In this document: positions 1 to 64,000 of the stretch, one piece after another | Layout: the number at the start of each line of letters is the position of its first letter | Numbering within the stretch: the stretch's first letter is position 1 | Source of the DNA: Candidatus Woesebacteria bacterium | Lineage (GTDB): Bacteria > Patescibacteriota > Microgenomatia > UBA1400 > UBA12108 | Length of the DNA stretch: 64,000 nt | Assembly (NCBI GenBank): GCA_018060845.1 | Contig: JAGOVG010000001.1 | Span: 152,740 to 216,739, forward strand | Reading direction: 5' to 3' | Translations under genes and position numbers: made by a program | The notes under the pieces: generated by a model | Databases searched by the model: none | Told to the model about the DNA's origin: nothing | The model's input: the letters and a program-made list of their open reading frames with translations, nothing else

Positions 1-197
1 TTCTTCGGTTAGATTGGTAAACTCGGCAAACGGGTTGCTCACCGAATCTTCGCTATTTAGGTCGAGGGTGGTAGTAGTAGATGGCTGGCGTGAAGAGATG
101 ATAAGGATAATAAGCAGAATGGCAGCTGAGATGCTAACTGCAGTTAGGAGGAATTTGTTGGCAAAAAGCCTTTGGGTTAGTTGATTGATCATAATGT
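1..197 (-). CDS. Hypothetical membrane-anchored protein, N-terminal fragment; the gene continues beyond the window
   Basis: Minus-strand reading from an ATG at about 197 gives MINQLTQRLFANKFLLTAVSISAAILLIILII..., an N-terminal TM helix. It is open to the window edge. Confidence 0.3.
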
Positions 198-264
198 TTT
201 TATCCCACTTCGCCATAAGGCTTCGTTAGGGATGAGGTACTATTATATTTCTTAATATCGAACC

Positions 265-3135
265 TCAAAACCCTGGTAATTTGAGTATATCAGCAGCAAT
301 GAGGCGAAGGAGTGAGACAGAGAAGATGACTAGAAGTAGTCCGGCTATTCCGGCTGAGAAAAGGTCGCGACCGGACTGTATGGCTTTTGCATCACCAGAG
401 CTTGTCATGAGACGGAAGACGCCAGTTAGCATAACAGAGAGTGAGATGGCACCTGAGATACCTATAAGGAACTGCAGGAGCGCAGTAACAAATGGCTGGT
501 AAGTGTAGGGGAGACAGCCAAGCGCTGTTGCAAGACTACCCTCACCACAGGTGATGGGTCGGAAAGCAGCTAGACCAGTGCCTGGAGTCCCGGTGGTAGG
601 AGTAGTGGGGGAGCTAGCGGGATTTGTGCTCGGCGAGGCTGCTGGAGATCTAGTTTTGAGATATTCATGAACAACAAGCGCTGTTGGGAACACGCCCGGT
701 CGTTGACCGTAGGGTTTTGGAGGGATACAGGGTGTAAAGTCACCACAGTACAACAAATACATACTTTGATGCGTCCCGTCGACCATGTTCATGGCATATG
801 GATCATCTTCGCCCTGGAACTTTCTAGGACAGCCACCATAAGGGATGGTCCCACCAGGAAAGCCGATTTGGCAGTTGCTGTTACCACCACCATTAAAGTT
901 GCTGATTGCGGTTATTAGCTCTGGAGTTGTATCTATTGTGTGACGCAAGAGCCCGTTGGCCGCTGATCTAACTGTCGCCTCGAAGCCGCCCTGTTCACCG
1001 ACTGGGCCACCGTTGGCCGCAGAGCATTTTTCGGGGTTTCCTGTCGCAGTAAAGCAGGTTGTTGCTTCTTCAAAATGATGACCTGCTAGGACTTCGCAGG
1101 GGACACCCGTTTCTTCGGATATTTTGGCGTAGGCCTCTTCGAGTTTAGGATTAAGGATCCCACCCTCAAACATAGCTGAGTTTTGAATAATACTAGTTAC
1201 ATTACTTGGCGCAGTCTTCCAATCAGAGTCAGCGAGGATAGCTTCGAATTTGTCGGGTAGACACTGGCCAGTGGTACTGGTCCCAGGAGCACCCACAGTC
1301 CTGTCGCAGCCTATTCTAGTGCCGAGCGCATACTCTTCGACAGAGGTATCTAATTGACTAGAGAACATTGGATCTGCACAGGTATAGTACCCAAAGCGAC
1401 GTCTAGCGTCGGCAGGGTTCATGGATTTGCCAGCATATAAGAGCTCTGCTTCATCATCGACCGTACTACTTAAGTCTTCGTTAAAATCCTGGACACTTTC
1501 GAGATTTGCTAGGGTGTCCCTAGTATCGTAGTAACCTTTTTGGAGTTCGCTGATTGACTGACCCATCGCTTCTGGAACAGTGTAGAGGTGATATTTAACC
1601 TGCTCAACTTCGTCGATTTTGTCACCGCCACCCCAGCCAGTAAATGCTAATTGGAGGAACCATGAAAGATTGAGTTCGGGGTAGGCTCCGCCCTTATCTT
1701 TGGTAAGAGTGGGTTGGAGCTTGTAGTTAGGACACTCGCCGTTTGGCCCTAGCTTCATGTCATCTTCGAGGTAGTCGATCCACTGAGTAAAATATTTCCA
1801 GCTAGACCAAGGGATATATTTGAGACAACCATCCTTGAGTTCGCCGTAGAGCTTTTCGTGGATAAAACTGGGAATCCCAAACTCACTACTAACACTGGCA
1901 AAGCGAGCGAGAGGATTGACCGCCACAATGTTTTTGTAAATCCGCATAGCGTCACTAAGTGGATAGGTCATAAAGAGCTGGTCTAGGGCTGCATTAAATG
2001 ATTGTGAGATAGAGGTGTCGTAGAATAAGCCGCGCCGTATACCTACCAACATTTCATCTGGTACCCAACACTTGTCGGGATTTTTGGGACAACATACATT
2101 CCAGACACAAATAGTAGGCCTGATGTACCCCTGACGAAAAGAGGGGGGATAGAGTGGGGCAGACATTAGGTTAATAAACCATTCGTCTGGCTGCACTTTA
2201 CCGGCTTCTTTGTTGATCACATTACAGATCGCTTGTTGTGTTTCGCCCAGTCCTTCGAGGAGTGCGTAGTTGCCAGGATTAATATACATATCATCTAGCA
2301 TCTCAAGCATTCCAAAAGTTGGGGCAGCCACCGCGTCTGGGAGCTCATCGGAGATCTCGAGGAGGGTCTTGGTACCTACAGTTGGAGTGTCGGGATCTAG
2401 GTCGTGATCAATGCCGACTTGGTAGCCCCAGTCTACCCATCCTAGTGGCCACTCGCCGGTCTGTGCGAGAGTTGATTTGGTTTGCTTGGCGCGTTTGACG
2501 ACTATCACTTTGCGCAGAGCGACATCACAAAAACTAGAGTTGAGATATTGCGATCCCCAAGAGATATCATTACTTGTTCCTACATTAGTAAACGCAAGTG
2601 CTTCGCTTTGCAGTTTTGGGTAGGTTGGCTTTTCAGCTGAGAAATCGGTGCCTTTGACAGTACGGCTAATACTGGGTCTTTTTTTGTAACTACATTTACC
2701 CTTGGTGACCCCACCCAGATCAGGGTTGGCTTTGGCAGTACAGCTATCGTTTGGATCAGATGTCGCATCTTTGACATATTCGCCACTGTCGCGGTTGCAG
2801 AGACCTACTGTTCCACCCTCACACCCATCGACTAATTCTTCTGTTTGGTTGTCGACTGCACAGACATAATCGCGCTCATCACCACCTGGACAGAGCATGA
2901 GATTTTCGTATTCGCGACTACGATCACGGTTTTCGTATATTTTTAAAAAAGGAGCTCGGATGTATTTGTAGAGCGGAAAAAAAATCTCAAAGTGATACTC
3001 TTCATCAGGATTGCCCTCGACTGAAAAGGGGGCAAACGGTTCTGTTGATTCGGCACGAGCTGGAGCAATGGATAATGAGGAGTGAGCAAGGAGTAGAGCT
3101 AAGAGCGAAGTTGTGATAAGGCGCAGCAATCTCAT
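265..3135 (-). CDS. Large secreted Cys-rich protein (956 aa) with a C-terminal VirB2/TrbC-like pilin domain; putative adhesin-pilin fusion
   Basis: N-terminal signal peptide (MRLLRLITTSLLALLLAHSSLSIAPARA). About 850 aa of Cys-rich extracellular sequence. A Pro/Thr linker (PSTNPASSPTTPTTGTPGTG). The C-terminal 110 aa (ITCGEGSLATALGCLPY...TSSGDAKAIQSGRDLFSAGIAGLLLVIFSV) match the two-TM pilin core of the downstream paralogs. Confidence 0.7.
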   Translation of the reverse strand: MRLLRLITTSLLALLLAHSSLSIAPARAESTEPFAPFSVEGNPDEEYHFEIFFPLYKYIRAPFLKIYENRDRSREYENLMLCPGGDERDYVCAVDNQTEELVDGCEGGTVGLCNRDSGEYVKDATSDPNDSCTAKANPDLGGVTKGKCSYKKRPSISRTVKGTDFSAEKPTYPKLQSEALAFTNVGTSNDISWGSQYLNSSFCDVALRKVIVVKRAKQTKSTLAQTGEWPLGWVDWGYQVGIDHDLDPDTPTVGTKTLLEISDELPDAVAAPTFGMLEMLDDMYINPGNYALLEGLGETQQAICNVINKEAGKVQPDEWFINLMSAPLYPPSFRQGYIRPTICVWNVCCPKNPDKCWVPDEMLVGIRRGLFYDTSISQSFNAALDQLFMTYPLSDAMRIYKNIVAVNPLARFASVSSEFGIPSFIHEKLYGELKDGCLKYIPWSSWKYFTQWIDYLEDDMKLGPNGECPNYKLQPTLTKDKGGAYPELNLSWFLQLAFTGWGGGDKIDEVEQVKYHLYTVPEAMGQSISELQKGYYDTRDTLANLESVQDFNEDLSSTVDDEAELLYAGKSMNPADARRRFGYYTCADPMFSSQLDTSVEEYALGTRIGCDRTVGAPGTSTTGQCLPDKFEAILADSDWKTAPSNVTSIIQNSAMFEGGILNPKLEEAYAKISEETGVPCEVLAGHHFEEATTCFTATGNPEKCSAANGGPVGEQGGFEATVRSAANGLLRHTIDTTPELITAISNFNGGGNSNCQIGFPGGTIPYGGCPRKFQGEDDPYAMNMVDGTHQSMYLLYCGDFTPCIPPKPYGQRPGVFPTALVVHEYLKTRSPAASPSTNPASSPTTPTTGTPGTGLAAFRPITCGEGSLATALGCLPYTYQPFVTALLQFLIGISGAISLSVMLTGVFRLMTSSGDAKAIQSGRDLFSAGIAGLLLVIFSVSLLRLIAADILKLPGF

Positions 3136-3137
3136 GA

Positions 3138-3419
3138 TCAGAAGCCAAAGTTGAATTGAGTAACTGGTGCACCAGTGAGATTTTCGATTAAGAGTAAGAT
3201 CAGCCAGGAGACAATGGCAAGGACCAGGCCACCAACCGCATAGCCAACAGTTTGTTTGCCACCCTGCAACCCCTTAGGGTCTCCACCACTGGTTAAGATC
3301 TTAAAACCACCAACTAAGATCATGATAAAAGCTACCATGCCAATTAGTGGGATCATGGCGGATAGAACGTTGCCAAAGTAATCTGGTAGTTGGTCGAGGC
3401 GTGCGGCGTCTGAGTCCAT
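3138..3419 (-). CDS. Pilin-like small membrane protein (VirB2/TrbC-like, two TM)
   Basis: 93 aa. TM1 (LIGMVAFIMILVGGFKILTSGGDPKG), polar loop, TM2 (VGGLVLAIVSWLILLLIENL). It sits 2 nt upstream of the 956-aa gene, so the two are probably an operon. Confidence 0.6.
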   Translation of the reverse strand: MDSDAARLDQLPDYFGNVLSAMIPLIGMVAFIMILVGGFKILTSGGDPKGLQGGKQTVGYAVGGLVLAIVSWLILLLIENLTGAPVTQFNFGF

Positions 3420-3439
3420 GTCTGTAATTATAGTACAAA

Positions 3440-3470
3440 AACCCCGCTTACGCGGGGTTTATTGCAATGT
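3440..3470 (-). terminator. Rho-independent terminator (the hairpin is bidirectional) after the pilin gene 3486..3833
   Basis: Plus strand reads aaaaaCCCCGCttacGCGGGGtttatt. On the minus strand the stem CCCCGC/GCGGGG is followed by TTTTT. Confidence 0.6.
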
Positions 3471-3485
3471 TTGTAACAAAAAGTC

Positions 3486-3833
3486 TTAGTAAGCAGTTGG
3501 AGGCGTAATGTTGTCGTTGAGGATGCTGATACCAAAGAAGTATTGGATGATCAACATGACCGCCCAAGCAGAGGCTACGACTGCGAGACCAACTAGAGCT
3601 GCAGTGATGCGATCACGAGCTTCTTGGGTTTTGCCTTTGTCACCACCTGATGTAATCCATTGGATGCCACCCCAGATTAGATACATGAAGACGAGGAGAG
3701 CAGAAACGAGTAGTGCTCCCTGGACTGCACCCTTGATGAGAGTACCAATATTGGTGATTGCGACGTTGTCTGGCTTGCCAATTGAGAGGTCTGGAGCTGC
3801 TGGAGCTGCTAAGACTTTGGAAATTTCGAACAT
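3486..3833 (-). CDS. Pilin-like protein (VirB2/TrbC-like), paralog 1 of the array
   Basis: Conserved core YLIWGGIQWITSGGDKGKTQEARDRITAALVGLAVVASAWAV. Start moved to MFEISK because a strong RBS, AAAGGAGAAcatATG, sits just upstream. It has its own terminator. Confidence 0.7.
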   Translation of the reverse strand: MFEISKVLAAPAAPDLSIGKPDNVAITNIGTLIKGAVQGALLVSALLVFMYLIWGGIQWITSGGDKGKTQEARDRITAALVGLAVVASAWAVMLIIQYFFGISILNDNITPPTAY

Positions 3834-3891
3834 ATGTTCTCCTTTTATTACTTTATGATCTAAGTGTATCAATTATAGCAGGATTAGCAAG

Positions 3892-4266
3892 TTATTTGGT
3901 AATGCCAATCCCAAAGAAGTAGTCGACTAGTAAGTAGACGGCCCAAGCCGAGGCTACGATAGCTAGGCCAACTATAGCCTGGGTAATTTTGTTTCTAGCT
4001 TCTTCCAACTTTCCTTTGTCACCACCGGCCGTGATCCAGTTGATACCTCCGTAGACTAGGTACATAAAAGTGGCGAGCCCAGCTACTAGAATGACGGCCG
4101 AGAAGCTGCGGGAGACAAAAGTGCCAAGATCTTCGTTGATTGCCACGCGAGATTTGACTTGGTCATCCACATTGATGGCAAAGCTACCACCGGCGGCGAG
4201 TGCTACGGGCGTACTAGTTAAAAGTAGAAAGGTAAAAGTTGAAAGTCGGGTGAGTATTTTTTTCAT
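3892..4266 (-). CDS. Pilin-like protein (VirB2/TrbC-like), paralog 2
   Basis: Signal-peptide-like N-terminus, then YLVYGGINWITAGGDKGKLEEARNKITQAIVGLAIVASAWAV. Confidence 0.7.
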   Translation of the reverse strand: MKKILTRLSTFTFLLLTSTPVALAAGGSFAINVDDQVKSRVAINEDLGTFVSRSFSAVILVAGLATFMYLVYGGINWITAGGDKGKLEEARNKITQAIVGLAIVASAWAVYLLVDYFFGIGITK

Positions 4267-4304
4267 ATGTGGTCATTCCCGCCAATGCGGGACTTCGCTT
4301 ACGC

Positions 4305-4661
4305 TCAGCCTGCAGTGGGCCAGATAATGTTTAAGAGATCGACTCCGAGCGCTGATTCGATAAATTTGATTATGACGTAGCTTGCCGCGAGAACTGCAAG
4401 TCCAACTAAACCCTGAGTAATTTTGGCTCGACTCTCGTCAAGTTTTCCTTTGTCACCACCAGCCATAATCCAGTTGAGTCCACCCCAGAGGAAGTAAAGT
4501 AGAAAGGCGAGACCGCCTACGATAATGATGGTTTGCCAGAGCGTGGCCATGGTAATAGCAAATTGTTGAGGAGCACTATCAGGAGAGTCGCCCCCTGGCA
4601 CGGCTGTATTAGTTATCGCTGCGTGTACTTGAGTGACAAGTTGAAAGTTTGTAAAGTTCAT
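4305..4661 (-). CDS. Pilin-like protein, paralog 3
   Basis: FLWGGLNWIMAGGDKGKLDESRAKITQGLVGLAVLAASYVI. Variable N- and C-terminal tails. Confidence 0.7.
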   Translation of the reverse strand: MNFTNFQLVTQVHAAITNTAVPGGDSPDSAPQQFAITMATLWQTIIIVGGLAFLLYFLWGGLNWIMAGGDKGKLDESRAKITQGLVGLAVLAASYVIIKFIESALGVDLLNIIWPTAG

Positions 4662-4665
4662 AAAA

Positions 4666-5028
4666 TTAATTGAAGGTGATCCCCTGAATAATACTACCTG
4701 GTTCGAGGATGTTTAGACCTAGGGCAGAGCCCACGATCCAGACAATGGAGTAGGAGAGGACGATAATGATCAAACCTATGGCGCCACCCGTCATCATGCC
4801 CTTGGCTTTGTCGATCTTACCTTTGTCACCACCGGCCGTGATCCAGTTGAGGCCGCCAAGGAGGAAATAGAGGACAAAAGCAATGCCAGCAACTACGGTT
4901 AGCACAACTAGAGTATTGCTGATTAGTTTTTCAAAGGCACTAGTACTGCCCTCGATGCCACTACCAGGTTGGTATCCACCAGGAGTAGTAATCTGACTAA
5001 AGCTAGTGTCTGCCAAGATTTTTGACAT
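4666..5028 (-). CDS. Pilin-like protein, paralog 4
   Basis: FLLGGLNWITAGGDKGKIDKAKGMMTGGAIGLIIIVLSYSIV. Confidence 0.7.
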   Translation of the reverse strand: MSKILADTSFSQITTPGGYQPGSGIEGSTSAFEKLISNTLVVLTVVAGIAFVLYFLLGGLNWITAGGDKGKIDKAKGMMTGGAIGLIIIVLSYSIVWIVGSALGLNILEPGSIIQGITFN

Positions 5029-5031
5029 AAA

Positions 5032-5367
5032 TTAAAAACTCCCTGGTCCAGTAATGGTAGGAGATAAGATAGCTCCTGCATCGCCAAATAGGACAAAGGA
5101 GACAATGCCGGTAATCGCTGCTGCGCCTACCATGATGATTAAACCGAGGAGAGACATGTTGATTGAGTACATAGCAGCCTGGATCTTTTTCTCGTCCCCT
5201 CCGGCCGTGACGTAAGTAAAGCCAGAGATCATGAGATTAAAGAATGCGTACAATCCCGCTGCAACAAAAATAACGGTCACAATATTAGTGATAAAACTTG
5301 GTAACCCAGTGTTGACATCACCGTAGTTGGTTACTGGATTGTCGATGTTACCAAAGACGCTTGCCAT
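5032..5367 (-). CDS. Pilin-like protein, paralog 5 (diverged)
   Basis: Same two-TM topology. The motif is degenerated to TYVTAGGDEKKIQAAMYSINMSLLGLIIMVG. Confidence 0.6.
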   Translation of the reverse strand: MASVFGNIDNPVTNYGDVNTGLPSFITNIVTVIFVAAGLYAFFNLMISGFTYVTAGGDEKKIQAAMYSINMSLLGLIIMVGAAAITGIVSFVLFGDAGAILSPTITGPGSF

Positions 5368-5371
5368 AGAT

Positions 5372-5719
5372 TTATAGAATCTCTAGTCCGGTGACGATCT
5401 GAATAATCTGAATTATCCAGTACGAACCGAAGACTACTAATAGGCCCATTATAGCAAAAGTAATAGTTTTTTTGCCCTCTTCCATCTTGTGACTATCGCT
5501 GGCGCCACTTATCACATTAAATCCGCCGAGTACAAACATAAAAAAGAGCACTAGCCCTGCTGCGACATAGACGTTCGGGAGGATGGCGTTGATTAAGTCG
5601 CTCGCACTACCGTAGGTCGAGTCTGCGCTACTACCCTGGAAAATAAGCTTGTCACCTAAGTTAAATCCTGCCATGCCATTTATTATACCCTTTGGAGTAG
5701 AATATGGCACATGGAACAA
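5372..5719 (-). CDS. Pilin-like protein, paralog 6 (diverged)
   Basis: Two TM around the motif ISGASDSHKMEEGKKTITFAIMGLLVVFGSYWII. The real start may be the internal MAGFNLG at 5674, because 5711-5719 overlaps the divergent sigma gene. Confidence 0.55.
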   Translation of the reverse strand: MFHVPYSTPKGIINGMAGFNLGDKLIFQGSSADSTYGSASDLINAILPNVYVAAGLVLFFMFVLGGFNVISGASDSHKMEEGKKTITFAIMGLLVVFGSYWIIQIIQIVTGLEIL

Positions 5720-6250
5720 GTGATAAAGGAGATATTAAAAGGAAAAAAGGGTGCAGCAACTGTATTTTACCGAGAGTACTCACCTAAACTAAGGCGATTT
5801 TTGGTGGCTAAACTCCCGAGCGAAGCAGATGCGGAGGAGCTACTCCAAGACATATTTTTGTCTGTGTTTGACTCTCTGCCGATCTACCGGGGGGAGTGTA
5901 GCGTTATGTCATGGATTTACTCGATAGCACGACATGAGGTGGCCGACTTTTATCGCAAGCGCTACGTTCGAGAGCTGGTAGAGAAGACCAATCCTTTGTT
6001 TGAAGAGTTGATGGAGACGGTTGAGACCCCAGAAAAGGTTTTGGATAAAACTAAAAAGCGTGCTCAGTTTTTTGCGGTGTACAAAGGTCTTAATCAATCA
6101 TACCAAGATATACTGTCATACCGCTACGAATTATCTTTGTCAGTAAAAGAGATAGCGGCAAAAATGAAACTCACATTTAAGGCAACAGAGTCATTACTTT
6201 ATCGGGCGAGGACAGCTTTTGCCCTAGCTTACGAAACATATGCAGAGTGA
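5711..6250 (+). CDS. ECF-type RNA polymerase sigma factor (sigma-70 regions 2 and 4)
   Basis: Region 2-like DIFLSVFDSLPIYRGECSVMSWIYSIARHEVADFYRKR. Region 4-like LSYRYELSLSVKEIAAKMKLTFKATESLLYRARTAF. Divergent from the pilin array. Confidence 0.8.
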   Translation: MEQVIKEILKGKKGAATVFYREYSPKLRRFLVAKLPSEADAEELLQDIFLSVFDSLPIYRGECSVMSWIYSIARHEVADFYRKRYVRELVEKTNPLFEELMETVETPEKVLDKTKKRAQFFAVYKGLNQSYQDILSYRYELSLSVKEIAAKMKLTFKATESLLYRARTAFALAYETYAE

Positions 6251-6470
6251 AGCCAAATTTTTGCAAGTAATAGAAAAGAAAGCTGTGGAGGAGAGAAAAA
6301 TCCTAGATACCGAATTGATGCCAAGCTGGGCTCGGGGGGTAGGAGAGTGGTTGGTGGTGAATCCGTGGCGGGTGATGGTACCTGTTTCGGGTATTTCGTA
6401 TATATTGTTTCGGACAGCGCTTGGCACTAATTTTCGGGAGTTGATATTGGGATTGTTTGGAGGATATTAA
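6240..6470 (+). CDS. Small single-TM protein, possible anti-sigma factor
   Basis: Its start overlaps the sigma stop (ATGcagagTGA). One TM (VMVPVSGISYILF). Role inferred from position only. Confidence 0.3.
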   Translation: MQSEAKFLQVIEKKAVEERKILDTELMPSWARGVGEWLVVNPWRVMVPVSGISYILFRTALGTNFRELILGLFGGY

Positions 6471-6473
6471 TTC

Positions 6474-6535
6474 GGACAACCGGAATACTCGGAGAGACAA
6501 GATGAATCAGAATAATCAGAAAATCAGAACAGGAG
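6474..6535. repeat. CGGACAACC-family repeat, copy A (head plus a 3x 9-bp AATCAGAA tail)
   Basis: tcggacaaccggaatactcggagagacaagatgaatcagaataatcagaaaatcagaa. Matches the copies at 40511, 43801 and 63231. Confidence 0.6.
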
Positions 6536-6843
6536 GAATATTGTTGCTTGGAGTGTGGGCGAGTTATGTATGGGGGACGACTCTTGCGGGACTGGCAATC
6601 CATCCGTACCAATCAATCCGACGTATAGTGTTGGGTAAGAAAATATTGTTGCCAGTTACACTTTCACCTCTGATAGGCCTGATTGTATTGTTTGTAGCCG
6701 GCCGGATGGGGAGCTATGTTTTTACTCTAGGTAATATTGGTAGGGAACTAACGGCGCTAGTTCTGGGATCGACTCTCATTGGACTATTGATGTGGCAAGG
6801 ACTACTACTTCTGTTGGTGCTGAGGTTTTGGCGGGCGCGTTAG
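6503..6843 (+). CDS. Multi-TM membrane protein co-transcribed with the ECF sigma
   Basis: Three to four predicted TM helices (GILLLGVWASYVWGTTLAGL, LLPVTLSPLIGLIVLFVAG, LTALVLGSTLIGLLMWQGLLLLLVL). ATG at 6503. The ORF also stays open upstream through the CGGACAACC repeat. Confidence 0.4.
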
Positions 6844-7202
6844 AGGTGATCGACAATGGCGGTTTCCCCAAAGTATCCCAACTTAAGGAGGAGCTTGTCT
6901 CGTGTTAGAAAATATTGACACTTTCCTTGGGTTGCGGAGTGAAGTTGAAGATTATCTTCTAGGTCGTTGGTTGGGCCAACTAGTGCTCGCTGAAGAACGA
7001 CATTGGACAAGTTAACTATGCCCATGTTTTTTAATAATAAATCTAATTCTAGGGTAGGTATATTTGTTTTTGTTGCATAACATAAGATGTGACAAGAGAG
7101 GGGGGAGATGTAGAGTTTGTGTTCTGCAAGTTCTGCTAGTTTACTAGTATCACGCTTAAATAGGTCGATTAGGATGTTGGTATCAAGATATATGTTTGCC
7201 AT
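6840..7202 (-). CDS. vapC: PIN-domain toxin (VapC-like ribonuclease)
   Basis: MANIYLDTNILIDLF... is a classic PIN N-terminus. Start set at MANIY. Confidence 0.75.
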   Translation of the reverse strand: MANIYLDTNILIDLFKRDTSKLAELAEHKLYISPLSCHILCYATKTNIPTLELDLLLKNMGIVNLSNVVLQRALVGPTNDLEDNLQLHSATQGKCQYFLTRDKLLLKLGYFGETAIVDHL

Positions 7203-7455
7203 ACTTTTTTTGGATATATTCGTCGTAGTTCTTCTTTCTTTGTGCATCAGAAATTCTGGTAGTTTTGAGGTTTTTGGTGAGTTCTAGATATTTTTTGGCG
7301 TCAAAAGGCTGAGCAGGTTTATTTTCTGGCGGGGAGATAACACCAAGCACTTGAGAGCGGTGAATTAACTGGACAGAATGACCTGCCATGAGGGCATCAA
7401 CTAGTTTAGTAGTGTTGGTTCTTAGTTGAGTAGTGGTAATGTAGTTCATATACAC
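7183..7455 (-). CDS. Phd/YefM-type antitoxin
   Basis: ITTTQLRTNTTKLVDALMAGHSVQLI is a Phd/YefM-like N-terminus. It overlaps the PIN gene by about 20 nt. Confidence 0.6.
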   Translation of the reverse strand: MYMNYITTTQLRTNTTKLVDALMAGHSVQLIHRSQVLGVISPPENKPAQPFDAKKYLELTKNLKTTRISDAQRKKNYDEYIQKKYGKHIS

Positions 7456-7460
7456 TTAAA

Positions 7461-7478
7461 TATACATTTAAATGTATA
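7461..7478. promoter_or_regulatory. Perfect 18-bp palindrome, TATACATTTAAATGTATA, just upstream of the antitoxin start; candidate autoregulatory operator
   Basis: Read directly from the sequence. It lies 6 nt upstream of the antitoxin ATG at 7455 on the minus strand. Confidence 0.5.
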
Positions 7479-7525
7479 TTTGTCAAGCGACGAATGATTA
7501 AATCAGATGATGCGACATAATTAAC

Positions 7526-7762
7526 ATGAGCGGTGAAGAATTAACTCCTGGATGGAATATTCCGAGAATCTGGAGGAATAAGCAACAAAGATATGGACTA
7601 GTGGGAGAGGTGTGTCCTCACTGTGACCATAAGATATTTCCGCCGCGTGATGTTTGTCCATACTGTGGTGATGAGGCGAGATCTACAATCCAAGCAGTTG
7701 CTCAAGACGAGACTGGTGATACTACAATAGCTCTAGCCATGAGAGTAAATGTGAGCGAATGA
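7526..7762 (+). CDS. Small zinc-ribbon protein
   Basis: CPHCDHK...CPYCGDE, i.e. CxxC-x13-CxxC. Confidence 0.45.
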   Translation: MSGEELTPGWNIPRIWRNKQQRYGLVGEVCPHCDHKIFPPRDVCPYCGDEARSTIQAVAQDETGDTTIALAMRVNVSE

Positions 7763-7791
7763 TTTCTAAGAATTAGGCGACATCTATTTTT

Positions 7792-8460
7792 ATGCAGAAT
7801 ATGGACTACAGCGTATATCAGGGGAGGCAGGTAGTACTCGTGGATGAGAATGACAATGAGTTGGGGGTTGAGGATATTCTAGTAGCTCATCAGGGAGTAG
7901 GGAAGAAGCATAGAGCTTTGTCGGTTATTTTGTATAGACGAGTTGGTGACAGAACAGAAATCCTCATGCAGAAGCGGTCGCAGGCGAAGCCAGTTTTTAA
8001 AGGTCTATGGAGCAATACCTGCTGTACTAATTTGCGTCCTGGTGATACTTATATCGAGCGTGCAGTGTCGAGGCTAAAAGAAGAGATGGGGATAGAGATA
8101 AAACCAGAAGACTTGAGAATTCTTTATCGCTTTAGCTACGAAGCACCTGATCTAACCAATCCAGTCCATTCGGCCCATTCGACTAGCTCAGGGCAGGCAA
8201 GCTCAGGATCTACGAGCTGGTGTGAGAACGAAGTGGATACAGTAATAGTAGGGATGTGGGATCCTTCGGTTCATTCGACTAGCTCAGGACAGGCAAGCTC
8301 AGGACAGGCTGGAATGAAGTTAAACCCAGATGAAGCTGAGGATGCAAAATGGATGGAGTATGGAGAGATGAAAGAGGATATGGATAAGAACCCAGATATT
8401 TATTCACCCTGGCATAAATTAATTATTAACGATCCACGATTTGTGGAGGAGGTAGTATGA
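7792..8460 (+). CDS. idi: Isopentenyl-diphosphate delta-isomerase, type 1 (Nudix fold), with an in-frame low-complexity insertion
   Basis: ILVAHQGVGKKHRALSVILYRR, LMQKRSQAKPVFKGLWSNTCC and CENEV match the type 1 family. The STSSGQASSG segment is duplicated. Confidence 0.75.
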   Translation: MQNMDYSVYQGRQVVLVDENDNELGVEDILVAHQGVGKKHRALSVILYRRVGDRTEILMQKRSQAKPVFKGLWSNTCCTNLRPGDTYIERAVSRLKEEMGIEIKPEDLRILYRFSYEAPDLTNPVHSAHSTSSGQASSGSTSWCENEVDTVIVGMWDPSVHSTSSGQASSGQAGMKLNPDEAEDAKWMEYGEMKEDMDKNPDIYSPWHKLIINDPRFVEEVV

Positions 8461-8675
8461 GCGTTAGTAGTCCAATCTTTAATCCTACTGTGGGATTTTC
8501 GGCAGAATTTCGTGAAAATCGATGGGTGGCGGTTAATGATGGAACTCAGAATGTTGAGATGCTCCCAAATGGGACACCCGTGCCAGTTTTGATTTCAGAC
8601 GAACTAGACTCAGGAACAATTAATGACGGTAGCACTGGGACTATTTTGCAAATAATTATACATAACTATAGCTAA
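8457..8675 (+). CDS. Hypothetical protein
   Basis: ORF overlapping the idi stop by 4 nt. No recognisable motif. Confidence 0.3.
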   Translation: MSVSSPIFNPTVGFSAEFRENRWVAVNDGTQNVEMLPNGTPVPVLISDELDSGTINDGSTGTILQIIIHNYS

Positions 8676-8678
8676 TCC

Positions 8679-9125
8679 ATGACACAACGATCAGAAGGTG
8701 TTGTCGGAATTGTTAGAACTAGAAAAGGCTATCTATTGTTGCCTAATGGTAAAGAAAACGATGGAAAAACCGAGCGTCATTTAGCTCATCGAACTTTTTC
8801 TCCTGTGTCTGGACTAGAAAATTTAGGAGGTAAAGTAGAGCCTGGTCAGACTCGAATAGATGCATTAAAAGCAGAATCTTGGCAGGAAGGGTGGATATCG
8901 CTATATGACCATCAAGTGAATGACGCAGGGTTTGGGGTGATAGTTGAACAGGGAGGGCGAGGAACTTTCGACGTGACTGTGTATTTTCTTGAACTTTACT
9001 GGTGGCAAATAGCAATATTAAAAATATTTAAGAGAGCTAAAGAGATTGATCCCCTCAATCTTGACTCTACAGAGATTCGTATGAGAGATTTAGTTATTCT
9101 ACAGTTAGCAGAGGACAAAATATGA
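8679..9125 (+). CDS. Hypothetical protein; Nudix similarity is weak and unproven
   Basis: GGKVEPGQTRIDALKAESWQEGW loosely resembles a Nudix box but does not fit the consensus spacing. Confidence 0.35.
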   Translation: MTQRSEGVVGIVRTRKGYLLLPNGKENDGKTERHLAHRTFSPVSGLENLGGKVEPGQTRIDALKAESWQEGWISLYDHQVNDAGFGVIVEQGGRGTFDVTVYFLELYWWQIAILKIFKRAKEIDPLNLDSTEIRMRDLVILQLAEDKI

Positions 9126-9916
9126 AGCAAATGTTAATGGTAAAACTAGGTGGTGGGGTAATAACAGACAAGAATGTGCACTATGGACTTAGAGAAGATG
9201 TGTTAACGAGATTAGCTGGGGAGATCGCTCGAGGATACGCGAAGCTTGGAGAGACTAAACTGATTATTGGCAATGGTGCGGGTAGTTTTGCACATTTTTC
9301 GGCTCATAAATACAGGACTACTGAAGGTTTTGTAGACGAGAGCTCTCGGGTCGGGATGGGGTGGGTGAGGCATGATGCAGTTAAACTTAATCAAATCGTG
9401 TTTGAACAATTATTGTTAGCTAACGTCCCTGTTTTCTCCTATTCACCCTCATCTTTTATGAGCGTGTCCAATCGGACTACTAAGCAAATTTTTACTGAGT
9501 CGATTGAGGACGGACTCAAAAATGGAATTGTTCCCTTAGTCTATGGAGATGTAGTGGTGGACGCAGCGCGTGGGTGTGATGTTTACTCGACCGAGCGAGT
9601 GTTTGATGAGCTAGCCAAGTATTTTGCTAAAGATTACCAGGTTAAAGTAATCCATGTTAGTGCGGAGGAGGGGGTATATAAAACTGGCCAGGCAAGCGTG
9701 TTTGAAGAGATCACAAGAGAAAACTTTGAGGAAGTAAAACAACATCTAGGAGGATCAAAAGGCGTGGATGTTTCTGGTGGAATGTTACACAAAGTAGAGG
9801 AGTGTCTGGAGTTAACTAAATTGGGTATTAATAGTGTAATAGTTAGTGGGATGGTGGAGGGAAGGGTCGAGGAGGTGATTAGTGGAAAGAAAACAGTTGG
9901 AACAGTTATATGCTAG
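9122..9916 (+). CDS. Isopentenyl phosphate kinase (amino-acid kinase fold)
   Basis: MVKLGGGVITDK N-terminus, about 264 aa. Sits between idi and uppS. Confidence 0.7.
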   Translation: MKQMLMVKLGGGVITDKNVHYGLREDVLTRLAGEIARGYAKLGETKLIIGNGAGSFAHFSAHKYRTTEGFVDESSRVGMGWVRHDAVKLNQIVFEQLLLANVPVFSYSPSSFMSVSNRTTKQIFTESIEDGLKNGIVPLVYGDVVVDAARGCDVYSTERVFDELAKYFAKDYQVKVIHVSAEEGVYKTGQASVFEEITRENFEEVKQHLGGSKGVDVSGGMLHKVEECLELTKLGINSVIVSGMVEGRVEEVISGKKTVGTVIC

Positions 9917-10575
9917 ATACAAAAACGATACCAACACATATTGCGGTGATAATGGATGGAAACAGAAGGTGGGCTAAGGCAAAGGGACTACCTGCTATTG
10001 CCGGTCACGCATATGCAGTCGAGAAGACGGTCGAAGCACTGATAGAGCGAGCAGGAGAGACGGGAGTTAAACATCTTACGTTATGGGCATTTAGTACAGA
10101 GAATTGGGGGAGAGCAGAAGATGAGGTGACGGGACTGATGAATCTGTTTAGAAAAGCGATAGAGACCAAGGCGGGCCGGTTTATCGCAAAAGGGGCAAGA
10201 CTTAGATTGATCGGAGACATGAGCCGATTTAGCGAAGATATCCAGGTAGGAATGAAGCGAGTAATAGCTGAGAGCGAGAAAAATGAAAAGATCACAGTAA
10301 CATTTGCACTAAACTATGGCGGGAGAGATGAGATTAAGAGGGCGGTGCAAAAGGGTGGAGTGGATTTTGAAAACCAACTAGATACTGTAGGGATGCCTGA
10401 CCCTGACCTGATTATTAGAACAGGTGGAGATTACCGTCTATCTGGATTTTTGATGTGGCAGGCGGCGTATAGTGAACTGTATTTTACAGAGACCCTGTTC
10501 CCTGATTTTACGCCAGAGAAGTTTGATGAGGCGGTAGAGGAGTATCAGAGTAGACAGAGACGGTTTGGGAAGTAG
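9910..10575 (+). CDS. uppS: Undecaprenyl-diphosphate synthase (cis-prenyltransferase)
   Basis: HIAVIMDGNRRWAKAKGL and LWAFSTENWGR match the family. Confidence 0.85.
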   Translation: MLDTKTIPTHIAVIMDGNRRWAKAKGLPAIAGHAYAVEKTVEALIERAGETGVKHLTLWAFSTENWGRAEDEVTGLMNLFRKAIETKAGRFIAKGARLRLIGDMSRFSEDIQVGMKRVIAESEKNEKITVTFALNYGGRDEIKRAVQKGGVDFENQLDTVGMPDPDLIIRTGGDYRLSGFLMWQAAYSELYFTETLFPDFTPEKFDEAVEEYQSRQRRFGK

Positions 10576-10597
10576 TATTTTAGCTCGCCAGGTATAC

Positions 10598-10658
10598 GAT
10601 TTTGCAGTCCTCACAGCTATCTGACGTATCAGAGGAGACGCTCCGGGCTGAAAATCAT
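10598..10658. repeat. Intergenic repeat family A, copy 1
   Basis: gattttgcagtcctcacagctatctgacgtatcagaggagacgctccgggctgaaaatcat. Near-identical to 13144-13211 apart from loop length. Confidence 0.6.
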
Positions 10659-10716
10659 TCACCTGGTTCGCTATGGTCAGTAATATTTGAACTTGTGCAA
10701 ATAGTTCGTAGAAAAT

Positions 10717-11028
10717 TTACCCGACGATGTCGATCTTGAAGATAATCTGGAGGAGCTGGGCGATCCAGAAGGCTAGAAAGATAACGGCAAACCCAAATAG
10801 CGCACTAGTAATAGTTTTTTTACCTTTTTCTTGAGCTTCTTTGTCTGCCGCACCAGCGAGCATAGTAAAGCCACCTGAGACGAGCATGCCAAAGAGGATA
10901 ATCCCTGCGAGTGTTAGTAGGGTGGGGAGGATGGAGCTAATGATACTACCCACGTTACTAGTATCTACCTGGCCACCACCGAGGCCGATGGCATTCTCGT
11001 AGGCGTCGTAGTCTGCAAAATCTGCCAT
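10717..11028 (-). CDS. Pilin-like protein (VirB2/TrbC-like), second locus
   Basis: Two TM around GGFTMLAGAADKEAQEKGKKTITSALFGFAVIFLAFWI. Confidence 0.6.
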   Translation of the reverse strand: MADFADYDAYENAIGLGGGQVDTSNVGSIISSILPTLLTLAGIILFGMLVSGGFTMLAGAADKEAQEKGKKTITSALFGFAVIFLAFWIAQLLQIIFKIDIVG

Positions 11029-11036
11029 ATAATCCT

Positions 11037-11453
11037 TTAATTAAATCCTGGTAATTGAATGATATCACCTGCAATGATGCGCAGTAGTGTTACAGAGAAG
11101 ATGATAAACAGAAGTCCGGTTACGGCACTGGTAAAGAGCTCTTTACCTTTTTTGACTGCTTCAGCATTGTCGCCACCAGTCATGATCTGGACTGTTGCAA
11201 TGAGCATAATAACCAAAGAGATGGCTCCTGCCGTACCAGCAAGAAACGTAAGAAGGGAGACAGTGAAACCTTTAGTATCTACGCTTAAGCATCCTAGCGC
11301 CGTGTCGATTGCTGTATCACCGCAGCTGCCATTGGGATCGATCGCCTTGACTTGATTGGTCGAAAGTAGAAAGTAGAGGGTAGAGAGGAAGGGAGCAACT
11401 AGTCTTTGTGATAGGATGGATATATGTTTTCTGTCTGGAAAAAGCTTTTTCAT
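11037..11453 (-). CDS. Secreted Cys-motif protein with a C-terminal pilin-like domain; short homolog of the 956-aa protein's C-terminus
   Basis: NGSCGDTAIDTALGCLSV...ISLVIMLIATVQIMTGGDNAEAVKKGKELFTSAVTGLLFIIFSVTLLRIIAGDIIQLPGFN. Compare ITCGEGSLATALGCLPY...LKLPGF in the 956-aa protein. Confidence 0.6.
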   Translation of the reverse strand: MKKLFPDRKHISILSQRLVAPFLSTLYFLLSTNQVKAIDPNGSCGDTAIDTALGCLSVDTKGFTVSLLTFLAGTAGAISLVIMLIATVQIMTGGDNAEAVKKGKELFTSAVTGLLFIIFSVTLLRIIAGDIIQLPGFN

Positions 11454-13124
11454 AGCATAGTAATTGTACTGCTTCTTATCCTGACAATTGTATCACACCA
11501 GACAGCGCACGCTGAGACTCTGGAGGAGATAGAGAAGCAGCTAGCGGACCTTTCTAATCAGCTCCAGCTATCACAAGCAGCAACCACTCCACTCGAAGCC
11601 GAGGTCTCCAAGCTGCTTAAGCAGATTGGGACTATCCAGAGTCAGATCAAAGACTACGAGAGTAAAATCAAGGATTTAAGTCTAGATATTGATGAGAGGG
11701 AAGTAAAAATTAAGACCCAATATGTAGTATTGGGAGCAAAGGTTAGGGACTACTACAAAAAATCCAGGTTTTATTCCCCTCTACTGACACTACTATCCTC
11801 ACAAAGTGCGGGCGAGCTAACACGCGAACTTACGTATGCTGAGGCGACAGCGGATGAAGATAAAGAGATGATTGTCTCGATTACCAAAGAGATTATTGCT
11901 CTAGAGGATGATAAGACAAAGCTTGAATCTGACAAAGTCAGATTAGCTTCCTTACAAAAGAAGGTTGATGGTCAAAAAGCATTTTTTGAGAAAGAAATCG
12001 CGGGTGCTAAGAAGTGGCAACAAGAGCTCTCTGGCAAAATAGCGACTTTGACAGCCAAACAACAATCAATCCTTTCGGAGAAATCGGGGACATTTCAGAC
12101 TACGGTTGGAGACGTGCCTCTCGCAGATGACAAAGCATCAAGACCAGACTACAACCCAGGATTTTCACCAGCGTTTGCCGCATTTTCATTTGGAGCGCCG
12201 CACTTTAAAGGCATGAGTCAATACGGGGCATATGGCCGGGCCAAACAAGGACAGAGTTACGAGACTATATTGAAAGCTTATTATGGCAACGGTATCGAGA
12301 TTAGAGACCATAACCCAGACGCGCAGATAGTGGTCGAGGGATATGGGAGCTTTAGTTTGGAAGAATATGTAAAAAGAATCTATGAGATGCCGGGTTCATG
12401 GGGAGATGAGGGTGGGATGGAGGCACTTAAAGCGCAGGCGATAGCTGCACGCAGCTACGCACTAGCACGCGGTGGGACTATATGTGCTACTGAGGCATGT
12501 CAGGTATTTAAACCGAGTCCGAAAGGTGGGAGGTGGGAAGAAGCCGTAAATGCGACTAGAGGTAAGGTGGTATATGCAAACGGCAGTCCTTTTTCGACTT
12601 GGTATGCATCTACATCAGGAGGATACCAACTCAGCTACTCAGCTAACGGGCACTCAACTCCAGGATTTTGGGATACGCCATCAGGACAAGCTGGCTGGAC
12701 TGGCCAAGCATATGAAAAAGTGGCTGGCTCACCCTGGTTCTACAAAGCTTGGTATAAAACAAGATCAGGTGATTCGTGCGATAGATCACATCCATGGCTC
12801 AACTCCGAAGAAATGGCCGACATCTTAAACTCTTGGGTAGTTTTATTTAATGGAGGAGGGGATGCGGGGCGAGTGACCCCAGAGTCATCTTGTTGGGGAG
12901 GTAGCCCGTATAACCGAGCGGAACTCAGAGACATAGGTGGGTATAGTAGTGTCAGTGGAGTTAGCGTGAGCTACGGCAATAATGGTGTAACCGCGAACAT
13001 TACTTTTCAGACCAACAAAGGCAGCACTACTATCGCGGCAGCAGACTTTAAGAAGGCCTTTAATTTGCGAGCACCTGGTCGAATATCGATAAAGTCAAAC
13101 CTGTTTAATATTGAGAAAAAGTAG
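11424..13124 (+). CDS. SpoIID/LytB-domain protein with signal peptide and N-terminal coiled coil
   Basis: Signal peptide ending AHA. Coiled-coil-like 40-230. GMSQYGAYGRAKQGQSYETILKAYY and AQAIAARSYA match the SpoIID family. Confidence 0.7.
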   Translation: MFSVWKKLFHSIVIVLLLILTIVSHQTAHAETLEEIEKQLADLSNQLQLSQAATTPLEAEVSKLLKQIGTIQSQIKDYESKIKDLSLDIDEREVKIKTQYVVLGAKVRDYYKKSRFYSPLLTLLSSQSAGELTRELTYAEATADEDKEMIVSITKEIIALEDDKTKLESDKVRLASLQKKVDGQKAFFEKEIAGAKKWQQELSGKIATLTAKQQSILSEKSGTFQTTVGDVPLADDKASRPDYNPGFSPAFAAFSFGAPHFKGMSQYGAYGRAKQGQSYETILKAYYGNGIEIRDHNPDAQIVVEGYGSFSLEEYVKRIYEMPGSWGDEGGMEALKAQAIAARSYALARGGTICATEACQVFKPSPKGGRWEEAVNATRGKVVYANGSPFSTWYASTSGGYQLSYSANGHSTPGFWDTPSGQAGWTGQAYEKVAGSPWFYKAWYKTRSGDSCDRSHPWLNSEEMADILNSWVVLFNGGGDAGRVTPESSCWGGSPYNRAELRDIGGYSSVSGVSVSYGNNGVTANITFQTNKGSTTIAAADFKKAFNLRAPGRISIKSNLFNIEKK

Positions 13125-13143
13125 ACGCTTGTATAGCGTAAGA

Positions 13144-13211
13144 GATTTTGCAATCCTCACAGCTATCTGGCTGCTAACGCACCAGAGGAGACGCTCCGGG
13201 TTGAAAATCAT
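13144..13211. repeat. Intergenic repeat family A, copy 2
   Basis: gattttgcaatcctcacagctatctggctgctaacgcaccagaggagacgctccgggttgaaaatcat. Confidence 0.6.
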
Positions 13212-13262
13212 CTTACGCTATACCTTTTAATCAAGACGAGTTCTTTGTGATACGATATACAT

Positions 13263-13931
13263 ATGCCAGATGTGTACGTAGCACCAAAGCCTGAAGGATC
13301 AAAAATTATGGACAAGCACCCAGAACGCAAATCTGTTACACAGCTAAAGAAGATTATTGGCGCTGGTGGTGGTGACTCATTGTTTACTTCGTTTGCATCG
13401 TTTCCTACACACATCTGTTTTCAGACCCAAGAAGACGAAGAGGCAATAGTGCTCTTTATGAGACAACACTTTTTAGTAAACACTCCGTGGATTGTCCTCT
13501 CTGCGTTTATGTTGACCCTACCTTCAGTTTTTGCCTTTTTCCCGCCCTATGCAGCACTTTCAACTAGCTTCCAGTTTGTAGTATCACTCGGCTGGTATTT
13601 GTTTGTATCAGGCTATACTCTAGCCAAGTTGATGGGTTGGTTTTTTAATATTTATATCGTTACTGACGAGCGGATAGTAGACGTTGATTTTAAGAACATC
13701 TTTTTTAGAAAAGTCTCGACTGCCAAGATTGATGAGATCCAGGATATAAACGTTCTATCATCTGGATCTTTTCAAACCTTGTTTGGGTATGGGAGTGTTT
13801 TTATCCAGACTTCTGCTGAGGTGCCAGAGTTTGAGTTTATTGCGATCCCTCACCCTGACCGGGTAGGGAAAATTTTGAACCAGATGATTGATCATGAGGA
13901 GCAGGAAAAGATTGAGGGGAGGGTTAAATAG
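13263..13931 (+). CDS. Membrane protein with a bacterial PH-like domain (YdbS/YdbT-like)
   Basis: Two TM helices followed by IVTDERIVDVDF...SVFIQT. Confidence 0.5.
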   Translation: MPDVYVAPKPEGSKIMDKHPERKSVTQLKKIIGAGGGDSLFTSFASFPTHICFQTQEDEEAIVLFMRQHFLVNTPWIVLSAFMLTLPSVFAFFPPYAALSTSFQFVVSLGWYLFVSGYTLAKLMGWFFNIYIVTDERIVDVDFKNIFFRKVSTAKIDEIQDINVLSSGSFQTLFGYGSVFIQTSAEVPEFEFIAIPHPDRVGKILNQMIDHEEQEKIEGRVK

Positions 13932-13932
13932 T

Positions 13933-14163
13933 ATGGATCCAATATTATTTATGGACAACCTTAACTTGATGATGTTGGTTAAGTTTTTGTTGGTTACACT
14001 GCTTACAGTTTATGTAGTTTTTGCATTTCTAATGATGAGACAAATCACCGCAATGACAAAAGCTGTACAGATGCAAGATGACTATATTATTCGTGGCTTG
14101 GGAGCGCTGCACTTTGGGTTTGCTGTAGTAGTGTGGATACTCTCATGGCTTCCGTCGGTGTAA
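13933..14163 (+). CDS. Small two-TM membrane protein
   Basis: MDPILFMDNLNLMMLVKFLLVTLLTVYVVFAF...; in-frame ATG at 13933 used as start (directly after the upstream stop). Confidence 0.35.
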   Translation: MDPILFMDNLNLMMLVKFLLVTLLTVYVVFAFLMMRQITAMTKAVQMQDDYIIRGLGALHFGFAVVVWILSWLPSV

Positions 14164-14176
14164 AACTTGAATAACA

Positions 14177-15937
14177 ATGACAACTATAAATGCCCATAGT
14201 TTGGTAGGTAGCCCCACAAGAACCTGTTGGTCACAAGCGCAAAGTTTGAGTAATTCTGAACAATCGATCTCGTTGGTTTTGATGCTCAAAATACAAGGTG
14301 AAGAGGGAGTAGTTGAACTGTCCTCGATTGGTGGGGCAATATTTGAAAAATTTCATGAATATGGTGAGGTTACCCACACACCGCTAGAATGGCGGGACTT
14401 TGTGGACTCTGAGCTATCGGAGGTGTCCCCATCGGTCGAGCGGTCGATGATCATCGCGTGTTTGTACGAGGAGAATGTGTGGATCTTTGGGAGTGGTGAG
14501 GTCAGCGCTCAGCTATATCGTAATGAGCAGTTTGTAACTCTTACAACAGGCGAGAACTGGAGCCAAGGATTGACAGGCAAGATGCTCAATAACGACATCC
14601 TAATCCTCGGGACTAAGTGGGGGATGGAGGTAAGTCAATCTGATGGTGTTAAAGAATCTATTAGTACTGGGCTCGATAACTTTGTTGAGACATTAGCCCC
14701 CTTGATTCATCAAAAAACTGGTCAAGCCGAGATTGCTCTGTCTCTTCTAGGCTTCTCTAGTTCGGAGGTAGTTGTACCAACAGAAACTAATAGTGTAAAA
14801 GAAAAATTTCCCGAAATAGTGGTGCGGCGAATGAGGGAGGAGCCTAGACGATTTAATTTGATTGTTGGCTCTATCGTAAGTATTGGTTTAATCGTCTTAA
14901 TCATCACCGGAGCCATGGTTAGGATCGAGAAAAAAGCTAAGAGCGAGTATGAAGAGACGATCACTCGATCAACTGCGATGATTACCGAAGCAGAGAGTGT
15001 GGCGCAGAGCAACCCAGAGCGAGCCAAGATCCTACTTTCACAGAGTATAGAGCTCTTGGAGATTTATTTAGGGACTGAGCCAAAAGCAAATTACCAAAAG
15101 GAAGCGGTTGCAGCACTGTCGATCATTAAGAGCAAAGAACAGGAGATACTCAGGGTAAGGGGTATAGCACTAGAGCCTACACTTGAGCTATCCATACTCG
15201 CTGACGGACTAAAAGCAGATACCTTGGTAAATGATACTCTCGGATCGATGTATTTTTGGGACGATAGTAGTCGAAGTATTGTAGGTGTATCGACCAAGGA
15301 TCTCTCCAAAGTGAGTTTTAGTGTTGAGAATGAGCGATTTATTAGACCATTTAGCGTTATCGATAGTAAATACGTGGGTCTGGCGAGCGGTGGGGTGTGG
15401 AGTGGGAGTAAAGATGAGCAAAAAATAGTGATTCCAACTGATGAAGAATGGGGTGAAATAAGCCAGATCGCAACATTCGGGAACAATATTTATTTGTTAG
15501 ACAGAGGACAGGGAGAGATCTGGAAGTATGCGGCGACAGATGCAGGATATGGTGAACGCAAACGCTGGTTTGGGGCGGGCATAATACTAGACCTATCAAA
15601 AGTCGTGGACTGGGTGGTAGATGGCGATATTTGGCTACTAACTAGTAGTGGAAAGCTGGAGAAATACTCTCGTGGTGCGCCAGCTAAATTTGCCATGACA
15701 GGATTCCCCAGCAACAGTGACACGGGTGGATTTTTGGACCCTATTGCCGTGTCCATAGTTGATGAAAAAGTGTATGTGCTAGAGCGTGGAGCAAAGAGGG
15801 TGGTGGCACTTGATATAAGTGGTCAATACTTAGAGCAGTATGTGTCTGAGGACTTTGGGCGAGCTAGTGACATTATGGTGTATGGGGGGAAGGGGTATGT
15901 GCTCGTGGATAATGTGGTGAAAGAGTGGGGACTGTAG
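14177..15937 (+). CDS. Hypothetical membrane-anchored protein (586 aa) with a central TM and a C-terminal repeat or beta-propeller-like region
   Basis: TM at LIVGSIVSIGLIVLIITGAMV. Repeated YLLDRG/YVLERG strands near the C-terminus. Confidence 0.45.
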   Translation: MTTINAHSLVGSPTRTCWSQAQSLSNSEQSISLVLMLKIQGEEGVVELSSIGGAIFEKFHEYGEVTHTPLEWRDFVDSELSEVSPSVERSMIIACLYEENVWIFGSGEVSAQLYRNEQFVTLTTGENWSQGLTGKMLNNDILILGTKWGMEVSQSDGVKESISTGLDNFVETLAPLIHQKTGQAEIALSLLGFSSSEVVVPTETNSVKEKFPEIVVRRMREEPRRFNLIVGSIVSIGLIVLIITGAMVRIEKKAKSEYEETITRSTAMITEAESVAQSNPERAKILLSQSIELLEIYLGTEPKANYQKEAVAALSIIKSKEQEILRVRGIALEPTLELSILADGLKADTLVNDTLGSMYFWDDSSRSIVGVSTKDLSKVSFSVENERFIRPFSVIDSKYVGLASGGVWSGSKDEQKIVIPTDEEWGEISQIATFGNNIYLLDRGQGEIWKYAATDAGYGERKRWFGAGIILDLSKVVDWVVDGDIWLLTSSGKLEKYSRGAPAKFAMTGFPSNSDTGGFLDPIAVSIVDEKVYVLERGAKRVVALDISGQYLEQYVSEDFGRASDIMVYGGKGYVLVDNVVKEWGL

Positions 15938-16091
15938 GGATATTTAATCTGGAATGCAATTTATTGCTCCGGATTGCGCGTCAGTCAGGAAAAATCTCCT
16001 CAATTGCTAGCGCGCTTCGTCGATTTTTCTTTATCAGATGCTCGTATGTCGCCTAAATTGATCCCAGATTAGCATGAGGTAGAATATAAAT

Positions 16092-16523
16092 ATGATTGTA
16101 AATAAATTGGCCAGAAGAGACTACGACATTACTGACACGTGGGTGGCAGGGGTGGTTTTGACGGGCGCGGAGGTTAAGAGCTTGCGTGGGGAGCGAGGTA
16201 GCGTGCGCGAAGCATACGTCAAACTAATTGGTGGCGAACTATTCTTGGTTGGGGCTGATATCCCCATGTATGGACACTACTCGGGACAGACGTACGATGC
16301 CAAGCGGTCTCGCAAACTACTTTTAAAAGCCCACGAGATCGGCAAAATAGTGCAAAAAATAGAGGGAAAAAACCTGACATTGGTCCCGATGCGATTATTT
16401 TTTAAGGGCAGGTGGGCCAAGTGCGAGATAGGGCTTGGTAAGGGTAAAAAGGAGTGGGAAAAGAGAGCGGACATTAAGAAGAGGGACGTAGAGCGAGAGA
16501 TGGCAAAGGCGCTAAAAAACTAA
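16092..16523 (+). CDS. smpB: SsrA-binding protein SmpB
   Basis: ITDTWVAGVVLTGAEVKSLRG...AYVKL..GELFLVGADI matches the family. Confidence 0.85.
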   Translation: MIVNKLARRDYDITDTWVAGVVLTGAEVKSLRGERGSVREAYVKLIGGELFLVGADIPMYGHYSGQTYDAKRSRKLLLKAHEIGKIVQKIEGKNLTLVPMRLFFKGRWAKCEIGLGKGKKEWEKRADIKKRDVEREMAKALKN

Positions 16524-16756
16524 ACCAAGCGTTTGTTACGAAACGCAAATCCAGAGTGGGTTTTAAGATATTTTTCAAAATTTAAAGCTAGTATTTTAGA
16601 TACGAACGAAGAGTAATATATGAGCTTGATCGGACGCAACTTGCGAGTTTGGGGAACATTACCTAACATATGATCATTGATTCTAGTCTTTAGATCAGAC
16701 GAGAATCCTGTGTAATAAGTATTATCTGAGAGTTGAAGAATGTAGGTGTAGAACAT
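16520..16756 (-). CDS. GIY-YIG nuclease family protein (YhbQ/UPF0213-like)
   Basis: FYTYILQLSDNTYYTGFSSDLKTRINDHMLG...TRKLRPIKLIYYSSF. Confidence 0.6.
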   Translation of the reverse strand: MFYTYILQLSDNTYYTGFSSDLKTRINDHMLGNVPQTRKLRPIKLIYYSSFVSKILALNFEKYLKTHSGFAFRNKRLV

Positions 16757-17339
16757 TAGTGTAATTATAGCCCCACTCCGCATAAAGCTTCGCTAGGGAC
16801 ACACTTCGCCTGACATATAGAATCATGTTCCATGAATTAGTTTTGTGTGTGGCCGTGCCACTGCGTAGCTCCGTAGGAGCGAAGTGTGGAGACGGAGGGC
16901 AGTGAGCCCTCGTCCGGAGCGAGTTTTTAACACCATCTACATACATAGATAAATTTATTTTTTAACCTCTCAACTATTAGGTATTTATCAGACCAAGATA
17001 GTTTTGAGGGTAGTCGTTTATATGGCCACGCCTGACTAGGGCGGGGTTATGGCTCATGTTTGTTTCCACCTACACCATTGCCATGAGCGACTCGGGTGTA
17101 AATGTCCTGGTTAAGCTCTATTACCCGCGAGGGTGTAGTTACCAAACAAGGAAGCAATAGCGCGATCTGCACTCTCTAAGAGAGAAACAAATTTACTATA
17201 TGCTGTCTGTGCAGTTTTAGTGACAGATATTTTTTGACGCTGTTTTACGACTTCTCTCGTCAAAGTCGGTATGCAGATGTTAAAGAACTGTCGCCTCGTC
17301 AAAGCAAGACGTCCCCAATAGGCTGTATTATAGCATAGT

Positions 17340-17903
17340 ATGGCAATATTAGACTGGATATATCCGAAAAAATGCCTGGGATGTGGGGAGAGTGGTAGGT
17401 ATATTTGCCTGACCTGTCAGAGAGGGATCCAGAGGAGGGGCGAGAGCCTAAAATACACTGGAATAGTGCGAAAGACAATAAAGCAGGTTAAGTACCGTGG
17501 GAGCTACGACCTGGTGCATGAACTAGTTGAGTTGTGGGCGCCCATGAGGCCACTGGGCTTGGTTATAGTGACTAGTGTGCCCATGTGGGAGGGAAAGAAG
17601 AGAGTCAGGGGTTATAACCAAGCTGAGTTAATAGCCCGAGAAGTGGCTAGTCTATGGAGTGTGGAGTATCGTGAGCTACTAAACAGGAGTAGAGAGACTA
17701 AGCCGATGTACGGACTAGATAAACAAGCTCGTCTAGCTAATATTAGTGGGGCATTTGAAGTTAAATCACAAATCATTACAAATCAAAAAACCATTGTTTT
17801 GATTGACGATGTTTGGACGAGCGGGGCGACGATGCAGGAGTGTATGAGAGTACTCAAGCGTGCGGGATGGGAAAGGGTAATACCGATATCGCTTGCTAGC
17901 TAG
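17340..17903 (+). CDS. ComF-family phosphoribosyltransferase
   Basis: N-terminal CxxC..CxxC (CLGCGE..CLTCQ). NISGAFEV. PRTase motif IVLIDDVWTSGATM. Confidence 0.7.
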   Translation: MAILDWIYPKKCLGCGESGRYICLTCQRGIQRRGESLKYTGIVRKTIKQVKYRGSYDLVHELVELWAPMRPLGLVIVTSVPMWEGKKRVRGYNQAELIAREVASLWSVEYRELLNRSRETKPMYGLDKQARLANISGAFEVKSQIITNQKTIVLIDDVWTSGATMQECMRVLKRAGWERVIPISLAS

Positions 17904-17909
17904 AGTAAT

Positions 17910-18551
17910 TTATTCTTCGCTTGGCATGGTAGCGCCATATTTTTTGGCCATTTCTTCTAGAGCTTTCATATCGTATTCACCACTAGCGTTGGGTGAGGGG
18001 ATGGCCTTGGTCATCTCAGAGAGATCGGTGAATTTGACTGATTGAGGTGGGACGAAATCGGAGTCGGAGGCAGCTGACTTGTCGCAGTTTATGGTGTAGC
18101 CGTCTTCTTTTAGGGTGTCAAAGCCAGATTCGGAGTTAAAGTCGGGAGTTTCTGGAGTGTTTTTACTGTATTCTTTGGCGGATTCGGCCATTTTTTTGGC
18201 TTCCTCTTCGGTAGGGATTGCCATTTTGGTGCCTACTTCTTTTCCGTCTTCCCACATGTAGAGATACTTTTCGTCGTTGAGCATAAACGAAGTCATTTTG
18301 GTGGACTCGACCTGGGTAAGCATGGTTGCTTTCATCTTTTTACCTTTGATCAGGTACTCTGTTTTTTCTTCACCTTTGGTCATGGTGCAGAGAGTGGGGT
18401 TGCCTGAGGCGATAGCTGCTGCCCACTGAGTGGCCTCTTTGACTTGCTCTACAGCAGATTGGGGAGCGTCTGTTTTTTTATTGTTCATATAAAAATAGCC
18501 ACCAAAGGCTAAGAGGATAGCGACTAGTACTAAGGGGAGTGCTTTTTTCAT
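17910..18551 (-). CDS. Secreted or membrane-anchored hypothetical protein
   Basis: Signal/TM MKKALPLVLVAILLAFGGYFY, then a Lys/Glu-rich region. Confidence 0.4.
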   Translation of the reverse strand: MKKALPLVLVAILLAFGGYFYMNNKKTDAPQSAVEQVKEATQWAAAIASGNPTLCTMTKGEEKTEYLIKGKKMKATMLTQVESTKMTSFMLNDEKYLYMWEDGKEVGTKMAIPTEEEAKKMAESAKEYSKNTPETPDFNSESGFDTLKEDGYTINCDKSAASDSDFVPPQSVKFTDLSEMTKAIPSPNASGEYDMKALEEMAKKYGATMPSEE

Positions 18552-18563
18552 GAATGCCTTTCT

Positions 18564-18953
18564 TTAAACGTTAAGTTTATAGACAATTAGGACTGTGAGC
18601 ATGGTTAGGATGCCACCCCAGAACATGTCGGCGAGAGCGAGACTCCAGGTATAGCCGCGCATAACTGCGAGATTGGTTAGGTCGTAGGTAGCATATGCGG
18701 CAAACCCAAAGAGGAAGGACTGGGTGAGGAGGGTGTTGAGAGGTAGTTTGTTTGCTAGGGCTGGCATGAGGATGAGGTAGAGGAGAGTAGAGAGATAAAT
18801 TATATAAAATAAGCCGGCAGCGAGTAGATTGGGTGTAGCGGTCATAAGGTGGGGGACGACCTTTTTCATCCAAGGCGAGGCGACCTGGGTGATCCAGATA
18901 CTGTCGATAGCGAGGAATGCAACGAGGGATTGGAGCAATAACTTGATGAACAT
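18564..18953 (-). CDS. Hypothetical membrane protein
   Basis: Four hydrophobic helices, 129 aa. Confidence 0.4.
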   Translation of the reverse strand: MFIKLLLQSLVAFLAIDSIWITQVASPWMKKVVPHLMTATPNLLAAGLFYIIYLSTLLYLILMPALANKLPLNTLLTQSFLFGFAAYATYDLTNLAVMRGYTWSLALADMFWGGILTMLTVLIVYKLNV

Positions 18954-18971
18954 TAAATATACTATAGCAGA

Positions 18972-19448
18972 TTAGTATGCTCTGGGTGGGAGCTGGCGAG
19001 GACCTAGAGGTGAGAGAGTTAGCGAGCAGGCTTGGTTATAAATGAGCTCGATTTTTGAACTTAGGTCATCGATATTTATTCCTTGCGACTCAAGGCTCGT
19101 TACAACTTCTTTAATCCCTGCATCGTAGTCATTTTTGTGTTTGGTCATGATATCTTTCCAGACTATATTACTTAGTGGAGAGAGGAGTGAATGGTCGTAT
19201 GGGAGATCACCTCGTAGCATGAGGAGGGTAAGCATAGGATAGCTGATGCTGTGAGTATAGTAGGCAGTGTTATCATTGCTCATGATCTGCATGGTATGGG
19301 GATCGTATTTGACTGTGTAGAACTTGCCGCGGCTAGAGCTAAATAGTTTTAGCTCAGTATCACTCACTAGTTCATAACGTTTGTCGGCAATGGCGGTTAG
19401 AGCCTCGTAGATTTTGCTGATGTGGGGAGCGGCGTAGGGTTGAGACAT
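18972..19448 (-). CDS. Hypothetical protein
   Basis: 158-aa ORF with no recognisable motif. Confidence 0.35.
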   Translation of the reverse strand: MSQPYAAPHISKIYEALTAIADKRYELVSDTELKLFSSSRGKFYTVKYDPHTMQIMSNDNTAYYTHSISYPMLTLLMLRGDLPYDHSLLSPLSNIVWKDIMTKHKNDYDAGIKEVVTSLESQGINIDDLSSKIELIYNQACSLTLSPLGPRQLPPRAY

Positions 19449-19478
19449 AGGGATATAATAATCTAAGAAGGGATATTA

Positions 19479-19736
19479 ATGAAGAACGATAAATCCAATC
19501 TGTTACTAATAAGCGATGAAAAGAAGCGAGGGGCGGTAGAGGCGATTATTGCGTTTTATAAGCGGGAACGAGATGAAGAGATTGGAGTGATAGCAGCCGA
19601 AGAAATATTGGAGTTCGTGATCGATTTGGTAGGTAAAGACATTTTTAATAAAGGAATAGATGAGACAGTCCGACTCGTACAGGACAGGCTCTCGGGCGTG
19701 TGGATGGATGTTGAAGCAATTGTGAAGAAGGGCTAG
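19479..19736 (+). CDS. DUF2164-like small protein
   Basis: 85 aa, pattern EEILEFVIDLVGKDIFNKGIDE. Confidence 0.4.
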   Translation: MKNDKSNLLLISDEKKRGAVEAIIAFYKRERDEEIGVIAAEEILEFVIDLVGKDIFNKGIDETVRLVQDRLSGVWMDVEAIVKKG

Positions 19737-20033
19737 TTATAGATAGTGGGTATTATCCTCTGATTCCGCTGGGATCATGATGTTGAGAAATATTAGATCA
19801 GAGTTTGAGTCATTAACACCCTCGTGTACCGTACCCCTTTTGCGAAAGTAAAACTTGCCTTGTTTGTGAGTTTTGGTATTTCCGCGAAACACATACTCAA
19901 TCTCAGTCGCATCATGATAATGAGGCTTTTCGACCCCACCTGGAACCATAAAGTAGATGTAAATTGAAATAGGCTTAATATCTAGGATTTTTATAGATTT
20001 GCGGTAGGGAGTAGTAGTCATGTTTGGCTGCAC
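19737..20033 (-). CDS. Cupin-domain protein
   Basis: HYHDATEIEYVFRGN is a cupin motif 1-like sequence. Confidence 0.5.
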   Translation of the reverse strand: MQPNMTTTPYRKSIKILDIKPISIYIYFMVPGGVEKPHYHDATEIEYVFRGNTKTHKQGKFYFRKRGTVHEGVNDSNSDLIFLNIMIPAESEDNTHYL

Positions 20034-20051
20034 GATATCTAATGTAGGAAC

Positions 20052-20546
20052 CTATTTTACTGGTTTCATGAGCTCAATCCCGTACTCGTCAAAACCAAAT
20101 TTTTTGTAAAGATTTAGGGCTGGACTGTTTCTATAAAGGACTCCAAGCCCCACGTAAGTAAATCCAAGTTCTCTGGCTCGAGCTTCGGCAGTTTTAAGTA
20201 ATTCTGTAGCAATGCCTTGATTACGAAAACGACTATCGACATAAATAGAATTGATTCGGAGATATTTTTTGTAGGTGTTTTCGATTTCGTCTTCAGAACT
20301 AAACTCAATAAATCCAGATGGGACCCCTTCTGTAAAAGCAATATAGTATTCATAACTACTATTTTCCTGACTAGTTTTTACGTATTCTTGAAACATTAGC
20401 TCAGCCTGTGCTTCCGTGATATCTCGATTAGATTCGAATTCGTGTTCACCCATCTGCAAACCAAGATAAAAAAATTTGATGATATCGAAAAGTTCGGGAG
20501 TGGGGTAGGTGATTTTCTTAATAGTTGTTGCCATAAGGAGAAACAT
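20052..20546 (-). CDS. GNAT family N-acetyltransferase
   Basis: RFRNQGIATELLKTAEARARELGFTYVGLGV...LNLYKKFGF matches the acetyl-CoA binding motif. Confidence 0.75.
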   Translation of the reverse strand: MFLLMATTIKKITYPTPELFDIIKFFYLGLQMGEHEFESNRDITEAQAELMFQEYVKTSQENSSYEYYIAFTEGVPSGFIEFSSEDEIENTYKKYLRINSIYVDSRFRNQGIATELLKTAEARARELGFTYVGLGVLYRNSPALNLYKKFGFDEYGIELMKPVK

Positions 20547-20552
20547 ACTGGA

Positions 20553-20636
20553 TTTATAAGTTACCCTGGACTTTTTATAGTTTATTTATAAACTGCGGGG
20601 TACTATATACGATGTTATAACCTATCTTTCTAATGA
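20553..20636. repeat. About 85-bp leader repeat, copy 1, upstream of the GNAT gene
   Basis: ttataagttaccctggactttttatagtttatttataaactgcggggtactatatacgatgttataacctatc. About 85% identical to 21201-21280. Confidence 0.6.
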
Positions 20637-20646
20637 TGAAATTAGT

Positions 20647-21132
20647 TTAGCGAGATTGTAATACTCTATCGAGAATTGCGTGATAGTTAAACATATCATG
20701 GGAGCTACTTCTCTTGTCTATTTCTGCTTGAGTAATCATTTCTGTCGCCATCATTAGCCAAAGTGCATCAGGAATTTTGCTTTTTTCTAGTGCTTGCATT
20801 GCATTCCAGATGTCTACTTCAACAAAAGCTGTGGGTTCTATTGGTAGGTTAGTCGTGGTGAATTCTTGGAGTTTAAAATCTGGGTACCCGAGTTGTCTAG
20901 GGATAAATGTTTTAACTTTCTTTATAAACGATTTACTCACACCAGTTTCATATTTCGCAAAACTAACAGCTGCTTGAGCTGCTATTGTCCAAAAATCTCC
21001 GTCTACATATAGGAATTTTTCTGGGTTATCGTATTGTGAGTGGTCGGTAATTGGTTGATAAAATATAGAGAGACGAAAGTCTCTTCCTTGAGCGATAGGA
21101 TAGCGATGATTACAATCTACTGTATTTGTCAT
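20647..21132 (-). CDS. Hypothetical protein (161 aa), cassette-like gene
   Basis: ORF with no recognisable motif. Preceded by repeat copy 2. Confidence 0.4.
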   Translation of the reverse strand: MTNTVDCNHRYPIAQGRDFRLSIFYQPITDHSQYDNPEKFLYVDGDFWTIAAQAAVSFAKYETGVSKSFIKKVKTFIPRQLGYPDFKLQEFTTTNLPIEPTAFVEVDIWNAMQALEKSKIPDALWLMMATEMITQAEIDKRSSSHDMFNYHAILDRVLQSR

Positions 21133-21200
21133 ATTGTTCCTCCTTATGGCAGTGTGTATATTGTAGCAGGGTAGGCAAGAGAGGTTTTTTATAAATAGGT

Positions 21201-21280
21201 TATAAGTTACTCTGGTGTATTTATAGTTGATTTATAAACTGCGGAGAACTATATCCGATGTTGGAACCTATTTTTTGAAA
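21201..21280. repeat. About 85-bp leader repeat, copy 2
   Basis: ttataagttactctggtgtatttatagttgatttataaactgcggagaactatatccgatgttggaacctatttttt. Confidence 0.6.
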
Positions 21281-21804
21281 TAAATACTGCAAATCATGTC
21301 ATTTTTCCTAAATGGGCGAGAGGAAGTAATGATTGTGTAATTGGGATCTGGTGAGTGAGGAAATGTTTCAAGAATGGCAGTGATATCATCATAATGATTG
21401 ATTAACTGTTGTAAATTGTTTACCTGGAAGGGGAACCATTTTTTGAAGTTGCTTTTTTTGCGTAAATTCAAGAAAGCTCCGACAGTTGCATCTTCTGGAC
21501 ACATAAATCTTGTGTCAAAATCTCTAATCTTCAGAACATATTCTAGTCCTTGTATTCCATATAGTACGTCTACGGTACCTTTCTCCGGAATTTCTATTTG
21601 TGCAGAGACTCCTCCTTCAAAAACACTGATGATTTTGGTTTTTATTCCTGGAATAGTGGAGGCTTCTTTTGAGAATTTTTGTTCAGCATATTGATCTTGG
21701 AATGCAAGGACGACTATGACAATCGCCACTAAACCTATAAACGCGGCGAGCAGTAAAATACCAATTTTCTTAAGTATTGATTTGTATTTACCTGGTTTTT
21801 TCAT
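21271..21804 (-). CDS. Membrane-anchored hypothetical protein (177 aa)
   Basis: Start set at MKKPGKYKSILKKIGILLLAAFIGLVAIVIVV. The longer ORF would run across both tRNA genes and is rejected. Confidence 0.5.
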
Positions 21805-21805
21805 A

Positions 21806-21842
21806 GTTTGCTTGTAAACCACTCTGGGTGTTTTATAATCTG
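21806..21842. repeat. Leader repeat, copy 3 (partial), abutting the 3' end of tRNA-Ser
   Basis: ttgtaaaccactctgggtgttttataatctgcgg aligns with the 5' half of copies 1 and 2. Confidence 0.45.
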
Positions 21843-21928
21843 CGGAGACGGTGAGATTTGAACTCACGCGTGTCTTGCGACACAAGAGGTTAGCAACCTC
21901 TCGCAATGGGCCACTATGCGACGTCTCC
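21843..21928 (-). tRNA. tRNA-Ser (anticodon GCU), class II with a long variable arm
   Basis: Minus strand reads GGAGACG-tc-gca..tgc-g-AGAGG-ttGCTaa-CCTCT, a long variable arm, then GTGAG-TTCAAAT-CTCAC-CGTCTCC-g. CCA is not encoded. Confidence 0.8.
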
Positions 21929-21969
21929 TTTGATATTCTCTGAATGATTGAAATTATAGCATTGAACTG

Positions 21970-22054
21970 CGGAAGGGAAGGGATTCGAACCCTTGGTGAG
22001 TTTCCCCACGGAGGTTTAGTAAACCTCTGCACTAGGCCACTATGCGACCCCTCC
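21970..22054 (-). tRNA. Class II tRNA (Ser-like) whose anticodon loop reads ttACTaa, an apparent ACU anticodon, which is non-canonical
   Basis: Minus strand reads GGAGGGG-tc-gca..tgc-a-GAGGT-ttACTaa-ACCTC, a 16-nt variable arm, then AAGGG-TTCGAAT-CCCTT-CCCTTCC-g. Confidence 0.6.
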
Positions 22055-22081
22055 AGGCTTTTTATTTTAACACGTGAGATA

Positions 22082-22768
22082 ATGGCTTTCATGCAGACAA
22101 CCAAAATAGGTAAATACACGGTGTGGTACGAGAACTCGGAAGAGTTTAACGAGCTCAAAAGAGAGGTCTGGAGTCACCACGCATATTACCTAGAGGATCT
22201 GGACGAGCCAGAAAGAGTTGTCGATATTGGAGCACACATCGGACTCGCCACTCTTTACTTTGCCCAGATTTATCCTAGCGCCAAGATATTGGCTTATGAG
22301 CCAGATCCACAGAACTTTGAAATATTATTAAAAAACATAACAGAGAATGGCCTACTAAGTAGAGTTGAGTGTATAAACGCAGCGGTTGCACCTAAGAGTG
22401 GCAGAATCAAACTCCAAGCACCAATCTACCCAGATGAGTGGCGCAGTGGGGTGGGAATAATCCCTAAGGGATGGCGCGGCGTCCTGCATACCAAAGAGAT
22501 GGAAGTAGAGGCAGTCGGGATCGGCGAAATCCTAGAAGAGGGAGCTGACCTGATAAAGATGGATATGGAGGGCATGGAGTACGAGGTGATCACACATGGG
22601 ATATGGGATAGGGTCGAGAACTTGATAATGGAGGTCCATCCACGCGATGGTAAGCGAATAGGTGAGATAGAAAAATATCTAATTGACCAAGGCTACAAAT
22701 TAGAGAAGCGGATGGACGAGAGTAAGTATGGAGTGGGTCTGTGCACAATAGTCGCACATAAGGTATAA
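22082..22768 (+). CDS. FkbM-family SAM-dependent methyltransferase
   Basis: VVDIGAHIGLATLYFAQIYP...ILAYEPDPQNF. Start set at MAFMQTT, downstream of the tRNA genes. Confidence 0.6.
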   Translation: MAFMQTTKIGKYTVWYENSEEFNELKREVWSHHAYYLEDLDEPERVVDIGAHIGLATLYFAQIYPSAKILAYEPDPQNFEILLKNITENGLLSRVECINAAVAPKSGRIKLQAPIYPDEWRSGVGIIPKGWRGVLHTKEMEVEAVGIGEILEEGADLIKMDMEGMEYEVITHGIWDRVENLIMEVHPRDGKRIGEIEKYLIDQGYKLEKRMDESKYGVGLCTIVAHKV

Positions 22769-22774
22769 CTAGAA

Positions 22775-23188
22775 GTGATGGAGAACTTGTTTCAGCGGAT
22801 ATCAACTAAAGTGGCTGTATGGATGGGGAGTGCGGGTGCATTTGTCTGGTCGATGATGCTAGTTGCTGTGTGGGCCATAACCGGTCCCTGGTTTAATTAT
22901 TCTGATTCCTGGCAGCTAGTGATCAATACAGGTACCACTGTTGCGACATTTCTCATGGTTTTTTTGATTCAGAACACTCAAAATAGAGACGCAAAAGCTA
23001 TACATATTAAACTAGACGAACTGATCAAAGCAGAGGGTAAAGCCAGGAACGGTGTAGTTTCAGCAGAAGAGTTGTCAGAGAAAGAACTAGATCACTTGTT
23101 GGCTGAATTTCATGATATTCACGAAAAGTATGAGAAGGAAATTACTAAGAAAGGAGGTAAAAAAATTAAGGTTACATATAGTGAATAG
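22775..23188 (+). CDS. Low-affinity iron permease-like small membrane protein (PF04120-like)
   Basis: WQLVINTGTTVATFLMVFLIQNTQNRDAKAIHIKLDELI. Confidence 0.5.
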   Translation: MMENLFQRISTKVAVWMGSAGAFVWSMMLVAVWAITGPWFNYSDSWQLVINTGTTVATFLMVFLIQNTQNRDAKAIHIKLDELIKAEGKARNGVVSAEELSEKELDHLLAEFHDIHEKYEKEITKKGGKKIKVTYSE

Positions 23189-23209
23189 CCTGTAATGGAG
23201 GATTGTTGA

Positions 23210-23506
23210 ATGAGATTATCTTTTTTGTTTGATCGTGTAGAGAGTGTAGGAGATATTAAAATTAAAATTGCCCGCAAGATTGCCCTGTTAGATAAGTATT
23301 TAAAGCACGTTTCATCTGACTTACGAGCCGGAGTAGTTAAGCTATCTCGCGGAGAGCGCTGGGGTTACAAAGTTAAGGTAGACCTAAAAATCCCAGGCAA
23401 AGATGTGATCGCCGAATCACAGGAAACAGATTTACTGAGTGCCGTAGACAGTGTAATAGCAAAACTGAAGCGTGGGCTGCAGAAACGGAATAGAGGGAGA
23501 GCCTAG
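23210..23506 (+). CDS. hpf: Ribosome hibernation promoting factor (HPF/RaiA family)
   Basis: 98 aa. ...ERWGYKVKVDLKIPGKDVIAESQETDLLSAVDSVIAKLKRGLQK. Confidence 0.65.
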   Translation: MRLSFLFDRVESVGDIKIKIARKIALLDKYLKHVSSDLRAGVVKLSRGERWGYKVKVDLKIPGKDVIAESQETDLLSAVDSVIAKLKRGLQKRNRGRA

Positions 23507-24681
23507 TTGTTGCGGAGCGCCCCTAAGCGACGACTTAGGTATATAGAGGTGAGGATAAGGATGAGTGCGGATAGTTGAAAAGGTGAATTTTTGCCGATTA
23601 CAAAATATAGTTCACCTGCTAGAGCTGGTCCAATGATCCGTCCTAGAGAACTGGCTGATTGCAAAACTCCGAGAGTCTCACCGTACTCGCTTGGCTCGAT
23701 GTTTTCTGTTGCTAGGGCATTTAGAGTGGGGTTGGCGAGACTATTGCCGAGTACTATAAAAAAGTTTGCAAAAAGATGTAGTGGGAGAGAGCGAGTTAGT
23801 GATAGAAGTAAAAATCCCAACGCGAGGGTGGGGAGAGAGATGATTAAGAGTTTCTTTTCACCAAAATATGAGATAAGTCGCGGGAGTAACTGGGTTTGAG
23901 CAATAATTGAGAGGATGCCTATATAGGCAAAAATTGAGCCAACTTGTGACGGCCCCCAGTTAAAGGAGTCTTGTGCCCAGATTGCGTAGGTACCCTGCAT
24001 CCCAGCAAACCCTAGTGAGATTAAGAAAGAGACAACGATTAAAAGGCCAATAGGCTGCTTACTGAGTAGTAGGCGAAATTTGTCCCAAGTGAGTTTGGTG
24101 TTTGGCGAGCGAGTAGAGACTTTGAGGTTAACGGTTTCTTTGAGAAAGAAAACAGTCATGAGCGTAGTTATTGTGCCGATTATGGCTGCAACTAGTGCAG
24201 GGATAGCAAATCCAAATCTTGAGAGGTAGCCTCCTGTGGCAGGTCCGAGCATGAACCCTAATCCAAAGGCAGCACCTAGTAGTCCCATTCCCTTAGCTCG
24301 AGTTTTTTTATCGGTAATGTCGGCCATGTAGGCCTGCGCGATACTAATGTTCCCGCCTGTAATACCATCAATGATGCGAGATAAAAATAGTAGAGGCAGA
24401 GAGTTGGCGGTAGCTAAGAGTAAGTACCCTATGACTGACCCGATTTGAGAAATGATTAAGATTTTTTTGCGCCCATAGCGATCAGACAATCTCCCTAGTA
24501 TCGGTCCTGCTAAGAACTGAAATAGAGAATAGCTAGCTGACAGTAGTCCAATTACCAGAGGATTGGCGTTATAGTTTTCTGCTATATAGGGGAGTAAGGG
24601 GAGGATTAGTCCAAACCCTAGTAGATCGATAAATACTATGAGGAATATTGTTGTTAACCTTGAGTTGTTGTTACTTTGCAT
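23503..24681 (-). CDS. MFS transporter
   Basis: 12 TM helices. GLLSASYSLFQFLAGPILGRLSDRYGRKKIL is an MFS signature. Confidence 0.75.
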   Translation of the reverse strand: MQSNNNSRLTTIFLIVFIDLLGFGLILPLLPYIAENYNANPLVIGLLSASYSLFQFLAGPILGRLSDRYGRKKILIISQIGSVIGYLLLATANSLPLLFLSRIIDGITGGNISIAQAYMADITDKKTRAKGMGLLGAAFGLGFMLGPATGGYLSRFGFAIPALVAAIIGTITTLMTVFFLKETVNLKVSTRSPNTKLTWDKFRLLLSKQPIGLLIVVSFLISLGFAGMQGTYAIWAQDSFNWGPSQVGSIFAYIGILSIIAQTQLLPRLISYFGEKKLLIISLPTLALGFLLLSLTRSLPLHLFANFFIVLGNSLANPTLNALATENIEPSEYGETLGVLQSASSLGRIIGPALAGELYFVIGKNSPFQLSALILILTSIYLSRRLGALRNN

Positions 24682-24703
24682 ACAGTGGGATTATACTGTA
24701 GAT

Positions 24704-24979
24704 ATGAGCTGGCAACTGATATATTTTTGGAGTAAAAAAATTCATCGACTCGCGATGTGGTTCTCGATAGTTTTTGGCGTACCACTAGCGCTAAGTGGAG
24801 TCATGATCCACAAATTAATGGAGGGAGAGTTTTTCTTGATACCGTTTGATGAGCCCACTGTCAGGTTTGTTCATAATAAAGCTAGTAACCCCTTTGCACT
24901 CACGCTCGCCGTTATGATGGTCACGGGATTTTTGATGTGGCTTGTCCCTAAGATAATGAGTGCGAGAGCCAAGCGATGA
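24704..24979 (+). CDS. Small membrane hypothetical protein
   Basis: Two TM helices. Start set at MSWQLIYF to avoid overlapping the MFS start. Confidence 0.3.
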   Translation: MSWQLIYFWSKKIHRLAMWFSIVFGVPLALSGVMIHKLMEGEFFLIPFDEPTVRFVHNKASNPFALTLAVMMVTGFLMWLVPKIMSARAKR

Positions 24980-25824
24980 GTAAAACTACTCGGTTACAAC
25001 AACTGCTACTTCCGAATGACAAAATCGCGATTGCGGCGCTAGACCATAGGGGATCACTCAAAGAGAACCTGCACCCTGAAAACCCAGAAATCACTAGTGA
25101 CGCAGAGATACTAGAGTGGAAGAAGAGGATGATCGCCTTGTATAAAGATAGGGTATCAGGACTGTTGGTTGATCCAATTTATGGGAAGAAGCTGATTGAT
25201 ACATCACTCAAACCTGGTTGGATGATGTCGATGGAGAAGACAGGATATAAGGGAGGGAAAGAAGCGAGGGTGACCGAAATCCTAGAAAACTGGAGTGTGA
25301 AGCAAGCCAAAGAAATGGGTGCTTGTTCGGTCAAACTACTTTTGTACTATGACCCTGATAACTTGGAGCTAGCAAAAAAACAAAAAGAAATCGCACTAAA
25401 ACTCTCACAGGAGTGTGAGCGTGAGGGCATGGTGTTTTTGCTGGAGCCACTAAGCTATCTTGTTGAGGGCAGTCGCGAAGACGAGGTGATAAGGATTGTT
25501 AAAGACCTGGCTGACATCCCAGTCGACATCTATAAATCTGAGTATCCTGGGACTAGACGAGCATGCGAGGAGATAACTCGCCTGATCAAAGCACCGTGGG
25601 TGCTACTGTCAGCTGGGATGGAGTATTCGCAGTACAAATTAGCATTAGAGACTGCATGTCAGAGTGGAGCGTCCGGGTTTGCGGTAGGAAGAGCGCTATG
25701 GCAAGAGTTTGGGCAGTATGAGGGGGAGGCGCGAGAGCGTTACTTTAGCGAGATTGCATCGACTCGTATGGACGAACTCTTGGCGATAGTTGAGAGAGAT
25801 GGTATTAAGGTAGAACTCACATGA
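24976..25824 (+). CDS. Class I aldolase, DeoC/LacD (tagatose-bisphosphate aldolase-like) family
   Basis: The N-terminus, IAIAALDHRGSLKENL, resembles LacD's ALAFDQRGAL, and the fold looks like a TIM barrel. The substrate is uncertain. Confidence 0.5.
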   Translation: MSKTTRLQQLLLPNDKIAIAALDHRGSLKENLHPENPEITSDAEILEWKKRMIALYKDRVSGLLVDPIYGKKLIDTSLKPGWMMSMEKTGYKGGKEARVTEILENWSVKQAKEMGACSVKLLLYYDPDNLELAKKQKEIALKLSQECEREGMVFLLEPLSYLVEGSREDEVIRIVKDLADIPVDIYKSEYPGTRRACEEITRLIKAPWVLLSAGMEYSQYKLALETACQSGASGFAVGRALWQEFGQYEGEARERYFSEIASTRMDELLAIVERDGIKVELT

Positions 25825-26843
25825 ATCTAAAAAGTATCACCAAAGCTAATGTGTCAGGCCGACGCATAGTTGTACGGGTTGATTGGAATGTGACGACTGG
25901 GCGAGCTCTCCAAATAATTGATGATACGCGCATCGTTAGGACACTGCCAACGATAAAATGGTTAATGAGTAATGGGGCAAAGCAAATAACTTTGTTGTCA
26001 CACCTAGGTAAGGCAGAGGAGATGCGGAGTATAGAGCCGGTTGCTAAATACGCAGAACAACTACTCTCGGAGAATATTGCTCTTTATAAGACCATATATG
26101 AATGCAGCGCTGACAGCAATTCGCGTATCAAGATGCTAGAGAATGTGAGGTTGTGGGAGGGGGAGGATAGCAACGATGTAGACTTTTCACTGGAGTTAGC
26201 GAGTCTCGGAGAGATCTATGTGAACGAAGCATTTGGGGAGTGTCATCGAGAGAGCGCAAGTATTGTTGGGATCACCAAACATTTACCTAGTTATGCAGGA
26301 CTGTGGCTAGAAGATGAGGTAGAAGCGGTACTGAAAGTTAGGGAGAACCCTGAACACCCACTTGTGGTAGTGATGGGTGGGGCCAAAGTAGAGGACAAGT
26401 TACCTTTATTAAAACTACTCGCAGAGAGGGCAGATACCATACTGGTCGGCGGCAAGCTAGCTAATGAGCTGCAAGGTGAAAGGATAAAGTTAAGCGGTAA
26501 AGCAAAAGTATTATTACCATTAGAAGGTTCGGATATCCTAGATATAGGCGATGCGACTAGAAAGATTTTTGAAGCAGAAATAGATAAAGCCAAAACTATT
26601 GTGTGGAACGGGCCGATGGGTAGGGTAGAGGATGCGGAGTACAGAGCAGGGACAGAAGCGATATTTAATGCAATTGCGAGGAATGAGTGTGCATATACAC
26701 TAGTCGGTGGTGGTGATACGCTCTCTGCGGTTAGCCACGAGGAACAGATTAGTCGAATAGATCATGTCTCGACTGGGGGTGGGTCGATGCTAAAACTGCT
26801 AGAAAAAGGGAACTTGCCAGGTCTATCAGTGTTAGAATCATAG
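25821..26843 (+). CDS. pgk: Phosphoglycerate kinase
   Basis: VSGRRIVVRVDWNV at the N-terminus. LVGGGDTLSAV...VSTGGGSMLKLLEKGNLPGLSVL at the C-terminus. Confidence 0.8.
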   Translation: MNLKSITKANVSGRRIVVRVDWNVTTGRALQIIDDTRIVRTLPTIKWLMSNGAKQITLLSHLGKAEEMRSIEPVAKYAEQLLSENIALYKTIYECSADSNSRIKMLENVRLWEGEDSNDVDFSLELASLGEIYVNEAFGECHRESASIVGITKHLPSYAGLWLEDEVEAVLKVRENPEHPLVVVMGGAKVEDKLPLLKLLAERADTILVGGKLANELQGERIKLSGKAKVLLPLEGSDILDIGDATRKIFEAEIDKAKTIVWNGPMGRVEDAEYRAGTEAIFNAIARNECAYTLVGGGDTLSAVSHEEQISRIDHVSTGGGSMLKLLEKGNLPGLSVLES

Positions 26844-26846
26844 CGT

Positions 26847-27425
26847 ATGAAGCTATTAGTTTTTGATGTAGAGACAAAAAAAGCATTTGATGAGGTGGGT
26901 GGATATCATCCCGAAAAACTCGGAGTGAGCATCATTGGGACTTATTGGCGAGATGAGAGTATAGAGGAATATGTGGGCTACCGCGAAGGCAATTTTTCAC
27001 CATTTTGGCGAAAGCTAGAAACTGCGGATTTGGTAGTTGGTTTTAACATTATTAGTTTTGATTACGAGACGCTAAAACCGTATTACACAGGATCATTTAA
27101 ACAGTTCCCGAGTCTCGACATTATGGTCGAAATGGAGAAACATTTGGGACACAGAGTGTCCTTAGATGCAGTTGCCAAAGAGACACTAGGTGAGCAAAAG
27201 AATGGGCACGGACTCGATGCAATACGTTACTATCATGATGGAGATTGGGAATCGCTAGAGAAGTATTGTATGCAGGATGTCAAAGTGACAAAAGATATTT
27301 ATGAGTATGGGGTCGCTAATAAAGTGTTGAGATTTAAGAATAAATGGAACAACATAATTGAAGTGCCAGTCAACTTTGATAAGAGTGGGCAAGAAGAAAA
27401 AACAGTGCAGACTACACTTTTTTAA
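26847..27425 (+). CDS. DEDD-family 3'-5' exonuclease (RNase H-like fold)
   Basis: LVFDVETKKAF (Exo I), FNIISFDYE (Exo II) and YCMQDVKVT (Exo III-like). Confidence 0.55.
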   Translation: MKLLVFDVETKKAFDEVGGYHPEKLGVSIIGTYWRDESIEEYVGYREGNFSPFWRKLETADLVVGFNIISFDYETLKPYYTGSFKQFPSLDIMVEMEKHLGHRVSLDAVAKETLGEQKNGHGLDAIRYYHDGDWESLEKYCMQDVKVTKDIYEYGVANKVLRFKNKWNNIIEVPVNFDKSGQEEKTVQTTLF

Positions 27426-27496
27426 GTTAAAGTTCTTGATTTTTAATTAACTTGGATTATGATAGGTATAGTTTATTGGTAGTTGGAGGATCTTTT

Positions 27497-27901
27497 ATGT
27501 CTTCGTTTAGATTTCGGAAAAAAACAGAATACGGGCTAATGATGGTGGCCTTATTAGCTAAAGCGGGCGAAGGCAAACTAGTATCAGTTGCGAGCATGCA
27601 GGACTACGGATTACCCAGATCATTTTTGGTTAAGATTGCGCGTGATTTGATAAAAGCAAAACTAGTCGTTGCCAAAGAGGGCAGGGGTGGTGGTTACAGC
27701 CTGACACAAGACCCACAAAAGATTACTCTCAAGCATGTGGTCGAAGCGATAGAGGGGCAGGTAGCTACAGCATCATGTCTAGTGCATGGAGCTAAGAAAT
27801 GTCCGCTCGAGGGTAAGTGTCCTCACCGCAATGTCATGATCAAGCTAACTGAGCATCTAGGGTCCGTACTCTCGGAATACAAGCTGAGCGACCTAGGTTG
27901 A
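27497..27901 (+). CDS. Rrf2-family transcriptional regulator (IscR/SufR-like)
   Basis: FRFRKKTEYGLMMVALLAK...SFLVKIARDL and a Cys-containing C-terminus (C..GKCPH). Upstream of sufCB. Confidence 0.7.
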   Translation: MSSFRFRKKTEYGLMMVALLAKAGEGKLVSVASMQDYGLPRSFLVKIARDLIKAKLVVAKEGRGGGYSLTQDPQKITLKHVVEAIEGQVATASCLVHGAKKCPLEGKCPHRNVMIKLTEHLGSVLSEYKLSDLG

Positions 27902-28587
27902 GTATGAGTGAGCTACTCGAGGTCTCTGACCTCACGGGAAGTATTGGCGGAAAAAGCGTTTTAAAGAATATCTCTTTTCGGCTTAAGTCAGGATCGCTTC
28001 TTGCGATAGTGGGAGCTAATGGAGGTGGCAAGAGCAGCTTGGCACAAGTGTTAATGGGTAACCCTGATTACCAGATAGATCGTGGCAGAGTTTTGATTGA
28101 CAGGCAAGAGCTACAAGGTTTGACGGTTGATGAGCGAGCGAGGCTCGGGCTATATGTCGCCTGGCAGAACCCTATATCGATCCCCGGAGTTACAGTTTTT
28201 TCTTTGTGTAAAGCTGCGTACGAAGCAAATGGCCACACGATCAAGAAGTTGGTCGAGTTTAAAAAGTTACTCGAAGAACTGGCAGTATCGGTCGGATTGA
28301 CCACTGAACATGTTGCTCGTTTTGTAAACGATGGGTTTAGTGGGGGAGAGAAAAAGAGGCTAGAACTACTACAGCTATTGCTACTTAAACCCAAGCTTGT
28401 TGTACTCGATGAGATTGATTCTGGCTTAGATCAGGACGGGCGAGCGCTTATCGTAAAAGTTGTTAGAGAGCTAAGAGATAGTGGCGCCGGGTTGATTGTG
28501 ATATCACACTACGAACAGTTAATCAGTGAGTTAAAACCCGATGTGGTTATGGAGATGGCGAATGGACAACTACAACCTAGGGTTTAA
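27898..28587 (+). CDS. sufC: Fe-S cluster assembly ATPase SufC
   Basis: LEVSDLTGSIGGKSVLKNISF...IVGANGGGKSSLAQVLMGNPDY, plus an ABC signature and Walker B. Confidence 0.85.
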   Translation: MSMSELLEVSDLTGSIGGKSVLKNISFRLKSGSLLAIVGANGGGKSSLAQVLMGNPDYQIDRGRVLIDRQELQGLTVDERARLGLYVAWQNPISIPGVTVFSLCKAAYEANGHTIKKLVEFKKLLEELAVSVGLTTEHVARFVNDGFSGGEKKRLELLQLLLLKPKLVVLDEIDSGLDQDGRALIVKVVRELRDSGAGLIVISHYEQLISELKPDVVMEMANGQLQPRV

Positions 28588-29941
28588 AAGTAATACAGAT
28601 AAGTATCAATACATAGCTCCTCGGGGATTGTCGAGAGATATCGTGCAAGAAATATCCAAAAGAAAAGATGAGCCTGCGTGGATGCTCGACATACGCCTTG
28701 CGGCTCTTGAGCAATTTGAAAAAATGCCAATCCCCACGTGGGGAGCGGATCTAAGTAAGATTAAGTGGGAAGAGATTCATTATTACCTAAAGAGTGTGGA
28801 TAGACCATATAAGAGCTGGGACCAGGTGCCCGACGCGGTTAGGCGAGTATTTGACGAGATAGGGGTCCCGGCAGCTGAGCGAGAATACCTCGCGGGTGTG
28901 GGCGGCCAATATGATAGTGAGATGATTTATCATTCGCTCAAAACTACACTCTCCAAAAAAGGAGTGATATTTTTGTCAATGGACGAGGGGTTAAAACAAT
29001 ATCCAGAGATAGTAAAAGCGCACTTTGGCAAGGTTGTGCCTTATGGCGACAATAAGCTGGCTGCGTTAAATACGGCTGTCTGGAGCGGAGGTAGTTTTGT
29101 TTACATTCCTGAAGGAGTTAAGGTGGATCTACCACTGCAAGCCTATTTTAGAATTAACGCTGAGAACGCGGGACAGTTTGAGCGGACGCTAATAGTGGCT
29201 GAAGAGAACTCTAGTGTGCATTATGTAGAGGGTTGCTCGGCACCTGCATATTCTAGCGCTAGCTTGCATGCTGCTGTTGTTGAGGTAGTAGTTGAGCCAA
29301 CAGCCTTGGTTAGATATACGACCGTCCAGAACTGGTATAAGAATGTCTATAACCTAGTAACCAAGCGGGCGATGGTATCAACTGATGCACGGATGGAGTG
29401 GGTAGACTGTAATCTGGGTAGTTGTGTGACGATGAAGTATCCATCGTGTATATTGGCGGGCCCTCGGGCACATGGTGAGATGCTATCGATTGCAGTTGCA
29501 GGATCCGGGCAGCAATTAGATGCAGGGGCTAAGATGATACATCTAGCACCCAACACAACGAGTCGAATAGTGTCTAAGTCGATTAGTCAAAATGGCGGGA
29601 GGAGTAGTTATCGTGGGCAGGTTAAGATAACGCCTGCTGCTGTCGGATCGCGGAGTAAAGTGATATGTGATGCGCTGATTATGGATGAGCAATCCAGGTC
29701 CGATACTTATCCCAATAATCAAGTGATGACGGGGGATGCAACACTTGAGCATGAGGCGTTTGTTTCGCGGGTGGGGGCAGAACAGCTAATGTATTTGATG
29801 GGCAGAGGGCTGAGTGAAGCTGAAGCACAGACGATGATTATTAGAGGATTTTTGGAACCCATTGTGTCGGAGCTACCTCTTGAATATGCGGTAGAACTTA
29901 ATCGGCTAGTGAAGATGCAGATGGAGGGGAGCGTTGGATAA
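28562..29941 (+). CDS. sufB: Fe-S cluster assembly protein SufB
   Basis: SufBD-family C-terminus (...LMYLMGRGLSEAEAQTMIIRGFLEPIV), about 460 aa. Confidence 0.85.
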   Translation: MDNYNLGFKSNTDKYQYIAPRGLSRDIVQEISKRKDEPAWMLDIRLAALEQFEKMPIPTWGADLSKIKWEEIHYYLKSVDRPYKSWDQVPDAVRRVFDEIGVPAAEREYLAGVGGQYDSEMIYHSLKTTLSKKGVIFLSMDEGLKQYPEIVKAHFGKVVPYGDNKLAALNTAVWSGGSFVYIPEGVKVDLPLQAYFRINAENAGQFERTLIVAEENSSVHYVEGCSAPAYSSASLHAAVVEVVVEPTALVRYTTVQNWYKNVYNLVTKRAMVSTDARMEWVDCNLGSCVTMKYPSCILAGPRAHGEMLSIAVAGSGQQLDAGAKMIHLAPNTTSRIVSKSISQNGGRSSYRGQVKITPAAVGSRSKVICDALIMDEQSRSDTYPNNQVMTGDATLEHEAFVSRVGAEQLMYLMGRGLSEAEAQTMIIRGFLEPIVSELPLEYAVELNRLVKMQMEGSVG

Positions 29942-29965
29942 TATGAGTTTACTCGCTAATTTGAG

Positions 29966-30083
29966 TTCGATGTACTTCACGCAAAAAAGCGGTCTACCTG
30001 AGTCTGGTGACTCAGCTACCTCGATCTCGTCCCGCCGCGGGCGGGACTGCGATAAATTTTTTGACTGTGAAATACATCTCCAC
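29966..30083. repeat. Intergenic repeat family C, copy 1: two hairpins then a T-tract, between sufB and the SufD-like gene
   Basis: gttcgatgtacttcacgcaaaaaagcggtct-[CTGAGTCtggtGACTCAG]-cctcgatctcg-[TCCCGCCgcgGGCGGGA]-ctgcgataaattttttgactgtgaaatacatctccac. Confidence 0.65.
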
Positions 30084-30106
30084 TCTTCATGTTGCGAGAG
30101 ATTGAT

Positions 30107-30574
30107 ATGAAAAAAATTCTCAAGAGATATGACCAGCCAGGTAAGTGGGAAGTAGTAATCCCATTTGATGAGCAGGGGATAGAGCTGGAGTGGACGGGAA
30201 TAGTTGATGCAAGACTGCCTGGTGAATACAATTTAACTGTAATTACCGAGCATAGTATGGCAAAGACAAGAGGTAGAGTAACAGTGAGAGCGGTGTGTGG
30301 AGAGGAGTCGACTGTCTCGCTTAACGGGATAATACGGATCGCCAAAGAGGCCCAAGAAACTGATGACTTTTTGGAGCTTAGAGTGTTAACGCTCGGATCA
30401 AAATCACGCGCAACAGTTGAGCCTGAGCTAGAAATAGAAGCTAATAATGTCCGTGCCAGTCATGCGGCGAGTGTAGGGAAGATTGACCCAGAGCAGCTCT
30501 TGTATTTGCAAAGTCGAGGACTAAGTAAAAATGATGCACAAAAGCAGATCATAGAGGGTTGGTTAGGCGTATAA
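30107..30574 (+). CDS. Short SufD-like protein (SufBD-family C-terminal domain only)
   Basis: ...ASHAASVGKIDPEQLLYLQSRGLSKNDAQKQIIEGWL. At about 155 aa it is far shorter than a canonical SufD. Confidence 0.6.
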   Translation: MKKILKRYDQPGKWEVVIPFDEQGIELEWTGIVDARLPGEYNLTVITEHSMAKTRGRVTVRAVCGEESTVSLNGIIRIAKEAQETDDFLELRVLTLGSKSRATVEPELEIEANNVRASHAASVGKIDPEQLLYLQSRGLSKNDAQKQIIEGWLGV

Positions 30575-30585
30575 TTGGCTGCATG

Positions 30586-31806
30586 TTTGATCCAAAAGTT
30601 GTAAAAAAAGATTTCCCGATATTGTCGAGAATGGTTAATGGTAAGAGTTTGGTGTATCTAGACTCTGGTGCAACCTCGCAAAAACCCACAATGGTACTAG
30701 AGGCAGAACGCGATTACTACGAACAGCACAATGCCAATGTGCATCGTGGAGCGCATACTCTAGGGGACGAGGCGACCTCGCTCCTGGCAGAAGCGAGAGC
30801 AGCCGTTGCTGATTTTATCGGTGGCACACCCAGAGAGACCATTTTTGTTCGTAATACGACCGAAGCGATAAACTTAGTTGCCTATGGGTGGGGATTAGAT
30901 AACCTCAAAGAGGGTGATGTCATACTATCTACGGAGATGGAGCACCATTCTAACTTGGTACCATGGCAGCAGGTAGCAAAGAGGACGGGAGCGAGGGTAG
31001 AGCTCATTAAGATCACAGAAGCAGGGATATTGGACCAAGAAGACTATAAACAAAAGCTCAAACTAAAACCCAAATTAGTAGTGATAGTGCACGTGTCTAA
31101 CGCGCTAGGGACAATTAATCCCGTTCTTGAGATGACAAAGGCCGCACATAAGGTGGGTGCCTTAGTACTAGTTGACGGTGCGCAGGCAATGCCGCACATG
31201 AAGGTAGACGTAAGCGAAATAGGCTGCGATTTTTATGCGTTTTCGGGTCATAAAATGCTAGGTCCTATGGGGATCGGGGTATTGTGGGGTCGTCACGAAC
31301 TCCTTTCTGCCATGTCACCATTTTTATGTGGGGGAGGGATGATAAGCGAAGTCTATCCTGATCACTCTACCTGGGCAGATCTGCCTGACAAGTTTGAGGC
31401 AGGAACACCAAATGTAGCAGGCGCCGCTGGACTAATGGCAGCGATTAAATATCTAAATACTCTCGGCATGGAGCAGGTAAGGGAACATGACCGCCTACTC
31501 GTTTCTTATGCAATAGAGCGGATTGAGAGTATAGAGGGGATTAGGATACTCGGGAGTCGTGACAGCAATCTGCGCAGTGGGAGCGTTAGTTTTCTCTACC
31601 CAGGCGTCCATGCTCACGATGTGGCTACAATCCTAGATTCGGAGGGGGTAGCAGTTAGGTCAGGGCACCACTGTACTATGGTTTTACACAAAGCTCTAGG
31701 TATCGCCGCATCGGTTCGAGCTAGCTTTAACGTCTATACTACGAACGAAGATATCGATGCGCTAGTTACTGCCTTAGCTAAAGTACAAAAAGTATTTGGT
31801 AAATAA
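30586..31806 (+). CDS. sufS: Cysteine desulfurase SufS (class V aminotransferase)
   Basis: YLDSGATSQKP, the PLP-Lys region FSGHKMLGPMGIGVLWG, and the active Cys in RSGHHCT. Confidence 0.85.
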   Translation, partial: FDPKVVKKDFPILSRMVNGKSLVYLDSGATSQKPTMVLEAERDYYEQHNANVHRGAHTLGDEATSLLAEARAAVADFIGGTPRETIFVRNTTEAINLVAYGWGLDNLKEGDVILSTEMEHHSNLVPWQQVAKRTGARVELIKITEAGILDQEDYKQKLKLKPKLVVIVHVSNALGTINPVLEMTKAAHKVGALVLVDGAQAMPHMKVDVSEIGCDFYAFSGHKMLGPMGIGVLWGRHELLSAMSPFLCGGGMISEVYPDHSTWADLPDKFEAGTPNVAGAAGLMAAIKYLNTLGMEQVREHDRLLVSYAIERIESIEGIRILGSRDSNLRSGSVSFLYPGVHAHDVATILDSEGVAVRSGHHCTMVLHKALGIAASVRASFNVYTTNEDIDALVTALAKVQKVFGK

Positions 31807-31808
31807 AA

Positions 31809-32183
31809 ATGGATATATACCGCGAAGACGTGATGGATCATTACGAGCACCCTCGTAATCAAGGGTCCTTCGATGATACTCAGGATAAAGAGATTATTGA
31901 AGGTAGAGATAGTAATGCCTCATGTGGGGATATGGTGCAGTTTCAGCTTAGAGTTGAGGATGGCATAGTCGTAGAGGTTAAATGGAAGGGGATAGGGTGT
32001 GCGATTACGACGGCAGCAGCGAGCAAACTGTCTGAGTACCTACAAGGTCGGAATTTGAAGAAGTTGCGTGGGATGAGTGAGGATCAGTTAATTAAAGAAG
32101 CGATTGGATTTGAAGTAAACCCAGGGAGGATTAAGTGTTTGACGCTGCCTACTCGGGTAGTGTGGAAGCTTTTGCAAAATTAA
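31809..32183 (+). CDS. sufU: SufU/IscU-type Fe-S scaffold
   Basis: DHYEHPRNQG...ASCGDM...KGIGCAITTAAAS, the three conserved Cys of SufU. Confidence 0.8.
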   Translation: MDIYREDVMDHYEHPRNQGSFDDTQDKEIIEGRDSNASCGDMVQFQLRVEDGIVVEVKWKGIGCAITTAAASKLSEYLQGRNLKKLRGMSEDQLIKEAIGFEVNPGRIKCLTLPTRVVWKLLQN

Positions 32184-33207
32184 GATTGGGGAGTCGATCT
32201 AGCGAGGTGGGCTCTATAAAATCATTTCTAAGATATTGATGGTAAGCAGCGACACCGATCATGGCAGCGTTGTCAGTGATCATTTTTTTGGTGTAGGGAT
32301 AGTGCACTCTTAGACCATATTCTTTGGCTAGGTTGCGCGTAGACTCACGTAGCTCTGTGTTACTAACGACGCCACCACCCAAGAGGAGCATCTGTGGGGA
32401 ATATAAATCGATTGCACGGCGGAGCCGCTTCATTAAGTGTTTGAATACCGCCGATTGAAAGCTAGCGGCAAAGTCCTGGATAAATTCTTTTGTTAATTCT
32501 GGCTTTTCTCGTTCTAGATACTGGCGTGCAGCAGTTTTTAAACCAGAAAAACTAAAGTTAAGGTCTGGCCGTGTAGTCATGGGTTCGGGGAGGCGGACTC
32601 TCGGTGTTCCTGCTTTGGCCATCTCGGCAAGGATAGGGCCACCTGGGTAGCCGAGCATGAGCAACCGCGCTACTTTGTCATATGCTTCGCCTGCTGCATC
32701 ATCGAGAGTGGCGCCTAGGAGCTCATAATCGCCAATACCCTTCATGAGCACTAGCTCGGTGTGACCACCGGAGATCAGGAAGCCTATCGCTGGGTAGAGA
32801 GGGGAGACTAGGCCACGAGTACCATTTTTGGTTTGTGCAAAAGCACTTAGCAGGTGTCCCTCCATGTGGTTGACGGCGATTAGAGGTAGGTTGTGTTTGT
32901 TAGCTAGTACTTTGGCATAGGCAATACCCTGTTCGAGAGAAGGGGCGAGACCGGGGCCACGGGTCACGGCTATAGCATCTAATTGTCGTAAATCCTTAAT
33001 ACCAGCCTTGCGTAGGGCGAGGTCAACTACTTTTGGTAGCCATTCTTGGTGAAGCCGCTTGGCGATATCTGGCACAGTGCCACCCCAGTCGGCGTGGTAG
33101 CTGGTCTGGGTGGAGACAACGTTACTAATTACGTGGAGACCTCGGGTGACGGCGGCACAAGTGTCGTCGAGACTGGTTTCGATGCTGAGTATGGTTGGTT
33201 CTTGCAT
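32149..33207 (-). CDS. tsaD: tRNA N6-adenosine threonylcarbamoyltransferase TsaD
   Basis: ILSIETSLDDTCAAV..., HMEGHLLS and GGVVSN match the family. Confidence 0.85.
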   Translation of the reverse strand: MQEPTILSIETSLDDTCAAVTRGLHVISNVVSTQTSYHADWGGTVPDIAKRLHQEWLPKVVDLALRKAGIKDLRQLDAIAVTRGPGLAPSLEQGIAYAKVLANKHNLPLIAVNHMEGHLLSAFAQTKNGTRGLVSPLYPAIGFLISGGHTELVLMKGIGDYELLGATLDDAAGEAYDKVARLLMLGYPGGPILAEMAKAGTPRVRLPEPMTTRPDLNFSFSGLKTAARQYLEREKPELTKEFIQDFAASFQSAVFKHLMKRLRRAIDLYSPQMLLLGGGVVSNTELRESTRNLAKEYGLRVHYPYTKKMITDNAAMIGVAAYHQYLRNDFIEPTSLDRLPNLNFAKASTLPE

Positions 33208-33255
33208 AACTTGGTATTATACCTGGTTGTCATCTTGGTTTATGGTATTTTACTG

Positions 33256-33352
33256 GCGAGAATCTCGTGTCAGGTAAAAACTAAGTCGTTCGTAGAGCGC
33301 TGTCGTGGTACTCACTTGGTTAGTTTTTTACTTGATTGCTCGTACTTACGCT
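33256..33352. repeat. Intergenic repeat family B, copy 1 (about 97 bp), in the tsaD/HIT divergent region
   Basis: gcgagaatctcgtgtcaggtaaaaactaagtcgttcgtagagcgctgtcgtggtactcacttggttagttttttacttgattgctcgtacttacgctgcg. About 90% identical to 48178-48275. Confidence 0.65.
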
Positions 33353-33391
33353 GCGTAAAATCGCAACACCAATATGCTAATATCTACCTAT

Positions 33392-33763
33392 ATGTCAGAC
33401 TGTATTTTTTGTAAAGTAGTGGCAGGAGAGATCCCTTGCTACAAGATATATGAGGATGAGAAGTACTTAGCGTTTTTGGACCTATTCCCGAAAACTAGTT
33501 CTCAAATGTTGGTGATACCCAAAGTTCACACAGAGTGGGTGTGGGACGTACCAGAACTAGGAGAGTATTATGAGGTAGCCGGCAAGGTGGCTAGGCATGT
33601 TAGAGAGATCGATAATGGGGCGCCTGTTAGACAAATGGTGTTTGGTTTTCAAGTTCCACATGCACACATCCAATTACGACCTGGTAGAGACGATGACCGT
33701 GATGGATCACAAGCGAGTGCAGAAGAAATGGAGTCGTGGAGAGCTAAATATACAATGATTTAA
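33392..33763 (+). CDS. HIT-family (histidine triad) hydrolase
   Basis: MSDCIFCKVVAGEIPCYKIYEDEKYLAFLDLFPKT..., and HAHIQ in place of HxHxH. Confidence 0.7.
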   Translation: MSDCIFCKVVAGEIPCYKIYEDEKYLAFLDLFPKTSSQMLVIPKVHTEWVWDVPELGEYYEVAGKVARHVREIDNGAPVRQMVFGFQVPHAHIQLRPGRDDDRDGSQASAEEMESWRAKYTMI

Positions 33764-34848
33764 GTCCATTCAGGGTGTGAAACGGAATAGGTAATAGTAC
33801 GAGTAGAGACATCTTTTTCTTTTATTTCGATGTAAATTATTAAACAGATATCTTTGTATTCATTTAATAGATCATTTGCTTTGGCTGCCCACTCCATAGA
33901 GATAATATTTCCGGGTTTGAGGAGGGACGATATGTGGAGTGTCGACTCTAACTCAGCGCTTTCGGGCAGTCGCCAAGTATCCAGATGGTAGAACACTCCC
34001 TGGTATTTAGGCGTAGTGTATGGGTACTCGTGGAGGAGGGTATATGTAGGGGAGGCAACTGTCTCCTCGATACCAATAGCTTGGGCGATACCCTTGCTTA
34101 GCTGAGTTTTGCCGACTCCCAGATCACCTTGTAAGGCGAAGATGAGCGGATATTTGCGAGTAGCGTTGATATATTTTCCTGTCAGTTTTTTTCCTAATTC
34201 AATTGTCTCCTCAACACTCGTAGTAATAAGAGTGGTAGTTGGGGTATTGGGGAGAAAGATCTCACCCTGTCGCATGATCTCAGGCGCGTTGAGGGTGGTG
34301 TCGACTACCGTGCTGGTCGGGCGCTCCAAGAGAACCCCGGCGTCCAAAAAGAGATCTACCATCTCCTGTTTGGCAATGGTAGTATATTTTTGCCAATCTT
34401 TTAGAGAATAGGGTTCTTTTTTGCCACTCGTGTTAGCGCTAGTGGCAGTAATCGCGCTACCAAAAACCTTGATTAAGTCTAGGCAGTATTTATGATCAGG
34501 GATCCTGACGCCTAGGGTCTGGCTCGCTGATTCTAATCTCTGATCTACCACCTTTTTGGATTGAGAGATAACAGTGATAGGGCCAGGGAGAAACTGGGCA
34601 TAGAGATTATCGGCAATCGGATTGATTGATATGTATGTCTCTGCCATCGCTCTGTCTGAAACGGCAATGCTAATTTGGCGGTGCCTATCGCCTTTGTACT
34701 CTAGGAGTTTGGTAACAGCACTAGAGTTGGTTGCATCAACGGCGATGCCATAGCAGGTCTCGGTAGGGAAGATGACAAGGCCACCATCCCTCAATATTTT
34801 GATTGCGAGAGGTATTGAGTCGGGGTGGGATGTGGGGATTATTTGCAT
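33760..34848 (-). CDS. Fusion of TsaC/Sua5 (YrdC domain, N-terminal) and TsaE (P-loop ATPase, C-terminal)
   Basis: N-terminal ILRDGGLVIFPTETCYGIAVDATNSSAVTKLLEYKGDRHRQISIAV is a YrdC signature. C-terminal LQGDLGVGKTQLSKGIAQAIG...VASPTYTLLHEY...YHLDTWRL is a TsaE Walker A/SPT motif. Confidence 0.7.
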   Translation of the reverse strand: MQIIPTSHPDSIPLAIKILRDGGLVIFPTETCYGIAVDATNSSAVTKLLEYKGDRHRQISIAVSDRAMAETYISINPIADNLYAQFLPGPITVISQSKKVVDQRLESASQTLGVRIPDHKYCLDLIKVFGSAITATSANTSGKKEPYSLKDWQKYTTIAKQEMVDLFLDAGVLLERPTSTVVDTTLNAPEIMRQGEIFLPNTPTTTLITTSVEETIELGKKLTGKYINATRKYPLIFALQGDLGVGKTQLSKGIAQAIGIEETVASPTYTLLHEYPYTTPKYQGVFYHLDTWRLPESAELESTLHISSLLKPGNIISMEWAAKANDLLNEYKDICLIIYIEIKEKDVSTRTITYSVSHPEWT

Positions 34849-34874
34849 GAGAGTATTTTAGCAGGAGTATTTTT

Positions 34875-34930
34875 CTACTCGCTACCCGCTCTGCGATAAA
34901 TTTTTTGGTTGTGAGATACTCCTGCACCAC
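34875..34930. repeat. Intergenic repeat family C, copy 3 (3' half only)
   Basis: cgctacccgctctgcgataaattttttggttgtgagatactcctgcacc. Confidence 0.5.
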
Positions 34931-34943
34931 AGACTCGCTTTAA

Positions 34944-36173
34944 TTGCTCAGTCTGGGTTACTATATAGTCATGTGGAAGAGAGTTACAGCTTTTTTAATA
35001 ATATTATTTTTTGTGCTTTTGTCGGATGCTGTCTTATCTGATTGGGTGCCTGGATATCTTCAAAACACGTTAGGGTCACCGCTTGCGATGGGTCTGATGA
35101 TGGCATTATCGTCTGTGGTTGGGTTTGTGATGGACCTCATCTTCCCACAGCTACTGCGTAGTAGCGGGGTACGAAAACTCGCGGGTGGAGCGCTTCTTGG
35201 TGCCCTAATCTTTTTACTATCAATGCTATCTTCGACATGGTGGAGTTACTTAGCTATTTTGGCGATGGGGATGGCTGCTTGGGGGATCTATTACGAACTA
35301 GACTCTTTTATGACACAACAGTTTGTGGCAGGGGTCGCCCCAACGCATGAGAGATCCAGTGTGTGGGGAGTAGTGGGGGTGGTCCGCAACGCGGCGTATT
35401 TTTTGGGCCCGATTGTTGGGGGATATGTGGCATTTTATGGAGACCGTGCGGTAGTGCTGGGGGCGATGGGTGTACTAATACTCGCATACTTACTGTTCTT
35501 ATTTGTTCGATTGCCCAGAGAACATGAGATCAACCACCACGACAGCTCAATTAATCTTAAAGAAGAGATTAGTCACTGGTATAGACTTGGGATTAGAGTC
35601 TGGCCGATACTGCTCACTAGTTTTGTTGTCGGCTTAATTGATGCGACATTTTGGACTAGTGGGACAGTGCTCACTGATCGACTAGCGCAGGAGAGTAGTA
35701 TGGGTGGGATGTTTTTGTCTGCCTATATGTTCCCATTCCTCTTTGCTGGTCTTTTGGTTGCTAGGTGGGGAGTAGATGTGGGTAAGAAGAAGTGGGCAGC
35801 GAGGTTTTTGATGTTAGGTTCAATGTCACTCATGACTGTTGGTTTTGTCGACTCGGTATTCTTAATCCTGCTTGCGGTAGGACTCGCCGGGTTATTTATC
35901 GCGATGGCTTTCCCACTGATCGACTCGGTATATACAGACTTGGTAGCGAGAGCCCGCACAGGGCGAAAACACATTATTGGGATGTCATCTGCTACCTTTA
36001 GTCTGGCTTATGTGATAGGACCGATTATTTCTGGATTTGTGTCTGGGAGACTGGGGGAAGAGATGACATTTACGGCTGTTGGCGGACTAGTTACAATGGT
36101 CGCAATCTATTTGATGTGGGCGACTCCAAAAAAACTAAAATTACCCCAAGATGAGATACAATCATGGCAATGA
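34944..36173 (+). CDS. Multi-TM transporter-like membrane protein (MFS-like)
   Basis: About 12 hydrophobic helices, 409 aa. No strong signature motif. Confidence 0.5.
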   Translation: MLSLGYYIVMWKRVTAFLIILFFVLLSDAVLSDWVPGYLQNTLGSPLAMGLMMALSSVVGFVMDLIFPQLLRSSGVRKLAGGALLGALIFLLSMLSSTWWSYLAILAMGMAAWGIYYELDSFMTQQFVAGVAPTHERSSVWGVVGVVRNAAYFLGPIVGGYVAFYGDRAVVLGAMGVLILAYLLFLFVRLPREHEINHHDSSINLKEEISHWYRLGIRVWPILLTSFVVGLIDATFWTSGTVLTDRLAQESSMGGMFLSAYMFPFLFAGLLVARWGVDVGKKKWAARFLMLGSMSLMTVGFVDSVFLILLAVGLAGLFIAMAFPLIDSVYTDLVARARTGRKHIIGMSSATFSLAYVIGPIISGFVSGRLGEEMTFTAVGGLVTMVAIYLMWATPKKLKLPQDEIQSWQ

Positions 36174-36901
36174 TAATAAAAGCGAGACTAAGCGATAGAT
36201 ATTTTGTAAGCGATAATGAGCGATTTTTGCTCTTAAAATTTGAACTCGTTGAACCAAATGAAATAATTTTTGAAGCAGGTCAGTATGTATCCTTGAAGAT
36301 TAGTGACAAAGGGGAGAGGCGTAGCTACTCTATAGCTAGTACACCAGACAACAAACATGGCTTTAGTTTGCTCGCGGAGATAGTGCCGGAGGGCAAAGGA
36401 AGCAACTATCTAATGAGTCTCGTACCCGGTGACAGCGTGGAGATACTAGGGCCGATGGGTCGGTTTGTGGTCGCTCCTTCGTCGACTGTAGCCGGAGGCG
36501 GAGAAAAGAACAAGTTATTGTTCGTGGCTACTGGGTCTGGGATCGTGCCTATTTGGAGCATGATCAATGACTTACTGATAAACAAAAAAGTGTTGACACC
36601 CGTTAGGCTGCATTGGGGGATGAAGAAGGAAGAGGATCTATTCTGGATAGACAACTTGGAACGCCTGACTGAAGCGCATCCCAACTTTGTTTATGACGTC
36701 GTATTATCTAGAGGGAGTGATGAGTGGGAGTTATGTCGAGGACATGTACAAGAGTGTCTCACTAGAGATTTTGGAAACGGCGAACTATCAAAGTGGTCAG
36801 GATATGTTTGTGGAGCTAAGGAGATAGTGCTAGATATTTGTGCCAAGCTAGAGGAGCTCTCGATGCCAAGCGAAGTTATATATCATGAAAAGTTTACATA
36901 A
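36164..36901 (+). CDS. FNR-like oxidoreductase (FAD-binding and NAD(P)-binding domains)
   Basis: RRSYSIAS is the RxYS FAD motif. LLFVATGSGIVPIWSMI is the NAD(P) Rossmann segment. Confidence 0.65.
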   Translation: MAMIIKARLSDRYFVSDNERFLLLKFELVEPNEIIFEAGQYVSLKISDKGERRSYSIASTPDNKHGFSLLAEIVPEGKGSNYLMSLVPGDSVEILGPMGRFVVAPSSTVAGGGEKNKLLFVATGSGIVPIWSMINDLLINKKVLTPVRLHWGMKKEEDLFWIDNLERLTEAHPNFVYDVVLSRGSDEWELCRGHVQECLTRDFGNGELSKWSGYVCGAKEIVLDICAKLEELSMPSEVIYHEKFT

Positions 36902-37077
36902 TGGATAAAAAAATAATCTGTAAGAACTGTAATAATGGGTTTGTATGGAGCGTACAGGAACAGGATCTGTATAAACACAGAGAACTGCCCCCTCCAGATT
37001 ACTGTCCTATTTGTCGTGGTATTATAGAAGCTCGGAATAAAGATAATGCGAGGAGTAAATATGAACGACGAACCTAA
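36901..37077 (+). CDS. Small zinc-ribbon protein (58 aa); not in the supplied ORF track
   Basis: MDKKIICKNCNNGFVWSVQEQDLYKHRELPPPDYCPICRGIIEA..., i.e. CxxC-x26-CxxC. ATG overlaps the upstream stop (taATGg). Confidence 0.4.
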   Translation: MDKKIICKNCNNGFVWSVQEQDLYKHRELPPPDYCPICRGIIEARNKDNARSKYERRT

Positions 37078-37315
37078 AATAGTTAGGACGGTAGGTAAAT
37101 ACACAATCAAGGTAATTCAGAGTAAGTGTATTGCTGCTGCTAGTTGTGTTGCGATATCGCCTGACATATTTAAACTTAACGAAGCTAATCTGGTCGAGAT
37201 AATTGAAGGCGGAGTAGACGGCGAAGATAATATGCTACTAGCCGCACAATCTTGCCCCACTGGTGCGATAGAAATATACGAAGGGGACCTTAGGGTGTGG
37301 CCACCCACTGAGTAG
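37061..37315 (+). CDS. Mono-cluster [4Fe-4S]/[3Fe-4S] ferredoxin
   Basis: CIAAASC...CPTGAIE Cys pattern, about 84 aa. Confidence 0.65.
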   Translation: MNDEPKIVRTVGKYTIKVIQSKCIAAASCVAISPDIFKLNEANLVEIIEGGVDGEDNMLLAAQSCPTGAIEIYEGDLRVWPPTE

Positions 37316-37363
37316 AAAGTTAAAAGTATAAAGTAAAAAGAAGAAGATGAAAGGGAAAAGCAT

Positions 37364-37978
37364 ATGAACTTAAAAACGATGATGACATTTATGGGAGTGA
37401 CTATAGGGATACTCGTCGGGGTTGGGGCACTGCTCTGGCAGTTTGGTAGTGGGGCAGCTAAGCCCTTAGATGACGTAGCTGGCGATATGAGGCTCAAGCG
37501 AGGTGAGGGCAGTGTGGTAGTAGTTGAGTTTAGTGATTTTCAGTGTCCAGCGTGTGCATCAATCCACCAGCCACTCAAACAGGTGCTCGCAAAATTTGAA
37601 GGAAAAGTTACGTTTGTACATCGACATTTCCCACTCACGTCTATTCACAAAAATGCCTTGAGTTCATCGCAAGCAGCTGAGGCCGCTCACAACCAAGGGA
37701 AGTTCTTTGAGTATGGTGACGTCCTCTTTGCTAAACAAAGCGAGTGGGAAGGGTTAGCTAATCCAATAGACGCTTATGTGGCTTATGCCAAAGAGCTAGG
37801 TATGGACACTTCTAAATTTGAGTCAGACCTGAAGAGTAATGAGGTGGCCGAGCGAGTGAGCACTGATATGATTTATGCCAATAGAAACGCACTATCTGGA
37901 ACTCCTACATTTTTTGTTAACGGAGCCAAGGTAGACTTTACTAACCTGGAGACTAGGCTACTCGAACTAACCAAATGA
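37364..37978 (+). CDS. DsbA-family thiol:disulfide oxidoreductase (membrane-anchored)
   Basis: N-terminal TM, then VVVEFSDFQCPACA, a CPxC thioredoxin-fold motif. Confidence 0.7.
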   Translation: MNLKTMMTFMGVTIGILVGVGALLWQFGSGAAKPLDDVAGDMRLKRGEGSVVVVEFSDFQCPACASIHQPLKQVLAKFEGKVTFVHRHFPLTSIHKNALSSSQAAEAAHNQGKFFEYGDVLFAKQSEWEGLANPIDAYVAYAKELGMDTSKFESDLKSNEVAERVSTDMIYANRNALSGTPTFFVNGAKVDFTNLETRLLELTK

Positions 37979-38022
37979 TATCTTAGATATCAGTTAGTGT
38001 TATTTTTTATCAGCTTGCTAGG

Positions 38023-38052
38023 CTTGACACCAGATTACCACCAGGGTATAAC
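38023..38052 (+). promoter_or_regulatory. Near-consensus sigma-70-type promoter upstream of 38099
   Basis: TTGACA, 17 nt, TATAAC (cTTGACAccagattaccaccagggTATAACc). RBS GGAAGGGGG lies before the ATG at 38099. Confidence 0.45.
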
Positions 38053-38098
38053 CAGAGGTAGGTAACAATATTAATCTGGAAGGGGGTGAATCTACACA

Positions 38099-38296
38099 AT
38101 GGCACATTCATACACAAACAGTAAAGGTGACACTTATTATCTCCACGGTAAAAAAGTAACTCTTAAGAATGGTCGCACACAACAAATCTACTACTTCGCA
38201 CGCGACGTTCGTCCAGAGGCTCTCAATGAGGTTCCCGCCGGCTACCAAGTCGTCGAAACCAAAAGAACTGGCATGCCCGTTCTTAAAAAAGCCTAA
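38099..38296 (+). CDS. Small hypothetical protein (65 aa)
   Basis: ORF with good promoter and RBS context. No recognisable motif. Confidence 0.4.
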   Translation: MAHSYTNSKGDTYYLHGKKVTLKNGRTQQIYYFARDVRPEALNEVPAGYQVVETKRTGMPVLKKA

Positions 38297-38353
38297 ATGG
38301 TACAAAAAGCCAGTGGATACTCTAGCAATAGATTTCACTGGTTTTTTGATGGA

Positions 38354-39169
38354 TTAGAAGTCTTTGATTAGTTTTTGAATATTTTTTATGAATTTGTTTT
38401 TTGACTTGCGTGTTTTGTTGAAGAGGGTGCCTCCTAGCATAGGGTAGAGTTTTTTGGCTTGGATGTTGGTAAAGTCTTCGCCAAGTAGTTTAGACAACTC
38501 TAACCTAGCCATACGCCCGATGATGCCAACTAGGCCAAAACGTCTAATCCTACGGAAGGAGAAGGTGTAAGTAGGGTCACTTACTATCTGGATTTTGTAT
38601 CCATTACTCAGCATTGACTGGATAAAAGAGTCGCCTTCACCAAAATCAGATTTTTCGTTAAACCCTCCAGCAACTTTAAATGAAGTCTTGTTTACTACCA
38701 ATAGTGACTCTAGAATCCGAACAAACTTAAACGGTTTTTGTAAGTCAAAAAATGTGTTCACTGCATTTGCAATAGCGACATTTTGAGAAGTTTTTTTGTC
38801 TGGATCAAAATGAGTAGTCATCAACTCTACATGTTCTTTTTCCCATTGATATCTGATTCCTTGGAGGAAGTAGAGGGGTAGGCGGTTATCGGCATCAGAA
38901 AAGATCAGAACCTCAGCAGTCGCATGACTAGCACCAAGGTTTCTCTGTGTGCAGACATGTGCCCTGTGGGAGGTGAGGACAGTTAGCTTAGGCAGCTTGT
39001 CAACAAAACTATTGGCCATACTTATGGTTTTATCTTTTGAGCCACCATCAACCACGATGACCTCAAAGTCCCGGAAAGACTGCTCGCTCAGGTCACCAAG
39101 GAGTTTGGGTAGATATTTTTCCTCGTTAAGTGCAGGGATTATGATTGAGAAGAAAGGTGTTTTAGCCAT
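38354..39169 (-). CDS. Family 2 glycosyltransferase
   Basis: FSIIIPALNEEKYLPKLLGDLSEQSFRDFEVIVVDGGSKDKT and a DAD motif (IFSDADN). Confidence 0.8.
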   Translation of the reverse strand: MAKTPFFSIIIPALNEEKYLPKLLGDLSEQSFRDFEVIVVDGGSKDKTISMANSFVDKLPKLTVLTSHRAHVCTQRNLGASHATAEVLIFSDADNRLPLYFLQGIRYQWEKEHVELMTTHFDPDKKTSQNVAIANAVNTFFDLQKPFKFVRILESLLVVNKTSFKVAGGFNEKSDFGEGDSFIQSMLSNGYKIQIVSDPTYTFSFRRIRRFGLVGIIGRMARLELSKLLGEDFTNIQAKKLYPMLGGTLFNKTRKSKNKFIKNIQKLIKDF

Positions 39170-40221
39170 ATTTTTAGTTGATTAAATTGTGAGTCACTTA
39201 GTTTGAGTAGATTGTCGCCTACTCCTATTACTGGTGTCTGTATTGTATCCCAAAATTTGACAGTTTGAGGTGAGTCGAGACTAAACATGCGAACATCAGG
39301 ATCTAGGTTTAGTTTGGGTGGAAGGTCTGCTAGCAAAGTCTCTTTGAGCATGTTTACACGACTATAGTAGACAAGACGATTGATAATAGTAGGGACAAAT
39401 GGTGGTAAAGCAGTATCTTTGCTGACTCTAATGACATCGACCAATTCACTCGATTCTTTAAATGGTGCGCCACAAGCGATTGTTTCGACTTTTGGATATT
39501 CATCTTTGATATAGGATAGTAACCATGTCAGATGACCTGTTGGGACAATGGGTGAATCGTGATTTGGGTCAAAATATGGAGCATATAAGAAATCTAGTTT
39601 AATCAAATCTACTCCCCATTTTTCGACCGCTAGCTTAAGGTATTTTTTGGTATAGTTTTTGACTTCTGGTAGGTCAAAGTTAAGTAGATATCTCTGAGGG
39701 ATTAGAGACTCCCAGATTGGCATGGTTTTGAGACCTTGAACAGGTTTGTTTTTGTGTTTTACAAACCAGTCGGGGTGGGACTGGTAGAGGTCTGAGCCAC
39801 TATCTGCTAGAAATGGCGAGAACCATAACCCAGCTTTAAGTTTATATTCATGAATATCATCAATAGTTTGTTTTAAATCTGGGAATTTGGTCGGATCAGG
39901 GCTTAGCCAATCACCTCGTGTGGTCCAGCCGTCATCGATTAAGATGTGGGTAAATGACAACTCGTGTTTTTGGATCAATGAAAGAGTCTGTTTGATGATT
40001 GACTCATTAATCTTGGTGTCATGACCATACCATGAGCACCAATATATTATTTTTGATTTAATCGCTCTTCGAGACTTTAAATTACTATGATCTAGGACAG
40101 TTGTGTAGGGAGAGTAGTCCCAGCGAGGAAAACCGTGCCATGTAGGGTAGGGTGGGCTCCACGATTGCCAGCCTAGAGTTGGTTTTTGCATTTTATTAGT
40201 ATAATGTAGCTGTGATAACAA
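39139..40221 (-). CDS. Glycoside hydrolase, alpha-galactosidase/melibiase-like (GH27/36 clan)
   Basis: HILIDDGW resembles the LDDCW/IDDGW motif. A (beta/alpha)8-like pattern with KLDF. Confidence 0.45.
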   Translation of the reverse strand: MLSQLHYTNKMQKPTLGWQSWSPPYPTWHGFPRWDYSPYTTVLDHSNLKSRRAIKSKIIYWCSWYGHDTKINESIIKQTLSLIQKHELSFTHILIDDGWTTRGDWLSPDPTKFPDLKQTIDDIHEYKLKAGLWFSPFLADSGSDLYQSHPDWFVKHKNKPVQGLKTMPIWESLIPQRYLLNFDLPEVKNYTKKYLKLAVEKWGVDLIKLDFLYAPYFDPNHDSPIVPTGHLTWLLSYIKDEYPKVETIACGAPFKESSELVDVIRVSKDTALPPFVPTIINRLVYYSRVNMLKETLLADLPPKLNLDPDVRMFSLDSPQTVKFWDTIQTPVIGVGDNLLKLSDSQFNQLKIWLKHLSSQS

Positions 40222-40508
40222 AAGATATTGTAATGAATAAACTAAGAACTGTCATGGACCCAGAACTCCATATAAATATAGTGGACTTGGGGCTGATATA
40301 TGACGTGGTAATTAAGGGAAACGAGATTAGGGTGATTATGACACTGACTACTCCTGGATGTCCTCTAGCGCCTGTGATCGATAAACTAATCAAAAAGGCA
40401 CTCAGCGAACTAAAAGCGGATAGCGTGACTATTGAGCTCGTATGGGAGCCAGCATGGAGTGTTCGGAGGATGTCGGACGAGGGTAAGCTACAATTGGGGA
40501 TGATATAG
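40212..40508 (+). CDS. DUF59 / MIP18-family Fe-S assembly protein (SufT-like)
   Basis: VMDPELHINIVDLGLIYDV...TLTTPGCPLAPVI. Confidence 0.7.
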   Translation: MITKDIVMNKLRTVMDPELHINIVDLGLIYDVVIKGNEIRVIMTLTTPGCPLAPVIDKLIKKALSELKADSVTIELVWEPAWSVRRMSDEGKLQLGMI

Positions 40509-40510
40509 GT

Positions 40511-40575
40511 TGGACAACCAGAATACTCAGCGAATCGGAATGTCAGAATACCGGAATATCAGATACAATTATCAC
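40511..40575. repeat. CGGACAACC-family repeat, copy B
   Basis: ttggacaaccagaatactcagcgaatcggaatgtcagaataccggaatatcagatac. Confidence 0.6.
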
Positions 40576-40578
40576 ACT

Positions 40579-41094
40579 ATGCTAGTAATTGTTGGAAGTA
40601 CGAATCCAGTTAAAGTAGGAGCGGTCAGGGAAGCCTTTCAGTTATATTACCCAGATTGTGACGTGGTAGGTCAGCAGGTGTCCTCTGGTATTGCGGAACA
40701 ACCGATGAGTGAAGAGGAGACAGTGAAGGGTGCCACAAATCGAGCTATGGCAGCTAGTTTGCATGGTGATTTTGGAGTTGGGCTCGAGGGTGGGGTGACA
40801 ATGATAGATGGTGTTATGTTTGAGTGTGCGTGGTGTGTAGTAGTAGATAAAGATGGGCGAAAAGGGATAGGGGGAGGACTCTACTTTGAACTACCCAAAA
40901 AAGTGGCTGATAGGATCAAGGCAGGAGGAGAGCTCGGGCCTATTATGAATGAGCTAACTGGTGAAGATAATGTGAAAGAGAAGTCGGGTGCGATTGGGAT
41001 TTTTACTAAGGGCAAGTTAGATCGTAAAACTGCCTATGTTCAGCTCGTGACTTCGGCTCTTATTAAGTTTGTGAGCCCAGAGTGGTTTGTGTGA
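40579..41094 (+). CDS. YjjX/DUF84-family inosine/xanthosine triphosphatase
   Basis: MLVIVGSTNPVKVGAVREAF...SGIAEQP. The alternative TTG start at 40510 would read through the repeat. Confidence 0.6.
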   Translation: MLVIVGSTNPVKVGAVREAFQLYYPDCDVVGQQVSSGIAEQPMSEEETVKGATNRAMAASLHGDFGVGLEGGVTMIDGVMFECAWCVVVDKDGRKGIGGGLYFELPKKVADRIKAGGELGPIMNELTGEDNVKEKSGAIGIFTKGKLDRKTAYVQLVTSALIKFVSPEWFV

Positions 41095-41106
41095 TAGCAT
41101 AGAGAC

Positions 41107-41556
41107 ATGATTTATATAGGTGCTGACCACAGGGGATTTGAGTTAAAAGAGCAGTTAAAAGTCTGGTTAATTGAGCAAGGGTACGAGGTCGAGGATGTAG
41201 GCAATTTTTTGCTCGACCCTGAGGACGATTATATAGATCCTGCGATCAAGGTAGGGGAGATGGTACACGGTGGTGACGGGAGCGACTATGGAGTATTAAT
41301 CTGTGGTAGTGGTCACGGGGTGGATATGGTAGCAAACCGATTTTTGCGGGTTAGGGCAATAATTGGGTTTAACGACGAGGTGACTGTTCAGGGCAGAGAA
41401 CATGAAGATGCTAATGTGTTGGTGCTCCCGGTTAACTGGCTCACAACTGAGCAAGCGATAGAGCGTTTAAGATTATTTTTCTCAACTGATGCTAACAGTA
41501 ATGAACGCTACGTTCGAAGAAGGATGCGGATGGCCAATATGAGGGTCAATTTATGA
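41107..41556 (+). CDS. rpiB: Ribose-5-phosphate isomerase B (RpiB/LacAB family)
   Basis: MIYIGADHRGFELKEQLKVWL...GVLICGSGHGV. Confidence 0.8.
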   Translation: MIYIGADHRGFELKEQLKVWLIEQGYEVEDVGNFLLDPEDDYIDPAIKVGEMVHGGDGSDYGVLICGSGHGVDMVANRFLRVRAIIGFNDEVTVQGREHEDANVLVLPVNWLTTEQAIERLRLFFSTDANSNERYVRRRMRMANMRVNL

Positions 41557-42161
41557 TCACCCCGATTATAATGGAGTCTGATCTAGAGATAGTTAAGACT
41601 AAAATACTACAGCTTAAATCCAGTGGCGAGAAAAAAGTACATGTGGATATTGGTGACGGGTTATTTTCTGACTTACTATCAATCTCTCCAGCTGACTTGC
41701 AAGAATTAGATTTGACCAACCTGTCGATGGATTTACACTTGCTGGTTGATGACCCGACTGAATATATTGAGGAGTGTGTAGCGCTCTCTCCTACACGACT
41801 AATCTCACAAATAGAGCGAATGGGATCGCAGGTTAGATACCTCGAAGCAGTGCGAGAGTATGGCACAGATACACTAGGAGGGTTAGCGCTAAAAATAGAG
41901 ACTCCTATTGAAGAAATAGAGCCAGAAGCGCTAGAGCTCGCGAGTGCAATAATCTTACTAGAAATACCTCCGGGCACGAGTGGGTCACAATTTGATATGC
42001 GAGTACTGCCAAAAATAAAGGAATTGAGAAAAATTTATAGTGGTCAGATAATAGTGGACGGCGGCATTAATCCAGAGACATACAAGCTTGTCATGGAAGC
42101 TGGTGCTGACGAAGCTGGAGCTAATAGTAGTTATTGGAAAGGGCTTTTTAATAATGGCTAA
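41553..42161 (+). CDS. Ribulose-phosphate 3-epimerase-like (ribulose-phosphate binding barrel)
   Basis: HVDIGDGLFSDLLS resembles HxDxMDGxFVPN. IIVDGGINPET. Confidence 0.55.
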   Translation: MITPIIMESDLEIVKTKILQLKSSGEKKVHVDIGDGLFSDLLSISPADLQELDLTNLSMDLHLLVDDPTEYIEECVALSPTRLISQIERMGSQVRYLEAVREYGTDTLGGLALKIETPIEEIEPEALELASAIILLEIPPGTSGSQFDMRVLPKIKELRKIYSGQIIVDGGINPETYKLVMEAGADEAGANSSYWKGLFNNG

Positions 42162-42780
42162 GAAAAAACAGGTTAAATTTAAAAAGATCGCATTCTTTGG
42201 CGATGCTGCGGTTCTACCAGAACACCCAGCATACCAAGCTGCATTTCATGCAGCAAAAAAGTTGGCAAAACTTGGCTATGTTGTTGTAAATGGGGGTGGA
42301 CCTGGAGTAATGGATGCAGCAACGAGAGGAGCGGAGAGCGTAGATGGACAGACAGTGTCGGTCACATTCTATCCTGAGAACGCTACAGGGTTTGAGGGTA
42401 GATACCTCGCCAATAACACTGACCGAGAAGTTAAGACTAATAACTACATAGAGCGCATGTTTAAACTAATGGAAGAGTCTGACGTATTTTTACTATTTAA
42501 TGGTGGGACTGGGACGATATCGGAGCTCGGGACTGCGTGGGTTTTGGCCAAGTTATATTATGGTCATCATAAGCCATTTATCTTGGTTGGTTCTTTTTGG
42601 CGACCTGTCATTGGGGCAATTCACGAAAACCTGCTAATTGACGCGAAAGAAATGGATGTATTTAGGATAGTGGACGGGATAGATGATATTCTGCCTACCA
42701 TGAAAAAACTTGAAGACGCGCTAAACAAAGTAGATCATTCACACTGTCGTCACTGCGACGAGAGTGCATTTATGAGCTAA
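42157..42780 (+). CDS. LOG-family protein (TIGR00730, cytokinin riboside 5'-monophosphate phosphoribohydrolase-like)
   Basis: IAFFGDAA...VVNGGGPGVMDAATRGA and GGTGTISELGTAW. The N-terminus overlaps the upstream gene; start set at MAKKKQ. Confidence 0.7.
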   Translation, partial: AKKKQVKFKKIAFFGDAAVLPEHPAYQAAFHAAKKLAKLGYVVVNGGGPGVMDAATRGAESVDGQTVSVTFYPENATGFEGRYLANNTDREVKTNNYIERMFKLMEESDVFLLFNGGTGTISELGTAWVLAKLYYGHHKPFILVGSFWRPVIGAIHENLLIDAKEMDVFRIVDGIDDILPTMKKLEDALNKVDHSHCRHCDESAFMS

Positions 42781-42797
42781 GGTTTATTCTCGCAGTG

Positions 42798-42920
42798 GTT
42801 CGATGTACTTCACGCAAAAAAGCGGTCTGTCTCCGCATGGTTGCGGAGCGACCTCGATCTCGGACTTTCCCGTCCTGCGATAAATTTTTTGACAGTGAAA
42901 TACACCTGCACCAATATTGC
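42798..42920. repeat. Intergenic repeat family C, copy 2 (two hairpins with compensatory changes, then a T-tract)
   Basis: gttcgatgtacttcacgcaaaaaagcggtct-[CTCCGCAtggtTGCGGAG]-cgacctcgatctcg-[GGACtttcccGTCC]-tgcgataaattttttgacagtgaaatacacctgcacc. Confidence 0.65.
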
Positions 42921-42995
42921 TCGACTACTAACTCAACAAATAATTCATGTCACAAGACTTTTAATTCAACCAACGAGTCATGTTAGACTGAATGT

Positions 42996-43862
42996 ATGTC
43001 TGATATCGATATTAAGCGAACAGCGAATGGACTCCGTGCTGACACCCTCAAAATGGTACATGCAGCTGGAGCTGGACACATAGCGGGACCACTATCCTCG
43101 GCAGAAATCATTGCAACGCTATATTTTACTGATTTAGTAGACCTGGCCAAAGACAAGATAGTACTTTCGTGTGGCCACTACGTACCAGTGCAGTATGCGG
43201 CACTGTCGCGATTGGGATACATACCAAGGGGTGAGCTATCGAGCTTTATGCAAGCAGGTAGTAGATTGCCTGGCCACCCAGAGCGAGGGATGACACCAGG
43301 GATTGAAGTGTCGGCAGGACCGCTGGGGCAGGGCGTCTCAGTCGCAGTTGGTATGGCCTTGGGGATGAAGATGCGGCATCAGAAATCAGAGTTAAATAAT
43401 GAAAGAGAGGGGAGGGTGTACTGCATCGTGTCTGACGGAGAGATCCAAGAAGGACAGGTGTGGGAAGCATTTAACCTGGCAGTACGCAGGCAGTTAGATA
43501 ACCTAATTTTTATCTTAGACAGAAATAGAATCCAGATAGGACATTTTATTTCTGAGGTAGCTACGTACGGCAATGTCGAGGGTAGGTTTGAAGCTTTTGG
43601 GCTGCATACCCTAACAGTTGATGGGAATGATGGAGTTAGCGTTTATAGAACAATTGCGAATGTAAAAGGTGTAAAAGGATCGCCTTTCATGATTGTTGCA
43701 AATACAGTGGCAGGCAAAGGGGTGTCTTTTATGGAGAATGATCCCAAGTGGCATGATAAAGCTATTACTGATCAAGAGCTATCTGATGCACTATGTGAAC
43801 TCGGACAACCGGAAAACTCGGAGCGCCAGAAAGTCGGAACATCAGATCATCTGAACCTCTGA
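42996..43862 (+). CDS. Transketolase, N-terminal (TPP-binding) subunit of a split enzyme
   Basis: AGAGHIAGPLSSAEIIATLYF and GHP...GSLGQG-type motifs. The C-terminal tail (PENSERQKVGTSDHLNL) is encoded by the CGGACAACC repeat. Confidence 0.8.
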   Translation: MSDIDIKRTANGLRADTLKMVHAAGAGHIAGPLSSAEIIATLYFTDLVDLAKDKIVLSCGHYVPVQYAALSRLGYIPRGELSSFMQAGSRLPGHPERGMTPGIEVSAGPLGQGVSVAVGMALGMKMRHQKSELNNEREGRVYCIVSDGEIQEGQVWEAFNLAVRRQLDNLIFILDRNRIQIGHFISEVATYGNVEGRFEAFGLHTLTVDGNDGVSVYRTIANVKGVKGSPFMIVANTVAGKGVSFMENDPKWHDKAITDQELSDALCELGQPENSERQKVGTSDHLNL

Positions 43863-43908
43863 TTCTCTGGGTTACTGAATATCTGAGTGTTCTGATTGTC
43901 TGAAAGGA
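43801..43908. repeat. CGGACAACC-family repeat, copy C: head plus about seven phased ~9-10 bp TCTGAW units, spanning the tkt N/C intergenic spacer
   Basis: tcggacaaccggaaaactcggagcgccagaaagtcggaacatcagatcatctgaacctctgattctctgggttactgaatatctgagtgttctgattgtctgaaagg. Confidence 0.6.
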
Positions 43909-44883
43909 ATGAATATGTATAACAGCAAATTATTATTACCAGAGTGGAGAACGCCAACCCTCAAAGCAATTCGCAGTGGAGTAGCTGCAGGACTCGAGAG
44001 TATCGCGAGTGATGAGCGCGTGGTCGTCTTATCGGGCGACCTAGCAGAGAGCGTTAAGATCCAGGATTTTGCAGAAAAGTACCCGGAGCGATTTGTTGAA
44101 GTCGGGGTAGCAGAGCAAAACATGGCGGGGGTTGCGGCTGGGCTCTCATTTACCGGCCATATCCCGTTTATGGCGAGCTATGCTACTTTCTCACCTGGCC
44201 GTAACTGGGAACAGATCCGGGTGTCTATCGCTCTCTCAAAGGCGAACGTTAAGATAATTGGCAGCCATGCTGGTGTATCTGTAGGGGTTAACGGACCATC
44301 ACATATGGGGACTGAAGACATAGCTATTATGCGAGTGTTACCTAATATGGTGGTACTAGCTCCCGCTGATGCTAATGAGTGTGCGAGCGCAATAGCCGCG
44401 AGTTATCACCATGGTGGCCCAGTCTACATCCGGACTACTAGACCAGACACACCAGTGTTTTTGAAACCTAGAGATTTTGAGATAGGTAAAGCTTGGACCC
44501 TCCGAGAGGGGCGAGATTTAACGATTGTAGCCTGTGGGATCCAGGTTTATCAGAGTCTATTAATCGCTGAGCGATTGTCGAAGCTCGGGATAGAGTGTGA
44601 AGTAATTAATGCGAGTTCTATCAAACCAATAGATAGCGAAACTATACTCTATAGCGCTGAGCGAACTGGGCGAGTAGTAACCATCGAAGATCATCAAATA
44701 TCTGGTGGGTTAGGTGGGGCAGTAGCTGAAGTGTTGGGTGGTATTGGGGTGCCACAGCTTAGGCTCGGGATCAAGGATTCTTTTGGGATAAGTGGAAAGT
44801 GGGAAGAGGTGTATAAAGCGATGGGGATAGATCAAGTTAGCCTCGAGCAGGCTGTGATAGACTACTATCATGACAAATTATGA
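43909..44883 (+). CDS. Transketolase, C-terminal (pyrimidine-binding plus C-terminal domain) subunit
   Basis: VGVAEQNMAGVAAGLS...SYATFS...IGSHAGVSVGVNGPSHMG. Confidence 0.8.
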   Translation: MNMYNSKLLLPEWRTPTLKAIRSGVAAGLESIASDERVVVLSGDLAESVKIQDFAEKYPERFVEVGVAEQNMAGVAAGLSFTGHIPFMASYATFSPGRNWEQIRVSIALSKANVKIIGSHAGVSVGVNGPSHMGTEDIAIMRVLPNMVVLAPADANECASAIAASYHHGGPVYIRTTRPDTPVFLKPRDFEIGKAWTLREGRDLTIVACGIQVYQSLLIAERLSKLGIECEVINASSIKPIDSETILYSAERTGRVVTIEDHQISGGLGGAVAEVLGGIGVPQLRLGIKDSFGISGKWEEVYKAMGIDQVSLEQAVIDYYHDKL

Positions 44884-45823
44884 TGTGGTAACGGTCGGCG
44901 CTGCAGTACTCGATATTTTTATGCGTTCGGAGAAGTTTAAGGTAGTTCAATCCAATGACTTGCCTGGGGGAATTGCGATGTGTCAGGTGTACGGTGGCAA
45001 GATGGAGGTAGAGCAAGTAGTGATTACAACAGGGGGAGGAGCGACAAACACAGCAGTCTCTTTTGCCAGAAAAGAGCTAAAGACAGCTGTAATTGCAGAG
45101 ATGGGGAACGACCCTCAAGCACTCTTAGTTCACAAAGAGCTAGAAGAAGATGGGGTTGATACTCGCTACCTTGTGCAAGAAGCTGACGAGACGACAGCAG
45201 TGTCAGTGATTCTAATTGCTGATGATGGAGGTAGGAGTATTATGGTTCATCGCGGTGCATCGGCTATGCTGTCGAAGCGAGACATGCCCCTAGAAGATCT
45301 AGAGACTAAGTGGCTCTATATCTCATCGCTCGGCGGCAACATGGATCTACTTAAAAACCTCATCAACTGGGCTAACCTAAAAAAAATTAGAATTGCGCTA
45401 AATCCAGGTACTAAAGAGATCGAACACAGGGATAAATTGTTAAGCTTGCTCGCCAAGGTAGAAATACTTTTTGTTAATCGTGAGGAAGCGGGTAAGTTGT
45501 GGGGAATTGATTTTAGTGATGATGCTCTATGGAGCAGTCTTCAGCCACTACCTGGTGCACATGTGAGCGTGATTACTGATGGAGCACGAGGTGGCAAAGT
45601 GAGTATTGCTGGCAAAGTTCATTTTTATGAGGGTGAAAAAGTAAAGAAAGTAGTTGATACGACTGGTGCAGGCGATGCCTTTGCCTCGGGATATGTGGCA
45701 GCTGTGGTGTATGGCAAGAGTTATGAATCAGCTATCATGTGGGGCAAGAAGAATGCTACTGCGGTGCTCGGGGCTGTGGGGGCTAAAAAAGGGTTACTGA
45801 CTCTTTCGGAAATTAGTAGGTGA
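44870..45823 (+). CDS. PfkB-family carbohydrate kinase (ribokinase-like)
   Basis: VVTVGAAVLDIF near the N-terminus. DTTGAGDAFASGYVAA is the PfkB signature 2. Confidence 0.75.
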   Translation: MTNYDVVTVGAAVLDIFMRSEKFKVVQSNDLPGGIAMCQVYGGKMEVEQVVITTGGGATNTAVSFARKELKTAVIAEMGNDPQALLVHKELEEDGVDTRYLVQEADETTAVSVILIADDGGRSIMVHRGASAMLSKRDMPLEDLETKWLYISSLGGNMDLLKNLINWANLKKIRIALNPGTKEIEHRDKLLSLLAKVEILFVNREEAGKLWGIDFSDDALWSSLQPLPGAHVSVITDGARGGKVSIAGKVHFYEGEKVKKVVDTTGAGDAFASGYVAAVVYGKSYESAIMWGKKNATAVLGAVGAKKGLLTLSEISR

Positions 45824-45829
45824 TGGAAT

Positions 45830-47218
45830 ATGCAACCGGATATCATTGATCATGATAAAGATAGATCACGACAAGGCAAAGCAGAGTTTACAATAAATAA
45901 TTTGCCAGTTATTTATGAGTTCAATCAGTTAGATAGTGAGGAATTACATAGCAGTAGGAACTATACGGCTGTAGATGGAGTAGAAAATGGTTCGAGGATA
46001 TCTGATCTCAGTGTGAATGGTCATAAAGTTCCAATAGAGGGAGGTAACATTATTTTATCTTCTAATCTAGATCTCGCTATGCAAGTACCTGCTGACAATG
46101 CTTATGATCCACTCAGAGTACTTAAACAAAATCCAACCTGGGAAATACACCTTCCATGGGAAAGACTCGATTCACTTCTCAAGCTTGCCATCTTCTATCA
46201 TGAGCTTGGTCATCAACATGATCCAATAGAAGTAGAACAACCTGAGTTACCTGAGATAAATCATGATAATAATATTATTATAATCAATGGTCCTCAAGCG
46301 GCTGTAAACTCAATAATTTTCTCTGACATGGTAGTGCGTAGTGGTTTTGATGACTTAATACAAATCGTGCACACATTACACACTTTTTACAAGGACAGAT
46401 CTGAAGCTGAGTATAGGAGTGAAGCAAGAGCGAATGGTTATATGGTGCGGCTACTCAGAGAGCATTTTGGAAGTGGAAACGAAGACGTTGAGCGAGTAAT
46501 AAGCTCTGTCATTGGCGTTAATGTAATTCGGAACGTACTAAAAGGCAACCCATATAAGACAATTAGCATACCAGGCGGGAGACATATTGGAAAATGGGCG
46601 TTGGACAGGGGCTTAATGGCAATGGTTAATGAACTGGAAAATTCTAATACAATCATTCCTGAAATTAACCCAGATGGGTCTATACGCAGTTACATGAAGC
46701 CAATTGCTGAATTAAACTCAATAGAAGATCGGAAAATCGCACCAAACTTAAGGGAGCAACAACACTGGGCGTATTTAATAGGCAAAGACGACCCAGTATA
46801 TAACCCAGGTGTTAGTTTTACGCCTGATGACTCTAATATTGTGAACCTAGAAGACTATTTTCCCAAATCTGGAGATATTTTAACTATTTTTGACTCTGCT
46901 AACCGAGAGCTAGAATACATAATTGAGGATATGGGTTCACTCGATAATGAAGATCCATCGATAAAATTTAGGATTGTTTCTAATGACCCTTACCGTAGAG
47001 AGTATTCAATTACGTACGAAGCGTCAATTCATTCTTTTAACCTCAATGACTTCGATCCATACCCATATATAGTTACCCCAGACAACAAAATAACTAAGAT
47101 AAATATTCAACCTCGTCTTTACTCCCGAGATTTATTATCGAGAGCAAAGTTGCTCTTATCAGAGTTATATGAAGAAATGTTTCCTGAGGAAGACTATCTA
47201 GCTTCTTACATGGATTGA
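45830..47218 (+). CDS. Hypothetical protein with an HExxH motif (possible zinc metallopeptidase)
   Basis: FYHELGHQHDP. No other recognisable family signature. Confidence 0.4.
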   Translation: MQPDIIDHDKDRSRQGKAEFTINNLPVIYEFNQLDSEELHSSRNYTAVDGVENGSRISDLSVNGHKVPIEGGNIILSSNLDLAMQVPADNAYDPLRVLKQNPTWEIHLPWERLDSLLKLAIFYHELGHQHDPIEVEQPELPEINHDNNIIIINGPQAAVNSIIFSDMVVRSGFDDLIQIVHTLHTFYKDRSEAEYRSEARANGYMVRLLREHFGSGNEDVERVISSVIGVNVIRNVLKGNPYKTISIPGGRHIGKWALDRGLMAMVNELENSNTIIPEINPDGSIRSYMKPIAELNSIEDRKIAPNLREQQHWAYLIGKDDPVYNPGVSFTPDDSNIVNLEDYFPKSGDILTIFDSANRELEYIIEDMGSLDNEDPSIKFRIVSNDPYRREYSITYEASIHSFNLNDFDPYPYIVTPDNKITKINIQPRLYSRDLLSRAKLLLSELYEEMFPEEDYLASYMD

Positions 47219-48129
47219 CGGATTATTTTAGCGGAGTTGTGAAGGGCGGCTAGCTCGGACACTGATAGTGGGATATCTATGACCCGCTCTACTCCCCCAC
47301 GACCCAAAATACAGGGGAGTGAGAGGCTGACATTTGTTAGGCCGTATTGTCCTGTTAGCGGGGTTGATAGAGGAATAATTTTTTTACTGTCGCGCATGAT
47401 CGTTTCGACTATGTGAGTAACGGCGCTAGCGATGCCGTAGTAGGTAGCACCTTTGCCGCTAATGATTTTGTAGGCATCTTTGCGAGTCTGATCCTGTGCC
47501 CACTGGATGTGGTCGGGAGACATCTCAGGGAAGCTGAGGAGTGGTTTACCACCGATTGTTGCAGTACTCGTAGCTGCAAAACTAGAGTCACCGTGCTCAC
47601 CTAAGATGTAGGTGTGAATGCTCTTAGCACTAATTTTTACCCCCTTGCTTAGATGTAGTCTAAAACGAGCCGTGTCTAAGAGGGTGCCGCTGCCAAATAC
47701 TCTACCCTCAGCTAGTCCGGCCTTGGTGACGGCGCGATAAGTCATGATATCTACGGGGTTAGCGACCATGAGGATTAAGGTGTGAGGAGCATGTTTGACT
47801 ATGTTGGGGATGATCGAATCAACGATTGCGCAGTTGTTCTTAGCTAGGTCTAACCTAGTCTCACCTGGTTTTTGAGCGCAACCTGCGGTAAAGATCACTA
47901 GGTCGGTGCCTGCCAAATCCTCGTAATTACTGCTGGCGATAATGTTACATTTGGGGTAGAAGGGCATACCATGCTCTAAGTCAGCCTTCTCGCCCTCAGC
48001 TTTGCTTTTTTCGCGGCTAAAAAGGACTAGTTCTGTAGCTAGACCTTTGAGGAGGATGGCGTAGGCGGTGGTGATACCGACTCGACCTAGACCAACGATT
48101 GCGACTTTAAATGTTTCTTGTTTGAGCAT
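47206..48129 (-). CDS. L-lactate/malate dehydrogenase family enzyme
   Basis: KVAIVGLGRVGITTAY is the Rossmann segment. GEHGDSS is the catalytic His loop. The substrate (lactate vs malate) cannot be decided. Confidence 0.8.
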   Translation of the reverse strand: MLKQETFKVAIVGLGRVGITTAYAILLKGLATELVLFSREKSKAEGEKADLEHGMPFYPKCNIIASSNYEDLAGTDLVIFTAGCAQKPGETRLDLAKNNCAIVDSIIPNIVKHAPHTLILMVANPVDIMTYRAVTKAGLAEGRVFGSGTLLDTARFRLHLSKGVKISAKSIHTYILGEHGDSSFAATSTATIGGKPLLSFPEMSPDHIQWAQDQTRKDAYKIISGKGATYYGIASAVTHIVETIMRDSKKIIPLSTPLTGQYGLTNVSLSLPCILGRGGVERVIDIPLSVSELAALHNSAKIIRQSM

Positions 48130-48177
48130 TGATTACAGTATATCAGCTGCAGTACCAATTGGATTAACTGTTTGTTT

Positions 48178-48275
48178 GCGAGAATCTCGTATCAGGAAAA
48201 AACTAAGTCGTTCGTAGACCGCTCTCGCGATACTCACTTGGTTAGTTTTTTACTTGATTTCTCGTACTTACGCTG
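48178..48275. repeat. Intergenic repeat family B, copy 2, in the ldh/cmk divergent region
   Basis: gcgagaatctcgtatcaggaaaaaactaagtcgttcgtagaccgctctcgcgatactcacttggttagttttttacttgatttctcgtacttacgctgca. Confidence 0.65.
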
Positions 48276-48302
48276 CACAAACAATTAATCCAATGATTAC
48301 TC

Positions 48303-49037
48303 ATGTGTGGTACGATAATTAGCGTGAAGAAAACTTTTCATATCGCAATAGATGGGCCTGTGGCAGCAGGCAAGGGGACTACCGCAAAATTGGTTGCACA
48401 GAGATTGGGTTTTCTTTATGTTGATACTGGTGCAATGTATAGAGCACTAGCACTAAAGATGATTAGAGAAGGTATAACACTTACTGACGAGCTGAGCGTT
48501 GCCGCAAAACTAGCTGAGACCAACCCCCAAGTATCACTACGCGTCCCAGCTGATGAAGAGAGAGATGGTAGGCTATGTACGGTCATCCTGGACGGCGAAG
48601 ATGTGAGCTGGAAAGTGAGGACTGAGGAAGTATCTAAGGGTGTATCAGTAATTACTCAATATGCAGAGGTGCGGGATCTGATTACGCCAATGGCTCGCGC
48701 CATTGCAGAAACTAATAATGTGGTCATGGAGGGAAGAGATATTACGAGCGTGGTTTTGCCTAATGCCGACCTTAAGATATATATGGAAGCGGAGGCGATG
48801 GAGAGAGCACGGCGTAGACATCGAGAGCTCTTAATGAGAGGCGAGGATATAAGCTTAGAAATAGTTTATGCTGATTTGGTAGAACGAGACGAGCGGGACA
48901 GTAATCGGGAGATAGCGCCGCTCAAGAAGGTTCCAGGGGCCTGGATACTCGATACAACAGGCATGACAATAGATCTGGTCGCAGAAAAAATAGTTGAGAG
49001 AGTTAATGAGTTGATAAGCGGCGGACCTGTGGTATGA
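48303..49037 (+). CDS. cmk: Cytidylate kinase
   Basis: HIAIDGPVAAGKGTTAKLVAQRLGFLYVDTGAMYRA. Confidence 0.85.
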   Translation: MCGTIISVKKTFHIAIDGPVAAGKGTTAKLVAQRLGFLYVDTGAMYRALALKMIREGITLTDELSVAAKLAETNPQVSLRVPADEERDGRLCTVILDGEDVSWKVRTEEVSKGVSVITQYAEVRDLITPMARAIAETNNVVMEGRDITSVVLPNADLKIYMEAEAMERARRRHRELLMRGEDISLEIVYADLVERDERDSNREIAPLKKVPGAWILDTTGMTIDLVAEKIVERVNELISGGPVV

Positions 49038-49249
49038 GAAAAAATGATGCTGAGCTAGAGACAGCAGAACCAGAAGAAGTAAGCGAAAAAGAAGAAAAAA
49101 AAGCAAAGCGAAAAGAGGGTGCAGACAAGAGGCGTAATCAAAAGAAGAAAGACAAAATCGCTCGGTGGAGTGGTTTTATCCTACTATTGGTTGTGATTAT
49201 GGTTGGGTTTTTGATGTGGATTGCTGGAGAGATAAATACAGGTTATTAG
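49034..49249 (+). CDS. Small Lys-rich protein with a C-terminal TM
   Basis: EKEEKKAKRKEGADKRRNQKKKDK, then WSGFILLLVVIMVGFLMWIAG. Confidence 0.35.
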   Translation: MRKNDAELETAEPEEVSEKEEKKAKRKEGADKRRNQKKKDKIARWSGFILLLVVIMVGFLMWIAGEINTGY

Positions 49250-51459
49250 AGAACTTTCCCGGTTTCTGTTGAATCGCAATTTAGTTTAGGTTCTTGGCCA
49301 CGGATAAAGTATTCGTAATGCTTACTTTCGCAAGAGGCTCTGGCTCTTACAATACTATCTGGTTTGGTAAAGGGTGAGTCAGCGCGACCATCGAGCAAAC
49401 TCTGCATTGTACGACTCCAAATAGGACTAGCTCCTGTGATACCAGAGACCACGCTACTCATGGGCGAGTTGTCGTTGTTGCCGACCCAGGTCGCAACTAA
49501 ATAGTCGGGAGTGTAGCCGATTGTCCAGTTGTCGCGGAGGTTGTTGGTGGTGCCAGTTTTGACTGCCACTGTTTTGTTTTTGATATTTAAGACAGAATTG
49601 AAGCCAAAGGCAGGACTACGGGCGTTGTTGTCTGATAAAGTTTGGTTGATTTGAAAGGCGACAGTCTCAGGGATTACTTGAGACGACTCTTGAATACCTA
49701 GAACACTTAGTTGGTTTCCACTGGCATCTTGGACTCTGAGGATCGGATTAAGTGGTACCTTGGTGCCATTGTTGGCAAAGACTGAGTATGCTTGTGAGAG
49801 ATCGAGCATCGTCACTTCGCCTCCACCCAGAGTCAGAGCTAGGCCAAAACGAGAAGGGTCGTTCCAGGTATTTATACCCATTGATCTGGCTAGTTCGACC
49901 AAGTTTTCGACTCCCAAGCTATTTAAGAGCTTGATCGCAGGGATGTTGTATGAGCTACCGAGAGCCGTTTTTAGAGTTACTTTGCCATGAAAGTTCCCAT
50001 CATAGTTTTTTGGACAATAATCGCTCGTTCCCGCTTGTCTAAAACAGATTGGTGCATCTTCGATAGTACTACTCGGAGACATGCCGCGCATAAATGCTAG
50101 AGCATAAGTTAGTGGCTTGATTGAGCTACCGGGCTGTCTCTCAGAGAGAATGATGTTTACTTGACCATCATGCGTGGTGTCAAAGAAATTACGTGACCCA
50201 ACCATCGCCAATATTTCGCCGTTTTTTGGACTAATAATCAACCCAGCGCCATTGTTTACATTTAGATTATTTAGTTTGGCTAGTTCAACGTTTATTTCTT
50301 GCTGCATTTTATTTTGGAGATTGATATCGAGAGTAGTGGTCACAGTTAGTCCGCCGCGACTCAGCGTCGATTCCCCAAATTGCTTGGCGAGCAGGCTCCT
50401 GACATACATAACAAAATGGGGTGCGAGGATCTGGCTGCTACTAGCGCTTAAGTTAAGAGGTTCTGAGACAGCTTCTAGCTTCTCATTTTCGGTAATCATG
50501 TTTAGCTGTACCATACGCTCGAGCACCTGATGTTGTCTGACCTTTGACAAGTATGGGGTAGTACCAAATGGGGAGAGGGTGGTAGGTGAGACAGGGAGAC
50601 CAGTTAAGAACGCTGCTTCGGCAAGAGTTGTATCTTTGACGCTTTTACCGAGATATTGGCGCGAGGCTTCTTCGATACCGTATGCGGTACCGCCATACGG
50701 GACTTGGTTGAGATACATTTCTAAGATCTCATCTTTGGTAAACATTGACTCAGTACGCAGTGCTAAAACAACTTCTTTGAGTTTGCGAGTAATGGTTCGC
50801 TCTGAGGAGAGGAGAGTATTTTTGATTAGTTGTTGGGTAATAGTACTGCCGCCTTGAAGAGAGGAGGTACATGGTTCAAGGTTAAAGGTGCAAGAAAAAT
50901 TGTTGACAATAGCCCTAGCGATTCCTGAGAAATCAATCCCGGGATGGTTGTAAAAATTTTTGTCTTCGGCTGCGAGCGTGGCGTTAGTAATATTAGTCGG
51001 TAGCTCAGAGAGTGTGATTAATGACCTGTTTTCATCTTTGTAAATCTGGTACAACAGAGTACCATTGCGATCTAGAATTTTCGTTGAGAGTGCTGGGAGA
51101 TTGGCTTTTAACAGACTAGGGGAGGGTAGATCTTTGAGAATGAAATAGTAAAAACTAGCAACGAGTAAAAGACTCGTAGTGCCACCAATAATGAAGAGTG
51201 GTCGTATTTTTGGAAGAGTTAATTTGGGTATAGAGAGGTGGGGGAGACTTAAGCTTTTGACCTTTTTTGTCTTAACAATTTTTTTGTTTTTGTTTTTCTT
51301 GGATTTTCTGAGAGTTAGATTATGAATACTTTTTTTGATCAGTTGATATATAGCAAGGACAGTTACTAGACAGACTGTGAACAGCAAAAAGATTGGTTTA
51401 CCAATATATTCTAGTGCTTTTGCGAGGGAAAGTGGTGCTTTAATTTTCTTAGACTTCAT
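49246..51459 (-). CDS. Class A penicillin-binding protein (GT51 transglycosylase plus transpeptidase)
   Basis: N-terminal TM. LAAEDKNFYNHPGIDFSGIARA is a GT51 motif. SSIKP (SxxK) and KTGT motifs. Confidence 0.85.
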   Translation of the reverse strand: MKSKKIKAPLSLAKALEYIGKPIFLLFTVCLVTVLAIYQLIKKSIHNLTLRKSKKNKNKKIVKTKKVKSLSLPHLSIPKLTLPKIRPLFIIGGTTSLLLVASFYYFILKDLPSPSLLKANLPALSTKILDRNGTLLYQIYKDENRSLITLSELPTNITNATLAAEDKNFYNHPGIDFSGIARAIVNNFSCTFNLEPCTSSLQGGSTITQQLIKNTLLSSERTITRKLKEVVLALRTESMFTKDEILEMYLNQVPYGGTAYGIEEASRQYLGKSVKDTTLAEAAFLTGLPVSPTTLSPFGTTPYLSKVRQHQVLERMVQLNMITENEKLEAVSEPLNLSASSSQILAPHFVMYVRSLLAKQFGESTLSRGGLTVTTTLDINLQNKMQQEINVELAKLNNLNVNNGAGLIISPKNGEILAMVGSRNFFDTTHDGQVNIILSERQPGSSIKPLTYALAFMRGMSPSSTIEDAPICFRQAGTSDYCPKNYDGNFHGKVTLKTALGSSYNIPAIKLLNSLGVENLVELARSMGINTWNDPSRFGLALTLGGGEVTMLDLSQAYSVFANNGTKVPLNPILRVQDASGNQLSVLGIQESSQVIPETVAFQINQTLSDNNARSPAFGFNSVLNIKNKTVAVKTGTTNNLRDNWTIGYTPDYLVATWVGNNDNSPMSSVVSGITGASPIWSRTMQSLLDGRADSPFTKPDSIVRARASCESKHYEYFIRGQEPKLNCDSTETGKVL

Positions 51460-51514
51460 CTTAGTTGGTATTGTATCCCCCCTTGTAGCTGAGAGTCTAG
51501 GTATAACTTGTGTG

Positions 51515-52636
51515 TTAGCGGAGAGTTTTTAGGGTTGGCCAAAGCCAGGAAACATTGTTGTCATAGCCTAGAGCCCAGAGTGCAATCCCACCTAGACCAG
51601 AGGATTTGACTAGCTCTAGCTTGAGTCTAATCGAGGTTTCGTTCTCGAAATAAATCTGAGTGGGTGATCCCGACTCGGTACTGACACCATATGGGGTTAG
51701 TGAGTTGCGATCCCAGATCAGCTCTAATGTCCTGTCTTGCAACATAGACTCTATTCGTTCAAGGCTCGCTGTTACCCCTCTGCTCTCGGTTGGTGCGTAT
51801 TTACTGTCATCAACTGTGTCCCATAGAGGTATGCCTAGGAGTAGTTTGGAAGAGGGCACGCTACTCGCTAATTCACCTAGATTCTTGATAATAGAGTGCT
51901 CAAACTCACCAGAAAAATCTCGAAGAGGTGAGTTAGGACCAGCGCGCTCACTTTTGGGCATGGTGTAGTCATATGTCATGACTACAAAATAATCTACATA
52001 ACTCTCGAGCTTGGGTAGATCCCAGAGCCTTGGACGTGCGGCGGCTGAAGCATAGATGCTAACTGACAATAGCTTATCCATTTGATCAAGTTGTATATGA
52101 AGTTCTTTAATAAAGAGGGTGAAGTTGTCTCTAATAGTGGCTGTGGTAGCGCCGACTGGCTCTAGGTCAATGTTTACTCCGACGGCGTTTGCTTCTTTGA
52201 CAGTATTCACAATATTTTTAACTGCAGTTTGGCGTGAGGTGGGGGACGCGATCATGTTAACTAGTGCGTCTTCATCTTCTTGCATGAATGTTAGGATCAA
52301 GTTATTGTAAGGGGGAGCACTAAGTAGTCTTTTGTAGTTGGTATATCCTGGATCTTCTTCGCGAGCATTTACTTTTGTGTATATTTCGCCGTTCCCACGC
52401 AGATGGATTGCAAAGTATGCAAAGTGAGTAATAGTATCTAGCGACTCAGCTGATAATTTTTTCATGTTCCAGTACGGGGCAAACCCAAGAATGACGTAAT
52501 CCTTTTTGCCAGTAGGATTGTTGTCTAGGTCTATATTTGCTCCCAGTGGCGAGATGGGGATTTGGGGTGGGAGCAGGATATAGGTTGCAATCGAGCAGGT
52601 GACGACCAGAGCTACTAGAAGGAATAACTTCTTCAT
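51515..52636 (-). CDS. Secreted GH18-like (chitinase-fold) protein, possibly non-catalytic
   Basis: Signal peptide. ILGFAPYWN. GVNIDLEPV in place of DGxDxDWE, so the catalytic Glu context is altered. Confidence 0.5.
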   Translation of the reverse strand: MKKLFLLVALVVTCSIATYILLPPQIPISPLGANIDLDNNPTGKKDYVILGFAPYWNMKKLSAESLDTITHFAYFAIHLRGNGEIYTKVNAREEDPGYTNYKRLLSAPPYNNLILTFMQEDEDALVNMIASPTSRQTAVKNIVNTVKEANAVGVNIDLEPVGATTATIRDNFTLFIKELHIQLDQMDKLLSVSIYASAAARPRLWDLPKLESYVDYFVVMTYDYTMPKSERAGPNSPLRDFSGEFEHSIIKNLGELASSVPSSKLLLGIPLWDTVDDSKYAPTESRGVTASLERIESMLQDRTLELIWDRNSLTPYGVSTESGSPTQIYFENETSIRLKLELVKSSGLGGIALWALGYDNNVSWLWPTLKTLR

Positions 52637-54867
52637 GGCCCATCTACTTCGGAGTCATCACGAGGGAGGAAAAGGCCAGTGTAGGGGATGTCAATTGCCG
52701 GCTCTCGATACCCCTCTGGATATGGTCCGCAGGTTACGCAGTAGTCTCGAACAAACGGGTCGGAGGCGACAGTGTGAGCCTTTGCTTCGACGTCACCAAA
52801 CTCGCTCTCATTATGAGGGGGATGAAGAGTAGTTTTGTTTACGAACAATTCTTTTTGGACTAGCGTGCTAACGGTTGGGATTGTTCCCTCCAAGAAATAT
52901 TCGTAGCGGGTCTCGCAAGGTCGATCTGGGGTAGGGAGTGCACCAGAATCGGAGCAGACACTAGCACCCTCTATGCCACTCTCTGGTTTGGGCCAACCTG
53001 GAGTTTTTACACCTGTCAGAGCATAGCGCATAATCTTTTGCCAGATAGGAGAGGCTCCTGTGACACCACTTGCGACGTAGCTCATTGGGGAGTTATCGTT
53101 GTTGCCTACCCAGGTGGCAACTAGGAGATCCTGGGTATAGCCGATGGTCCAGTTGTCCCTGAGACTGTTGGTAGTACCCGTTTTGACTGCGACAGTTTTG
53201 CCTGGCACATTGAGGACAGAACTGGCTCCAAAGGCAGCGCTTCTGGCGTTGTTGTCGGAGAGGATATGGGAAATCAGAAATGATGTCTCGCTTGATAAAA
53301 CTCGCTCTCTAGTCGTATTCTCGGGACTGCGATCATAAAGTATCGTCCCACTACTATCTTCGACTTTGAGGAGGGGATCGAGGTCGACTCTTTCGCCCTC
53401 ATTTGCAAAGACTCCAAAAGAAGTTGCCATCTCGAGCATGGTTACTTCGCCACCACCGAGTGTTAGGGAGAGGCCATAATTCTTGGGATCGACAAAGCTT
53501 TTGATCCCCATTTTATTGGCGAACTCAATAAATGACTCGACCCCGTTTAGCGCCAAGACTTTGACTGCAGCAATATTTAGAGAGTTACCTAGTGCAAATC
53601 TAATCTGAGTTAGTCCACGGAAAGTGTTGTCGTAGTTCTTGGGACAGTATTTAGGGCTCCCAGGACTCGTAAAGCAGATAGGAGTATCGAGGAGCATGGT
53701 AGAGGGGGTGATGACACGATTCTCTATACCTAGCGCGTAGTTAATAGGCTTGATAGAACTACCGGGTTGCCTGAGACTAGTTGTAACATTGAACTTGCCG
53801 TCTATGTCTTCGCTCCAATAGTCTTTACTGCCGATCATGGCTAAGATCTCGCCTGTCCCTGGGTTTGTGACTACAGCTGCACCATTGCTAATTTTGAGGC
53901 GACCCAGATTTTTGAGTTCTGCTGAGAGAGTGGCCTCAGCTGATTCTTGCAAGTTGATGTCTAGAGTTGTTGTGACTTTGAGTCCACCCTTGGTTACTAA
54001 TTCAGTCCCATACTTATTCTCAATGATGTCTCTGACATACATAACAAAATGAGGCGCTCTGATATCGACTCCAGCACTACCATAGATTAGTTCTGTTTCT
54101 TTGGCCTTGGTCGCATCTTCGCTACTAATAAAACCCTCTTCTTGCATTCTACTAATAACCTGAGCCTGTCTTGATTTGGCTGAGTCAGGAGCACTCCAGG
54201 GTGAGAAGCGTGAGGGTGCTTGTGGTAGCCCGGCCAGGAGACTAGCTTCGGCGAGTGTTAATTCTTTGGCACTTTTGTCAAAATACCTCTTTGAGGCAGC
54301 CTCGATACCATAGGTAGTGCCACCGTAGGGGATGTGGTTAACATACATCTCAAGAATCTGATCTTTGGTGTAGAGTACTTCGGTCGCAATAGTTAGAATA
54401 GCTTCTTTGATCTTGCGACTGATGGTGCGCTCAGGGGTGAGCAAGGTCACTTTGACTAGTTGTTGGGTAATAGTGCTACCACCCTCTAGCCTTTGACCGG
54501 TCAAGGTTTTGTATAGAGCTCGCAAGATGCCACCTGTATCAAAACCGTTGTGGGTATAGAAATTCTTATCTTCGATTGCAATGGTCGCCTGAGTGACATA
54601 TTTGGGTAGCTCGCTGATTTTGATAGGAGTGCGATTTTGATCTGCGTAGATCTCATATAGTAGAGTTCCTTTTCGATCGAGTATTTTTGAGCTCACAGGG
54701 AAAGCAAGTGGGCGGGCAAGTTTGGCTGGAGAGGGGAGATCCCTAAGAAAAAGGTACAGACCGCCAAGAATCAAAGAGACTAGAACCAGCGTGACTCCGA
54801 GCTGCTTGGGAGAGAGCTTGGGTAACAATGGCTTGCTCTTAAAGAATGAAAATTTGGGTTTCCACAT
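52633..54867 (-). CDS. Class A penicillin-binding protein, second paralog
   Basis: ATIAIEDKNFYTHNGFDTGGILRALY (GT51), SSIKP and KTGT. Confidence 0.85.
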   Translation of the reverse strand: MWKPKFSFFKSKPLLPKLSPKQLGVTLVLVSLILGGLYLFLRDLPSPAKLARPLAFPVSSKILDRKGTLLYEIYADQNRTPIKISELPKYVTQATIAIEDKNFYTHNGFDTGGILRALYKTLTGQRLEGGSTITQQLVKVTLLTPERTISRKIKEAILTIATEVLYTKDQILEMYVNHIPYGGTTYGIEAASKRYFDKSAKELTLAEASLLAGLPQAPSRFSPWSAPDSAKSRQAQVISRMQEEGFISSEDATKAKETELIYGSAGVDIRAPHFVMYVRDIIENKYGTELVTKGGLKVTTTLDINLQESAEATLSAELKNLGRLKISNGAAVVTNPGTGEILAMIGSKDYWSEDIDGKFNVTTSLRQPGSSIKPINYALGIENRVITPSTMLLDTPICFTSPGSPKYCPKNYDNTFRGLTQIRFALGNSLNIAAVKVLALNGVESFIEFANKMGIKSFVDPKNYGLSLTLGGGEVTMLEMATSFGVFANEGERVDLDPLLKVEDSSGTILYDRSPENTTRERVLSSETSFLISHILSDNNARSAAFGASSVLNVPGKTVAVKTGTTNSLRDNWTIGYTQDLLVATWVGNNDNSPMSYVASGVTGASPIWQKIMRYALTGVKTPGWPKPESGIEGASVCSDSGALPTPDRPCETRYEYFLEGTIPTVSTLVQKELFVNKTTLHPPHNESEFGDVEAKAHTVASDPFVRDYCVTCGPYPEGYREPAIDIPYTGLFLPRDDSEVDGP

Positions 54868-54914
54868 AAGTATTTACCATTATACCTTGGTTAGCATGTT
54901 ATACTACTTAAACT

Positions 54915-55553
54915 ATGGATGAACACGTTCCTGAAGATGTAGTAGTCGAGCTAGAACGAGCAAAAAAAAGAGGAGTATTACTCGTCTTATCAGGTCCATC
55001 TGGCGTTGGTAAAGATAGTGTGATGCTAGAGCTACTTGAAAAATATCCCAAAACGCAGAAGCTAGTTACTACTAATAGTAGGCCAATGCGTGAGGGAGAG
55101 CAGGATGGTTTTGATTACCATTTTGTAAGCCGAGAAGAATTTGAAAAACTAATTGCTGAAGAAGCGTTTTTTGAATGGGTAGAATATAGAGGTCACTATA
55201 GAGGTGGCCAAAAGCGTCATGTACAAGAAGCGCTGGATTCTGGTCGCGATGTAATATGGCGCATAGATGTCAGAGGTGTTATGAACATCCGCGCAAAAGT
55301 TAAGGAGACATTTCCTCATTCTGCTTTTGTAATGCTTGCTGTCTCTGATCTGGATATACTGAGAAAAAGGATGGAAGAGAGGGAGAGTGAGACCCAGGGA
55401 GATCTGGAATGGAGCGTGGATATCGCTATGTGGGAACAGAGGCAGTGGCATCGTTTTGACTTTGTAGTGAATAACGAAGAAGATAAGCTCCGAGAGACAG
55501 TCGAAGCTGTTGCTGACATTGTTGAAGCAACTAGAATGAAGGTAGCTGAGTAA
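54915..55553 (+). CDS. gmk: Guanylate kinase
   Basis: VLLVLSGPSGVGKDSV...GFDYHFVSREEF. Confidence 0.85.
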   Translation: MDEHVPEDVVVELERAKKRGVLLVLSGPSGVGKDSVMLELLEKYPKTQKLVTTNSRPMREGEQDGFDYHFVSREEFEKLIAEEAFFEWVEYRGHYRGGQKRHVQEALDSGRDVIWRIDVRGVMNIRAKVKETFPHSAFVMLAVSDLDILRKRMEERESETQGDLEWSVDIAMWEQRQWHRFDFVVNNEEDKLRETVEAVADIVEATRMKVAE

Positions 55554-55595
55554 AATTGCACTAGCCTTGACCCTAGGTGTACAATACTTTTTAAC

Positions 55596-56819
55596 GTGCC
55601 AGGGATAATCAGTAAAGCATCTATTGCCCGAGCTGTTAAAGCGTCTTTTGATGAAGAAGTAGCGTTTGTTTCGACCCTGGTCAAAGCCCCAAGTCCCAAC
55701 CCATACACTCCTCAAGATAGTCCTCTGCATACCGCAGTCGAAGGTGAAGTCCCAACTTTAATCCATGACAAACTCAAAGAAATAGGTTTGTCCCCTAAAT
55801 ATGTTGGAGCTAGTCGTGAACGGATGAACGTGGTTGCAGAGTGGGGCGAAAAGAGGGGGCGGAGTGTACTCATGCTAAACGGGCACATGGACACGGCAGC
55901 GTTAGACATTCGTCAAAGTGGCGGCAGCTCATCTGGTATTGTTCGAGACGGAAAGATCTATGGACATGGTGTACTAGACATGAAGGCAACTCTCGCTGCA
56001 TATATTTATGCAGTTAAGGCATTACATAGTTTGGATATAAAACTTTCTGGCAAGCTGCTACTCGCATTTGTGGTAGATGAAGAATCGGGGGCATGTAGTA
56101 AATTAGGCACTCATCACTTACTCGAAAATGGCTGCTTACCAAAAGCATGTTTGATAGGTGAGCATGGGAGCAACTATATACGCGTCGGACAGAGAGGAAT
56201 TTATCGGTTTTTGATAAGAGTTAAAGGAACTGCAGTTCATACTGGGATGAGTGCGTGGGAGAAAAAAGAGGAGGGTAGAAATGCTGTTGTGGATATGGCC
56301 CGGGTGATTACAGCAATACAAGATTTACATATACCATTTAAAGCCTCGAAGATGTTTGAAGGTCGGAGACCTGTCTTGACATTCCCCACTCGTATAAACG
56401 GAGGCACAGGATTAAATATTGTGCCAGACGAATGTGTGGCGTATGGTGATGTACGACTGTTACCTGGCAACTCTGACTCGCAGATCAAACTCTTGATGAT
56501 CGAAAAACTATCTCCACTTGGAGTTAAGTATGAGATTGAAGACTTGTCATATGCTCCAGCAGTCGAAGTAGATCCTCACGAAGAAGTGGTTGTTAGTTTG
56601 CAAAAGGCAGCAAAGACAGTGCTTGGTCGACTGCCTGCACCAAAAGTATCAGGGCCAGCAACTGATGCGTGGATGTTTGTAAAGCGAGACATCCCAACCA
56701 TCATGGGTTTTGGACCAGATGGAGGGGGAGCGCACGAGCGTAAAGAATGGGTAGACATAGAGTCGCTTAGAGAGATTACCGAAGTGTACGCCAACTTTAT
56801 TGCCGATTATTTGGGTTAG
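55596..56819 (+). CDS. M20-family metallopeptidase (ArgE/DapE-like deacylase)
   Basis: LMLNGHMDTAAL, DMKATLAAYIYA and FVVDEESG match the family. Confidence 0.75.
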   Translation: MPGIISKASIARAVKASFDEEVAFVSTLVKAPSPNPYTPQDSPLHTAVEGEVPTLIHDKLKEIGLSPKYVGASRERMNVVAEWGEKRGRSVLMLNGHMDTAALDIRQSGGSSSGIVRDGKIYGHGVLDMKATLAAYIYAVKALHSLDIKLSGKLLLAFVVDEESGACSKLGTHHLLENGCLPKACLIGEHGSNYIRVGQRGIYRFLIRVKGTAVHTGMSAWEKKEEGRNAVVDMARVITAIQDLHIPFKASKMFEGRRPVLTFPTRINGGTGLNIVPDECVAYGDVRLLPGNSDSQIKLLMIEKLSPLGVKYEIEDLSYAPAVEVDPHEEVVVSLQKAAKTVLGRLPAPKVSGPATDAWMFVKRDIPTIMGFGPDGGGAHERKEWVDIESLREITEVYANFIADYLG

Positions 56820-56828
56820 AATAGCCTC

Positions 56829-57395
56829 ATGAAGAAGACTAACTATCTACTAGTGCTGTTTTTGTTGTTCGTAGGTTTTTGTATATTCATATTCTCGTTA
56901 TATAACGCGTCACTAGTTGGACTTAAGAGGCAACTCGGGCTGGTGGGAGGTGATCTGACTCAGAGCGTCGACGTCAATCGACTTTACCGCGCGGTGTTAG
57001 AGGTGGGTGGAGTGCCGAGCTGTGAATACTGGCGGTCTGTTGCTCCCATACCGAGATATATCTTTGCAGAGGATAATGAAAAGATGGAGCTTGGCCGCGA
57101 TCTTTCTAACCAGCGTATTAACTGCTCGATAGACTATCTCTTGTCTGGTAACACTGAGCGTGGGGTTTATTCGATGCTCAAAGCGGTGCGCTACGAATTA
57201 GCGGGTGCACAGATTATGGAGCGAACGATAAAGAGCAATCCTAGTCTGTGTGGGAAGCTACAGACTAATGCGTCGTACGGCCTGATTGAGGCATATCTGG
57301 AGTCTGTAGAGGGTAATGCGCGAGGGATAATAGAGCGTGAGTACGAAGAGCTACAACGAGTAAATCGTCAAAACCTAGAAACGTGTGGTTTGTAA
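56829..57395 (+). CDS. Membrane-anchored hypothetical protein
   Basis: N-terminal TM (YLLVLFLLFVGFCIFIFSLY). Confidence 0.4.
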   Translation: MKKTNYLLVLFLLFVGFCIFIFSLYNASLVGLKRQLGLVGGDLTQSVDVNRLYRAVLEVGGVPSCEYWRSVAPIPRYIFAEDNEKMELGRDLSNQRINCSIDYLLSGNTERGVYSMLKAVRYELAGAQIMERTIKSNPSLCGKLQTNASYGLIEAYLESVEGNARGIIEREYEELQRVNRQNLETCGL

Positions 57396-57581
57396 GATTT
57401 TGATCTAGAAGCGCTAGATTGACCAACAACTCTCGAAGTTCTAGAGTGAATGTAGGTTTAACAATTTAACGAGATATTGGATAAGGAAGTAGGGTGAAAT
57501 ACCCTCACTGTGCCGCAACGGTTAAAGTCCGGAACTTGCCAATATTCTCGCCTTATTACGCATCCTCCGCGCGAGAGGATG

Positions 57582-58889
57582 AAGGAGAGTTTTGTGGGTA
57601 GATTTTTAGAAGTATTTGATCATCAAGTTGGCGTTGAAACATTTAAGATTTCGAACGCTGATGGAACTCTCGCTGCGACTGAGTCAAACTTGCATCTTTG
57701 GTATAGCCAGGTAGCAAATAGAGATACTAAGGATGTTAATAGGTTTGGTGAGAATAAAGGCGAGAGCGAAAAGATGTTTTCCTTATGGTTGTATTACTGG
57801 ATGATAGACCACGAAAGTTTGGCAACAAATGATTTAGAGAGCAGGCTATATATTGACGGAATGACATATCTAGCAGAGAGAGTATTCGAGTTGCCTTACA
57901 ACGAACTTAAACTACATTTTACTGATGAAGAAATATATGGAGTTGGGTTTGGAGACAAAGGAGTACTGAATATCTGTCGAGACGGAGTTGACTTAAGGAG
58001 AGCAGAGCAGGAGTCTACTAATAGAGTAATGCATGAAGGATTAGGGATGTGGAACTTAGTACAACTCTTGCAGACACTTAAGGTTGGTGAAAGTGCAATG
58101 TTGATTAGTCCTCCTGATCCCGACGATCCCAATATGGGCGGGTACAACTTGATTTATTTGTACGAGAAAACTAGCGAAAATAATCTAAGAATGGGGGTTA
58201 TTACAGATAATGTGAATGACATTGAATACTGGAGAAATAATGCCAGTACTTTTTCAAGATACAGAAACGACTTTAGTCAATATGATCACAATCAATTTGT
58301 AGCACACCCATTTATTACGAAGCAGAGTTTAGTTGAAATAAAGTCGACTATTTTACATACGGATGATAAATATGTGCCTGATTGGGCGCTCGAGAAATTA
58401 CGCAAAGTCATCCCCTCAGTAAGAAAAGCTCTCTATGAAGGAAATGTAAAGCGGGCAGAAGAGCTTTTTAACGCGTTCAAAATAGCTACTACTGCCAAAC
58501 TTCTCAATAAAGATAAAGATGTAAACATGGAAAGACTTGTCGACGATATTGAGTATTTCATGGTCATCTCAGGATGGTATATCCATAATGGAGGTGATAA
58601 ATATATAAACAAAAAGACAGGATGTAGCTTAGATAGAATTAACCTGGGAGATCGAGACCTATTTAATAACCAATGGGATAGATACACTAAGTTTGACATG
58701 AATTCGGTTGGAACGGATAAACCTGAGGACGAGACATATAGTTTTGACATAAGGGGAAAATGTGTAGGTAGTTGTTTTGATGAGGTTTTAGAAGATGGAA
58801 CCAAGGTTAAACACGAAAGAGATCTCGGTCCATGTCACCTATGTAGAGAGTGTGATGCAGAGGCGAAGAAGAACTCCCAGACTAGCTAA
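57582..58889 (+). CDS. Hypothetical protein (about 435 aa)
   Basis: Long ORF. Start uncertain (57510 or the ATG at 57582, which sits inside a hairpin). C-terminal Cys cluster CHLCRECD. Confidence 0.4.
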   Translation, partial: KESFVGRFLEVFDHQVGVETFKISNADGTLAATESNLHLWYSQVANRDTKDVNRFGENKGESEKMFSLWLYYWMIDHESLATNDLESRLYIDGMTYLAERVFELPYNELKLHFTDEEIYGVGFGDKGVLNICRDGVDLRRAEQESTNRVMHEGLGMWNLVQLLQTLKVGESAMLISPPDPDDPNMGGYNLIYLYEKTSENNLRMGVITDNVNDIEYWRNNASTFSRYRNDFSQYDHNQFVAHPFITKQSLVEIKSTILHTDDKYVPDWALEKLRKVIPSVRKALYEGNVKRAEELFNAFKIATTAKLLNKDKDVNMERLVDDIEYFMVISGWYIHNGGDKYINKKTGCSLDRINLGDRDLFNNQWDRYTKFDMNSVGTDKPEDETYSFDIRGKCVGSCFDEVLEDGTKVKHERDLGPCHLCRECDAEAKKNSQTS

Positions 58890-59004
58890 AGTAATTGCCC
58901 CTATTTGATACAGTCATTGCTAGTTGACGACCCCTGCCAGTAGGGGGTACGGTAGATAGGCCCTACTATATGTAGGGTTTTGGTTCTAAAAGGAGCTACC
59001 AGAT

Positions 59005-59463
59005 ATGCAATGTCCATACTGCCATCACGAGGATACTTCCGTCCTCGAGTCGCGTATCACAGCCGAAGGTGGTGCGATGAGGCGCAGACGTGAGTGTGTT
59101 AAGTGTAGTAAGCGTTTTACCACCTACGAGCGAGCTGAGGGAGTAGATATTAGAGTGGTCAAAAAGACAGGCAAGGTAGAGGACTTTGATAGAGAGAAGC
59201 TAAAAAGAGGGGTGATGAAGGCTACCTGGAAACGTCCAGTCTCTATGGAGCAGATCGAGGCAATGGTTGACGAGATAGAAAGGATCCTTAGGCGTAAGAC
59301 TACAACTGAAGTTAGGAGTTGGGAGGTAGGTAATCTTGTGATCAATAGATTAAAAAAGATTGATCCACTGGCATATTTACTATTTGCTAGTGTGTACAGA
59401 GAATTTGAGAACTTGTCTGATTTTGAAGAAGAAATTAAAAAACTAAAGGAACCTGCCCAATGA
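59005..59463 (+). CDS. nrdR: Transcriptional repressor NrdR (zinc ribbon plus ATP cone)
   Basis: MQCPYCHHEDTSVLESR...RRRECVKCSKRFTTYE. Confidence 0.85.
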   Translation: MQCPYCHHEDTSVLESRITAEGGAMRRRRECVKCSKRFTTYERAEGVDIRVVKKTGKVEDFDREKLKRGVMKATWKRPVSMEQIEAMVDEIERILRRKTTTEVRSWEVGNLVINRLKKIDPLAYLLFASVYREFENLSDFEEEIKKLKEPAQ

Positions 59464-61481
59464 AAATCACCAAACTGAACAAAAATGCTGCTGCTATTAT
59501 GGTAAATCGCTATAGCTTGAGGGATGACTCAGGGCACCCTGTTGAGTCACCTGCAGAGATTTTGATGCGTACTGCTAGAGTAGTCGCAGAAGCCGAGAAC
59601 AACTACAGAAGCAGTGGTGACACCTCGATGGAAGTGAGAGAAAAGTTTTTTGAGATGTTATACGAGATGAGGTTTGTGCCAAATGGTCGTACTATGGCTA
59701 ACGCAGGGACTAAGTATGGCCAGCTAGCAAACTGTTTTGTATTGCCGGTTGAAGATGATCTAGGCAAAGGAACTGACTCGATATTTTCTGTGCTTCGCAA
59801 GGCTATCCTAACACTGCAAACTGGCGGGGGAGTAGGTTTTTCTTTTGGGCGGATAAGGCCGAAAGAGGCATCAATTAGCACAACCAAAGGTAAAGCAACT
59901 GGAGCTGTATCTTTTATCAAGGTGTATGACACAGCTTTTTGGGTAATCGGCCAAGGTGGGGGTAGGCGTAGTGCGGCTATGGCTGTCCTACCTGTATGGC
60001 ATCCAGACATTTACGAATTTGTGAGATGTAAAGCGACAGAGGGACAGATTACCAACTTTAATATCTCAGTTGGGATAACAGATGAGTTTATGACGGCAGT
60101 TGCCAAGGATGAGGATTTTTCACTGCGCCACCCTGAAAATGGAGAACTATATCGAATGGTTCCGGCACGAGAATTATTTGCGGAGATTGTAAAGTTTGCT
60201 CATAAAAATGGCGAACCAGGTGTACTGTTTCTTGATGCTGCCAATAGAAGTAATCCTGTTCCACATCTATACAAACTCGAGGCAACAAACCCATGTGGAG
60301 AACAGTTCTTGGGTCCATACGAAAACTGCTGTTTGGGGAGTTTGAATCTTAGAGAACATGTAAAGTTAGCAAAAAATGATAAGTTAAAAGTTAAAAGTTA
60401 TATTGTGGATTGGGAAAAGTTAGCAGAGACGGTGGAATTATCGGTTAGATTTTTGGACAATGTGGTCGATGCTAATAAATATGTCTCGGCAGTACCAGAG
60501 CTCGAAGAAGCTGCCCACAAAGTGCGCCGCATTGGTTTGTCTGTGATGGGGTTATCAGACATGATGTATATGACCAATGTTCGATATGGTTGTGATAAAG
60601 GCCAGGAGCTGGCATCACAACTCATGGAGTTTATACGCTACCACTCGATGAGAGCTTCGATAGAACTCGCTCGGGTTAGAGGACCATTCCCTGGTATAAA
60701 CGGCAGTATTTACGATCCACAAAAAGTAACCTGGACAGTACCAAAGCCAAGAGTCGTTCATAAATCTGACTTTGGAAGACCAGAACTAGATTGGAAACTA
60801 ATTACAAAAGGATTAAAGTCTAACGGGATTCGAAATGGGGCTCAGACTACAGTTGCTCCAACCGGAAGCATTGCCACTATATCAGGACTTGAGGGGTATG
60901 GATGTGAGCCAGTATTTGCATTATCTTATATCCGCCACACGAGAGAGGGTGCAGAAAAAGAAGGCAAAGAATGGCGTGAAATGTACTACGAGAGTAGTCT
61001 TTTTGAATCTGCGATGAAGCGAGAGGGCATGAGTAAAAGCCAGAGGAACCAACTGTTTGCCGAAGTAAGAGACAATGGAGGGAGTTTGAAGGGAATAAAA
61101 GGTGTACCCAAACAGATTGCTGACACTTATGTAGTGTCATCTGACCTTAGTGTCGAAGAACACGTCCGGATGCAGGCCGTGATGCAGGCATGGATTGATA
61201 ACTCGATCAGTAAGACCATTAACTTCCCCAGTACTGCGACAGTTGACGAAGTGGCAGAGGCTTATCAACTAGGCTGGAAGCTGGGACTTAAGGGCATGAC
61301 AGTCTATGTAGAGGGGTCAAGAGAGCAGGTAGTACTAGAGAAGAAGAGTGCTCCATTTGAAACAAAAGAAGACAAGCAAGTAACATCTGAGGAGCTGTGT
61401 CCAGAATGTGGAACACCCATGCGGAGAGAAGAGGGGTGTTCTACTTGCCCTAGTTGTGCGTACTCTAAATGTGATAAATAG
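59460..61481 (+). CDS. nrdJ: Class II (adenosylcobalamin-dependent) ribonucleotide reductase, paralog a (no ATP cone)
   Basis: [44 protein letters not shown] and a C-terminal CPECG...CSTCPSC zinc ribbon. Confidence 0.8.
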
Positions 61482-61490
61482 GACATTTAT

Positions 61491-63380
61491 ATGACAAAAC
61501 CAAAAATAATTGAACCAAAACTGACGAAAAATGCGCAAGAAGTAGCTAAGAAGCGTTATTTGCGGACAGATATGAATGGAGTTGTTGTTGAGACTCCGGG
61601 AGAAATGTTGTGGCGAGTAGCCTATCACATGGCCAAACCAGAAGTTGCCTGGGGGACTAATGGCATAGTGATGGAGACAGCCGCTCGGTTTTATGAGCGA
61701 ATGGCGTCTCTCAAGATGGTATGTGCTGGCAAGGCAATGTTTGAGGCGGGGAACCCTGGGGGGACCGGACAATTATCTTCTTGTTTTGTGTTGCCAATAG
61801 AGGATTCGATCGGCAAGATTTTTAAGACTTTGGGTGATGCGGCGGTTGTACATAAAAATAACGGGGGTACTGGCTTTAACTTTAGCAAAATTAGGCCACA
61901 CGGGGATAAGGTAAAGAACGTGCCGGGTGCATCATCGGGACCGGTTGATTTTATCAAGGCGTACTCGGCAGCACTGGCTCAGATTTTGCAGGGCGCAAAA
62001 AGACAGGGCGCCAACATCGCAATTTTAAATGCGAACCACCCGGACATAGAGGAGTTTATTGATCTAAAAGCACAGGACGGGACGATTAAAAACTTTAATG
62101 TGTCGGTGGGTGTAACTGACTCATTTATGGAGGCAGTGGAAGGTGACAAATATTGGAATTTGGTAAACCCAAGAAATGGAGAGGTAGTTAAGAAAATTAA
62201 GGCAAAAACACTATTTAATAAGATTGCAGAAGCTGCGTGGAGGACGGGCGACCCAGGTCTTATGTTCTTGGACAATACAGAGCGTGGCAACACTGTTCCT
62301 AATTTTGGCAAACTAGATGCCACTAATCCGTGTGGGGAGATTGCACTGTTTCCTTATGAATCATGTAACTTAACTAGTATTGATTTGGCGAGACACCTTA
62401 AGAAGAGTAAGAAGGGGTATGAGATAGACTACAAAGAGCTTGGTGAGACAGTGCGACTAGGGGTTAGATTCCTCGACAACATGATAGAAGTGAATGCGTA
62501 CCCAGTCTCTGAGATTGAGGCAACGGTTAAAAATGGTAATCGGAGGATTGGACTAGGTGTCATGGGATTTGCGCATGTACTGTACAGGATGGGGATTCCT
62601 TACAACAGTAGCGACGCAGTAAAACTAGCCAAGGAAATGTCCAAATTTATATACGAGACTGCAGCTGAAATGTCATCTGAGCTAGCTGAAGTGAGAGGAA
62701 ACTTTAACAACTGGGATCTCTCAATCTACCCTGCAAAAGGACAGCCGATGCGCAACTGCGCGGTGACGATGATTGCGCCTACTGGGACGATTTCGATCCT
62801 AGCGGACACGAGTAGTGGAATAGAGCCAGTTTTTAGTTTGGTCACGAAGCGCAGAACTTTTTATGAAGATGATAAGTCTAACCACTCAACAAAAGAGCTT
62901 CTCATGGTTGACCCTGTTTTTGAAGAATATATTGGAAAGAGAAAAGATATTCTAGAACAAGTAGCAAATGGAGATTACTCAGGACTAACTCCTTTGGAGC
63001 GAAAGTTGTTTGTCACTACACACCAGATAGAACCCGAGTGGCATGTGAAGATACAAGCGGCGTGGCAGAAGTATTTTGATAACTCGATTAGCAAGACAGT
63101 TAATTTTGGACACGAGGCGAAGGTTGAAGATGTTAAGACTGTATATATGCAGGCATGGAAGCTGGGATGTAAGGGTGTCACGATTTATCGAGACGGGAGT
63201 AAGGGAGATCAAGTTTTGAGTACTGTAAAATCGGACAACCAGAATACTCAGAGTGTCGGTGACTCAGAACAATCTGAGAGCCAAAGTGAAGAGTTGGTAT
63301 GTCCTGAGTGTGGTGGGAAGCTACACAAACAAGATGGCTGCTCAAAGTGTATTGATTGTGGATATAGCGTATGCGGATAA
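61491..63380 (+). CDS. nrdJ: Class II ribonucleotide reductase, paralog b (no ATP cone)
   Basis: SSCFVLPIEDS, NPCGEIALFPYESCNLTSIDL and a C-terminal CPECGG...CSKCIDC. Its linker carries CGGACAACC repeat copy D. Confidence 0.8.
   Translation: MTKPKIIEPKLTKNAQEVAKKRYLRTDMNGVVVETPGEMLWRVAYHMAKPEVAWGTNGIVMETAARFYERMASLKMVCAGKAMFEAGNPGGTGQLSSCFVLPIEDSIGKIFKTLGDAAVVHKNNGGTGFNFSKIRPHGDKVKNVPGASSGPVDFIKAYSAALAQILQGAKRQGANIAILNANHPDIEEFIDLKAQDGTIKNFNVSVGVTDSFMEAVEGDKYWNLVNPRNGEVVKKIKAKTLFNKIAEAAWRTGDPGLMFLDNTERGNTVPNFGKLDATNPCGEIALFPYESCNLTSIDLARHLKKSKKGYEIDYKELGETVRLGVRFLDNMIEVNAYPVSEIEATVKNGNRRIGLGVMGFAHVLYRMGIPYNSSDAVKLAKEMSKFIYETAAEMSSELAEVRGNFNNWDLSIYPAKGQPMRNCAVTMIAPTGTISILADTSSGIEPVFSLVTKRRTFYEDDKSNHSTKELLMVDPVFEEYIGKRKDILEQVANGDYSGLTPLERKLFVTTHQIEPEWHVKIQAAWQKYFDNSISKTVNFGHEAKVEDVKTVYMQAWKLGCKGVTIYRDGSKGDQVLSTVKSDNQNTQSVGDSEQSESQSEELVCPECGGKLHKQDGCSKCIDCGYSVCG
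63231..63290. repeat. CGGACAACC-family repeat, copy D, in-frame inside nrdJ paralog b
   Basis: tcggacaaccagaatactcagagtgtcggtgactcagaacaatctgagagcc, encoding SDNQNTQSVGDSEQSES. Confidence 0.6.
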
Positions 63381-64000
63381 ATAAAATTCTTAAAAGAGAT
63401 GGTAGGGAAGTGGAGTTCTCGTTGCCAAAACTATCGGATGCGATCTGGAAGGCAGGGCGAGAAACTCACGAATTTGATGAAAAAGAAGCCAAGCGCCTAG
63501 CGGAAATAACAAGTGCTCTAGTTGAGAAGTCGCTAAAAGATAAAGAGATAGTAACGGTTGAAAAAGTGCAGGATTTTGTAGAGCAAGTCCTCATGGCGGC
63601 AGGACATTATCAGACAGCAAAGGCCTACATCCTGTATCGCGCAGCGAGGAGTGAGGAGAGGCGAGTAGAGCGGATTATTGGCGTTAAGGATGATCTTGAT
63701 CTTTCCCCTAACCAACTAAAAGTGTTGCGTAATCGATATTTACTAAAAGATGAAGATGGCAGAGTGATTGAGACGCCGTCGGAAATGTTTAGAAGAGTAG
63801 CCAAGAACCTGGCAATTGTTGAAAAGACAAATAAGAGAAAGAAAATAGAAGACGATTTTTATGAGGTAATGGCTCGTTTGGAGTTTCTGCCTGCCGGTAG
63901 AACTCTCAATAATGCGGGCACTCCCCAATCACAGCTGGCTAACTGTTTTGTATTGCCTGTTGAAGATTCGATGGAGGGGATATTTGACGCGGTTAAGTGG
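63371..64000 (+). CDS. nrdJ: Class II ribonucleotide reductase, paralog c, with an N-terminal ATP cone; partial, continues past the window end
   Basis: MRINKILKRDGREVEFSLPKLSDAIWKA is an ATP cone. ...[28 protein letters not shown]. Confidence 0.7.
   Translation, partial: MRINKILKRDGREVEFSLPKLSDAIWKAGRETHEFDEKEAKRLAEITSALVEKSLKDKEIVTVEKVQDFVEQVLMAAGHYQTAKAYILYRAARSEERRVERIIGVKDDLDLSPNQLKVLRNRYLLKDEDGRVIETPSEMFRRVAKNLAIVEKTNKRKKIEDDFYEVMARLEFLPAGRTLNNAGTPQSQLANCFVLPVEDSMEGIFDAVKW

What the first reader, a model, noticed from the sequence alone, without database searches (positions are those of the whole stretch)
29942..30088. Repeat family C: an about 120-bp element with two hairpins showing compensatory base changes, a T-tract and a conserved 3' box, present at three loci
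Copies at 29966-30083 (sufB to SufD-like), 42798-42920 (LOG to transketolase) and a 3' half at 34875-34930 share conserved single-stranded parts: gttcgatgtacttcacgcaaaaaagcggtct, cctcgatctcg, and ctgcgataaattttttgacNgtgaaatacaNctNcac. The two stem regions differ completely in sequence yet remain perfectly self-complementary. Hairpin 1 is CTGAGTC-tggt-GACTCAG in copy 1 and CTCCGCA-tggt-TGCGGAG in copy 2, with the tggt loop kept. Hairpin 2 is TCCCGCC-gcg-GGCGGGA in copy 1 and GGAC-tttccc-GTCC in copy 2. Covariation like this is the signature of a functional RNA structure, not of a protein-binding DNA site. All copies lie just upstream of plus-strand genes and contain a TTGACA box, so the element may be a combined terminator and leader/riboregulator module.
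Basis: seen in the sequence. Interest (0 to 1): 0.65.

Follow-up and report, generated by a model that had tools for sequence, protein, structure and literature searches.

The report
Small mobile Y-shaped palindromic repeat
This is a roughly 150-base selfish insertion element that hops between gene junctions in a group of ultra-small Woesebacteria and keeps a Y-shaped hairpin fold through matched base changes; it is a new family of an already known kind of repeat, not a dedicated gene regulator.

Summary
The repeat is real. There are two full copies (core 29963-30085 and 42796-42913) and one internally deleted relic (34865-34956), all on the + strand. Each copy is a long imperfect palindrome that folds into a three-way junction: a closing rod plus two hairpins.

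Across 10 distinct copies from the window and related metagenome contigs, 95% of pair cells are paired and 17 of 42 pairs show double compensatory changes. Almost none of the pairs are wobble pairs.

Comparison with close relatives shows the element is an insertion. The sufB|sufD, tsaCE|MFS, LOG|tkt and pfkB-downstream junctions are filled in some genomes and cleanly empty in others. The filled sufB|sufD genomes do not form one clade. Hairpin variants reassort among copies.

There is no Rfam, phage or plasmid match. The promoter-like box is complete only in copy 2. A strong terminator-like hairpin followed by U6 exists only on the opposite strand.

All seven insertion events lie on the G-rich strand, and one of them is antisense to both neighbouring genes.

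Verdict: a MITE-like mobile structured repeat, closest in kind to bcr1, ERIC and Correia elements, and a new family in Candidatus Woesebacteria. How it moves is unknown.

The parts
29942..30106 (+). Copy 1: the whole 165-bp spacer between the sufB stop (TAA, 29939-29941) and the sufD-like start (ATG, 30107). It is absent in relatives, where sufB and sufD overlap by ATGA. The part conserved across the family is about 29948-30100.
   Evidence: Filled versus empty alignment A3 and junction print-out.
29963..30085 (+). Copy 1 structured core, a three-way junction.
   Evidence: MFE fold -48.3 kcal/mol, z = -5.3. CM hit of 134.5 bits.
29963..29988 (+). Copy 1, 5' arm of the closing rod: outer stem GAGT, then GATGTA-C-TTCAC-GC, then A6.
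   Evidence: Consensus structure and pair counts.
29991..30020 (+). Copy 1 hairpin 1 (P2). The conserved base is GGT(C)/ACC. The variable tip is CTGAGTC-tggt-GACTCAG.
   Evidence: On the minus strand this hairpin is followed by GC and then U6.
30024..30053 (+). Copy 1 hairpin 2 (P3). The conserved base is ATC-T-CG / C-T-G-C-GAT. The variable tip is TCCCGCC-gcg-GGCGGGA.
30057..30085 (+). Copy 1, 3' arm of the closing rod: T6, GAC bulge, (T)GTGAA-A-TACATC, TCC, then outer stem ACTC. It contains TTGACT.
   Evidence: No promoter-like site was called here.
42783..42924 (+). Copy 2: a 142-bp insertion between the LOG stop (42780) and the ancestral spacer ahead of tkt-N (ATG, 42996). Boundaries are set against the empty site of L077. 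No target-site duplication is seen.
   Evidence: Alignment A6.
42796..42913 (+). Copy 2 structured core. The 5' arm is 42796-42821. P2 is 42824-42853, with tip CTCCGCA-tggt-TGCGGAG. P3 is 42857-42881, with tip GGAC-tttccc-GTCC. The 3' arm is 42885-42913.
   Evidence: Fold -39.6 kcal/mol, z = -3.3. CM hit of 139 bits. Promoter-like TTGACA-N18-AATATT at 42889-42918.
34865..34956 (+). Copy 3: a decayed relic between tsaC-tsaE (minus strand, start at 34848) and MFS (ATG, 34971). It has lost the 5' extension, the A6 run, hairpin 1 and the central box. It keeps hairpin 2, the 3' box and the 3' extension.
   Evidence: Alignment A4 against the full copy in L008 and the empty site in L020. CM hit of only 13.4 bits.
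28562..29941 (+). sufB (459 aa), the gene upstream of copy 1.
   Evidence: Pfam SUFBD_core. 100% match to P0001.
30107..30574 (+). sufD-like gene (155 aa), downstream of copy 1. The start is set by homology and not at the ORF-finder's ATG at 30089.

Best explanation
Family C is a non-autonomous mobile insertion element of about 140-165 bp. It is found in a clade of Candidatus Woesebacteria (Microgenomates, CPR).

Anatomy. Each copy is a long imperfect palindrome. A closing rod is made by the 5' and 3' boxes. It ends in an invariant A6:T6 helix that opens into a three-way junction carrying two hairpins. The bases next to the junction are nearly invariant: AAAAAAG-GTC, CCTCGATCTCG and CTGCGATAAATTTTTTG. 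The hairpin tips, the middle of the rod and the outermost stem change freely but stay Watson-Crick paired. Short extensions that are only partly conserved flank the core: 5' ..TTACTCGCT.. and 3' ..CTCGC..ATTAAT.

Shown. The element is inserted at gene junctions that are cleanly empty in close relatives. It can decay, as in copy 3. Its hairpin modules reassort among copies.

Inferred.
(i) It is moved in trans by an enzyme that is not encoded nearby and that recognises the conserved junction of a folded single strand. This would explain the Watson-Crick-only covariation, the lack of a clear target duplication and the uniform orientation on the G-rich (leading) strand. I give this sub-mechanism about 0.25.
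(ii) Where it is transcribed it makes a rod of about 24 bp that could be cut by RNase III.
(iii) Only the minus-strand reading carries a strong hairpin followed by U6, which looks like an intrinsic terminator. Inside operons, therefore, only the observed orientation would be tolerated.
(iv) Pairing is kept in place because an unfolded A/U-rich insert would harm the host mRNA, or because copies convert one another.
For: Repeat and structure.
- Searches show the repeat and its fold.
- The RNAalifold consensus has 42 pairs.
- 95% of pair cells are paired, 17 pairs have changes on both sides, and 0 of 500 shuffles reach the observed score.

Insertion polymorphism.
- sufB|sufD is an ATGA overlap with no spacer in L019, L008, L020 and L023. 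It carries 150-165 extra bases in the window, in L024/25/26 and in L021/22.
- The SufB tree places the filled window next to the empty L019, and the filled L021/L024 clade next to the empty L020.
- tsaCE|MFS is empty in L020, full in L008 and L021, and a relic in the window.
- LOG|tkt is filled in the window and empty in L077 and L074. In L075 it is occupied by a different repeat.
- L075, whose PfkB is 98% identical to the window's, has a copy after pfkB where the window has none.

Reassortment.
- Hairpin-1 tip CTCCGCA-tggt is identical in window copy 2 and in L024.
- Hairpin-1 types A and D each occur with hairpin-2 types c and d.

Orientation.
- The element lies on the G-rich strand at all 6 sites and 7 events.
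- At L018/L003 it is antisense to both Pfam-validated neighbouring genes.

No known RNA or replicon.
- Rfam gives nothing.
- No copies occur in viral contigs, phages or plasmids.

Terminator asymmetry.

Literature analogue: bcr1 is about 155 bp, has a cruciform-like fold with two stem-loops, shows compensatory changes and has a non-conserved distribution (PMC3184786).
Against: - No transposase or other mobilising gene appears in the roughly 170 kb of annotated related loci.
- No longer autonomous element with the same ends was found.
- The ends are not sharply defined. A target-site duplication is absent at LOG|tkt. At sufB|sufD it is only arguable, as a duplicated ATGA(A).
- Copy number is low: 3 in 64 kb here, and 0 in several 20-kb stretches of relatives.
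- Same-site copies in genomes about 85-90% identical in SufB keep the central core about 89% identical, with 6 compensated against 3 uncompensated stem changes. That looks like purifying selection in place, which a purely selfish element does not predict unless gene conversion or repeated re-insertion is common.
- The 7-of-7 orientation result is not significant if orientation simply follows the roughly 73% of genes on the leading strand.
Confidence: 0.6

Rival explanations
1. Host-functional cis-acting RNA. Transcribed on the + strand within mRNAs, the three-way junction would act as a terminator/attenuator together with a leader or promoter for the downstream gene.
For: - The covariation is strong.
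- The core is conserved between same-site copies.
- Copy 2 has TTGACA-N18-AATATT.
- At four of five sites with a readable upstream gene, the + form is in the sense direction.
Against: - The same junctions are empty in close relatives, so the neighbouring genes do not need the element.
- Copy 3 is decaying.
- One locus is antisense to both neighbours.
- The -10 element is not conserved (and the sequences).
- The + strand hairpin before the U6 run is weak (-3 to -7 kcal/mol in 9 of 10 copies) and separated from it by AAA.
- G.U pairs are almost absent on the + strand (3 of 419 cells).
- There is no Rfam family.
Confidence: 0.13
2. A family of small RNA genes on the minus strand. Transcription would start just outside the rod, where a -10-like ATTAAT/TATTAAT/TAATAC motif lies 8-14 nt upstream in most copies. 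It would run through the rod arm and hairpin 2', and end at hairpin 1' plus U6. The product would be an RNA of about 100 nt that is antisense to the operon transcript.
For: - The minus strand folds better in 10 of 10 copies.
- The minus strand has a hairpin of -12 to -20 kcal/mol followed by GC and then U6.
- An A/T-rich hexamer sits in the 3' extension of most copies (read by eye).
- Conserved C.A and A.C mismatches on the + strand become G.U on the minus strand.
Against: - Termination at U6 would leave out the second rod arm, yet both arms covary strongly.
- No conserved -35 element is present.
- The rival does not explain insertion polymorphism, relics or reassortment.
- The promoter motif was found by eye and was not tested against chance.
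Confidence: 0.1
3. A classical cut-and-paste MITE. The rod arms would be terminal inverted repeats bound as double-stranded DNA by a transposase. The apparent covariation in the rod would reflect both ends tracking the same transposase specificity.
For: - The arms are long inverted repeats.
- Rod subfamilies exist: GATGTA, GGAGTA and GACGCA types.
- Presence and absence vary between relatives.
- A possible duplicated ATGA(A) flanks the sufB|sufD insertions.
Against: - The outermost pairs are the most variable part. The conserved bases are internal, next to the junction.
- The two internal hairpins covary independently and differ between copies within one genome.
- No duplication is seen at LOG|tkt.
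- No transposase is found.
- The orientation bias has no explanation under a double-stranded DNA mechanism.
Confidence: 0.12

Closest known systems
bcr1 repeat of the Bacillus cereus group
   Same: About 155 bp and intergenic, with a distribution that is not conserved between close strains. Its predicted fold is cruciform-like with two independent stem-loops, and compensatory changes keep the pairing (Delihas 2011, PMC3184786, read).
   Different: bcr1 is flanked by 5-bp direct repeats and is known to be transcribed. Here no clear duplication is seen and transcription is untested. The host phylum is different. Sequence similarity was not tested because no bcr1 sequence was at hand.
ERIC/IRU (enterobacteria) and Correia/NEMIS (Neisseria) elements
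   Same: These are 100-170 bp imperfect palindromes inserted between genes, including inside operons. They are co-transcribed, and their long stems can be RNase targets or carry promoter or terminator pieces (own knowledge; general description in PMC3184786 and PMC2229807).
   Different: Correia elements have defined 26-bp terminal inverted repeats and a TA duplication. They occur in hundreds of copies and in both orientations. Family C has a variable outer stem, a conserved three-way-junction core, a low copy number and a single orientation relative to GC skew.
IS200/IS605-derived palindrome-associated elements (PATEs) and single-strand 'peel and paste' transposition
   Same: No target duplication, clean empty sites, folded single-strand hairpins as the recognised feature, and orientation tied to the replication direction (own knowledge of IS608 biology).
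   Different: No conserved tetranucleotide or pentanucleotide target lies 5' of the insertions. The two hairpins do not resemble each other. No Y1 transposase was seen. The better-folding strand is the C-rich one, which is the opposite of the simple prediction.
Integron attC sites (for example the 123-126 bp Vibrio cholerae repeats)
   Same: Similar length. The sequence is variable while the folded single-strand structure is conserved, and the orientation is strand-specific.
   Different: No RYYYAAC / GTTRRRY boxes, no cassette array and no intI gene. The flanking genes are core housekeeping genes.
Bidirectional intrinsic terminators
   Same: An A-tract and a T-tract flank G+C-rich hairpins whose sequence is free but whose pairing is kept.
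   Different: There are two hairpins enclosed by a long conserved rod. The flanks are identical at unrelated loci. The element occurs between divergent genes and inside operons. The + direction has a 3-nt gap and a weak stem.

Membership tests
MITE (classical non-autonomous DNA transposon) | Terminal inverted repeats at the very ends | tested here: inconclusive
   Long inverted arms exist. However, the outermost 4-6 bp vary and covary, and 12-25 nt extensions that are not inverted lie outside them.
MITE (classical non-autonomous DNA transposon) | Fixed-length target-site duplication | tested here: inconclusive
   None is seen at LOG|tkt against L077, nor at tsaCE|MFS against L020. A duplicated ATGA(A) is possible at sufB|sufD, but selection for a stop and a start codon could also explain it.
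MITE (classical non-autonomous DNA transposon) | Presence/absence at identical sites in related genomes; no coding capacity | tested here: met
   Four sites have both filled and empty states. The SufB tree shows that the filled genomes do not form a clade. The element contains no ORF.
MITE (classical non-autonomous DNA transposon) | A related autonomous IS with the same ends | not testable with these tools
   No half-sites or longer elements occur in the roughly 400 kb held.
IS200/IS605-type single-strand element (PATE) | Insertion 3' of a conserved short target, with no duplication | tested here: not met
   The left flanks share no common tetranucleotide or pentanucleotide. The absence of a duplication is compatible.
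IS200/IS605-type single-strand element (PATE) | Orientation tied to replication direction | tested here: met
   All 7 events lie on the G-rich strand, including one antisense to its neighbouring genes. The sample is small. The leading-strand assignment is inferred from skew only.
IS200/IS605-type single-strand element (PATE) | Y1 (HUH) transposase in the genome | not testable with these tools
   None appears in the annotated loci. The whole genome was not available.
Integron attC | R''/R' boxes (RYYYAAC...GTTRRRY) and cassette context with intI | tested here: not met
   The boxes are absent from the sequences. The neighbouring genes are sufB, sufD, tkt and rpoD.
Any Rfam RNA family | Covariance-model score at or near the gathering threshold | tested here: not met
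   The gathering scan of the window gives only tmRNA, tRNAs and AdoCbl-II. The E<=10 scan of 29900-30130 gives only a 12-bit CRISPR-DR chance hit.
Intrinsic terminator | G+C-rich hairpin followed within 0-2 nt by a U-run, at the 3' end of a transcription unit | tested here: inconclusive
   The minus strand has a -12 to -20 kcal/mol hairpin followed by GC and U6. The + strand has a weak hairpin followed by AAA and U6. The simple scan calls nothing convincing. The positions include divergent and intra-operon spacers.
bcr1-like structured repeat | About 150 bp; closing stem plus two stem-loops with compensatory changes; non-conserved distribution | tested here: met
   This is a likeness in kind. 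Sequence homology to bcr1 was not tested.

The most novel reading that the evidence does not exclude
Family C, and perhaps the neighbouring 'D6' family, could be a so far undescribed class of structure-defined mobile element in CPR bacteria. In this reading it is recognised and moved as a folded single strand, DNA or RNA, through its invariant three-way-junction core. The enzyme is unidentified and could be a HUH or Xer-like protein, or the core itself could be catalytic. The hairpin tips would be free to vary and to reassort. This would account for the Watson-Crick-only covariation, the clean empty sites, the repeated use of the same gene junctions and the strict orientation relative to replication.
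Probability: 0.18. Interest if true: 0.75.

Novelty: new member of a known kind. Interest (0 to 1): 0.4.

Why it matters
CPR bacteria have tiny, tightly packed genomes and are usually described as poor in mobile DNA. This work shows at least one family, and probably two, of small structured insertion elements that land exactly at gene junctions. One such junction is the 4-base overlap of the essential sufB and sufD genes. The elements differ between near-identical strains. That makes them useful as strain markers. They may also cause assembly breaks: one contig ends inside a copy. They are a caution for RNA-motif hunters, because strong covariation here comes from a mobile palindrome and not from a dedicated riboregulator. 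If the orientation rule and the conserved junction reflect single-strand mobilisation, the family would be a route to finding the enzyme responsible.

Tried and rejected
- **Rfam.** The gathering scan of the whole window and the E<=10 scan of the locus gave nothing relevant.
- **Genome-collection scan with the 3' box.** It returned only 3 true copies in two MAGs and one chance hit.
- **Metagenome scan.** It returned 3 true copies among 14 hits.
- **Viral-contig scans.** Two scans followed by a CM search of the 47 loci returned found no copies.
- **PLSDB plasmids and INPHARED phages.** blastn found no match.
- **Exact look-up of the ORF-finder's SufB.** This failed because the true start is 7 codons later.
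- **Literature search for CPR/Patescibacteria repeats or MITEs.** Nothing specific was found.
- **Promoter and terminator consensus scans.** There is no conserved promoter and no canonical + strand terminator.
- **462-aa ORF beside the pfkB site as a possible mobilising enzyme.** It has no Pfam hit and carries an HExxH motif, so it is not transposase-like.
- **Considered by eye and rejected:**
  - Hammerhead or twister-type junction cores: no core motifs are present.
  - tRNA T-loop: GGTTCGAT is only a partial likeness.
  - DnaA boxes in the rod: lost in the rod variants.
  - A rolling-circle nick site CTTGATA in the loop of L002: not conserved in other copies.
  - attC boxes: absent.
- **Extending the sample.** A further 74 kb around the RNR genes of the window genome and two relatives gave no new copy.

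Full report
**1. The observation**

- The 3' box occurs three times with at most 2 mismatches, against 0.02 expected by chance. The 31-nt 5' box occurs twice exactly, against 0 expected.
- A repeat search recovers the same families (D7 and D12).
- A covariance-model search of the whole window with filters off finds no other copy.

GATGTACTTCAC-GC-AAAAAA at the 5' side pairs with TTTTTT-GAC-GTGAAATACATC at the 3' side, and 4-6 more bases pair outside that. Each copy is therefore a long imperfect palindrome that folds into a three-way junction made of a closing rod, hairpin 1 and hairpin 2. The folding energies are -48.3 and -39.6 kcal/mol on the + strand (z = -5.3 and -3.3). On the minus strand they are -56.4 and -49.2 kcal/mol.

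The third copy is not a simple 3' half. It is a relic with internal deletions.

**2. More copies, and the organism**

An exact-pattern scan of one genome per species found three true copies in two MAGs, one of which is labelled Candidatus Woesebacteria. A metagenome scan found three more.

An RNR protein of the window is 100% identical to a protein named as Candidatus Woesebacteria. The window lies on contig JAHZTO010000034.1 of GCA_020049755.1.

I used SufB, transketolase and RNR homologues to fetch syntenic contigs of relatives. I then searched them with a covariance model built from seven copies. Together this gave 11 distinct copies at six genomic sites.

No copy was found in viral contigs, phages or plasmids. 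No Rfam family matches.

**3. Structure and covariation**

The RNAalifold consensus has 42 pairs. Pair counts on 10 distinct copies are as follows.
- 95.0% of pair cells are standard pairs, against 39-46% when partners are slid by 1-3 columns.
- 17 pairs and 46 cells have changes on both sides.
- 0 of 500 shuffles reach the observed pairing or covariation score.

Covariation affects the hairpin tips, the middle of the rod (GATGTA/TACATC, GGAGTA/TACTCC, GACGCA/CGCGTC) and the outermost stem. The A6:T6 helix and the bases next to the junction never vary.

Nearly all pairs are Watson-Crick. Of 419 cells, 395 are Watson-Crick, 3 are G.T on the + strand, and 8 are A.C, which would be G.U on the minus strand. 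The minus strand folds more stably in 10 of 10 copies, with RNA and with DNA parameters.

**4. It is an insertion**

*sufB|sufD.* In L019, L008, L020 and L023, sufB and the short sufD-like gene overlap by ATGA with no spacer. In the window, in L024/25/26 and in L021/22, 150-165 bases containing the element sit between them. On a SufB tree the filled window is sister to the empty L019. The filled L021/L024 clade is sister to the empty L020. This implies at least two gains at the same junction, or one gain followed by several clean losses.

*tsaCE|MFS.* This junction is a 32-bp spacer in L020, carries full copies in L008 and L021, and carries the relic in the window.

*LOG|tkt.* This junction is filled in the window and empty in L077 and L074. 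In L075, a near-identical relative, it holds a different repeat family.

*pfkB downstream.* L075 has a copy right after pfkB, cut by the contig end, where the window has none.

*Boundaries.* Against L077, copy 2 is a 142-bp insert with no target duplication. At sufB|sufD the ATGA(A) appears on both sides. That could be a duplication, or it could be the only viable outcome. Similarity among non-orthologous copies extends 12-16 nt 5' of the core (..TTACTCGCT..) and 10-25 nt 3' of it (..CTCGC..ATTAAT).

**5. Reassortment and constraint in place**

Hairpin tips behave like alleles shared across sites and genomes.
- CTCCGCA-tggt is identical in window copy 2 and in L024.
- CTGAGTC occurs in copy 1, L003 and L018.
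- CCCCGCC occurs in L008 and L021.
- GGCCtacacGGCC occurs in L018 and L075.
- GAGCtacccGCTC occurs in L003, L008 and copy 3.

Hairpin-1 types A and D each occur with hairpin-2 types c and d. This points to exchange between copies.

Same-site pairs show more compensated than uncompensated stem changes when they are close: L003/L018 show 2 against 0, and L008/L021 show 6 against 3. The pair L024/L021a shows 9 against 11. Pairing is therefore maintained in place. This could come from selection on the transcript or from conversion between copies.

**6. Context and orientation**

The contexts are varied.
- In-operon and in sense: sufB|sufD and LOG|tkt.
- Between divergent genes: tsaCE|MFS.
- Between convergent genes: rpoD|FemAB-like, and pfkB|ldh in relatives.
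- Between two co-directional genes but antisense to both: SAM_HAT|DUF5673.

The skew is +0.17 to +0.28 where the element is on the + strand. It is -0.11 to -0.19 where the element is on the minus strand.

Seven of seven events on one strand is unlikely if orientation were random (about 0.016, two-sided). It is not unlikely if orientation merely follows genes, because about 73% of genes are on that strand. The one discriminating locus follows skew and not genes.

**7. Promoter and terminator**

Only copy 2 has a promoter-like match, and its -10 element lies outside the conserved part. On the + strand, hairpin 2 is weak in 9 of 10 copies (-3 to -7 kcal/mol) and is separated from U6 by AAA. On the minus strand, hairpin 1' (-12 to -20 kcal/mol) is followed by GC and then U6, which looks like an intrinsic terminator. 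This asymmetry offers a selective reason why operon insertions are seen only in the + orientation. That reason is an inference.

**8. Interpretation**

The evidence fits a non-autonomous mobile structured repeat. The closest described kind is the bcr1 element of the Bacillus cereus group. bcr1 is about 155 bp, has a cruciform-like fold with two stem-loops, shows compensatory changes and has a non-conserved distribution (PMC3184786). ERIC and Correia elements are also similar in kind.

The family does not meet the classical MITE definition cleanly, because no fixed ends or target duplication are seen. It also fails the target-sequence test for IS200/IS605-type elements and the box test for attC sites.

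How it moves is unknown. A single-strand, structure-recognising mechanism is my preferred guess (about 0.25). It would explain the Watson-Crick-only covariation, the clean empty sites and the orientation rule. Against it, the better-folding strand is the C-rich one, and no enzyme was found.

The claim of compensatory change is supported.

**9. Verdict**

This is a real and well-defined new family of a known kind of element, found in an under-studied phylum. Interest is moderate (0.4). There is a minority chance (about 0.18) that it represents a new mobilisation mechanism.

Noticed in passing
window 33249-33359 and 48171-48281; L075 3737-3850; also L077 418-513, L023 14625-14720: A second small repeat family ('D6', about 110-130 bp, 89% identical between the two window copies). 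It has its own hairpin closed by an A-run and a T-run. In L075 it occupies the very LOG|tkt spacer where the window has family C. All copies seen are on the G-rich strand.
   Followed up: partly
window 6464-6537, 40512-40548, 43793-43839, 63223-63269: A 36-37 nt repeat (GGACAACCAGAATACTCAG...) recurs at or near gene ends, for example the 3' end of tkt-N and of the RNR gene 61491-63380. It may encode a shared C-terminal tail or be another inserted motif.
   Followed up: no
window 45830-47218 (+): A 462-aa ORF with an HExxH motif and no Pfam hit is inserted exactly between pfkB and ldh. It is absent at this position in relatives L074 and L077. In L075 the same junction carries a family C copy.
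   Followed up: partly
window 57474-57545 and 59460-64000; L078, L082: An AdoCbl-II riboswitch precedes nrdR and three tandem class II ribonucleotide reductase paralogues. In relative L082 the first paralogue carries a LAGLIDADG intein.
   Followed up: no
window 30089 vs 30107; 34944 vs 34971; 28541 vs 28562: Mechanical ORF starts are too far upstream for sufD-like, MFS and sufB, because the inserted element supplies in-frame ATG or TTG codons. Homology puts the true starts later.
   Followed up: yes
L075 6734-6837 (contig end): The contig of a near-identical relative ends inside a family C copy. This suggests the repeat breaks metagenome assemblies.
   Followed up: no
L023 1124-4603: A relative carries a rolling-circle Rep-like gene (REP_ORF2-G2P), a serine recombinase and a LAGLIDADG-like ORF upstream of the suf region. 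This looks like an integrated element. No family C copy lies nearby.
   Followed up: no

What the first reader, a model, noticed from the sequence alone, without database searches (positions are those of the whole stretch)
32149..34848. t6A cluster with a TsaC-TsaE fusion protein next to tsaD
33760..34848 encodes an N-terminal YrdC/Sua5-type threonylcarbamoyl-AMP synthase domain fused to a C-terminal TsaE P-loop ATPase (GDLGVGKT, SPTYTL, YHLDTWRL). tsaD is the adjacent gene. TsaC acts in solution while TsaE cycles on the TsaBDE complex, so a covalent C-E fusion is not the usual arrangement. It would tether TC-AMP synthesis to the transferase complex, perhaps compensating for a missing TsaB, since no tsaB is visible in the window.
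Basis: partly seen in the sequence, partly recalled or inferred. Interest (0 to 1): 0.6.

Follow-up and report, generated by a model that had tools for sequence, protein, structure and literature searches.

The report
Fused TsaC–TsaE t6A enzyme
One gene in this uncultured Microgenomates-type bacterium joins the enzyme that makes the unstable threonylcarbamoyl-AMP intermediate to the ATPase that services the tRNA t6A transferase; the fusion is real, conserved in hundreds of related genomes, and I found no description of it, and it argues that the two proteins act together.

Summary
ORF 33760..34848(-) is one uninterrupted 362-aa protein with a complete TsaC (YrdC-type) domain, a 13-residue unconserved linker and a complete TsaE P-loop ATPase. 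Both domains score above the curated Pfam and NCBIfam cut-offs and both fold confidently. It is not an artefact. All 123 close cluster representatives, 134 of the 150 best 50%-identity representatives and all 80 fetched species-representative loci carry the same single-ORF fusion. The host record titles name Microgenomates, Dojkabacteria/WS6 and CPR3. tsaD follows on the same strand in 61 of those 80 loci. In the window's clade a convergent HIT gene sits between them, so tsaD is not strictly adjacent. Two reverse-order TsaE–TsaC fusions and an unfused tsaE–tsaC pair occur in other contigs, which argues for coupling rather than accident. A non-covalent TsaC2–TsaE complex is published for Thermotoga. 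Most likely the fusion tethers TC-AMP synthesis to the TsaE docking step on TsaD. No tsaB lies in the window, in 20 kb beyond it, or in 1.15 Mb of related flanks, but the whole genome could not be searched. Contigs with unfused or reverse-order genes carry a ~100-aa "mini-TsaB" that is easy to overlook. "Missing TsaB" is therefore unproven. Verdict: new variant of a known system, moderate interest.

The parts
34258..34848 (-). TsaC (YrdC-type L-threonylcarbamoyladenylate synthase) domain of the fusion, residues 1-197
   Evidence: PF01300 covers residues 17-195. TIGR00057 scores 146 bits, above the 123.2 cut-off. The best PDB sequence match is MTH1692 at 4.4e-29, followed by Sua5/TsaC2 chains. 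The AF2 model has pLDDT of about 95 here, and Foldseek matches YciO and YrdC with target-normalised TM about 0.8. K52, R115, T136 and N139 are invariant, and S137 nearly so, across 30 fusions at 29-58% identity.
34219..34257 (-). Inter-domain linker, residues 198-210 (IFLPNTPTTTLIT)
   Evidence: Identity to the window protein across the diverse fusions is 10% here, against 42% for the TsaC domain and 32% for the TsaE domain, and the length varies. pLDDT dips to 77-82 around residues 190-210, and pTM is only 0.62 despite a mean pLDDT of 92.5. This reads as a flexible tether rather than a fixed interface.
33760..34218 (-). TsaE P-loop ATPase domain of the fusion, residues 211-362, plus the stop codon
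   Evidence: PF02367 covers residues 210-350. TIGR00150 scores 81 bits, above the 60.1 cut-off. Walker A G241-x2-G244-x-G246-K247-T248, S266-P-T-Y269, H288, D290 and E319-W320 are conserved. Foldseek matches H. influenzae YjeE 1htw with target-normalised TM 0.80 and rmsd 2.2 A, and also the T. maritima TsaE chains of 6n9a and 6s84.
33374..33763 (+). HIT-family gene (129 aa), convergent with the fusion and lying between it and tsaD
   Evidence: PF01230 HIT at 1.9e-11. An orthologous minus-strand ORF sits in the same position in about 44 of 81 related loci. The motif is HAHIQ in the window and HAHIH in many relatives. Whether it belongs functionally to the t6A genes is unknown.
32149..33207 (-). 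tsaD, the tRNA A37 threonylcarbamoyltransferase subunit (352 aa)
   Evidence: PF00814 at 1.4e-81. TIGR03723 scores 346 bits, above the 296.1 cut-off. The metal-site motifs HMEGH and TDNAAM can be read in the translation. A tsaD follows the fusion on the same strand in 61 of 80 species-representative loci.

Best explanation
The gene encodes a bifunctional t6A-pathway protein. An N-terminal TsaC domain makes the labile intermediate threonylcarbamoyl-AMP (TC-AMP) from threonine, bicarbonate and ATP. It is joined by a short flexible linker to a C-terminal TsaE ATPase. In characterised bacteria TsaE docks over the TsaD active site at the TsaB-TsaD interface, and its ATP hydrolysis resets the transferase for the next turnover. 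The fusion is the normal form of these two proteins in a large clade of CPR/Patescibacteria whose record titles name Microgenomates, Dojkabacteria/WS6 and CPR3. There it is usually co-transcribed with tsaD. Most likely mechanism, which is inferred: each time the TsaE domain docks on TsaD in its ATP state, the tethered TsaC domain is held within a few nanometres of the open TsaD pocket. TC-AMP is then handed over instead of diffusing and hydrolysing. ATP hydrolysis next releases the whole TsaC-TsaE module and frees the site for tRNA. Reset and reload become one step, and the two activities are made in a fixed 1:1 ratio. Shown here: the domain identities, the intact catalytic motifs, the conservation, the synteny with tsaD and the independent reverse-order fusions. 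Inferred: enzymatic activity, the hand-off, and the partner composition (TsaD with or without a TsaB).
For: The domain calls exceed the curated thresholds and both folds are confirmed. Catalytic residues of both halves are invariant across fusions down to 29% identity, while the linker is unconserved. All 123 close cluster representatives and 134 of the 150 best 50%-identity representatives carry both domains. The genome scan found 239 stretches in species-representative genomes that encode a relative, and all 80 loci fetched hold the single-ORF fusion. tsaD lies downstream on the same strand in 61 of 80 loci, and in about 20 its reading frame abuts or overlaps the fusion's stop. The opposite domain order also exists: the TsaE-TsaC proteins P0251 and P0263. 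An unfused, overlapping tsaE-tsaC gene pair occurs in L089/L090. Fusion in both orders plus gene adjacency is classic evidence for functional coupling. Published biochemistry agrees. [quoted passage not shown] Missoury et al. proposed that TsaE-bound TsaBD 'prepares' TsaD for TC-AMP transfer from TsaC (PMC6009658).
Against: No biochemistry exists for any member. Luthra et al. showed that TsaB2D2 plus TsaC2 completes one turnover without TsaE, so TsaE is not required for TC-AMP transfer in Thermotoga. Superposing TobZ on TsaBDE places the TsaC-like module on the side of TsaD opposite to TsaE, and a 13-residue linker may not span that distance. AF2 gives no defined inter-domain geometry (pTM 0.62). 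The canonical KxR motif of TsaC reads K52-G-D-R55 in this subfamily, so TC-AMP synthase activity is assumed rather than certain. Genome streamlining in CPR could fix fusions of neighbouring genes without any kinetic benefit.
Confidence: 0.7

Rival explanations
1. Neutral compaction. tsaC and tsaE were neighbours in an ancestral CPR operon and were joined by loss of a stop codon during genome streamlining. The two domains still work independently, as in other bacteria, and the tether gives no channelling advantage beyond co-expression.
For: An unfused overlapping tsaE-tsaC pair exists in related contigs. The linker is short, unconserved and predicted to be flexible, and no inter-domain interface is predicted. 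TsaE is dispensable for the TC-AMP hand-off in a single turnover in Thermotoga (PMC5814804).
Against: The fusion arose in both orders. It has been kept intact across relatives down to about 30% identity and in every one of the 80 species-representative loci fetched. A physical TsaC2-TsaE interaction is seen even between unfused proteins.
Confidence: 0.25
2. The lineage has lost TsaB, so the machinery is reduced to two polypeptides: TsaC-TsaE and TsaD, with TsaD perhaps a Qri7-like homodimer. The fusion compensates by anchoring TsaE and TsaC to TsaD.
For: No TsaB-like ORF was found in the window, in 10 kb beyond each end, or in 1.15 Mb flanking the fusion in 80 related genomes. The same query finds T. 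maritima TsaB at 1e-9 in the PDB, so sensitivity is adequate. In the contigs with unfused or reverse-order genes that were examined, a mini-tsaB lies next to tsaE or close by. In the C-E lineage tsaD occupies the position next to the fusion instead.
Against: The flanks sample only about 1-2% of each genome, assuming roughly 1-Mb genomes, so about one chance tsaB would be expected among 80 loci. Zero is therefore not significant. Among the genomes surveyed in 2015, TsaE is the subunit that gets lost, and TsaB is missing only together with TsaE, in two Mycoplasma (PMC4615747). TsaE does not bind TsaD or TsaB alone (PMC5814804). A fully intact TsaE ATPase is retained here. ~100-aa mini-TsaBs are numerous in the protein database and could lie elsewhere in the genome.
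Confidence: 0.15
3. The N-terminal domain is not the TC-AMP synthase. It would be a YciO-like or other PF01300 paralogue with a different substrate, with the true TsaC/Sua5 encoded elsewhere.
For: PF01300 paralogues keep TsaC-like active sites and cannot be told apart by sequence alone (PMC12506659). The KxR arginine is displaced by one residue. By phmmer the domain scores higher against E. coli YciO (61 bits) than against E. coli TsaC (48 bits).
Against: TIGR00057 scores above its trusted cut-off. The domain scores higher still against Sua5/TsaC2 (66-77 bits) and MTH1692 (105 bits). It has the TsaC-type Thr before SxN (T136; criterion from PMC10321239). It is fused to TsaE and linked to tsaD in dozens of genomes, whereas yciO is reported to cluster with rnm. 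Other members of the same fusion family have the canonical KxRP motif. No second PF01300 ORF occurs in the window or the flanks.
Confidence: 0.05
4. Artefact: a frameshift, a mis-assembly or a read-through of two separate genes.
For: None was found.
Against: The reading frame is continuous. The identical protein occurs in two independent assemblies. The length stays at 361-362 aa in over 100 clusters. The same single ORF is found in 80 loci from different species-representative genomes.
Confidence: 0.01

Closest known systems
Canonical bacterial TsaB-TsaC-TsaD-TsaE system (E. coli YeaZ/YrdC/YgjD/YjeE; T. maritima TsaB2D2E2 plus TsaC2)
   Same: The same protein families and presumably the same chemistry: TsaC makes TC-AMP, TsaD transfers the threonylcarbamoyl group to A37, and the TsaE ATPase resets TsaD. 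A weak TsaC2-TsaE complex is already known in T. maritima (PMC5814804).
   Different: Here TsaC and TsaE are one polypeptide, and the gene is usually operonic with tsaD. No tsaB is linked to it. The KxR arginine is shifted by one position in the window's subfamily.
Sua5 / TsaC2 (TsaC domain plus C-terminal SUA5 domain)
   Same: [quoted passage not shown] These are the best whole-chain Foldseek hits.
   Different: The second domain here is a TsaE P-loop ATPase (PF02367), not SUA5 (PF03481 gives no hit). Only the N-domain superposes, with whole-chain rmsd of 15-18 A. The protein carries the TsaC-type Thr, not the Sua5-type Pro, before SxN.
TobZ, HypF and Pandoravirus TsaN (YrdC-like domain fused to a Kae1/TsaD-like domain)
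   Same: The synthase of the adenylate intermediate is covalently coupled to the rest of the carbamoyl-transfer machinery. In TobZ and HypF this channels the intermediate (PMC10484737; PMC6009658).
   Different: Those proteins fuse the synthase to the transferase itself. Here it is fused to the transferase's regulatory ATPase, and TsaD remains a separate protein.
Archaeal Kae1-Bud32 fusion (for example MJ1130, HVO_1895)
   Same: A natural fusion in the t6A pathway that revealed a functional partnership with the ATPase/kinase regulator. It is fused in 25 of 53 archaea surveyed (PMC4615747).
   Different: It joins the transferase to its regulator, not the TC-AMP synthase to the regulator. Bud32 is unrelated to TsaE.
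Other reported bacterial t6A gene fusions: yeaZ::rimI::ygjD, alr::yjeE, hydrolase::yeaZ (SyntTax, PMC3571937) and TsaC/HemK in M. genitalium MG259 (PMC4615747)
   Same: They show that t6A genes are prone to fusion with neighbouring genes.
   Different: None of them joins TsaC to TsaE. The SyntTax paper states that no direct interaction of YrdC with the YgjD complex had been reported at that time.

Membership tests
TsaC/Sua5 family (L-threonylcarbamoyladenylate synthase, PF01300 / TIGR00057) | Profile match above the curated thresholds | tested here: met
   PF01300 145 bits against a cut-off of 25.1. TIGR00057 146.1 bits against 123.2.
TsaC/Sua5 family (L-threonylcarbamoyladenylate synthase, PF01300 / TIGR00057) | Catalytic KxR...SxN tetrad, the filter used by Pichard-Kostuch et al. 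2023 (PMC10321239) | tested here: inconclusive
   S137-A-N139 and K52 are present. N139 and K52 are invariant in both alignments, and S137 is invariant in the close set and over 90% conserved in the diverse set. The arginine lies at K+3 (K52-G-D-R55) rather than K+2, and is invariant in the window's subfamily. Other fusion-family members have the canonical K-x-R-P.
TsaC/Sua5 family (L-threonylcarbamoyladenylate synthase, PF01300 / TIGR00057) | YrdC-like alpha/beta fold | tested here: met
   The AF2 N-domain has pLDDT of about 95. Foldseek target-normalised TM is 0.82 to 1k7j and 0.82 to 1hru_B, with rmsd 2.7-2.8 A.
TsaC/Sua5 family (L-threonylcarbamoyladenylate synthase, PF01300 / TIGR00057) | t6A genomic context that separates TsaC from the YciO paralogue | tested here: met
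   The domain is fused to TsaE, and tsaD lies downstream in 61 of 80 loci. No rnm-type context was seen.
TsaC/Sua5 family (L-threonylcarbamoyladenylate synthase, PF01300 / TIGR00057) | Makes TC-AMP from Thr, HCO3- and ATP | not testable with these tools
   This requires an enzyme assay.
Sua5 / TsaC2 subtype | C-terminal SUA5 domain (PF03481) and Pro before SxN | tested here: not met
   No PF03481 hit. The residue before SxN is T136, the TsaC type. The second domain does not superpose on Sua5.
TsaE (YjeE) ATPase, PF02367 / TIGR00150 | Profile match above the curated thresholds | tested here: met
   PF02367 89.8 bits against 26.6. TIGR00150 81 bits against 60.1.
TsaE (YjeE) ATPase, PF02367 / TIGR00150 | Walker A GxxGxGKT, SPT(F/Y) loop, YHxDxYR switch, and the E-W pair (E. 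coli T43, Y82, E108, W109) | tested here: met
   G241DLGVGKT248, S266PTY269, Y287HLDTWR293 (Trp in place of the switch Tyr) and E319W320 are all present. G241, G244, G246, K247, T248, S266, H288, D290, E319 and W320 are invariant in 30 diverse fusions. The residue roles come from PMC6009658.
TsaE (YjeE) ATPase, PF02367 / TIGR00150 | TsaE fold | tested here: met
   Foldseek matches 1htw_A with target-normalised TM 0.80 and rmsd 2.2 A, and also 6n9a_E, 6s84_B/E and 5np9.
TsaE (YjeE) ATPase, PF02367 / TIGR00150 | Binds the TsaB-TsaD interface, with ATPase activity stimulated by TsaBD | not testable with these tools
   This needs biochemistry or a structure of the complex.
Bacterial TsaBDE threonylcarbamoyl-transfer complex | TsaD transferase present with intact metal-site motifs | tested here: met
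   TIGR03723 346 bits against 296.1. HMEGH and TDNAAM can be read in the translation.
Bacterial TsaBDE threonylcarbamoyl-transfer complex | TsaB dimerisation subunit encoded in the genome | tested here: inconclusive
   TsaB is absent from the window, from 20 kb beyond it and from 1.15 Mb of related flanks.
TobZ / HypF / TsaN-type fusions | YrdC-like and Kae1/TsaD-like domains in one polypeptide | tested here: not met
   The fusion protein has no PF00814 domain, and tsaD is a separate gene.

The most novel reading that the evidence does not exclude
In the Microgenomates/Dojkabacteria-type CPR clade the bacterial t6A machinery has been reduced to two polypeptides, TsaC-TsaE and TsaD, with TsaB lost. 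TsaE would then act on a TsaD homodimer (Qri7-like), with TC-AMP synthesis physically built into the reset ATPase. This would be the first bacterial system that keeps TsaE without TsaB.
Probability: 0.15. Interest if true: 0.75.

Novelty: new variant of a known kind. Interest (0 to 1): 0.5.

Why it matters
Two points are explicitly left open in the bacterial t6A papers read here: how the very labile TC-AMP gets from TsaC to TsaD, and what TsaE's ATPase cycle really does. A natural TsaC–TsaE fusion that is conserved, found in both domain orders and operonic with tsaD is 'Rosetta-stone' evidence that TsaC and TsaE act at the same step. That supports the model in which the TsaE-bound state is the TC-AMP loading state. 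It also offers a simpler, stoichiometrically locked protein for structural and kinetic work on the hand-off. Automated annotation names the protein only 'L-threonylcarbamoyladenylate synthase', so TsaE would be scored as absent from these genomes. Published family surveys would have excluded it through their filters: a strict KxR requirement, or a length window of 150–350 aa. Together with the ~100-aa mini-TsaB seen in other contigs, it shows that CPR bacteria have remodelled an otherwise near-universal, essential pathway.

Tried and rejected
- **Artefact.** Frameshift or chimera was rejected: the ORF is continuous, the identical protein occurs in two assemblies, and the fusion is conserved in all relatives examined.
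- **tsaB in the window.** phmmer with E. coli TsaB and with the window's TsaD, Pfam scans of 20 mid-size ORFs, and two mini-TsaB HMMs all hit only tsaD. The two ORFs without a Pfam hit (17910..18551 and 56829..57395) start with a hydrophobic N-terminal segment, as secreted or membrane proteins do, and gave no TsaB hit in any of these searches.
- **tsaB beyond the window.** Ten kb on each side of the same contig holds no PF00814 gene.
- **tsaB or another conserved partner near the fusion elsewhere.** Clustering the ORFs within 5 kb of the fusion in 81 loci gave only tsaD, the HIT gene and antisense shadow ORFs.
- **Whole-genome tsaB test.** This was not possible.
- **Linking mini-TsaB contigs to fusion genomes.** The long mini-TsaB contigs looked up (839 and 750 kb) carry a standalone tsaE, so they are not C-E fusion genomes. 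No mini-TsaB contig matched a fusion contig by length or accession.
- **Fixed inter-domain geometry.** AF2 gives pTM of only 0.62. Matches to Sua5 chains span both domains only with rmsd of 15-18 A. There is therefore no evidence that TsaE occupies the SUA5 position.
- **Literature.** Six full-text searches and nine papers read turned up no TsaC-TsaE fusion and no t6A study of CPR.


Full report

The ORF at 33760..34848 on the minus strand is an uninterrupted 362-codon frame starting with ATG.
- Pfam assigns residues 17-195 to PF01300 (Sua5/YciO/YrdC; E 1.9e-42) and residues 210-350 to PF02367 (TsaE; E 1.8e-25).
- NCBIfam's equivalog models for L-threonylcarbamoyladenylate synthase (TIGR00057, 146 bits, cut-off 123) and for TsaE (TIGR00150, 81 bits, cut-off 60) are both exceeded.
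- The ORF at 32149..33207(-) is a bona fide bacterial TsaD (TIGR03723, 346 bits, cut-off 296). HMEGH and TDNAAM can be read in its translation.

One detail differs from the finding. A 129-aa HIT-family gene, 33374..33763(+), sits between the fusion and tsaD on the other strand and overlaps the fusion's stop codon by 4 nt. tsaD is therefore the next gene on the same strand, not the adjacent gene. Each of the two t6A genes has a -10-like box a few bases upstream of its ATG, as expected if they are transcribed separately here.

**2. Is it an artefact?**

No.
- The exact protein is found on a 226.7-kb contig of the NCBI MAG GCA_020049755.1, which is the source of the window, and independently in a Logan assembly of run SRR11088367.
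- The word-indexed search listed 120 clusters at 57-93% identity. Every one carries both Pfam domains, and nearly all are 361-362 aa long.
- An exhaustive HMMER scan of 1.84 billion 50%-identity representatives found 173 proteins with E < 1e-30.
- Of the best 150 representatives, 134 carry both domains, down to about 30% identity to the query.
- A scan of one genome per GTDB species with two peptide patterns found 239 stretches that encode a relative. All 80 loci fetched contain the single-ORF fusion.
- The informative record titles name the Microgenomates group (Woese-, Shapiro-, Beckwith- and Roizmanbacteria), Dojkabacteria/WS6, CPR3 and 'Patescibacteria group'. This includes the complete Beckwithbacteria chromosome CP011210.1. 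Several TPA titles ('Pseudomonadales', 'archaeon') are evidently mislabelled.

**3. Anatomy**

Two alignments were made: 20 close members (A1) and 30 diverse members (A2).
- In the TsaC half, K52, R115, T136 and N139 are invariant in both alignments.
- In the TsaE half, G241, G244, G246-K247-T248 (Walker A), S266, H288, D290, E319-W320 and R350 are invariant in both alignments.
- Mean identity to the window protein across A2 is 42% in the TsaC domain, 32% in the TsaE domain and only 10% in the 13-residue linker, whose length also varies.
- The AlphaFold2 model has a mean pLDDT of 92.5 but a pTM of only 0.62, with a dip to 77-82 around residues 190-210. This indicates two well-folded domains on a flexible tether, with no confidently fixed mutual orientation.
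- Foldseek matches the N-domain to YciO and YrdC (target-normalised TM about 0.8). It matches the C-domain to YjeE/TsaE, for example 1htw at TM 0.80 and rmsd 2.2 A, and the TsaE chains of the T. maritima TsaBDE complexes.
- Sua5 chains align over both domains only at rmsd 15-18 A, so TsaE does not mimic the SUA5 domain. No PDB match combined a TsaC and a TsaE domain in one chain.

One deviation stands out. The canonical KxR of the TsaC 'KxR...SxN tetrad' reads K52-G-D-R55 in the window's subfamily, with the arginine shifted by one position and invariant there. Other members of the fusion family have the canonical K-x-R-P. The residue before SxN is Thr, the TsaC-type signature as opposed to the Sua5-type Pro (criterion from PMC10321239).

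**4. Genomic context**

- In 61 of the 80 species-representative loci a tsaD follows the fusion on the same strand.
- In about 20 of these its reading frame abuts or overlaps the fusion's stop.
- Most of the remaining loci are contigs that end just after the fusion. About six have at least 5 kb of downstream sequence with no tsaD.
- In about 44 loci, spanning fusion identities from 84% to about 45%, a convergent HIT gene sits between or just after the two genes, as in the window.
- Clustering all ORFs within 5 kb of the fusion found no other conserved partner.

**5. Independent support for a TsaC-TsaE partnership**

- Two representatives, P0251 (340 aa) and P0263 (337 aa), have the opposite order, TsaE then TsaC. 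Both domains again score above the curated cut-offs.
- In other metagenomic contigs, tsaE (142 aa) and tsaC (191 aa) are separate but overlapping neighbouring genes (L089/L090).
- Fusion in both orders plus adjacency is the classic signature of functionally coupled proteins.
- Published biochemistry fits. [quoted passage not shown] TsaE does not bind TsaB or TsaD alone, and its ATPase is required for multiple turnover (PMC5814804).
- From the TsaBDE crystal structure, Missoury et al. proposed that TsaE-bound TsaBD is an inactive but open state. This state 'prepares' TsaD for TsaC and accepts TC-AMP, and ATP hydrolysis then releases TsaE and admits tRNA (PMC6009658).
- The fusion is what that model would predict evolution could exploit.
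- Caveats: TsaE is not needed for a single turnover in Thermotoga. The TobZ analogy places the TsaC-like module on the opposite face of TsaD from TsaE.

**6. The TsaB question**

No TsaB-like ORF was found in any of the following:
- the window;
- the 10 kb beyond each end of the window on the same contig;
- 1.15 Mb of sequence around the fusion in the related loci.

The E. coli TsaB query is sensitive enough to find T. maritima TsaB at 1e-9 in the PDB. However, assuming roughly 1-Mb genomes, these flanks sample only about 1-2% of each genome. About one chance hit would be expected among 80 loci, so the absence is not significant.

While following the reverse-order fusions I found that each is followed, with a 4-nt overlap, by a 105-aa PF00814 gene (L087, L096).
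- This gene matches only positions 1 to about 90 of the 212-position TsaB model and carries the GPGSF.GLRVG motif.
- A profile of 13 such 'mini-TsaBs' retrieves 7,333 proteins at E <= 0.001. The best 120 are all 94-139 aa, and several carry a TsaB name in NCBI or JGI annotation.
- On contigs of 750-839 kb whose gene content looks CPR-like, the mini-tsaB lies one gene away from a standalone tsaE.

The consequences are as follows. TsaB in these contigs is a ~100-aa protein that a reader or an annotation pipeline can easily miss. In the contigs examined it keeps its linkage to tsaE. In the C-E fusion lineage that linkage is not seen. This leaves 'TsaB lost' open, but I rate it at only about 0.15. 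Among the genomes surveyed by Thiaville et al., TsaE is the subunit that gets lost, and TsaB is missing only together with TsaE, in two Mycoplasma (PMC4615747). TsaE needs the TsaB-TsaD pair to bind. A fully intact TsaE domain is retained here.

**7. Comparison with what is known**

By family membership this is a TsaC plus a TsaE, working with a TsaD. It is a variant architecture of the known bacterial t6A system.
- It is not Sua5/TsaC2, because it has no SUA5 domain.
- It is not a TobZ/HypF/TsaN-type synthase-transferase fusion.
- I found no description of a TsaC-TsaE fusion in the t6A reviews and family surveys (PMC4615747, PMC9654439, PMC10321239, PMC10484737), in the SyntTax fusion survey of the YgjD complex (PMC3571937), or in full-text searches combining t6A gene names with CPR/Patescibacteria.
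- Two published surveys used filters that would exclude it: strict KxR/SxN and a length window of 150-350 aa.
- Database annotation calls it only 'L-threonylcarbamoyladenylate synthase' or 'Sua5/YciO/YrdC/YwlC family protein'.

**8. Verdict**

The tethering interpretation is reasonable and fits published data. The 'missing TsaB' rider is unproven and less likely than not. Novelty: a new variant of a known kind. Interest is moderate (0.5). The fusion is not a new mechanism, but it is a widespread natural experiment that bears directly on an open mechanistic question in an essential, universal pathway, and it corrects how t6A genes should be scored in CPR genomes.

Noticed in passing
L087 2364-2681; L096 1655-1972; L089/L090 6001-6324; L091 6001-6345; L093 6523-6828; L095 10001-10303: A large family of ~100-aa 'mini-TsaB' proteins consists only of the N-terminal subdomain of TsaB. 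They match positions 1 to about 90 of the 212-position TIGR03725 model and carry the GPGSF.GLRVG motif. A profile search gave 7,333 hits, and the top 120 are all 94-139 aa. In the contigs examined they lie next to, or within two genes of, tsaE or a TsaE-TsaC fusion, except L088, where no tsaE was seen nearby. I found no description of a half-size TsaB in the papers read.
   Followed up: partly
P0251 = L087 1345-2367; P0263 = L096 645-1658; L089 4596-5587: Reverse-order TsaE-TsaC fusions (337-340 aa) exist, and so does an unfused, overlapping tsaE-tsaC gene pair. The two proteins have therefore been joined in both orders.
   Followed up: partly
window 33374..33763 (+): A HIT-family gene is wedged convergently between the fusion and tsaD, and this placement is conserved in about 44 of 81 related loci. 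The window copy has HAHIQ, an HxHxQ motif (which from memory marks the GalT/Apa transferase-phosphorylase branch of HIT proteins), while many relatives have HAHIH. Because TC-AMP is an acyl-adenylate, a link to adenylate turnover is conceivable but untested.
   Followed up: partly
window 34684..34695 (residues 52-55 of the fusion): The TsaC 'KxR' motif is K-G-D-R in this subfamily, with the Arg shifted by one position and invariant. Other fusion-family members have K-x-R-P. A strict KxR/SxN filter, as used in published family surveys, would discard these proteins.
   Followed up: partly
window 21842..22054 (-): Two tandem tRNA-Ser genes both decode AGY. One has anticodon GCU and one has ACU (anticodon loop UUACUAA). 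To my knowledge an A34 tRNA-Ser is unusual in bacteria. Both have A37 and would be t6A substrates.
   Followed up: no
window 57474..63380 and beyond (L085): An AdoCbl-II riboswitch (57474-57545) is followed by an ORF with no family hit and then nrdR (59005..59463). Three consecutive ribonucleotide-reductase large-subunit-like ORFs come next: 59460..61481, 61491..63380 and a 755-aa ORF past the window end. These may be a split, duplicated or intein-disrupted RNR.
   Followed up: no
window 3486..5719 and 265..3135; L084: An array of seven or eight small tandem paralogues hits PF18895 (T4SS_pilin). It lies beside several very large ORFs (956, 1328 and 948 aa) with no family hit.
   Followed up: no
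L004-L083 record titles: Many TPA MAG records that carry this CPR-type fusion next to a tsaD that closely matches the window's bacterial TsaD are titled 'uncultured Pseudomonadales', 'Gammaproteobacteria', 'Nevskiaceae', 'Planctomycetota' or even 'archaeon'. These are almost certainly taxonomic mislabels.
   Followed up: no
window 16884..17316 (-): A tmRNA gene (Rfam RF00023, 87.6 bits) that ARAGORN did not report.
   Followed up: no

What the first reader, a model, noticed from the sequence alone, without database searches (positions are those of the whole stretch)
43795..43910. Interspersed CGGACAACCRGAATACTCRG repeat with phased TCNGAW tails, four copies, three of them in the same reading frame as the host gene
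A 22-bp head (T[CT]GGACAACC[AG]GAA[AT]ACTC[AG]G) occurs at 6474, 40511, 43801 and 63231. Each is followed by a degenerate tail of about 9-10-bp periodic TC(A/T/G)GA(A/T) units: three perfect AATCAGAA 9-mers in copy A, and about seven phased TCTGAW units in copy C. Copy C fills the spacer between the two transketolase subunit genes and supplies the last about 17 codons of the N-terminal subunit. Copies A and B sit at the 5' end of genes and are in-frame with them, reading (S/M)DN(Q/R)NT(Q/R). Copy D lies inside nrdJ-b, in the linker before its C-terminal zinc ribbon, in the same frame (SDNQNTQ...). Helical-turn periodicity is typical of iteron-like protein-binding arrays. Frame preservation suggests the element can be carried inside coding regions as a tolerated hydrophilic linker. 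This would make it a small non-autonomous element or a dual DNA/protein-level repeat.
Basis: seen in the sequence. Interest (0 to 1): 0.6.

Follow-up and report, generated by a model that had tools for sequence, protein, structure and literature searches.

The report
Hairpin-element arms scattered among CPR genes

Summary
The head TCRGACAAYCRGAAWACTCRGA occurs at 6472, 40510, 43801 and 63231, all on the + strand (0.01 expected). Each head is followed by TCNGA units, spaced 8-9 nt rather than 9-10. Copy C also carries an inverted head at 43882-43903, making it a 103-nt hairpin. Copies A, B and D are left arms only.

Related metagenome contigs hold 43 distinct arms of three kinds: hairpins of 65-110 nt (plus one 29-nt remnant) filling gene junctions, solo arms, and arms inside ORFs. 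Syntenic relatives have empty sites with overlapping genes where copies B and C sit, and deletion derivatives at the C site.

In nrdJ orthologues the same DNA is read in two different frames, so conservation is at nucleotide level, not protein level.

In six genomic contexts, 121-aa PF05635 (23S_rRNA_IVP) genes lie between two such arms. The four closest subfamilies carry this exact head.

I conclude that the window holds ORF-less derivatives of an intervening-sequence-like insertional element. No IVP gene lies in the 83 kb examined. How the element moves is unknown; binding of the arms by IVP is my inference. The iteron reading and 'frame preservation' are not supported.

The parts
6472..6531 (+). 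Copy A: solo left arm. Head at 6472-6493, followed by TCRGA units including three AATCAGAA units at 6505-6529. It is intergenic, starting 1 nt after the stop (6468-6470) of a 76-aa ORF that follows an ECF sigma gene. It runs into the start region of a small membrane-protein gene (ATG 6502, or TTG 6544).
40510..40566 (+). Copy B: solo left arm. The head has 2 mismatches (TTGGACAACCAGAATACTCAGC) and is followed by five 8-nt units. It sits between the FeS-assembly gene (stop 40506-40508) and the NTPase_I-T gene (ATG 40579). In relatives these two genes overlap by ATGA.
43801..43847 (+). Copy C, left arm: head plus six TC/CC-R-GA units. It is translated as the tail of the transketolase N subunit.
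43851..43903 (+). Copy C, right arm: seven [TA]CTG[AG] units ending in the inverted head GAGTGTTCTGATTGTCTGA (43885-43903). It holds the tktN stop codon TGA at 43860-43862.
43803..43862 (+). Element-encoded C-terminal extension of the transketolase N subunit (GQPENSERQKVGTSDHLNL plus stop). Most orthologues end 0-5 residues after the preceding ...EL.
43904..43917 (+). AAGGA Shine-Dalgarno-like sequence and start codons (ATG 43909 and 43915) of the transketolase C-subunit gene, directly after the right terminus.
63231..63280 (+). Copy D: left arm, with one TCTGA unit at its end. It is translated in frame (SDNQNTQSVGDSEQSE...) in the variable linker between the RNR barrel (…YRDGSKGDQVLS) and the C-terminal CPECGG zinc ribbon.

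Best explanation
The four repeats are ORF-less remnants of an insertional hairpin element that is widespread in Microgenomates/Woesebacteria (candidate phyla radiation). There is one complete 103-nt hairpin (C) and three solo left arms (A, B, D).

An arm consists of a conserved 22-nt terminus, TCRGACAAYCRGAAWACTCRGA, followed by 3-6 further 8-9-nt units with a TCNGA core. TCNGA is its own reverse complement apart from the centre base. An array of TCRGA units therefore pairs with an inverted array of TCYGA units, which gives a long imperfect stem.

In related genomes the complete element is about 480 nt and runs: left arm, a 121-aa gene of family PF05635 (23S rRNA intervening-sequence protein, a pentameric four-helix-bundle family), right arm. 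This is the architecture of the ORF-bearing intervening sequences (IVS) of rRNA genes. Here, however, the element sits between and inside protein-coding genes.

Shown:
- The element inserts at gene junctions that are overlapping or tightly spaced in relatives.
- It decays quickly by internal deletions.
- Inside ORFs, every copy found runs in the TCRGA (left-arm) direction. I attribute this to stop codons: TCTGA arrays at 8-nt spacing place TGA in all three frames within three units.

Inferred:
- The window copies are passive. In the transcript, hairpin C probably behaves like an IVS stem, a double-stranded RNA that RNase III could cut between tktN and tktC. Copy D is simply translated as linker.
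- Spread depends on the long form. The toroidal pentameric IVP protein possibly binds the repeated TCNGA units. No step of the movement has been observed.
For: 1. Repeat family. The heads are far above chance in the window. The same terminus is found on 21 metagenome contigs and on several CPR genome contigs. In all there are 43 distinct arms with one shared unit layout.

2. Insertion, with presence/absence at syntenic sites.
- L142 (TktN 76% identical): tktN/tktC overlap (ATGTATAA) and the FeS/NTPase genes overlap (ATGA), so there is no element at the C and B sites.
- L141: the B site is empty, and the C site holds a derivative lacking the head and the right arm.
- L139: the C site holds a 29-nt remnant with only the two termini.
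- Of 120 TktN homologues, only P0121 shares the full extension; P0131 and P0133 end ELGQPETLIV.

3. Nucleotide-level rather than protein-level conservation. The nrdJ linker carries the head in frame SDNQ in the window, L128 and L136, but in frame GQSENS in L137. Orthologue linkers vary from about 5 to more than 60 residues, and some are too short to hold the element (P0006, P0024, P0042).

4. Long form. PF05635 genes (E = 3e-21) occur in six different genomic contexts (L143, L150, L151, L152/L153, L158, L163). All are flanked by inverted TCNGA arrays with predicted duplex energies of -50 to -64 kcal/mol. The four closest subfamilies (74-100% identical proteins) carry the same 22-nt head at both ends, with 0-2 mismatches and in one arm a 1-nt insertion. 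The last residues of IVP (HSIW[KR]SDKF) are encoded by the right arm. In L133 the cassette is inverted relative to L129/L143 at the same M50-peptidase locus.

5. Placement. Full hairpins start 2-13 nt (usually 2-5) after the upstream stop and end 11-24 nt before the next start, or lie between convergent stops.

6. IVS background. IVS are bordered by complementary sequences, some carry an S23p (PF05635) ORF, they are cut by RNase III, and a mobile origin has been proposed (PMC4990558). IVP ORFs occur in rRNA insertions of CPR bacteria (10.1101/2024.02.27.582315).
Against: - No IVP gene and no long form lies in the window or in the 19 kb fetched beyond it. Whether a long form exists elsewhere in this genome is not shown.
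- No target-site duplication is visible, and no known transposase is associated. 'Mobile' therefore rests on presence/absence and on multiple contexts, not on a mechanism.
- The termini at orthologous sites stay almost unchanged while the interior diverges faster than the flanking coding DNA (L119 vs L088). That could mean host-level function, or gene conversion among copies, rather than passive decay.
- Solo arms point with the G-rich strand, which is usually also the sense strand, in about 20 of 26 cases. A purely passive remnant model explains this only for copies inside ORFs.
- RNase III cleavage and IVP binding are untested.
Confidence: 0.72

Rival explanations
1. Host-beneficial RNA element. 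The hairpin and the purine-rich solo arms are leader or intercistronic mRNA signals (processing site, mRNA stabiliser, translation tuner) kept by selection. IVP genes merely sit inside such hairpins.
For: - The copies sit exactly at gene boundaries, and most solo arms are sense to the downstream gene.
- The termini are conserved at orthologous sites while the interior diverges.
- A Shine-Dalgarno-like AAGGA follows the right terminus in the window, L139, L141 and L125.
- Each hairpin is much more stable on one strand.
Against: - The stable (G-U) strand is the sense strand in 4 cases and the antisense strand in 3. Instead it follows GC skew in 8 of 10 cases, as expected from C-to-T mutation bias.
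- The tkt site shows full, truncated, minimal and empty states among close relatives, which looks like decay rather than maintenance.
- The element occurs next to unrelated genes, between convergent genes, and in antisense orientation (L052/L123).
- There is no Rfam match.
- No terminator or promoter call at the elements exceeds background.
Confidence: 0.15
2. Iteron-like double-stranded DNA array. The TCNGA units are binding sites for a host DNA-binding regulator or replication protein.
For: TCNGA is a dyad-symmetric core, as expected for a dimeric DNA-binding protein, and it is repeated 5-13 times per copy.
Against: - The spacing is 8-9 bp, so successive sites rotate by about 275-310 degrees and are not on one face of the helix.
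- The copies lie inside operons, inside ORFs and between convergent genes.
- No rep gene or origin was seen next to the copies. GC skew does not change sign across the window.
- The number and spacer sequence of units vary freely.
- TCNGA is not unusual in the rest of the window (observed/expected 0.79).
Confidence: 0.05
3. Protein-level low-complexity linker. The similarity reflects selection for hydrophilic S/D/N/Q/E-rich peptides.
For: Copy D and the TktN tail are translated and hydrophilic. NrdJ linkers in relatives are also S/N/Q/E-rich.
Against: - The same DNA is read in different frames: window copy D vs L137, and copy C vs copy D.
- Most copies are intergenic, and some are antisense to the flanking genes.
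- The right arms are inverted copies of the head.
Confidence: 0.02
4. Classical MITE or REP element moved by a conventional transposase (for example an IS200/IS605-type Y1 enzyme or RAYT acting on single-stranded hairpins). The IVP gene is only cargo.
For: - It has inverted termini, no visible target duplication, and a hairpin that is more stable on one strand.
- Solo arms show an orientation bias with respect to the G-rich strand, presumably the leading strand. This recalls replication-coupled single-strand transposition (from my own knowledge of IS608, not tested here).
Against: - No transposase gene was noticed among the genes called next to the copies.
- The only gene found between two arms is IVP, in all six contexts.
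- The strand polarity has a simpler mutational explanation.
Confidence: 0.1

Closest known systems
ORF-bearing intervening sequences (IVS) of 23S/16S rRNA genes (Leptospira, Coxiella, Brucella, Xanthomonas; also CPR rRNA insertions) encoding S23p / 23S_rRNA_IVP (PF05635)
   Same: Like the long form found here, the IVS of Coxiella burnetii (428 nt) is a few hundred nt long, bordered by complementary sequences that form a long stem, and encloses a PF05635 ORF. IVS also have a sporadic, presence/absence distribution, and a mobile origin has long been suspected (PMC4990558; 10.1101/2024.02.27.582315). The IVP found here matches PF05635 and the pentameric structure 2GSC.
   Different: The elements here are not in rRNA. 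They lie between protein genes and inside ORFs. Their arms are arrays of 8-9-nt TCNGA units with a conserved 22-nt terminus. They have many ORF-less and one-armed derivatives. RNase III excision has not been tested.
Short ORF-less IVS of enterobacterial 23S rRNA (about 90-110 nt extended hairpins in helices 25 and 45)
   Same: Copy C is a hairpin of about 100 nt with no ORF, the short counterpart of an ORF-bearing form.
   Different: Location is an mRNA spacer and a coding tail, not an rRNA helix. No sequence relationship was tested.
Rickettsia palindromic elements (RPE)
   Same: Both are small palindromic repeats in a reduced genome that invade coding and non-coding regions and are tolerated in frame within proteins (PMC1166351).
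   Different: The lineage and sequence are unrelated. RPEs have no known ORF-bearing parent. Here, only the stop-free arm persists in ORFs.
MITEs and REP/REPIN elements
   Same: Both are short, multi-copy and extragenic near stop codons, with inverted termini, insertion polymorphism and internal-deletion derivatives.
   Different: No target-site duplication was seen. The related long form encodes a four-helix-bundle protein, not a transposase or RAYT. The arms are built from tandem 8-9-nt units.
Avd, the accessory protein of diversity-generating retroelements (same PF05635 superfamily)
   Same: Avd is also a small pentameric four-helix-bundle protein, and it works with a nucleic-acid element (PMC10053308 lists PF05635; the function is from my own knowledge).
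   Different: No reverse transcriptase or template/variable repeats appear among the genes called next to the IVP cassettes.

Membership tests
rRNA-type intervening sequence (IVS) element | Bordered by complementary sequences that form an extended stem-loop | tested here: met
   Copy C folds at -44.5 kcal/mol, z = -5. Ten full hairpins were found in relatives. Long forms have arm duplexes of -50 to -64 kcal/mol.
rRNA-type intervening sequence (IVS) element | ORF of family PF05635 between the arms (ORF-bearing subclass) | tested here: met
   Met for the long forms in relatives (L129/L143, L150, L151, L152/L153, L158, L163). Not met for the four window copies, which have no ORF. No IVP gene lies in the 83 kb of this contig that was examined.
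rRNA-type intervening sequence (IVS) element | Inserted in a helix of a 23S (or 16S) rRNA gene | tested here: not met
   All copies lie between or within protein-coding genes. No rRNA match was found in the window or in the 10 loci scanned.
rRNA-type intervening sequence (IVS) element | Excised from the transcript by RNase III without religation | not testable with these tools
   Needs RNA end mapping or in vitro cleavage.
MITE | Short, non-coding, multi-copy, with terminal inverted repeats | tested here: met
   Copy C and the hairpins in relatives have inverted 22-nt termini. There are four loci in the window and 43 distinct arms overall.
MITE | Target-site duplication flanking the element | tested here: inconclusive
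   No shared direct repeat flanks the full copies or long forms. The empty and filled sites compared are too diverged to define the junctions exactly.
MITE | Derived from an autonomous element that encodes a transposase with the same termini | tested here: not met
   The only longer element with the same termini encodes PF05635, which has no known transposase activity.
REP/REPIN-RAYT | 20-40-nt imperfect palindromes, and an associated RAYT (Y1 transposase) gene | tested here: not met
   A solo arm is not itself palindromic (copies A and B fold no better than shuffles). No such gene appears among the genes called at the fetched loci. This was not an exhaustive search.
Iterons | Direct repeats phased with the DNA helix (about 10-11 bp, or 21-22 bp) next to a replication initiator gene or origin | tested here: not met
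   The period is 8-9 nt. The neighbours are housekeeping genes. GC skew does not change sign across the window.
Intrinsic terminator | GC-rich hairpin followed by a T run | tested here: not met
   There is no terminator-like call at any copy. Copy C is followed by AAGGAATGAATATG.
Any Rfam RNA family | Covariance-model match | tested here: not met
   No match at gathering score anywhere in the window. Only chance-level hits appear at E up to 10 around copy C.

The most novel reading that the evidence does not exclude
The PF05635 'intervening-sequence protein' is the working partner of its own element. Its pentameric ring would bind the tandem TCNGA units of the arms, as RNA or single-stranded DNA, and promote insertion, inversion or maintenance. 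That would make IVS-type elements a transposase-less class of mobile DNA that colonises protein genes as well as rRNA genes in CPR bacteria, with the window's repeats as its non-autonomous offspring.
Probability: 0.2. Interest if true: 0.85.

Novelty: new variant of a known kind. Interest (0 to 1): 0.6.

Why it matters
Intervening sequences of rRNA genes and their PF05635 ORFs have been known for some 30 years. It is still unclear how they spread or what the protein does (PMC4990558).

Here the same architecture, arms plus an IVP gene, appears outside rRNA in several genomic contexts. It comes with a swarm of ORF-less and one-armed derivatives and with clear empty sites in syntenic relatives. 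That is the kind of evidence usually taken to show mobility.

The element also has a simple repeated motif (TCNGA every 8-9 nt) that could be tested directly for binding by the protein.

Practical consequences:
- Gene callers place start codons inside these arms, for example the NTPase gene at 40540.
- The arms add tails and linkers to conserved enzymes (transketolase, ribonucleotide reductase).
- They split formerly overlapping, presumably translationally coupled, gene pairs in very compact genomes.

Tried and rejected
1. The genome-contig scan used a pattern with three N positions, which was too loose. Most of the 115 hits were chance matches in unrelated phyla. Seven loci proved genuine after filtering for the periodic tail.

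2. RNA-level selection inferred from G-U pairs. Each hairpin is 12-18 kcal/mol more stable on one strand. That strand is sense in 4 cases and antisense in 3, and it follows GC skew in 8 of 10 cases. C-to-T mutation bias on the G-rich strand explains this.

3. A promoter just upstream of the head (-10-like flanks) or a terminator function. Promoter-like calls are at background level, and there is no terminator call at any copy.

4. The idea that solo arms were inserted next to a host sequence resembling the right terminus. Best matches downstream of 21 solo arms are no better than at random positions (mean 8.5 vs 8.3 of 13).

5. Compensatory co-evolution of the two arms in the long forms. The test is uninformative, because all arms are arrays of similar units and any two align at about 75%.

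6. TCNGA as a restriction-modification site that is avoided elsewhere. Observed/expected is 0.79, within the range of other N-centred palindromes.

7. Rfam scans at gathering and permissive thresholds found nothing relevant.

8. A profile of 43 arms found no further copies in the window or in 19 kb beyond it.

9. Literature searches found no description of such elements in CPR bacteria and no paper citing the assembly.
Full report
**1. The observation**

The pattern TYGGACAACCRGAAWACTCRG matches at 6472, 40510, 43801 and 63231. All four are on the + strand, against 0.01 matches expected in shuffles. Each head is followed by units with a C[AGT]GA core. In copy C the successive distances are 8,9,8,8,8,8,8,16,8,9,8 nt. 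Chains of at least four such motifs occur only at these loci and at one other place in the window. The period is therefore 8-9 nt, not a helical turn.

A search with the extended head found a fifth arm. Positions 43882-43903 on the - strand read TCAGACAATCAGAACACTCAGA, an inverted head with three transition differences. Copy C is thus a 103-nt imperfect palindrome: six TC/CC-R-GA units, a short loop, then seven [TA]CTG[AG] units. As RNA it folds at -44.5 kcal/mol (z = -5.0). Copies A and B fold no better than shuffles. A profile built from 43 arms finds nothing else in the window.

**2. Context in the window**

The window is part of contig JAHZTO010000034.1 of assembly GCA_020049755.1. The closest named homologues and relatives are Woesebacteria and Microgenomates.

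- **Copy A** starts 1 nt after the stop of a 76-aa ORF that follows an ECF sigma gene. It precedes a small membrane-protein gene that starts at ATG 6502, or at TTG 6544 in the deposited annotation.
- **Copy B** starts 1 nt after the stop of an FeS-assembly gene and precedes the NTPase_I-T gene.
- **Copy C** replaces the end of the transketolase N-subunit gene. It adds GQPENSERQKVGTSDHLNL and the stop codon, and runs to 5-11 nt before the C-subunit start codon.
- **Copy D** is translated in the linker between the RNR barrel and its C-terminal CPECGG zinc ribbon. This gene is one of three tandem full-length RNR alpha paralogues, not a split gene.

**3. Relatives elsewhere**

My first collection scan was too permissive and returned mostly chance hits. 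Filtering for the periodic tail left seven genuine loci from CPR genomes. A stricter scan of metagenome contigs gave 21 loci. Across these loci the element takes three forms:

- **Full hairpins of 65-110 nt.** They fill short spacers, starting 2-13 nt (usually 2-5) after the upstream stop and ending 11-24 nt before the next start. In L119 and L088 they lie between two convergent stop codons.
- **Solo arms.** Most run in the sense direction of the neighbouring genes, but some are antisense (L052/L123).
- **Arms inside ORFs.**

All arms share one layout: TCRGACAA, then YCRGAAWAC, then 3-6 units of TCRGANNN.

**4. It is an insertion**

Syntenic loci were recovered through TktN orthologues and compared at the junctions.

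- **L142:** tktN and tktC overlap (ATGTATAA), and the FeS and NTPase genes overlap (ATGA). Both sites are empty.
- **L141:** the B site is empty. The tkt site holds a fragment identical to the inner left part of copy C, without the head and without the right arm.
- **L139:** the tkt site holds TCGGACAACCGGAAACTTTGATTGTCTGA, the two termini only.

Most TktN orthologues end 0-5 residues after ...EL. Only P0121 shares the full extension, and P0131/P0133 end ELGQPETLIV. The element therefore entered a junction that was originally overlapping, and has since been whittled down by internal deletions.

**5. Nucleotide-level, not protein-level, conservation**

In nrdJ orthologues the head sits at the same place. 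It is read as SDNQ(N/K)TQ in the window, L128 and L136, but as GQSENSDSQ in L137. Copy C is also read in the GQPENSE frame. Orthologue linkers between YRDGSKGDQVL and CPECGG range from about 5 to more than 60 residues, and some are too short to hold the element. This rules out a purely peptide-level repeat. It also removes the 'frame preservation' argument.

A simple rule explains which arm survives in ORFs. At 8-nt spacing, TCTGA places TGA in frames 2, 1 and 0 within three consecutive units. TCRGA has no stop in its core. This follows directly from the sequence.

**6. The long form**

In L129 two inverted heads flank a 131-aa ORF, of which 121 aa match PF05635 23S_rRNA_IVP (E = 3e-21). Homologues of this protein were collected and their DNA fetched.

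In six different genomic contexts the 121-aa gene lies between a left and a right arm made of TCNGA units. The contexts are M50 peptidase/CofD, next to a CLIPPER-domain gene, convergent with M50, M50 with another downstream gene, next to NDK, and upstream of MreB. Predicted arm-arm duplexes are -50 to -64 kcal/mol.

The four closest subfamilies (74-100% identical proteins) carry the same 22-nt head at both ends. They show 0-2 mismatches, and one arm has a 1-nt insertion. The two more distant ones (64-65% identical) keep the GAAAACTCRGA units but lack the GACAA unit. The last residues of the protein (HSIW[KR]SDKF) are encoded by the right arm.

In L133 the cassette is inverted relative to L129/L143 at the same locus, as inverted repeats allow.

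IVP matches the pentameric four-helix-bundle structure 2GSC.

**7. Comparison with what is known**

Classical IVS are bordered by complementary sequences. Some carry an S23p (PF05635) ORF. They are cut out of rRNA by RNase III, and they have long been suspected to be mobile, possibly with the ORF involved (PMC4990558). IVP ORFs have been reported inside 16S and 23S rRNA insertions of CPR bacteria (10.1101/2024.02.27.582315).

I found no description of IVP cassettes with periodic arms outside rRNA, nor of ORF-less derivatives among protein genes. In-frame invasion of protein genes by palindromic repeats is known from Rickettsia (PMC1166351).

**8. What the element probably does, and what is only inferred**

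Shown: family membership of the four copies, insertion, decay, and the link to IVP cassettes.

Several functional readings were tested.

- **RNA selection.** Each hairpin is much more stable on one strand. That strand is sense in 4 cases, antisense in 3, and follows GC skew in 8 of 10. C-to-T bias on the G-rich strand predicts exactly this.
- **Promoter or terminator.** No calls above background.
- **Rfam.** Nothing relevant.
- **Iteron reading.** The 8-9-nt period and the gene context argue against it.

Two facts leave room for function, or for gene conversion among copies. The termini stay nearly invariant at orthologous sites while the interior diverges faster than the flanking coding DNA. 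Solo arms lie on the G-rich strand in about 20 of 26 cases.

My working model is as follows. The window copies are passive remnants. Transcribed hairpin C is a likely RNase III substrate, by analogy with IVS stems. Spread depends on arm-IVP-arm cassettes, with the toroidal pentamer a candidate binder of the repeated TCNGA units. The last two steps are inference.

**9. Limits**

- No IVP gene lies in the 83 kb of this contig that I could read.
- No target duplication was seen.
- Ideas tested and dropped are listed under Tried and rejected.

Noticed in passing
window 21969-22054 (-), next to 21842-21928 (-): ARAGORN calls a tRNA-Ser with anticodon ACT beside a tRNA-Ser(GCT). Both are confirmed as tRNAs by Rfam. 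An A34 serine tRNA would be unusual and may be a miscall.
   Followed up: no
window 57474-57545 (+) and 59005-64000: An AdoCbl-II riboswitch lies upstream of a 436/459-aa ORF. That ORF is followed by NrdR and three tandem full-length RNR alpha paralogues (673, 629 and 755 aa). The third starts at about 63371 and overlaps the end of the second.
   Followed up: partly
window 16884-17316 (-): Rfam finds a tmRNA of 433 nt (87.6 bits) against a 374-position model. ARAGORN does not report it. It may carry an insertion or be a permuted or unusual form.
   Followed up: no
window 40540: The deposited annotation starts the NTPase_I-T gene at ATG 40540, inside copy B, which adds 13 element-encoded residues. 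Orthologues without the element start at the equivalent of 40579.
   Followed up: yes
whole window: GC skew is positive throughout (+0.04 to +0.28), including the stretches whose genes are on the - strand. The skew is very strong, and in related contigs it predicts which strand of each hairpin carries the G-T wobbles.
   Followed up: partly
L119 2602-2811: A group I intron (73.9 bits) lies in a related contig about 1.3 kb from a full hairpin copy. Its host gene was not examined.
   Followed up: no
window 3138-5719 and L168 7462-9998: A run of small genes with T4SS_pilin-like domains lies next to 956-aa and larger ORFs that have no Pfam match. It sits upstream of the ECF sigma gene near copy A.
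   Followed up: no
NrdJ homologues P0001, P0005, P0036, P0038 (no DNA fetched): Other orthologue linkers show 8-residue-periodic S/V/Q-rich peptides (for example SQSVSKSVDQPSSESVDQ). This suggests other variants of 8-nt-unit arrays translated in the same linker.
   Followed up: no
L166 21572-21890 (about 9 kb beyond the window's right end): A tyrosine integrase gene and a TraG-like gene lie beyond the RNR cluster, so an integrated element may be nearby. No copy of the repeat is there.
   Followed up: no
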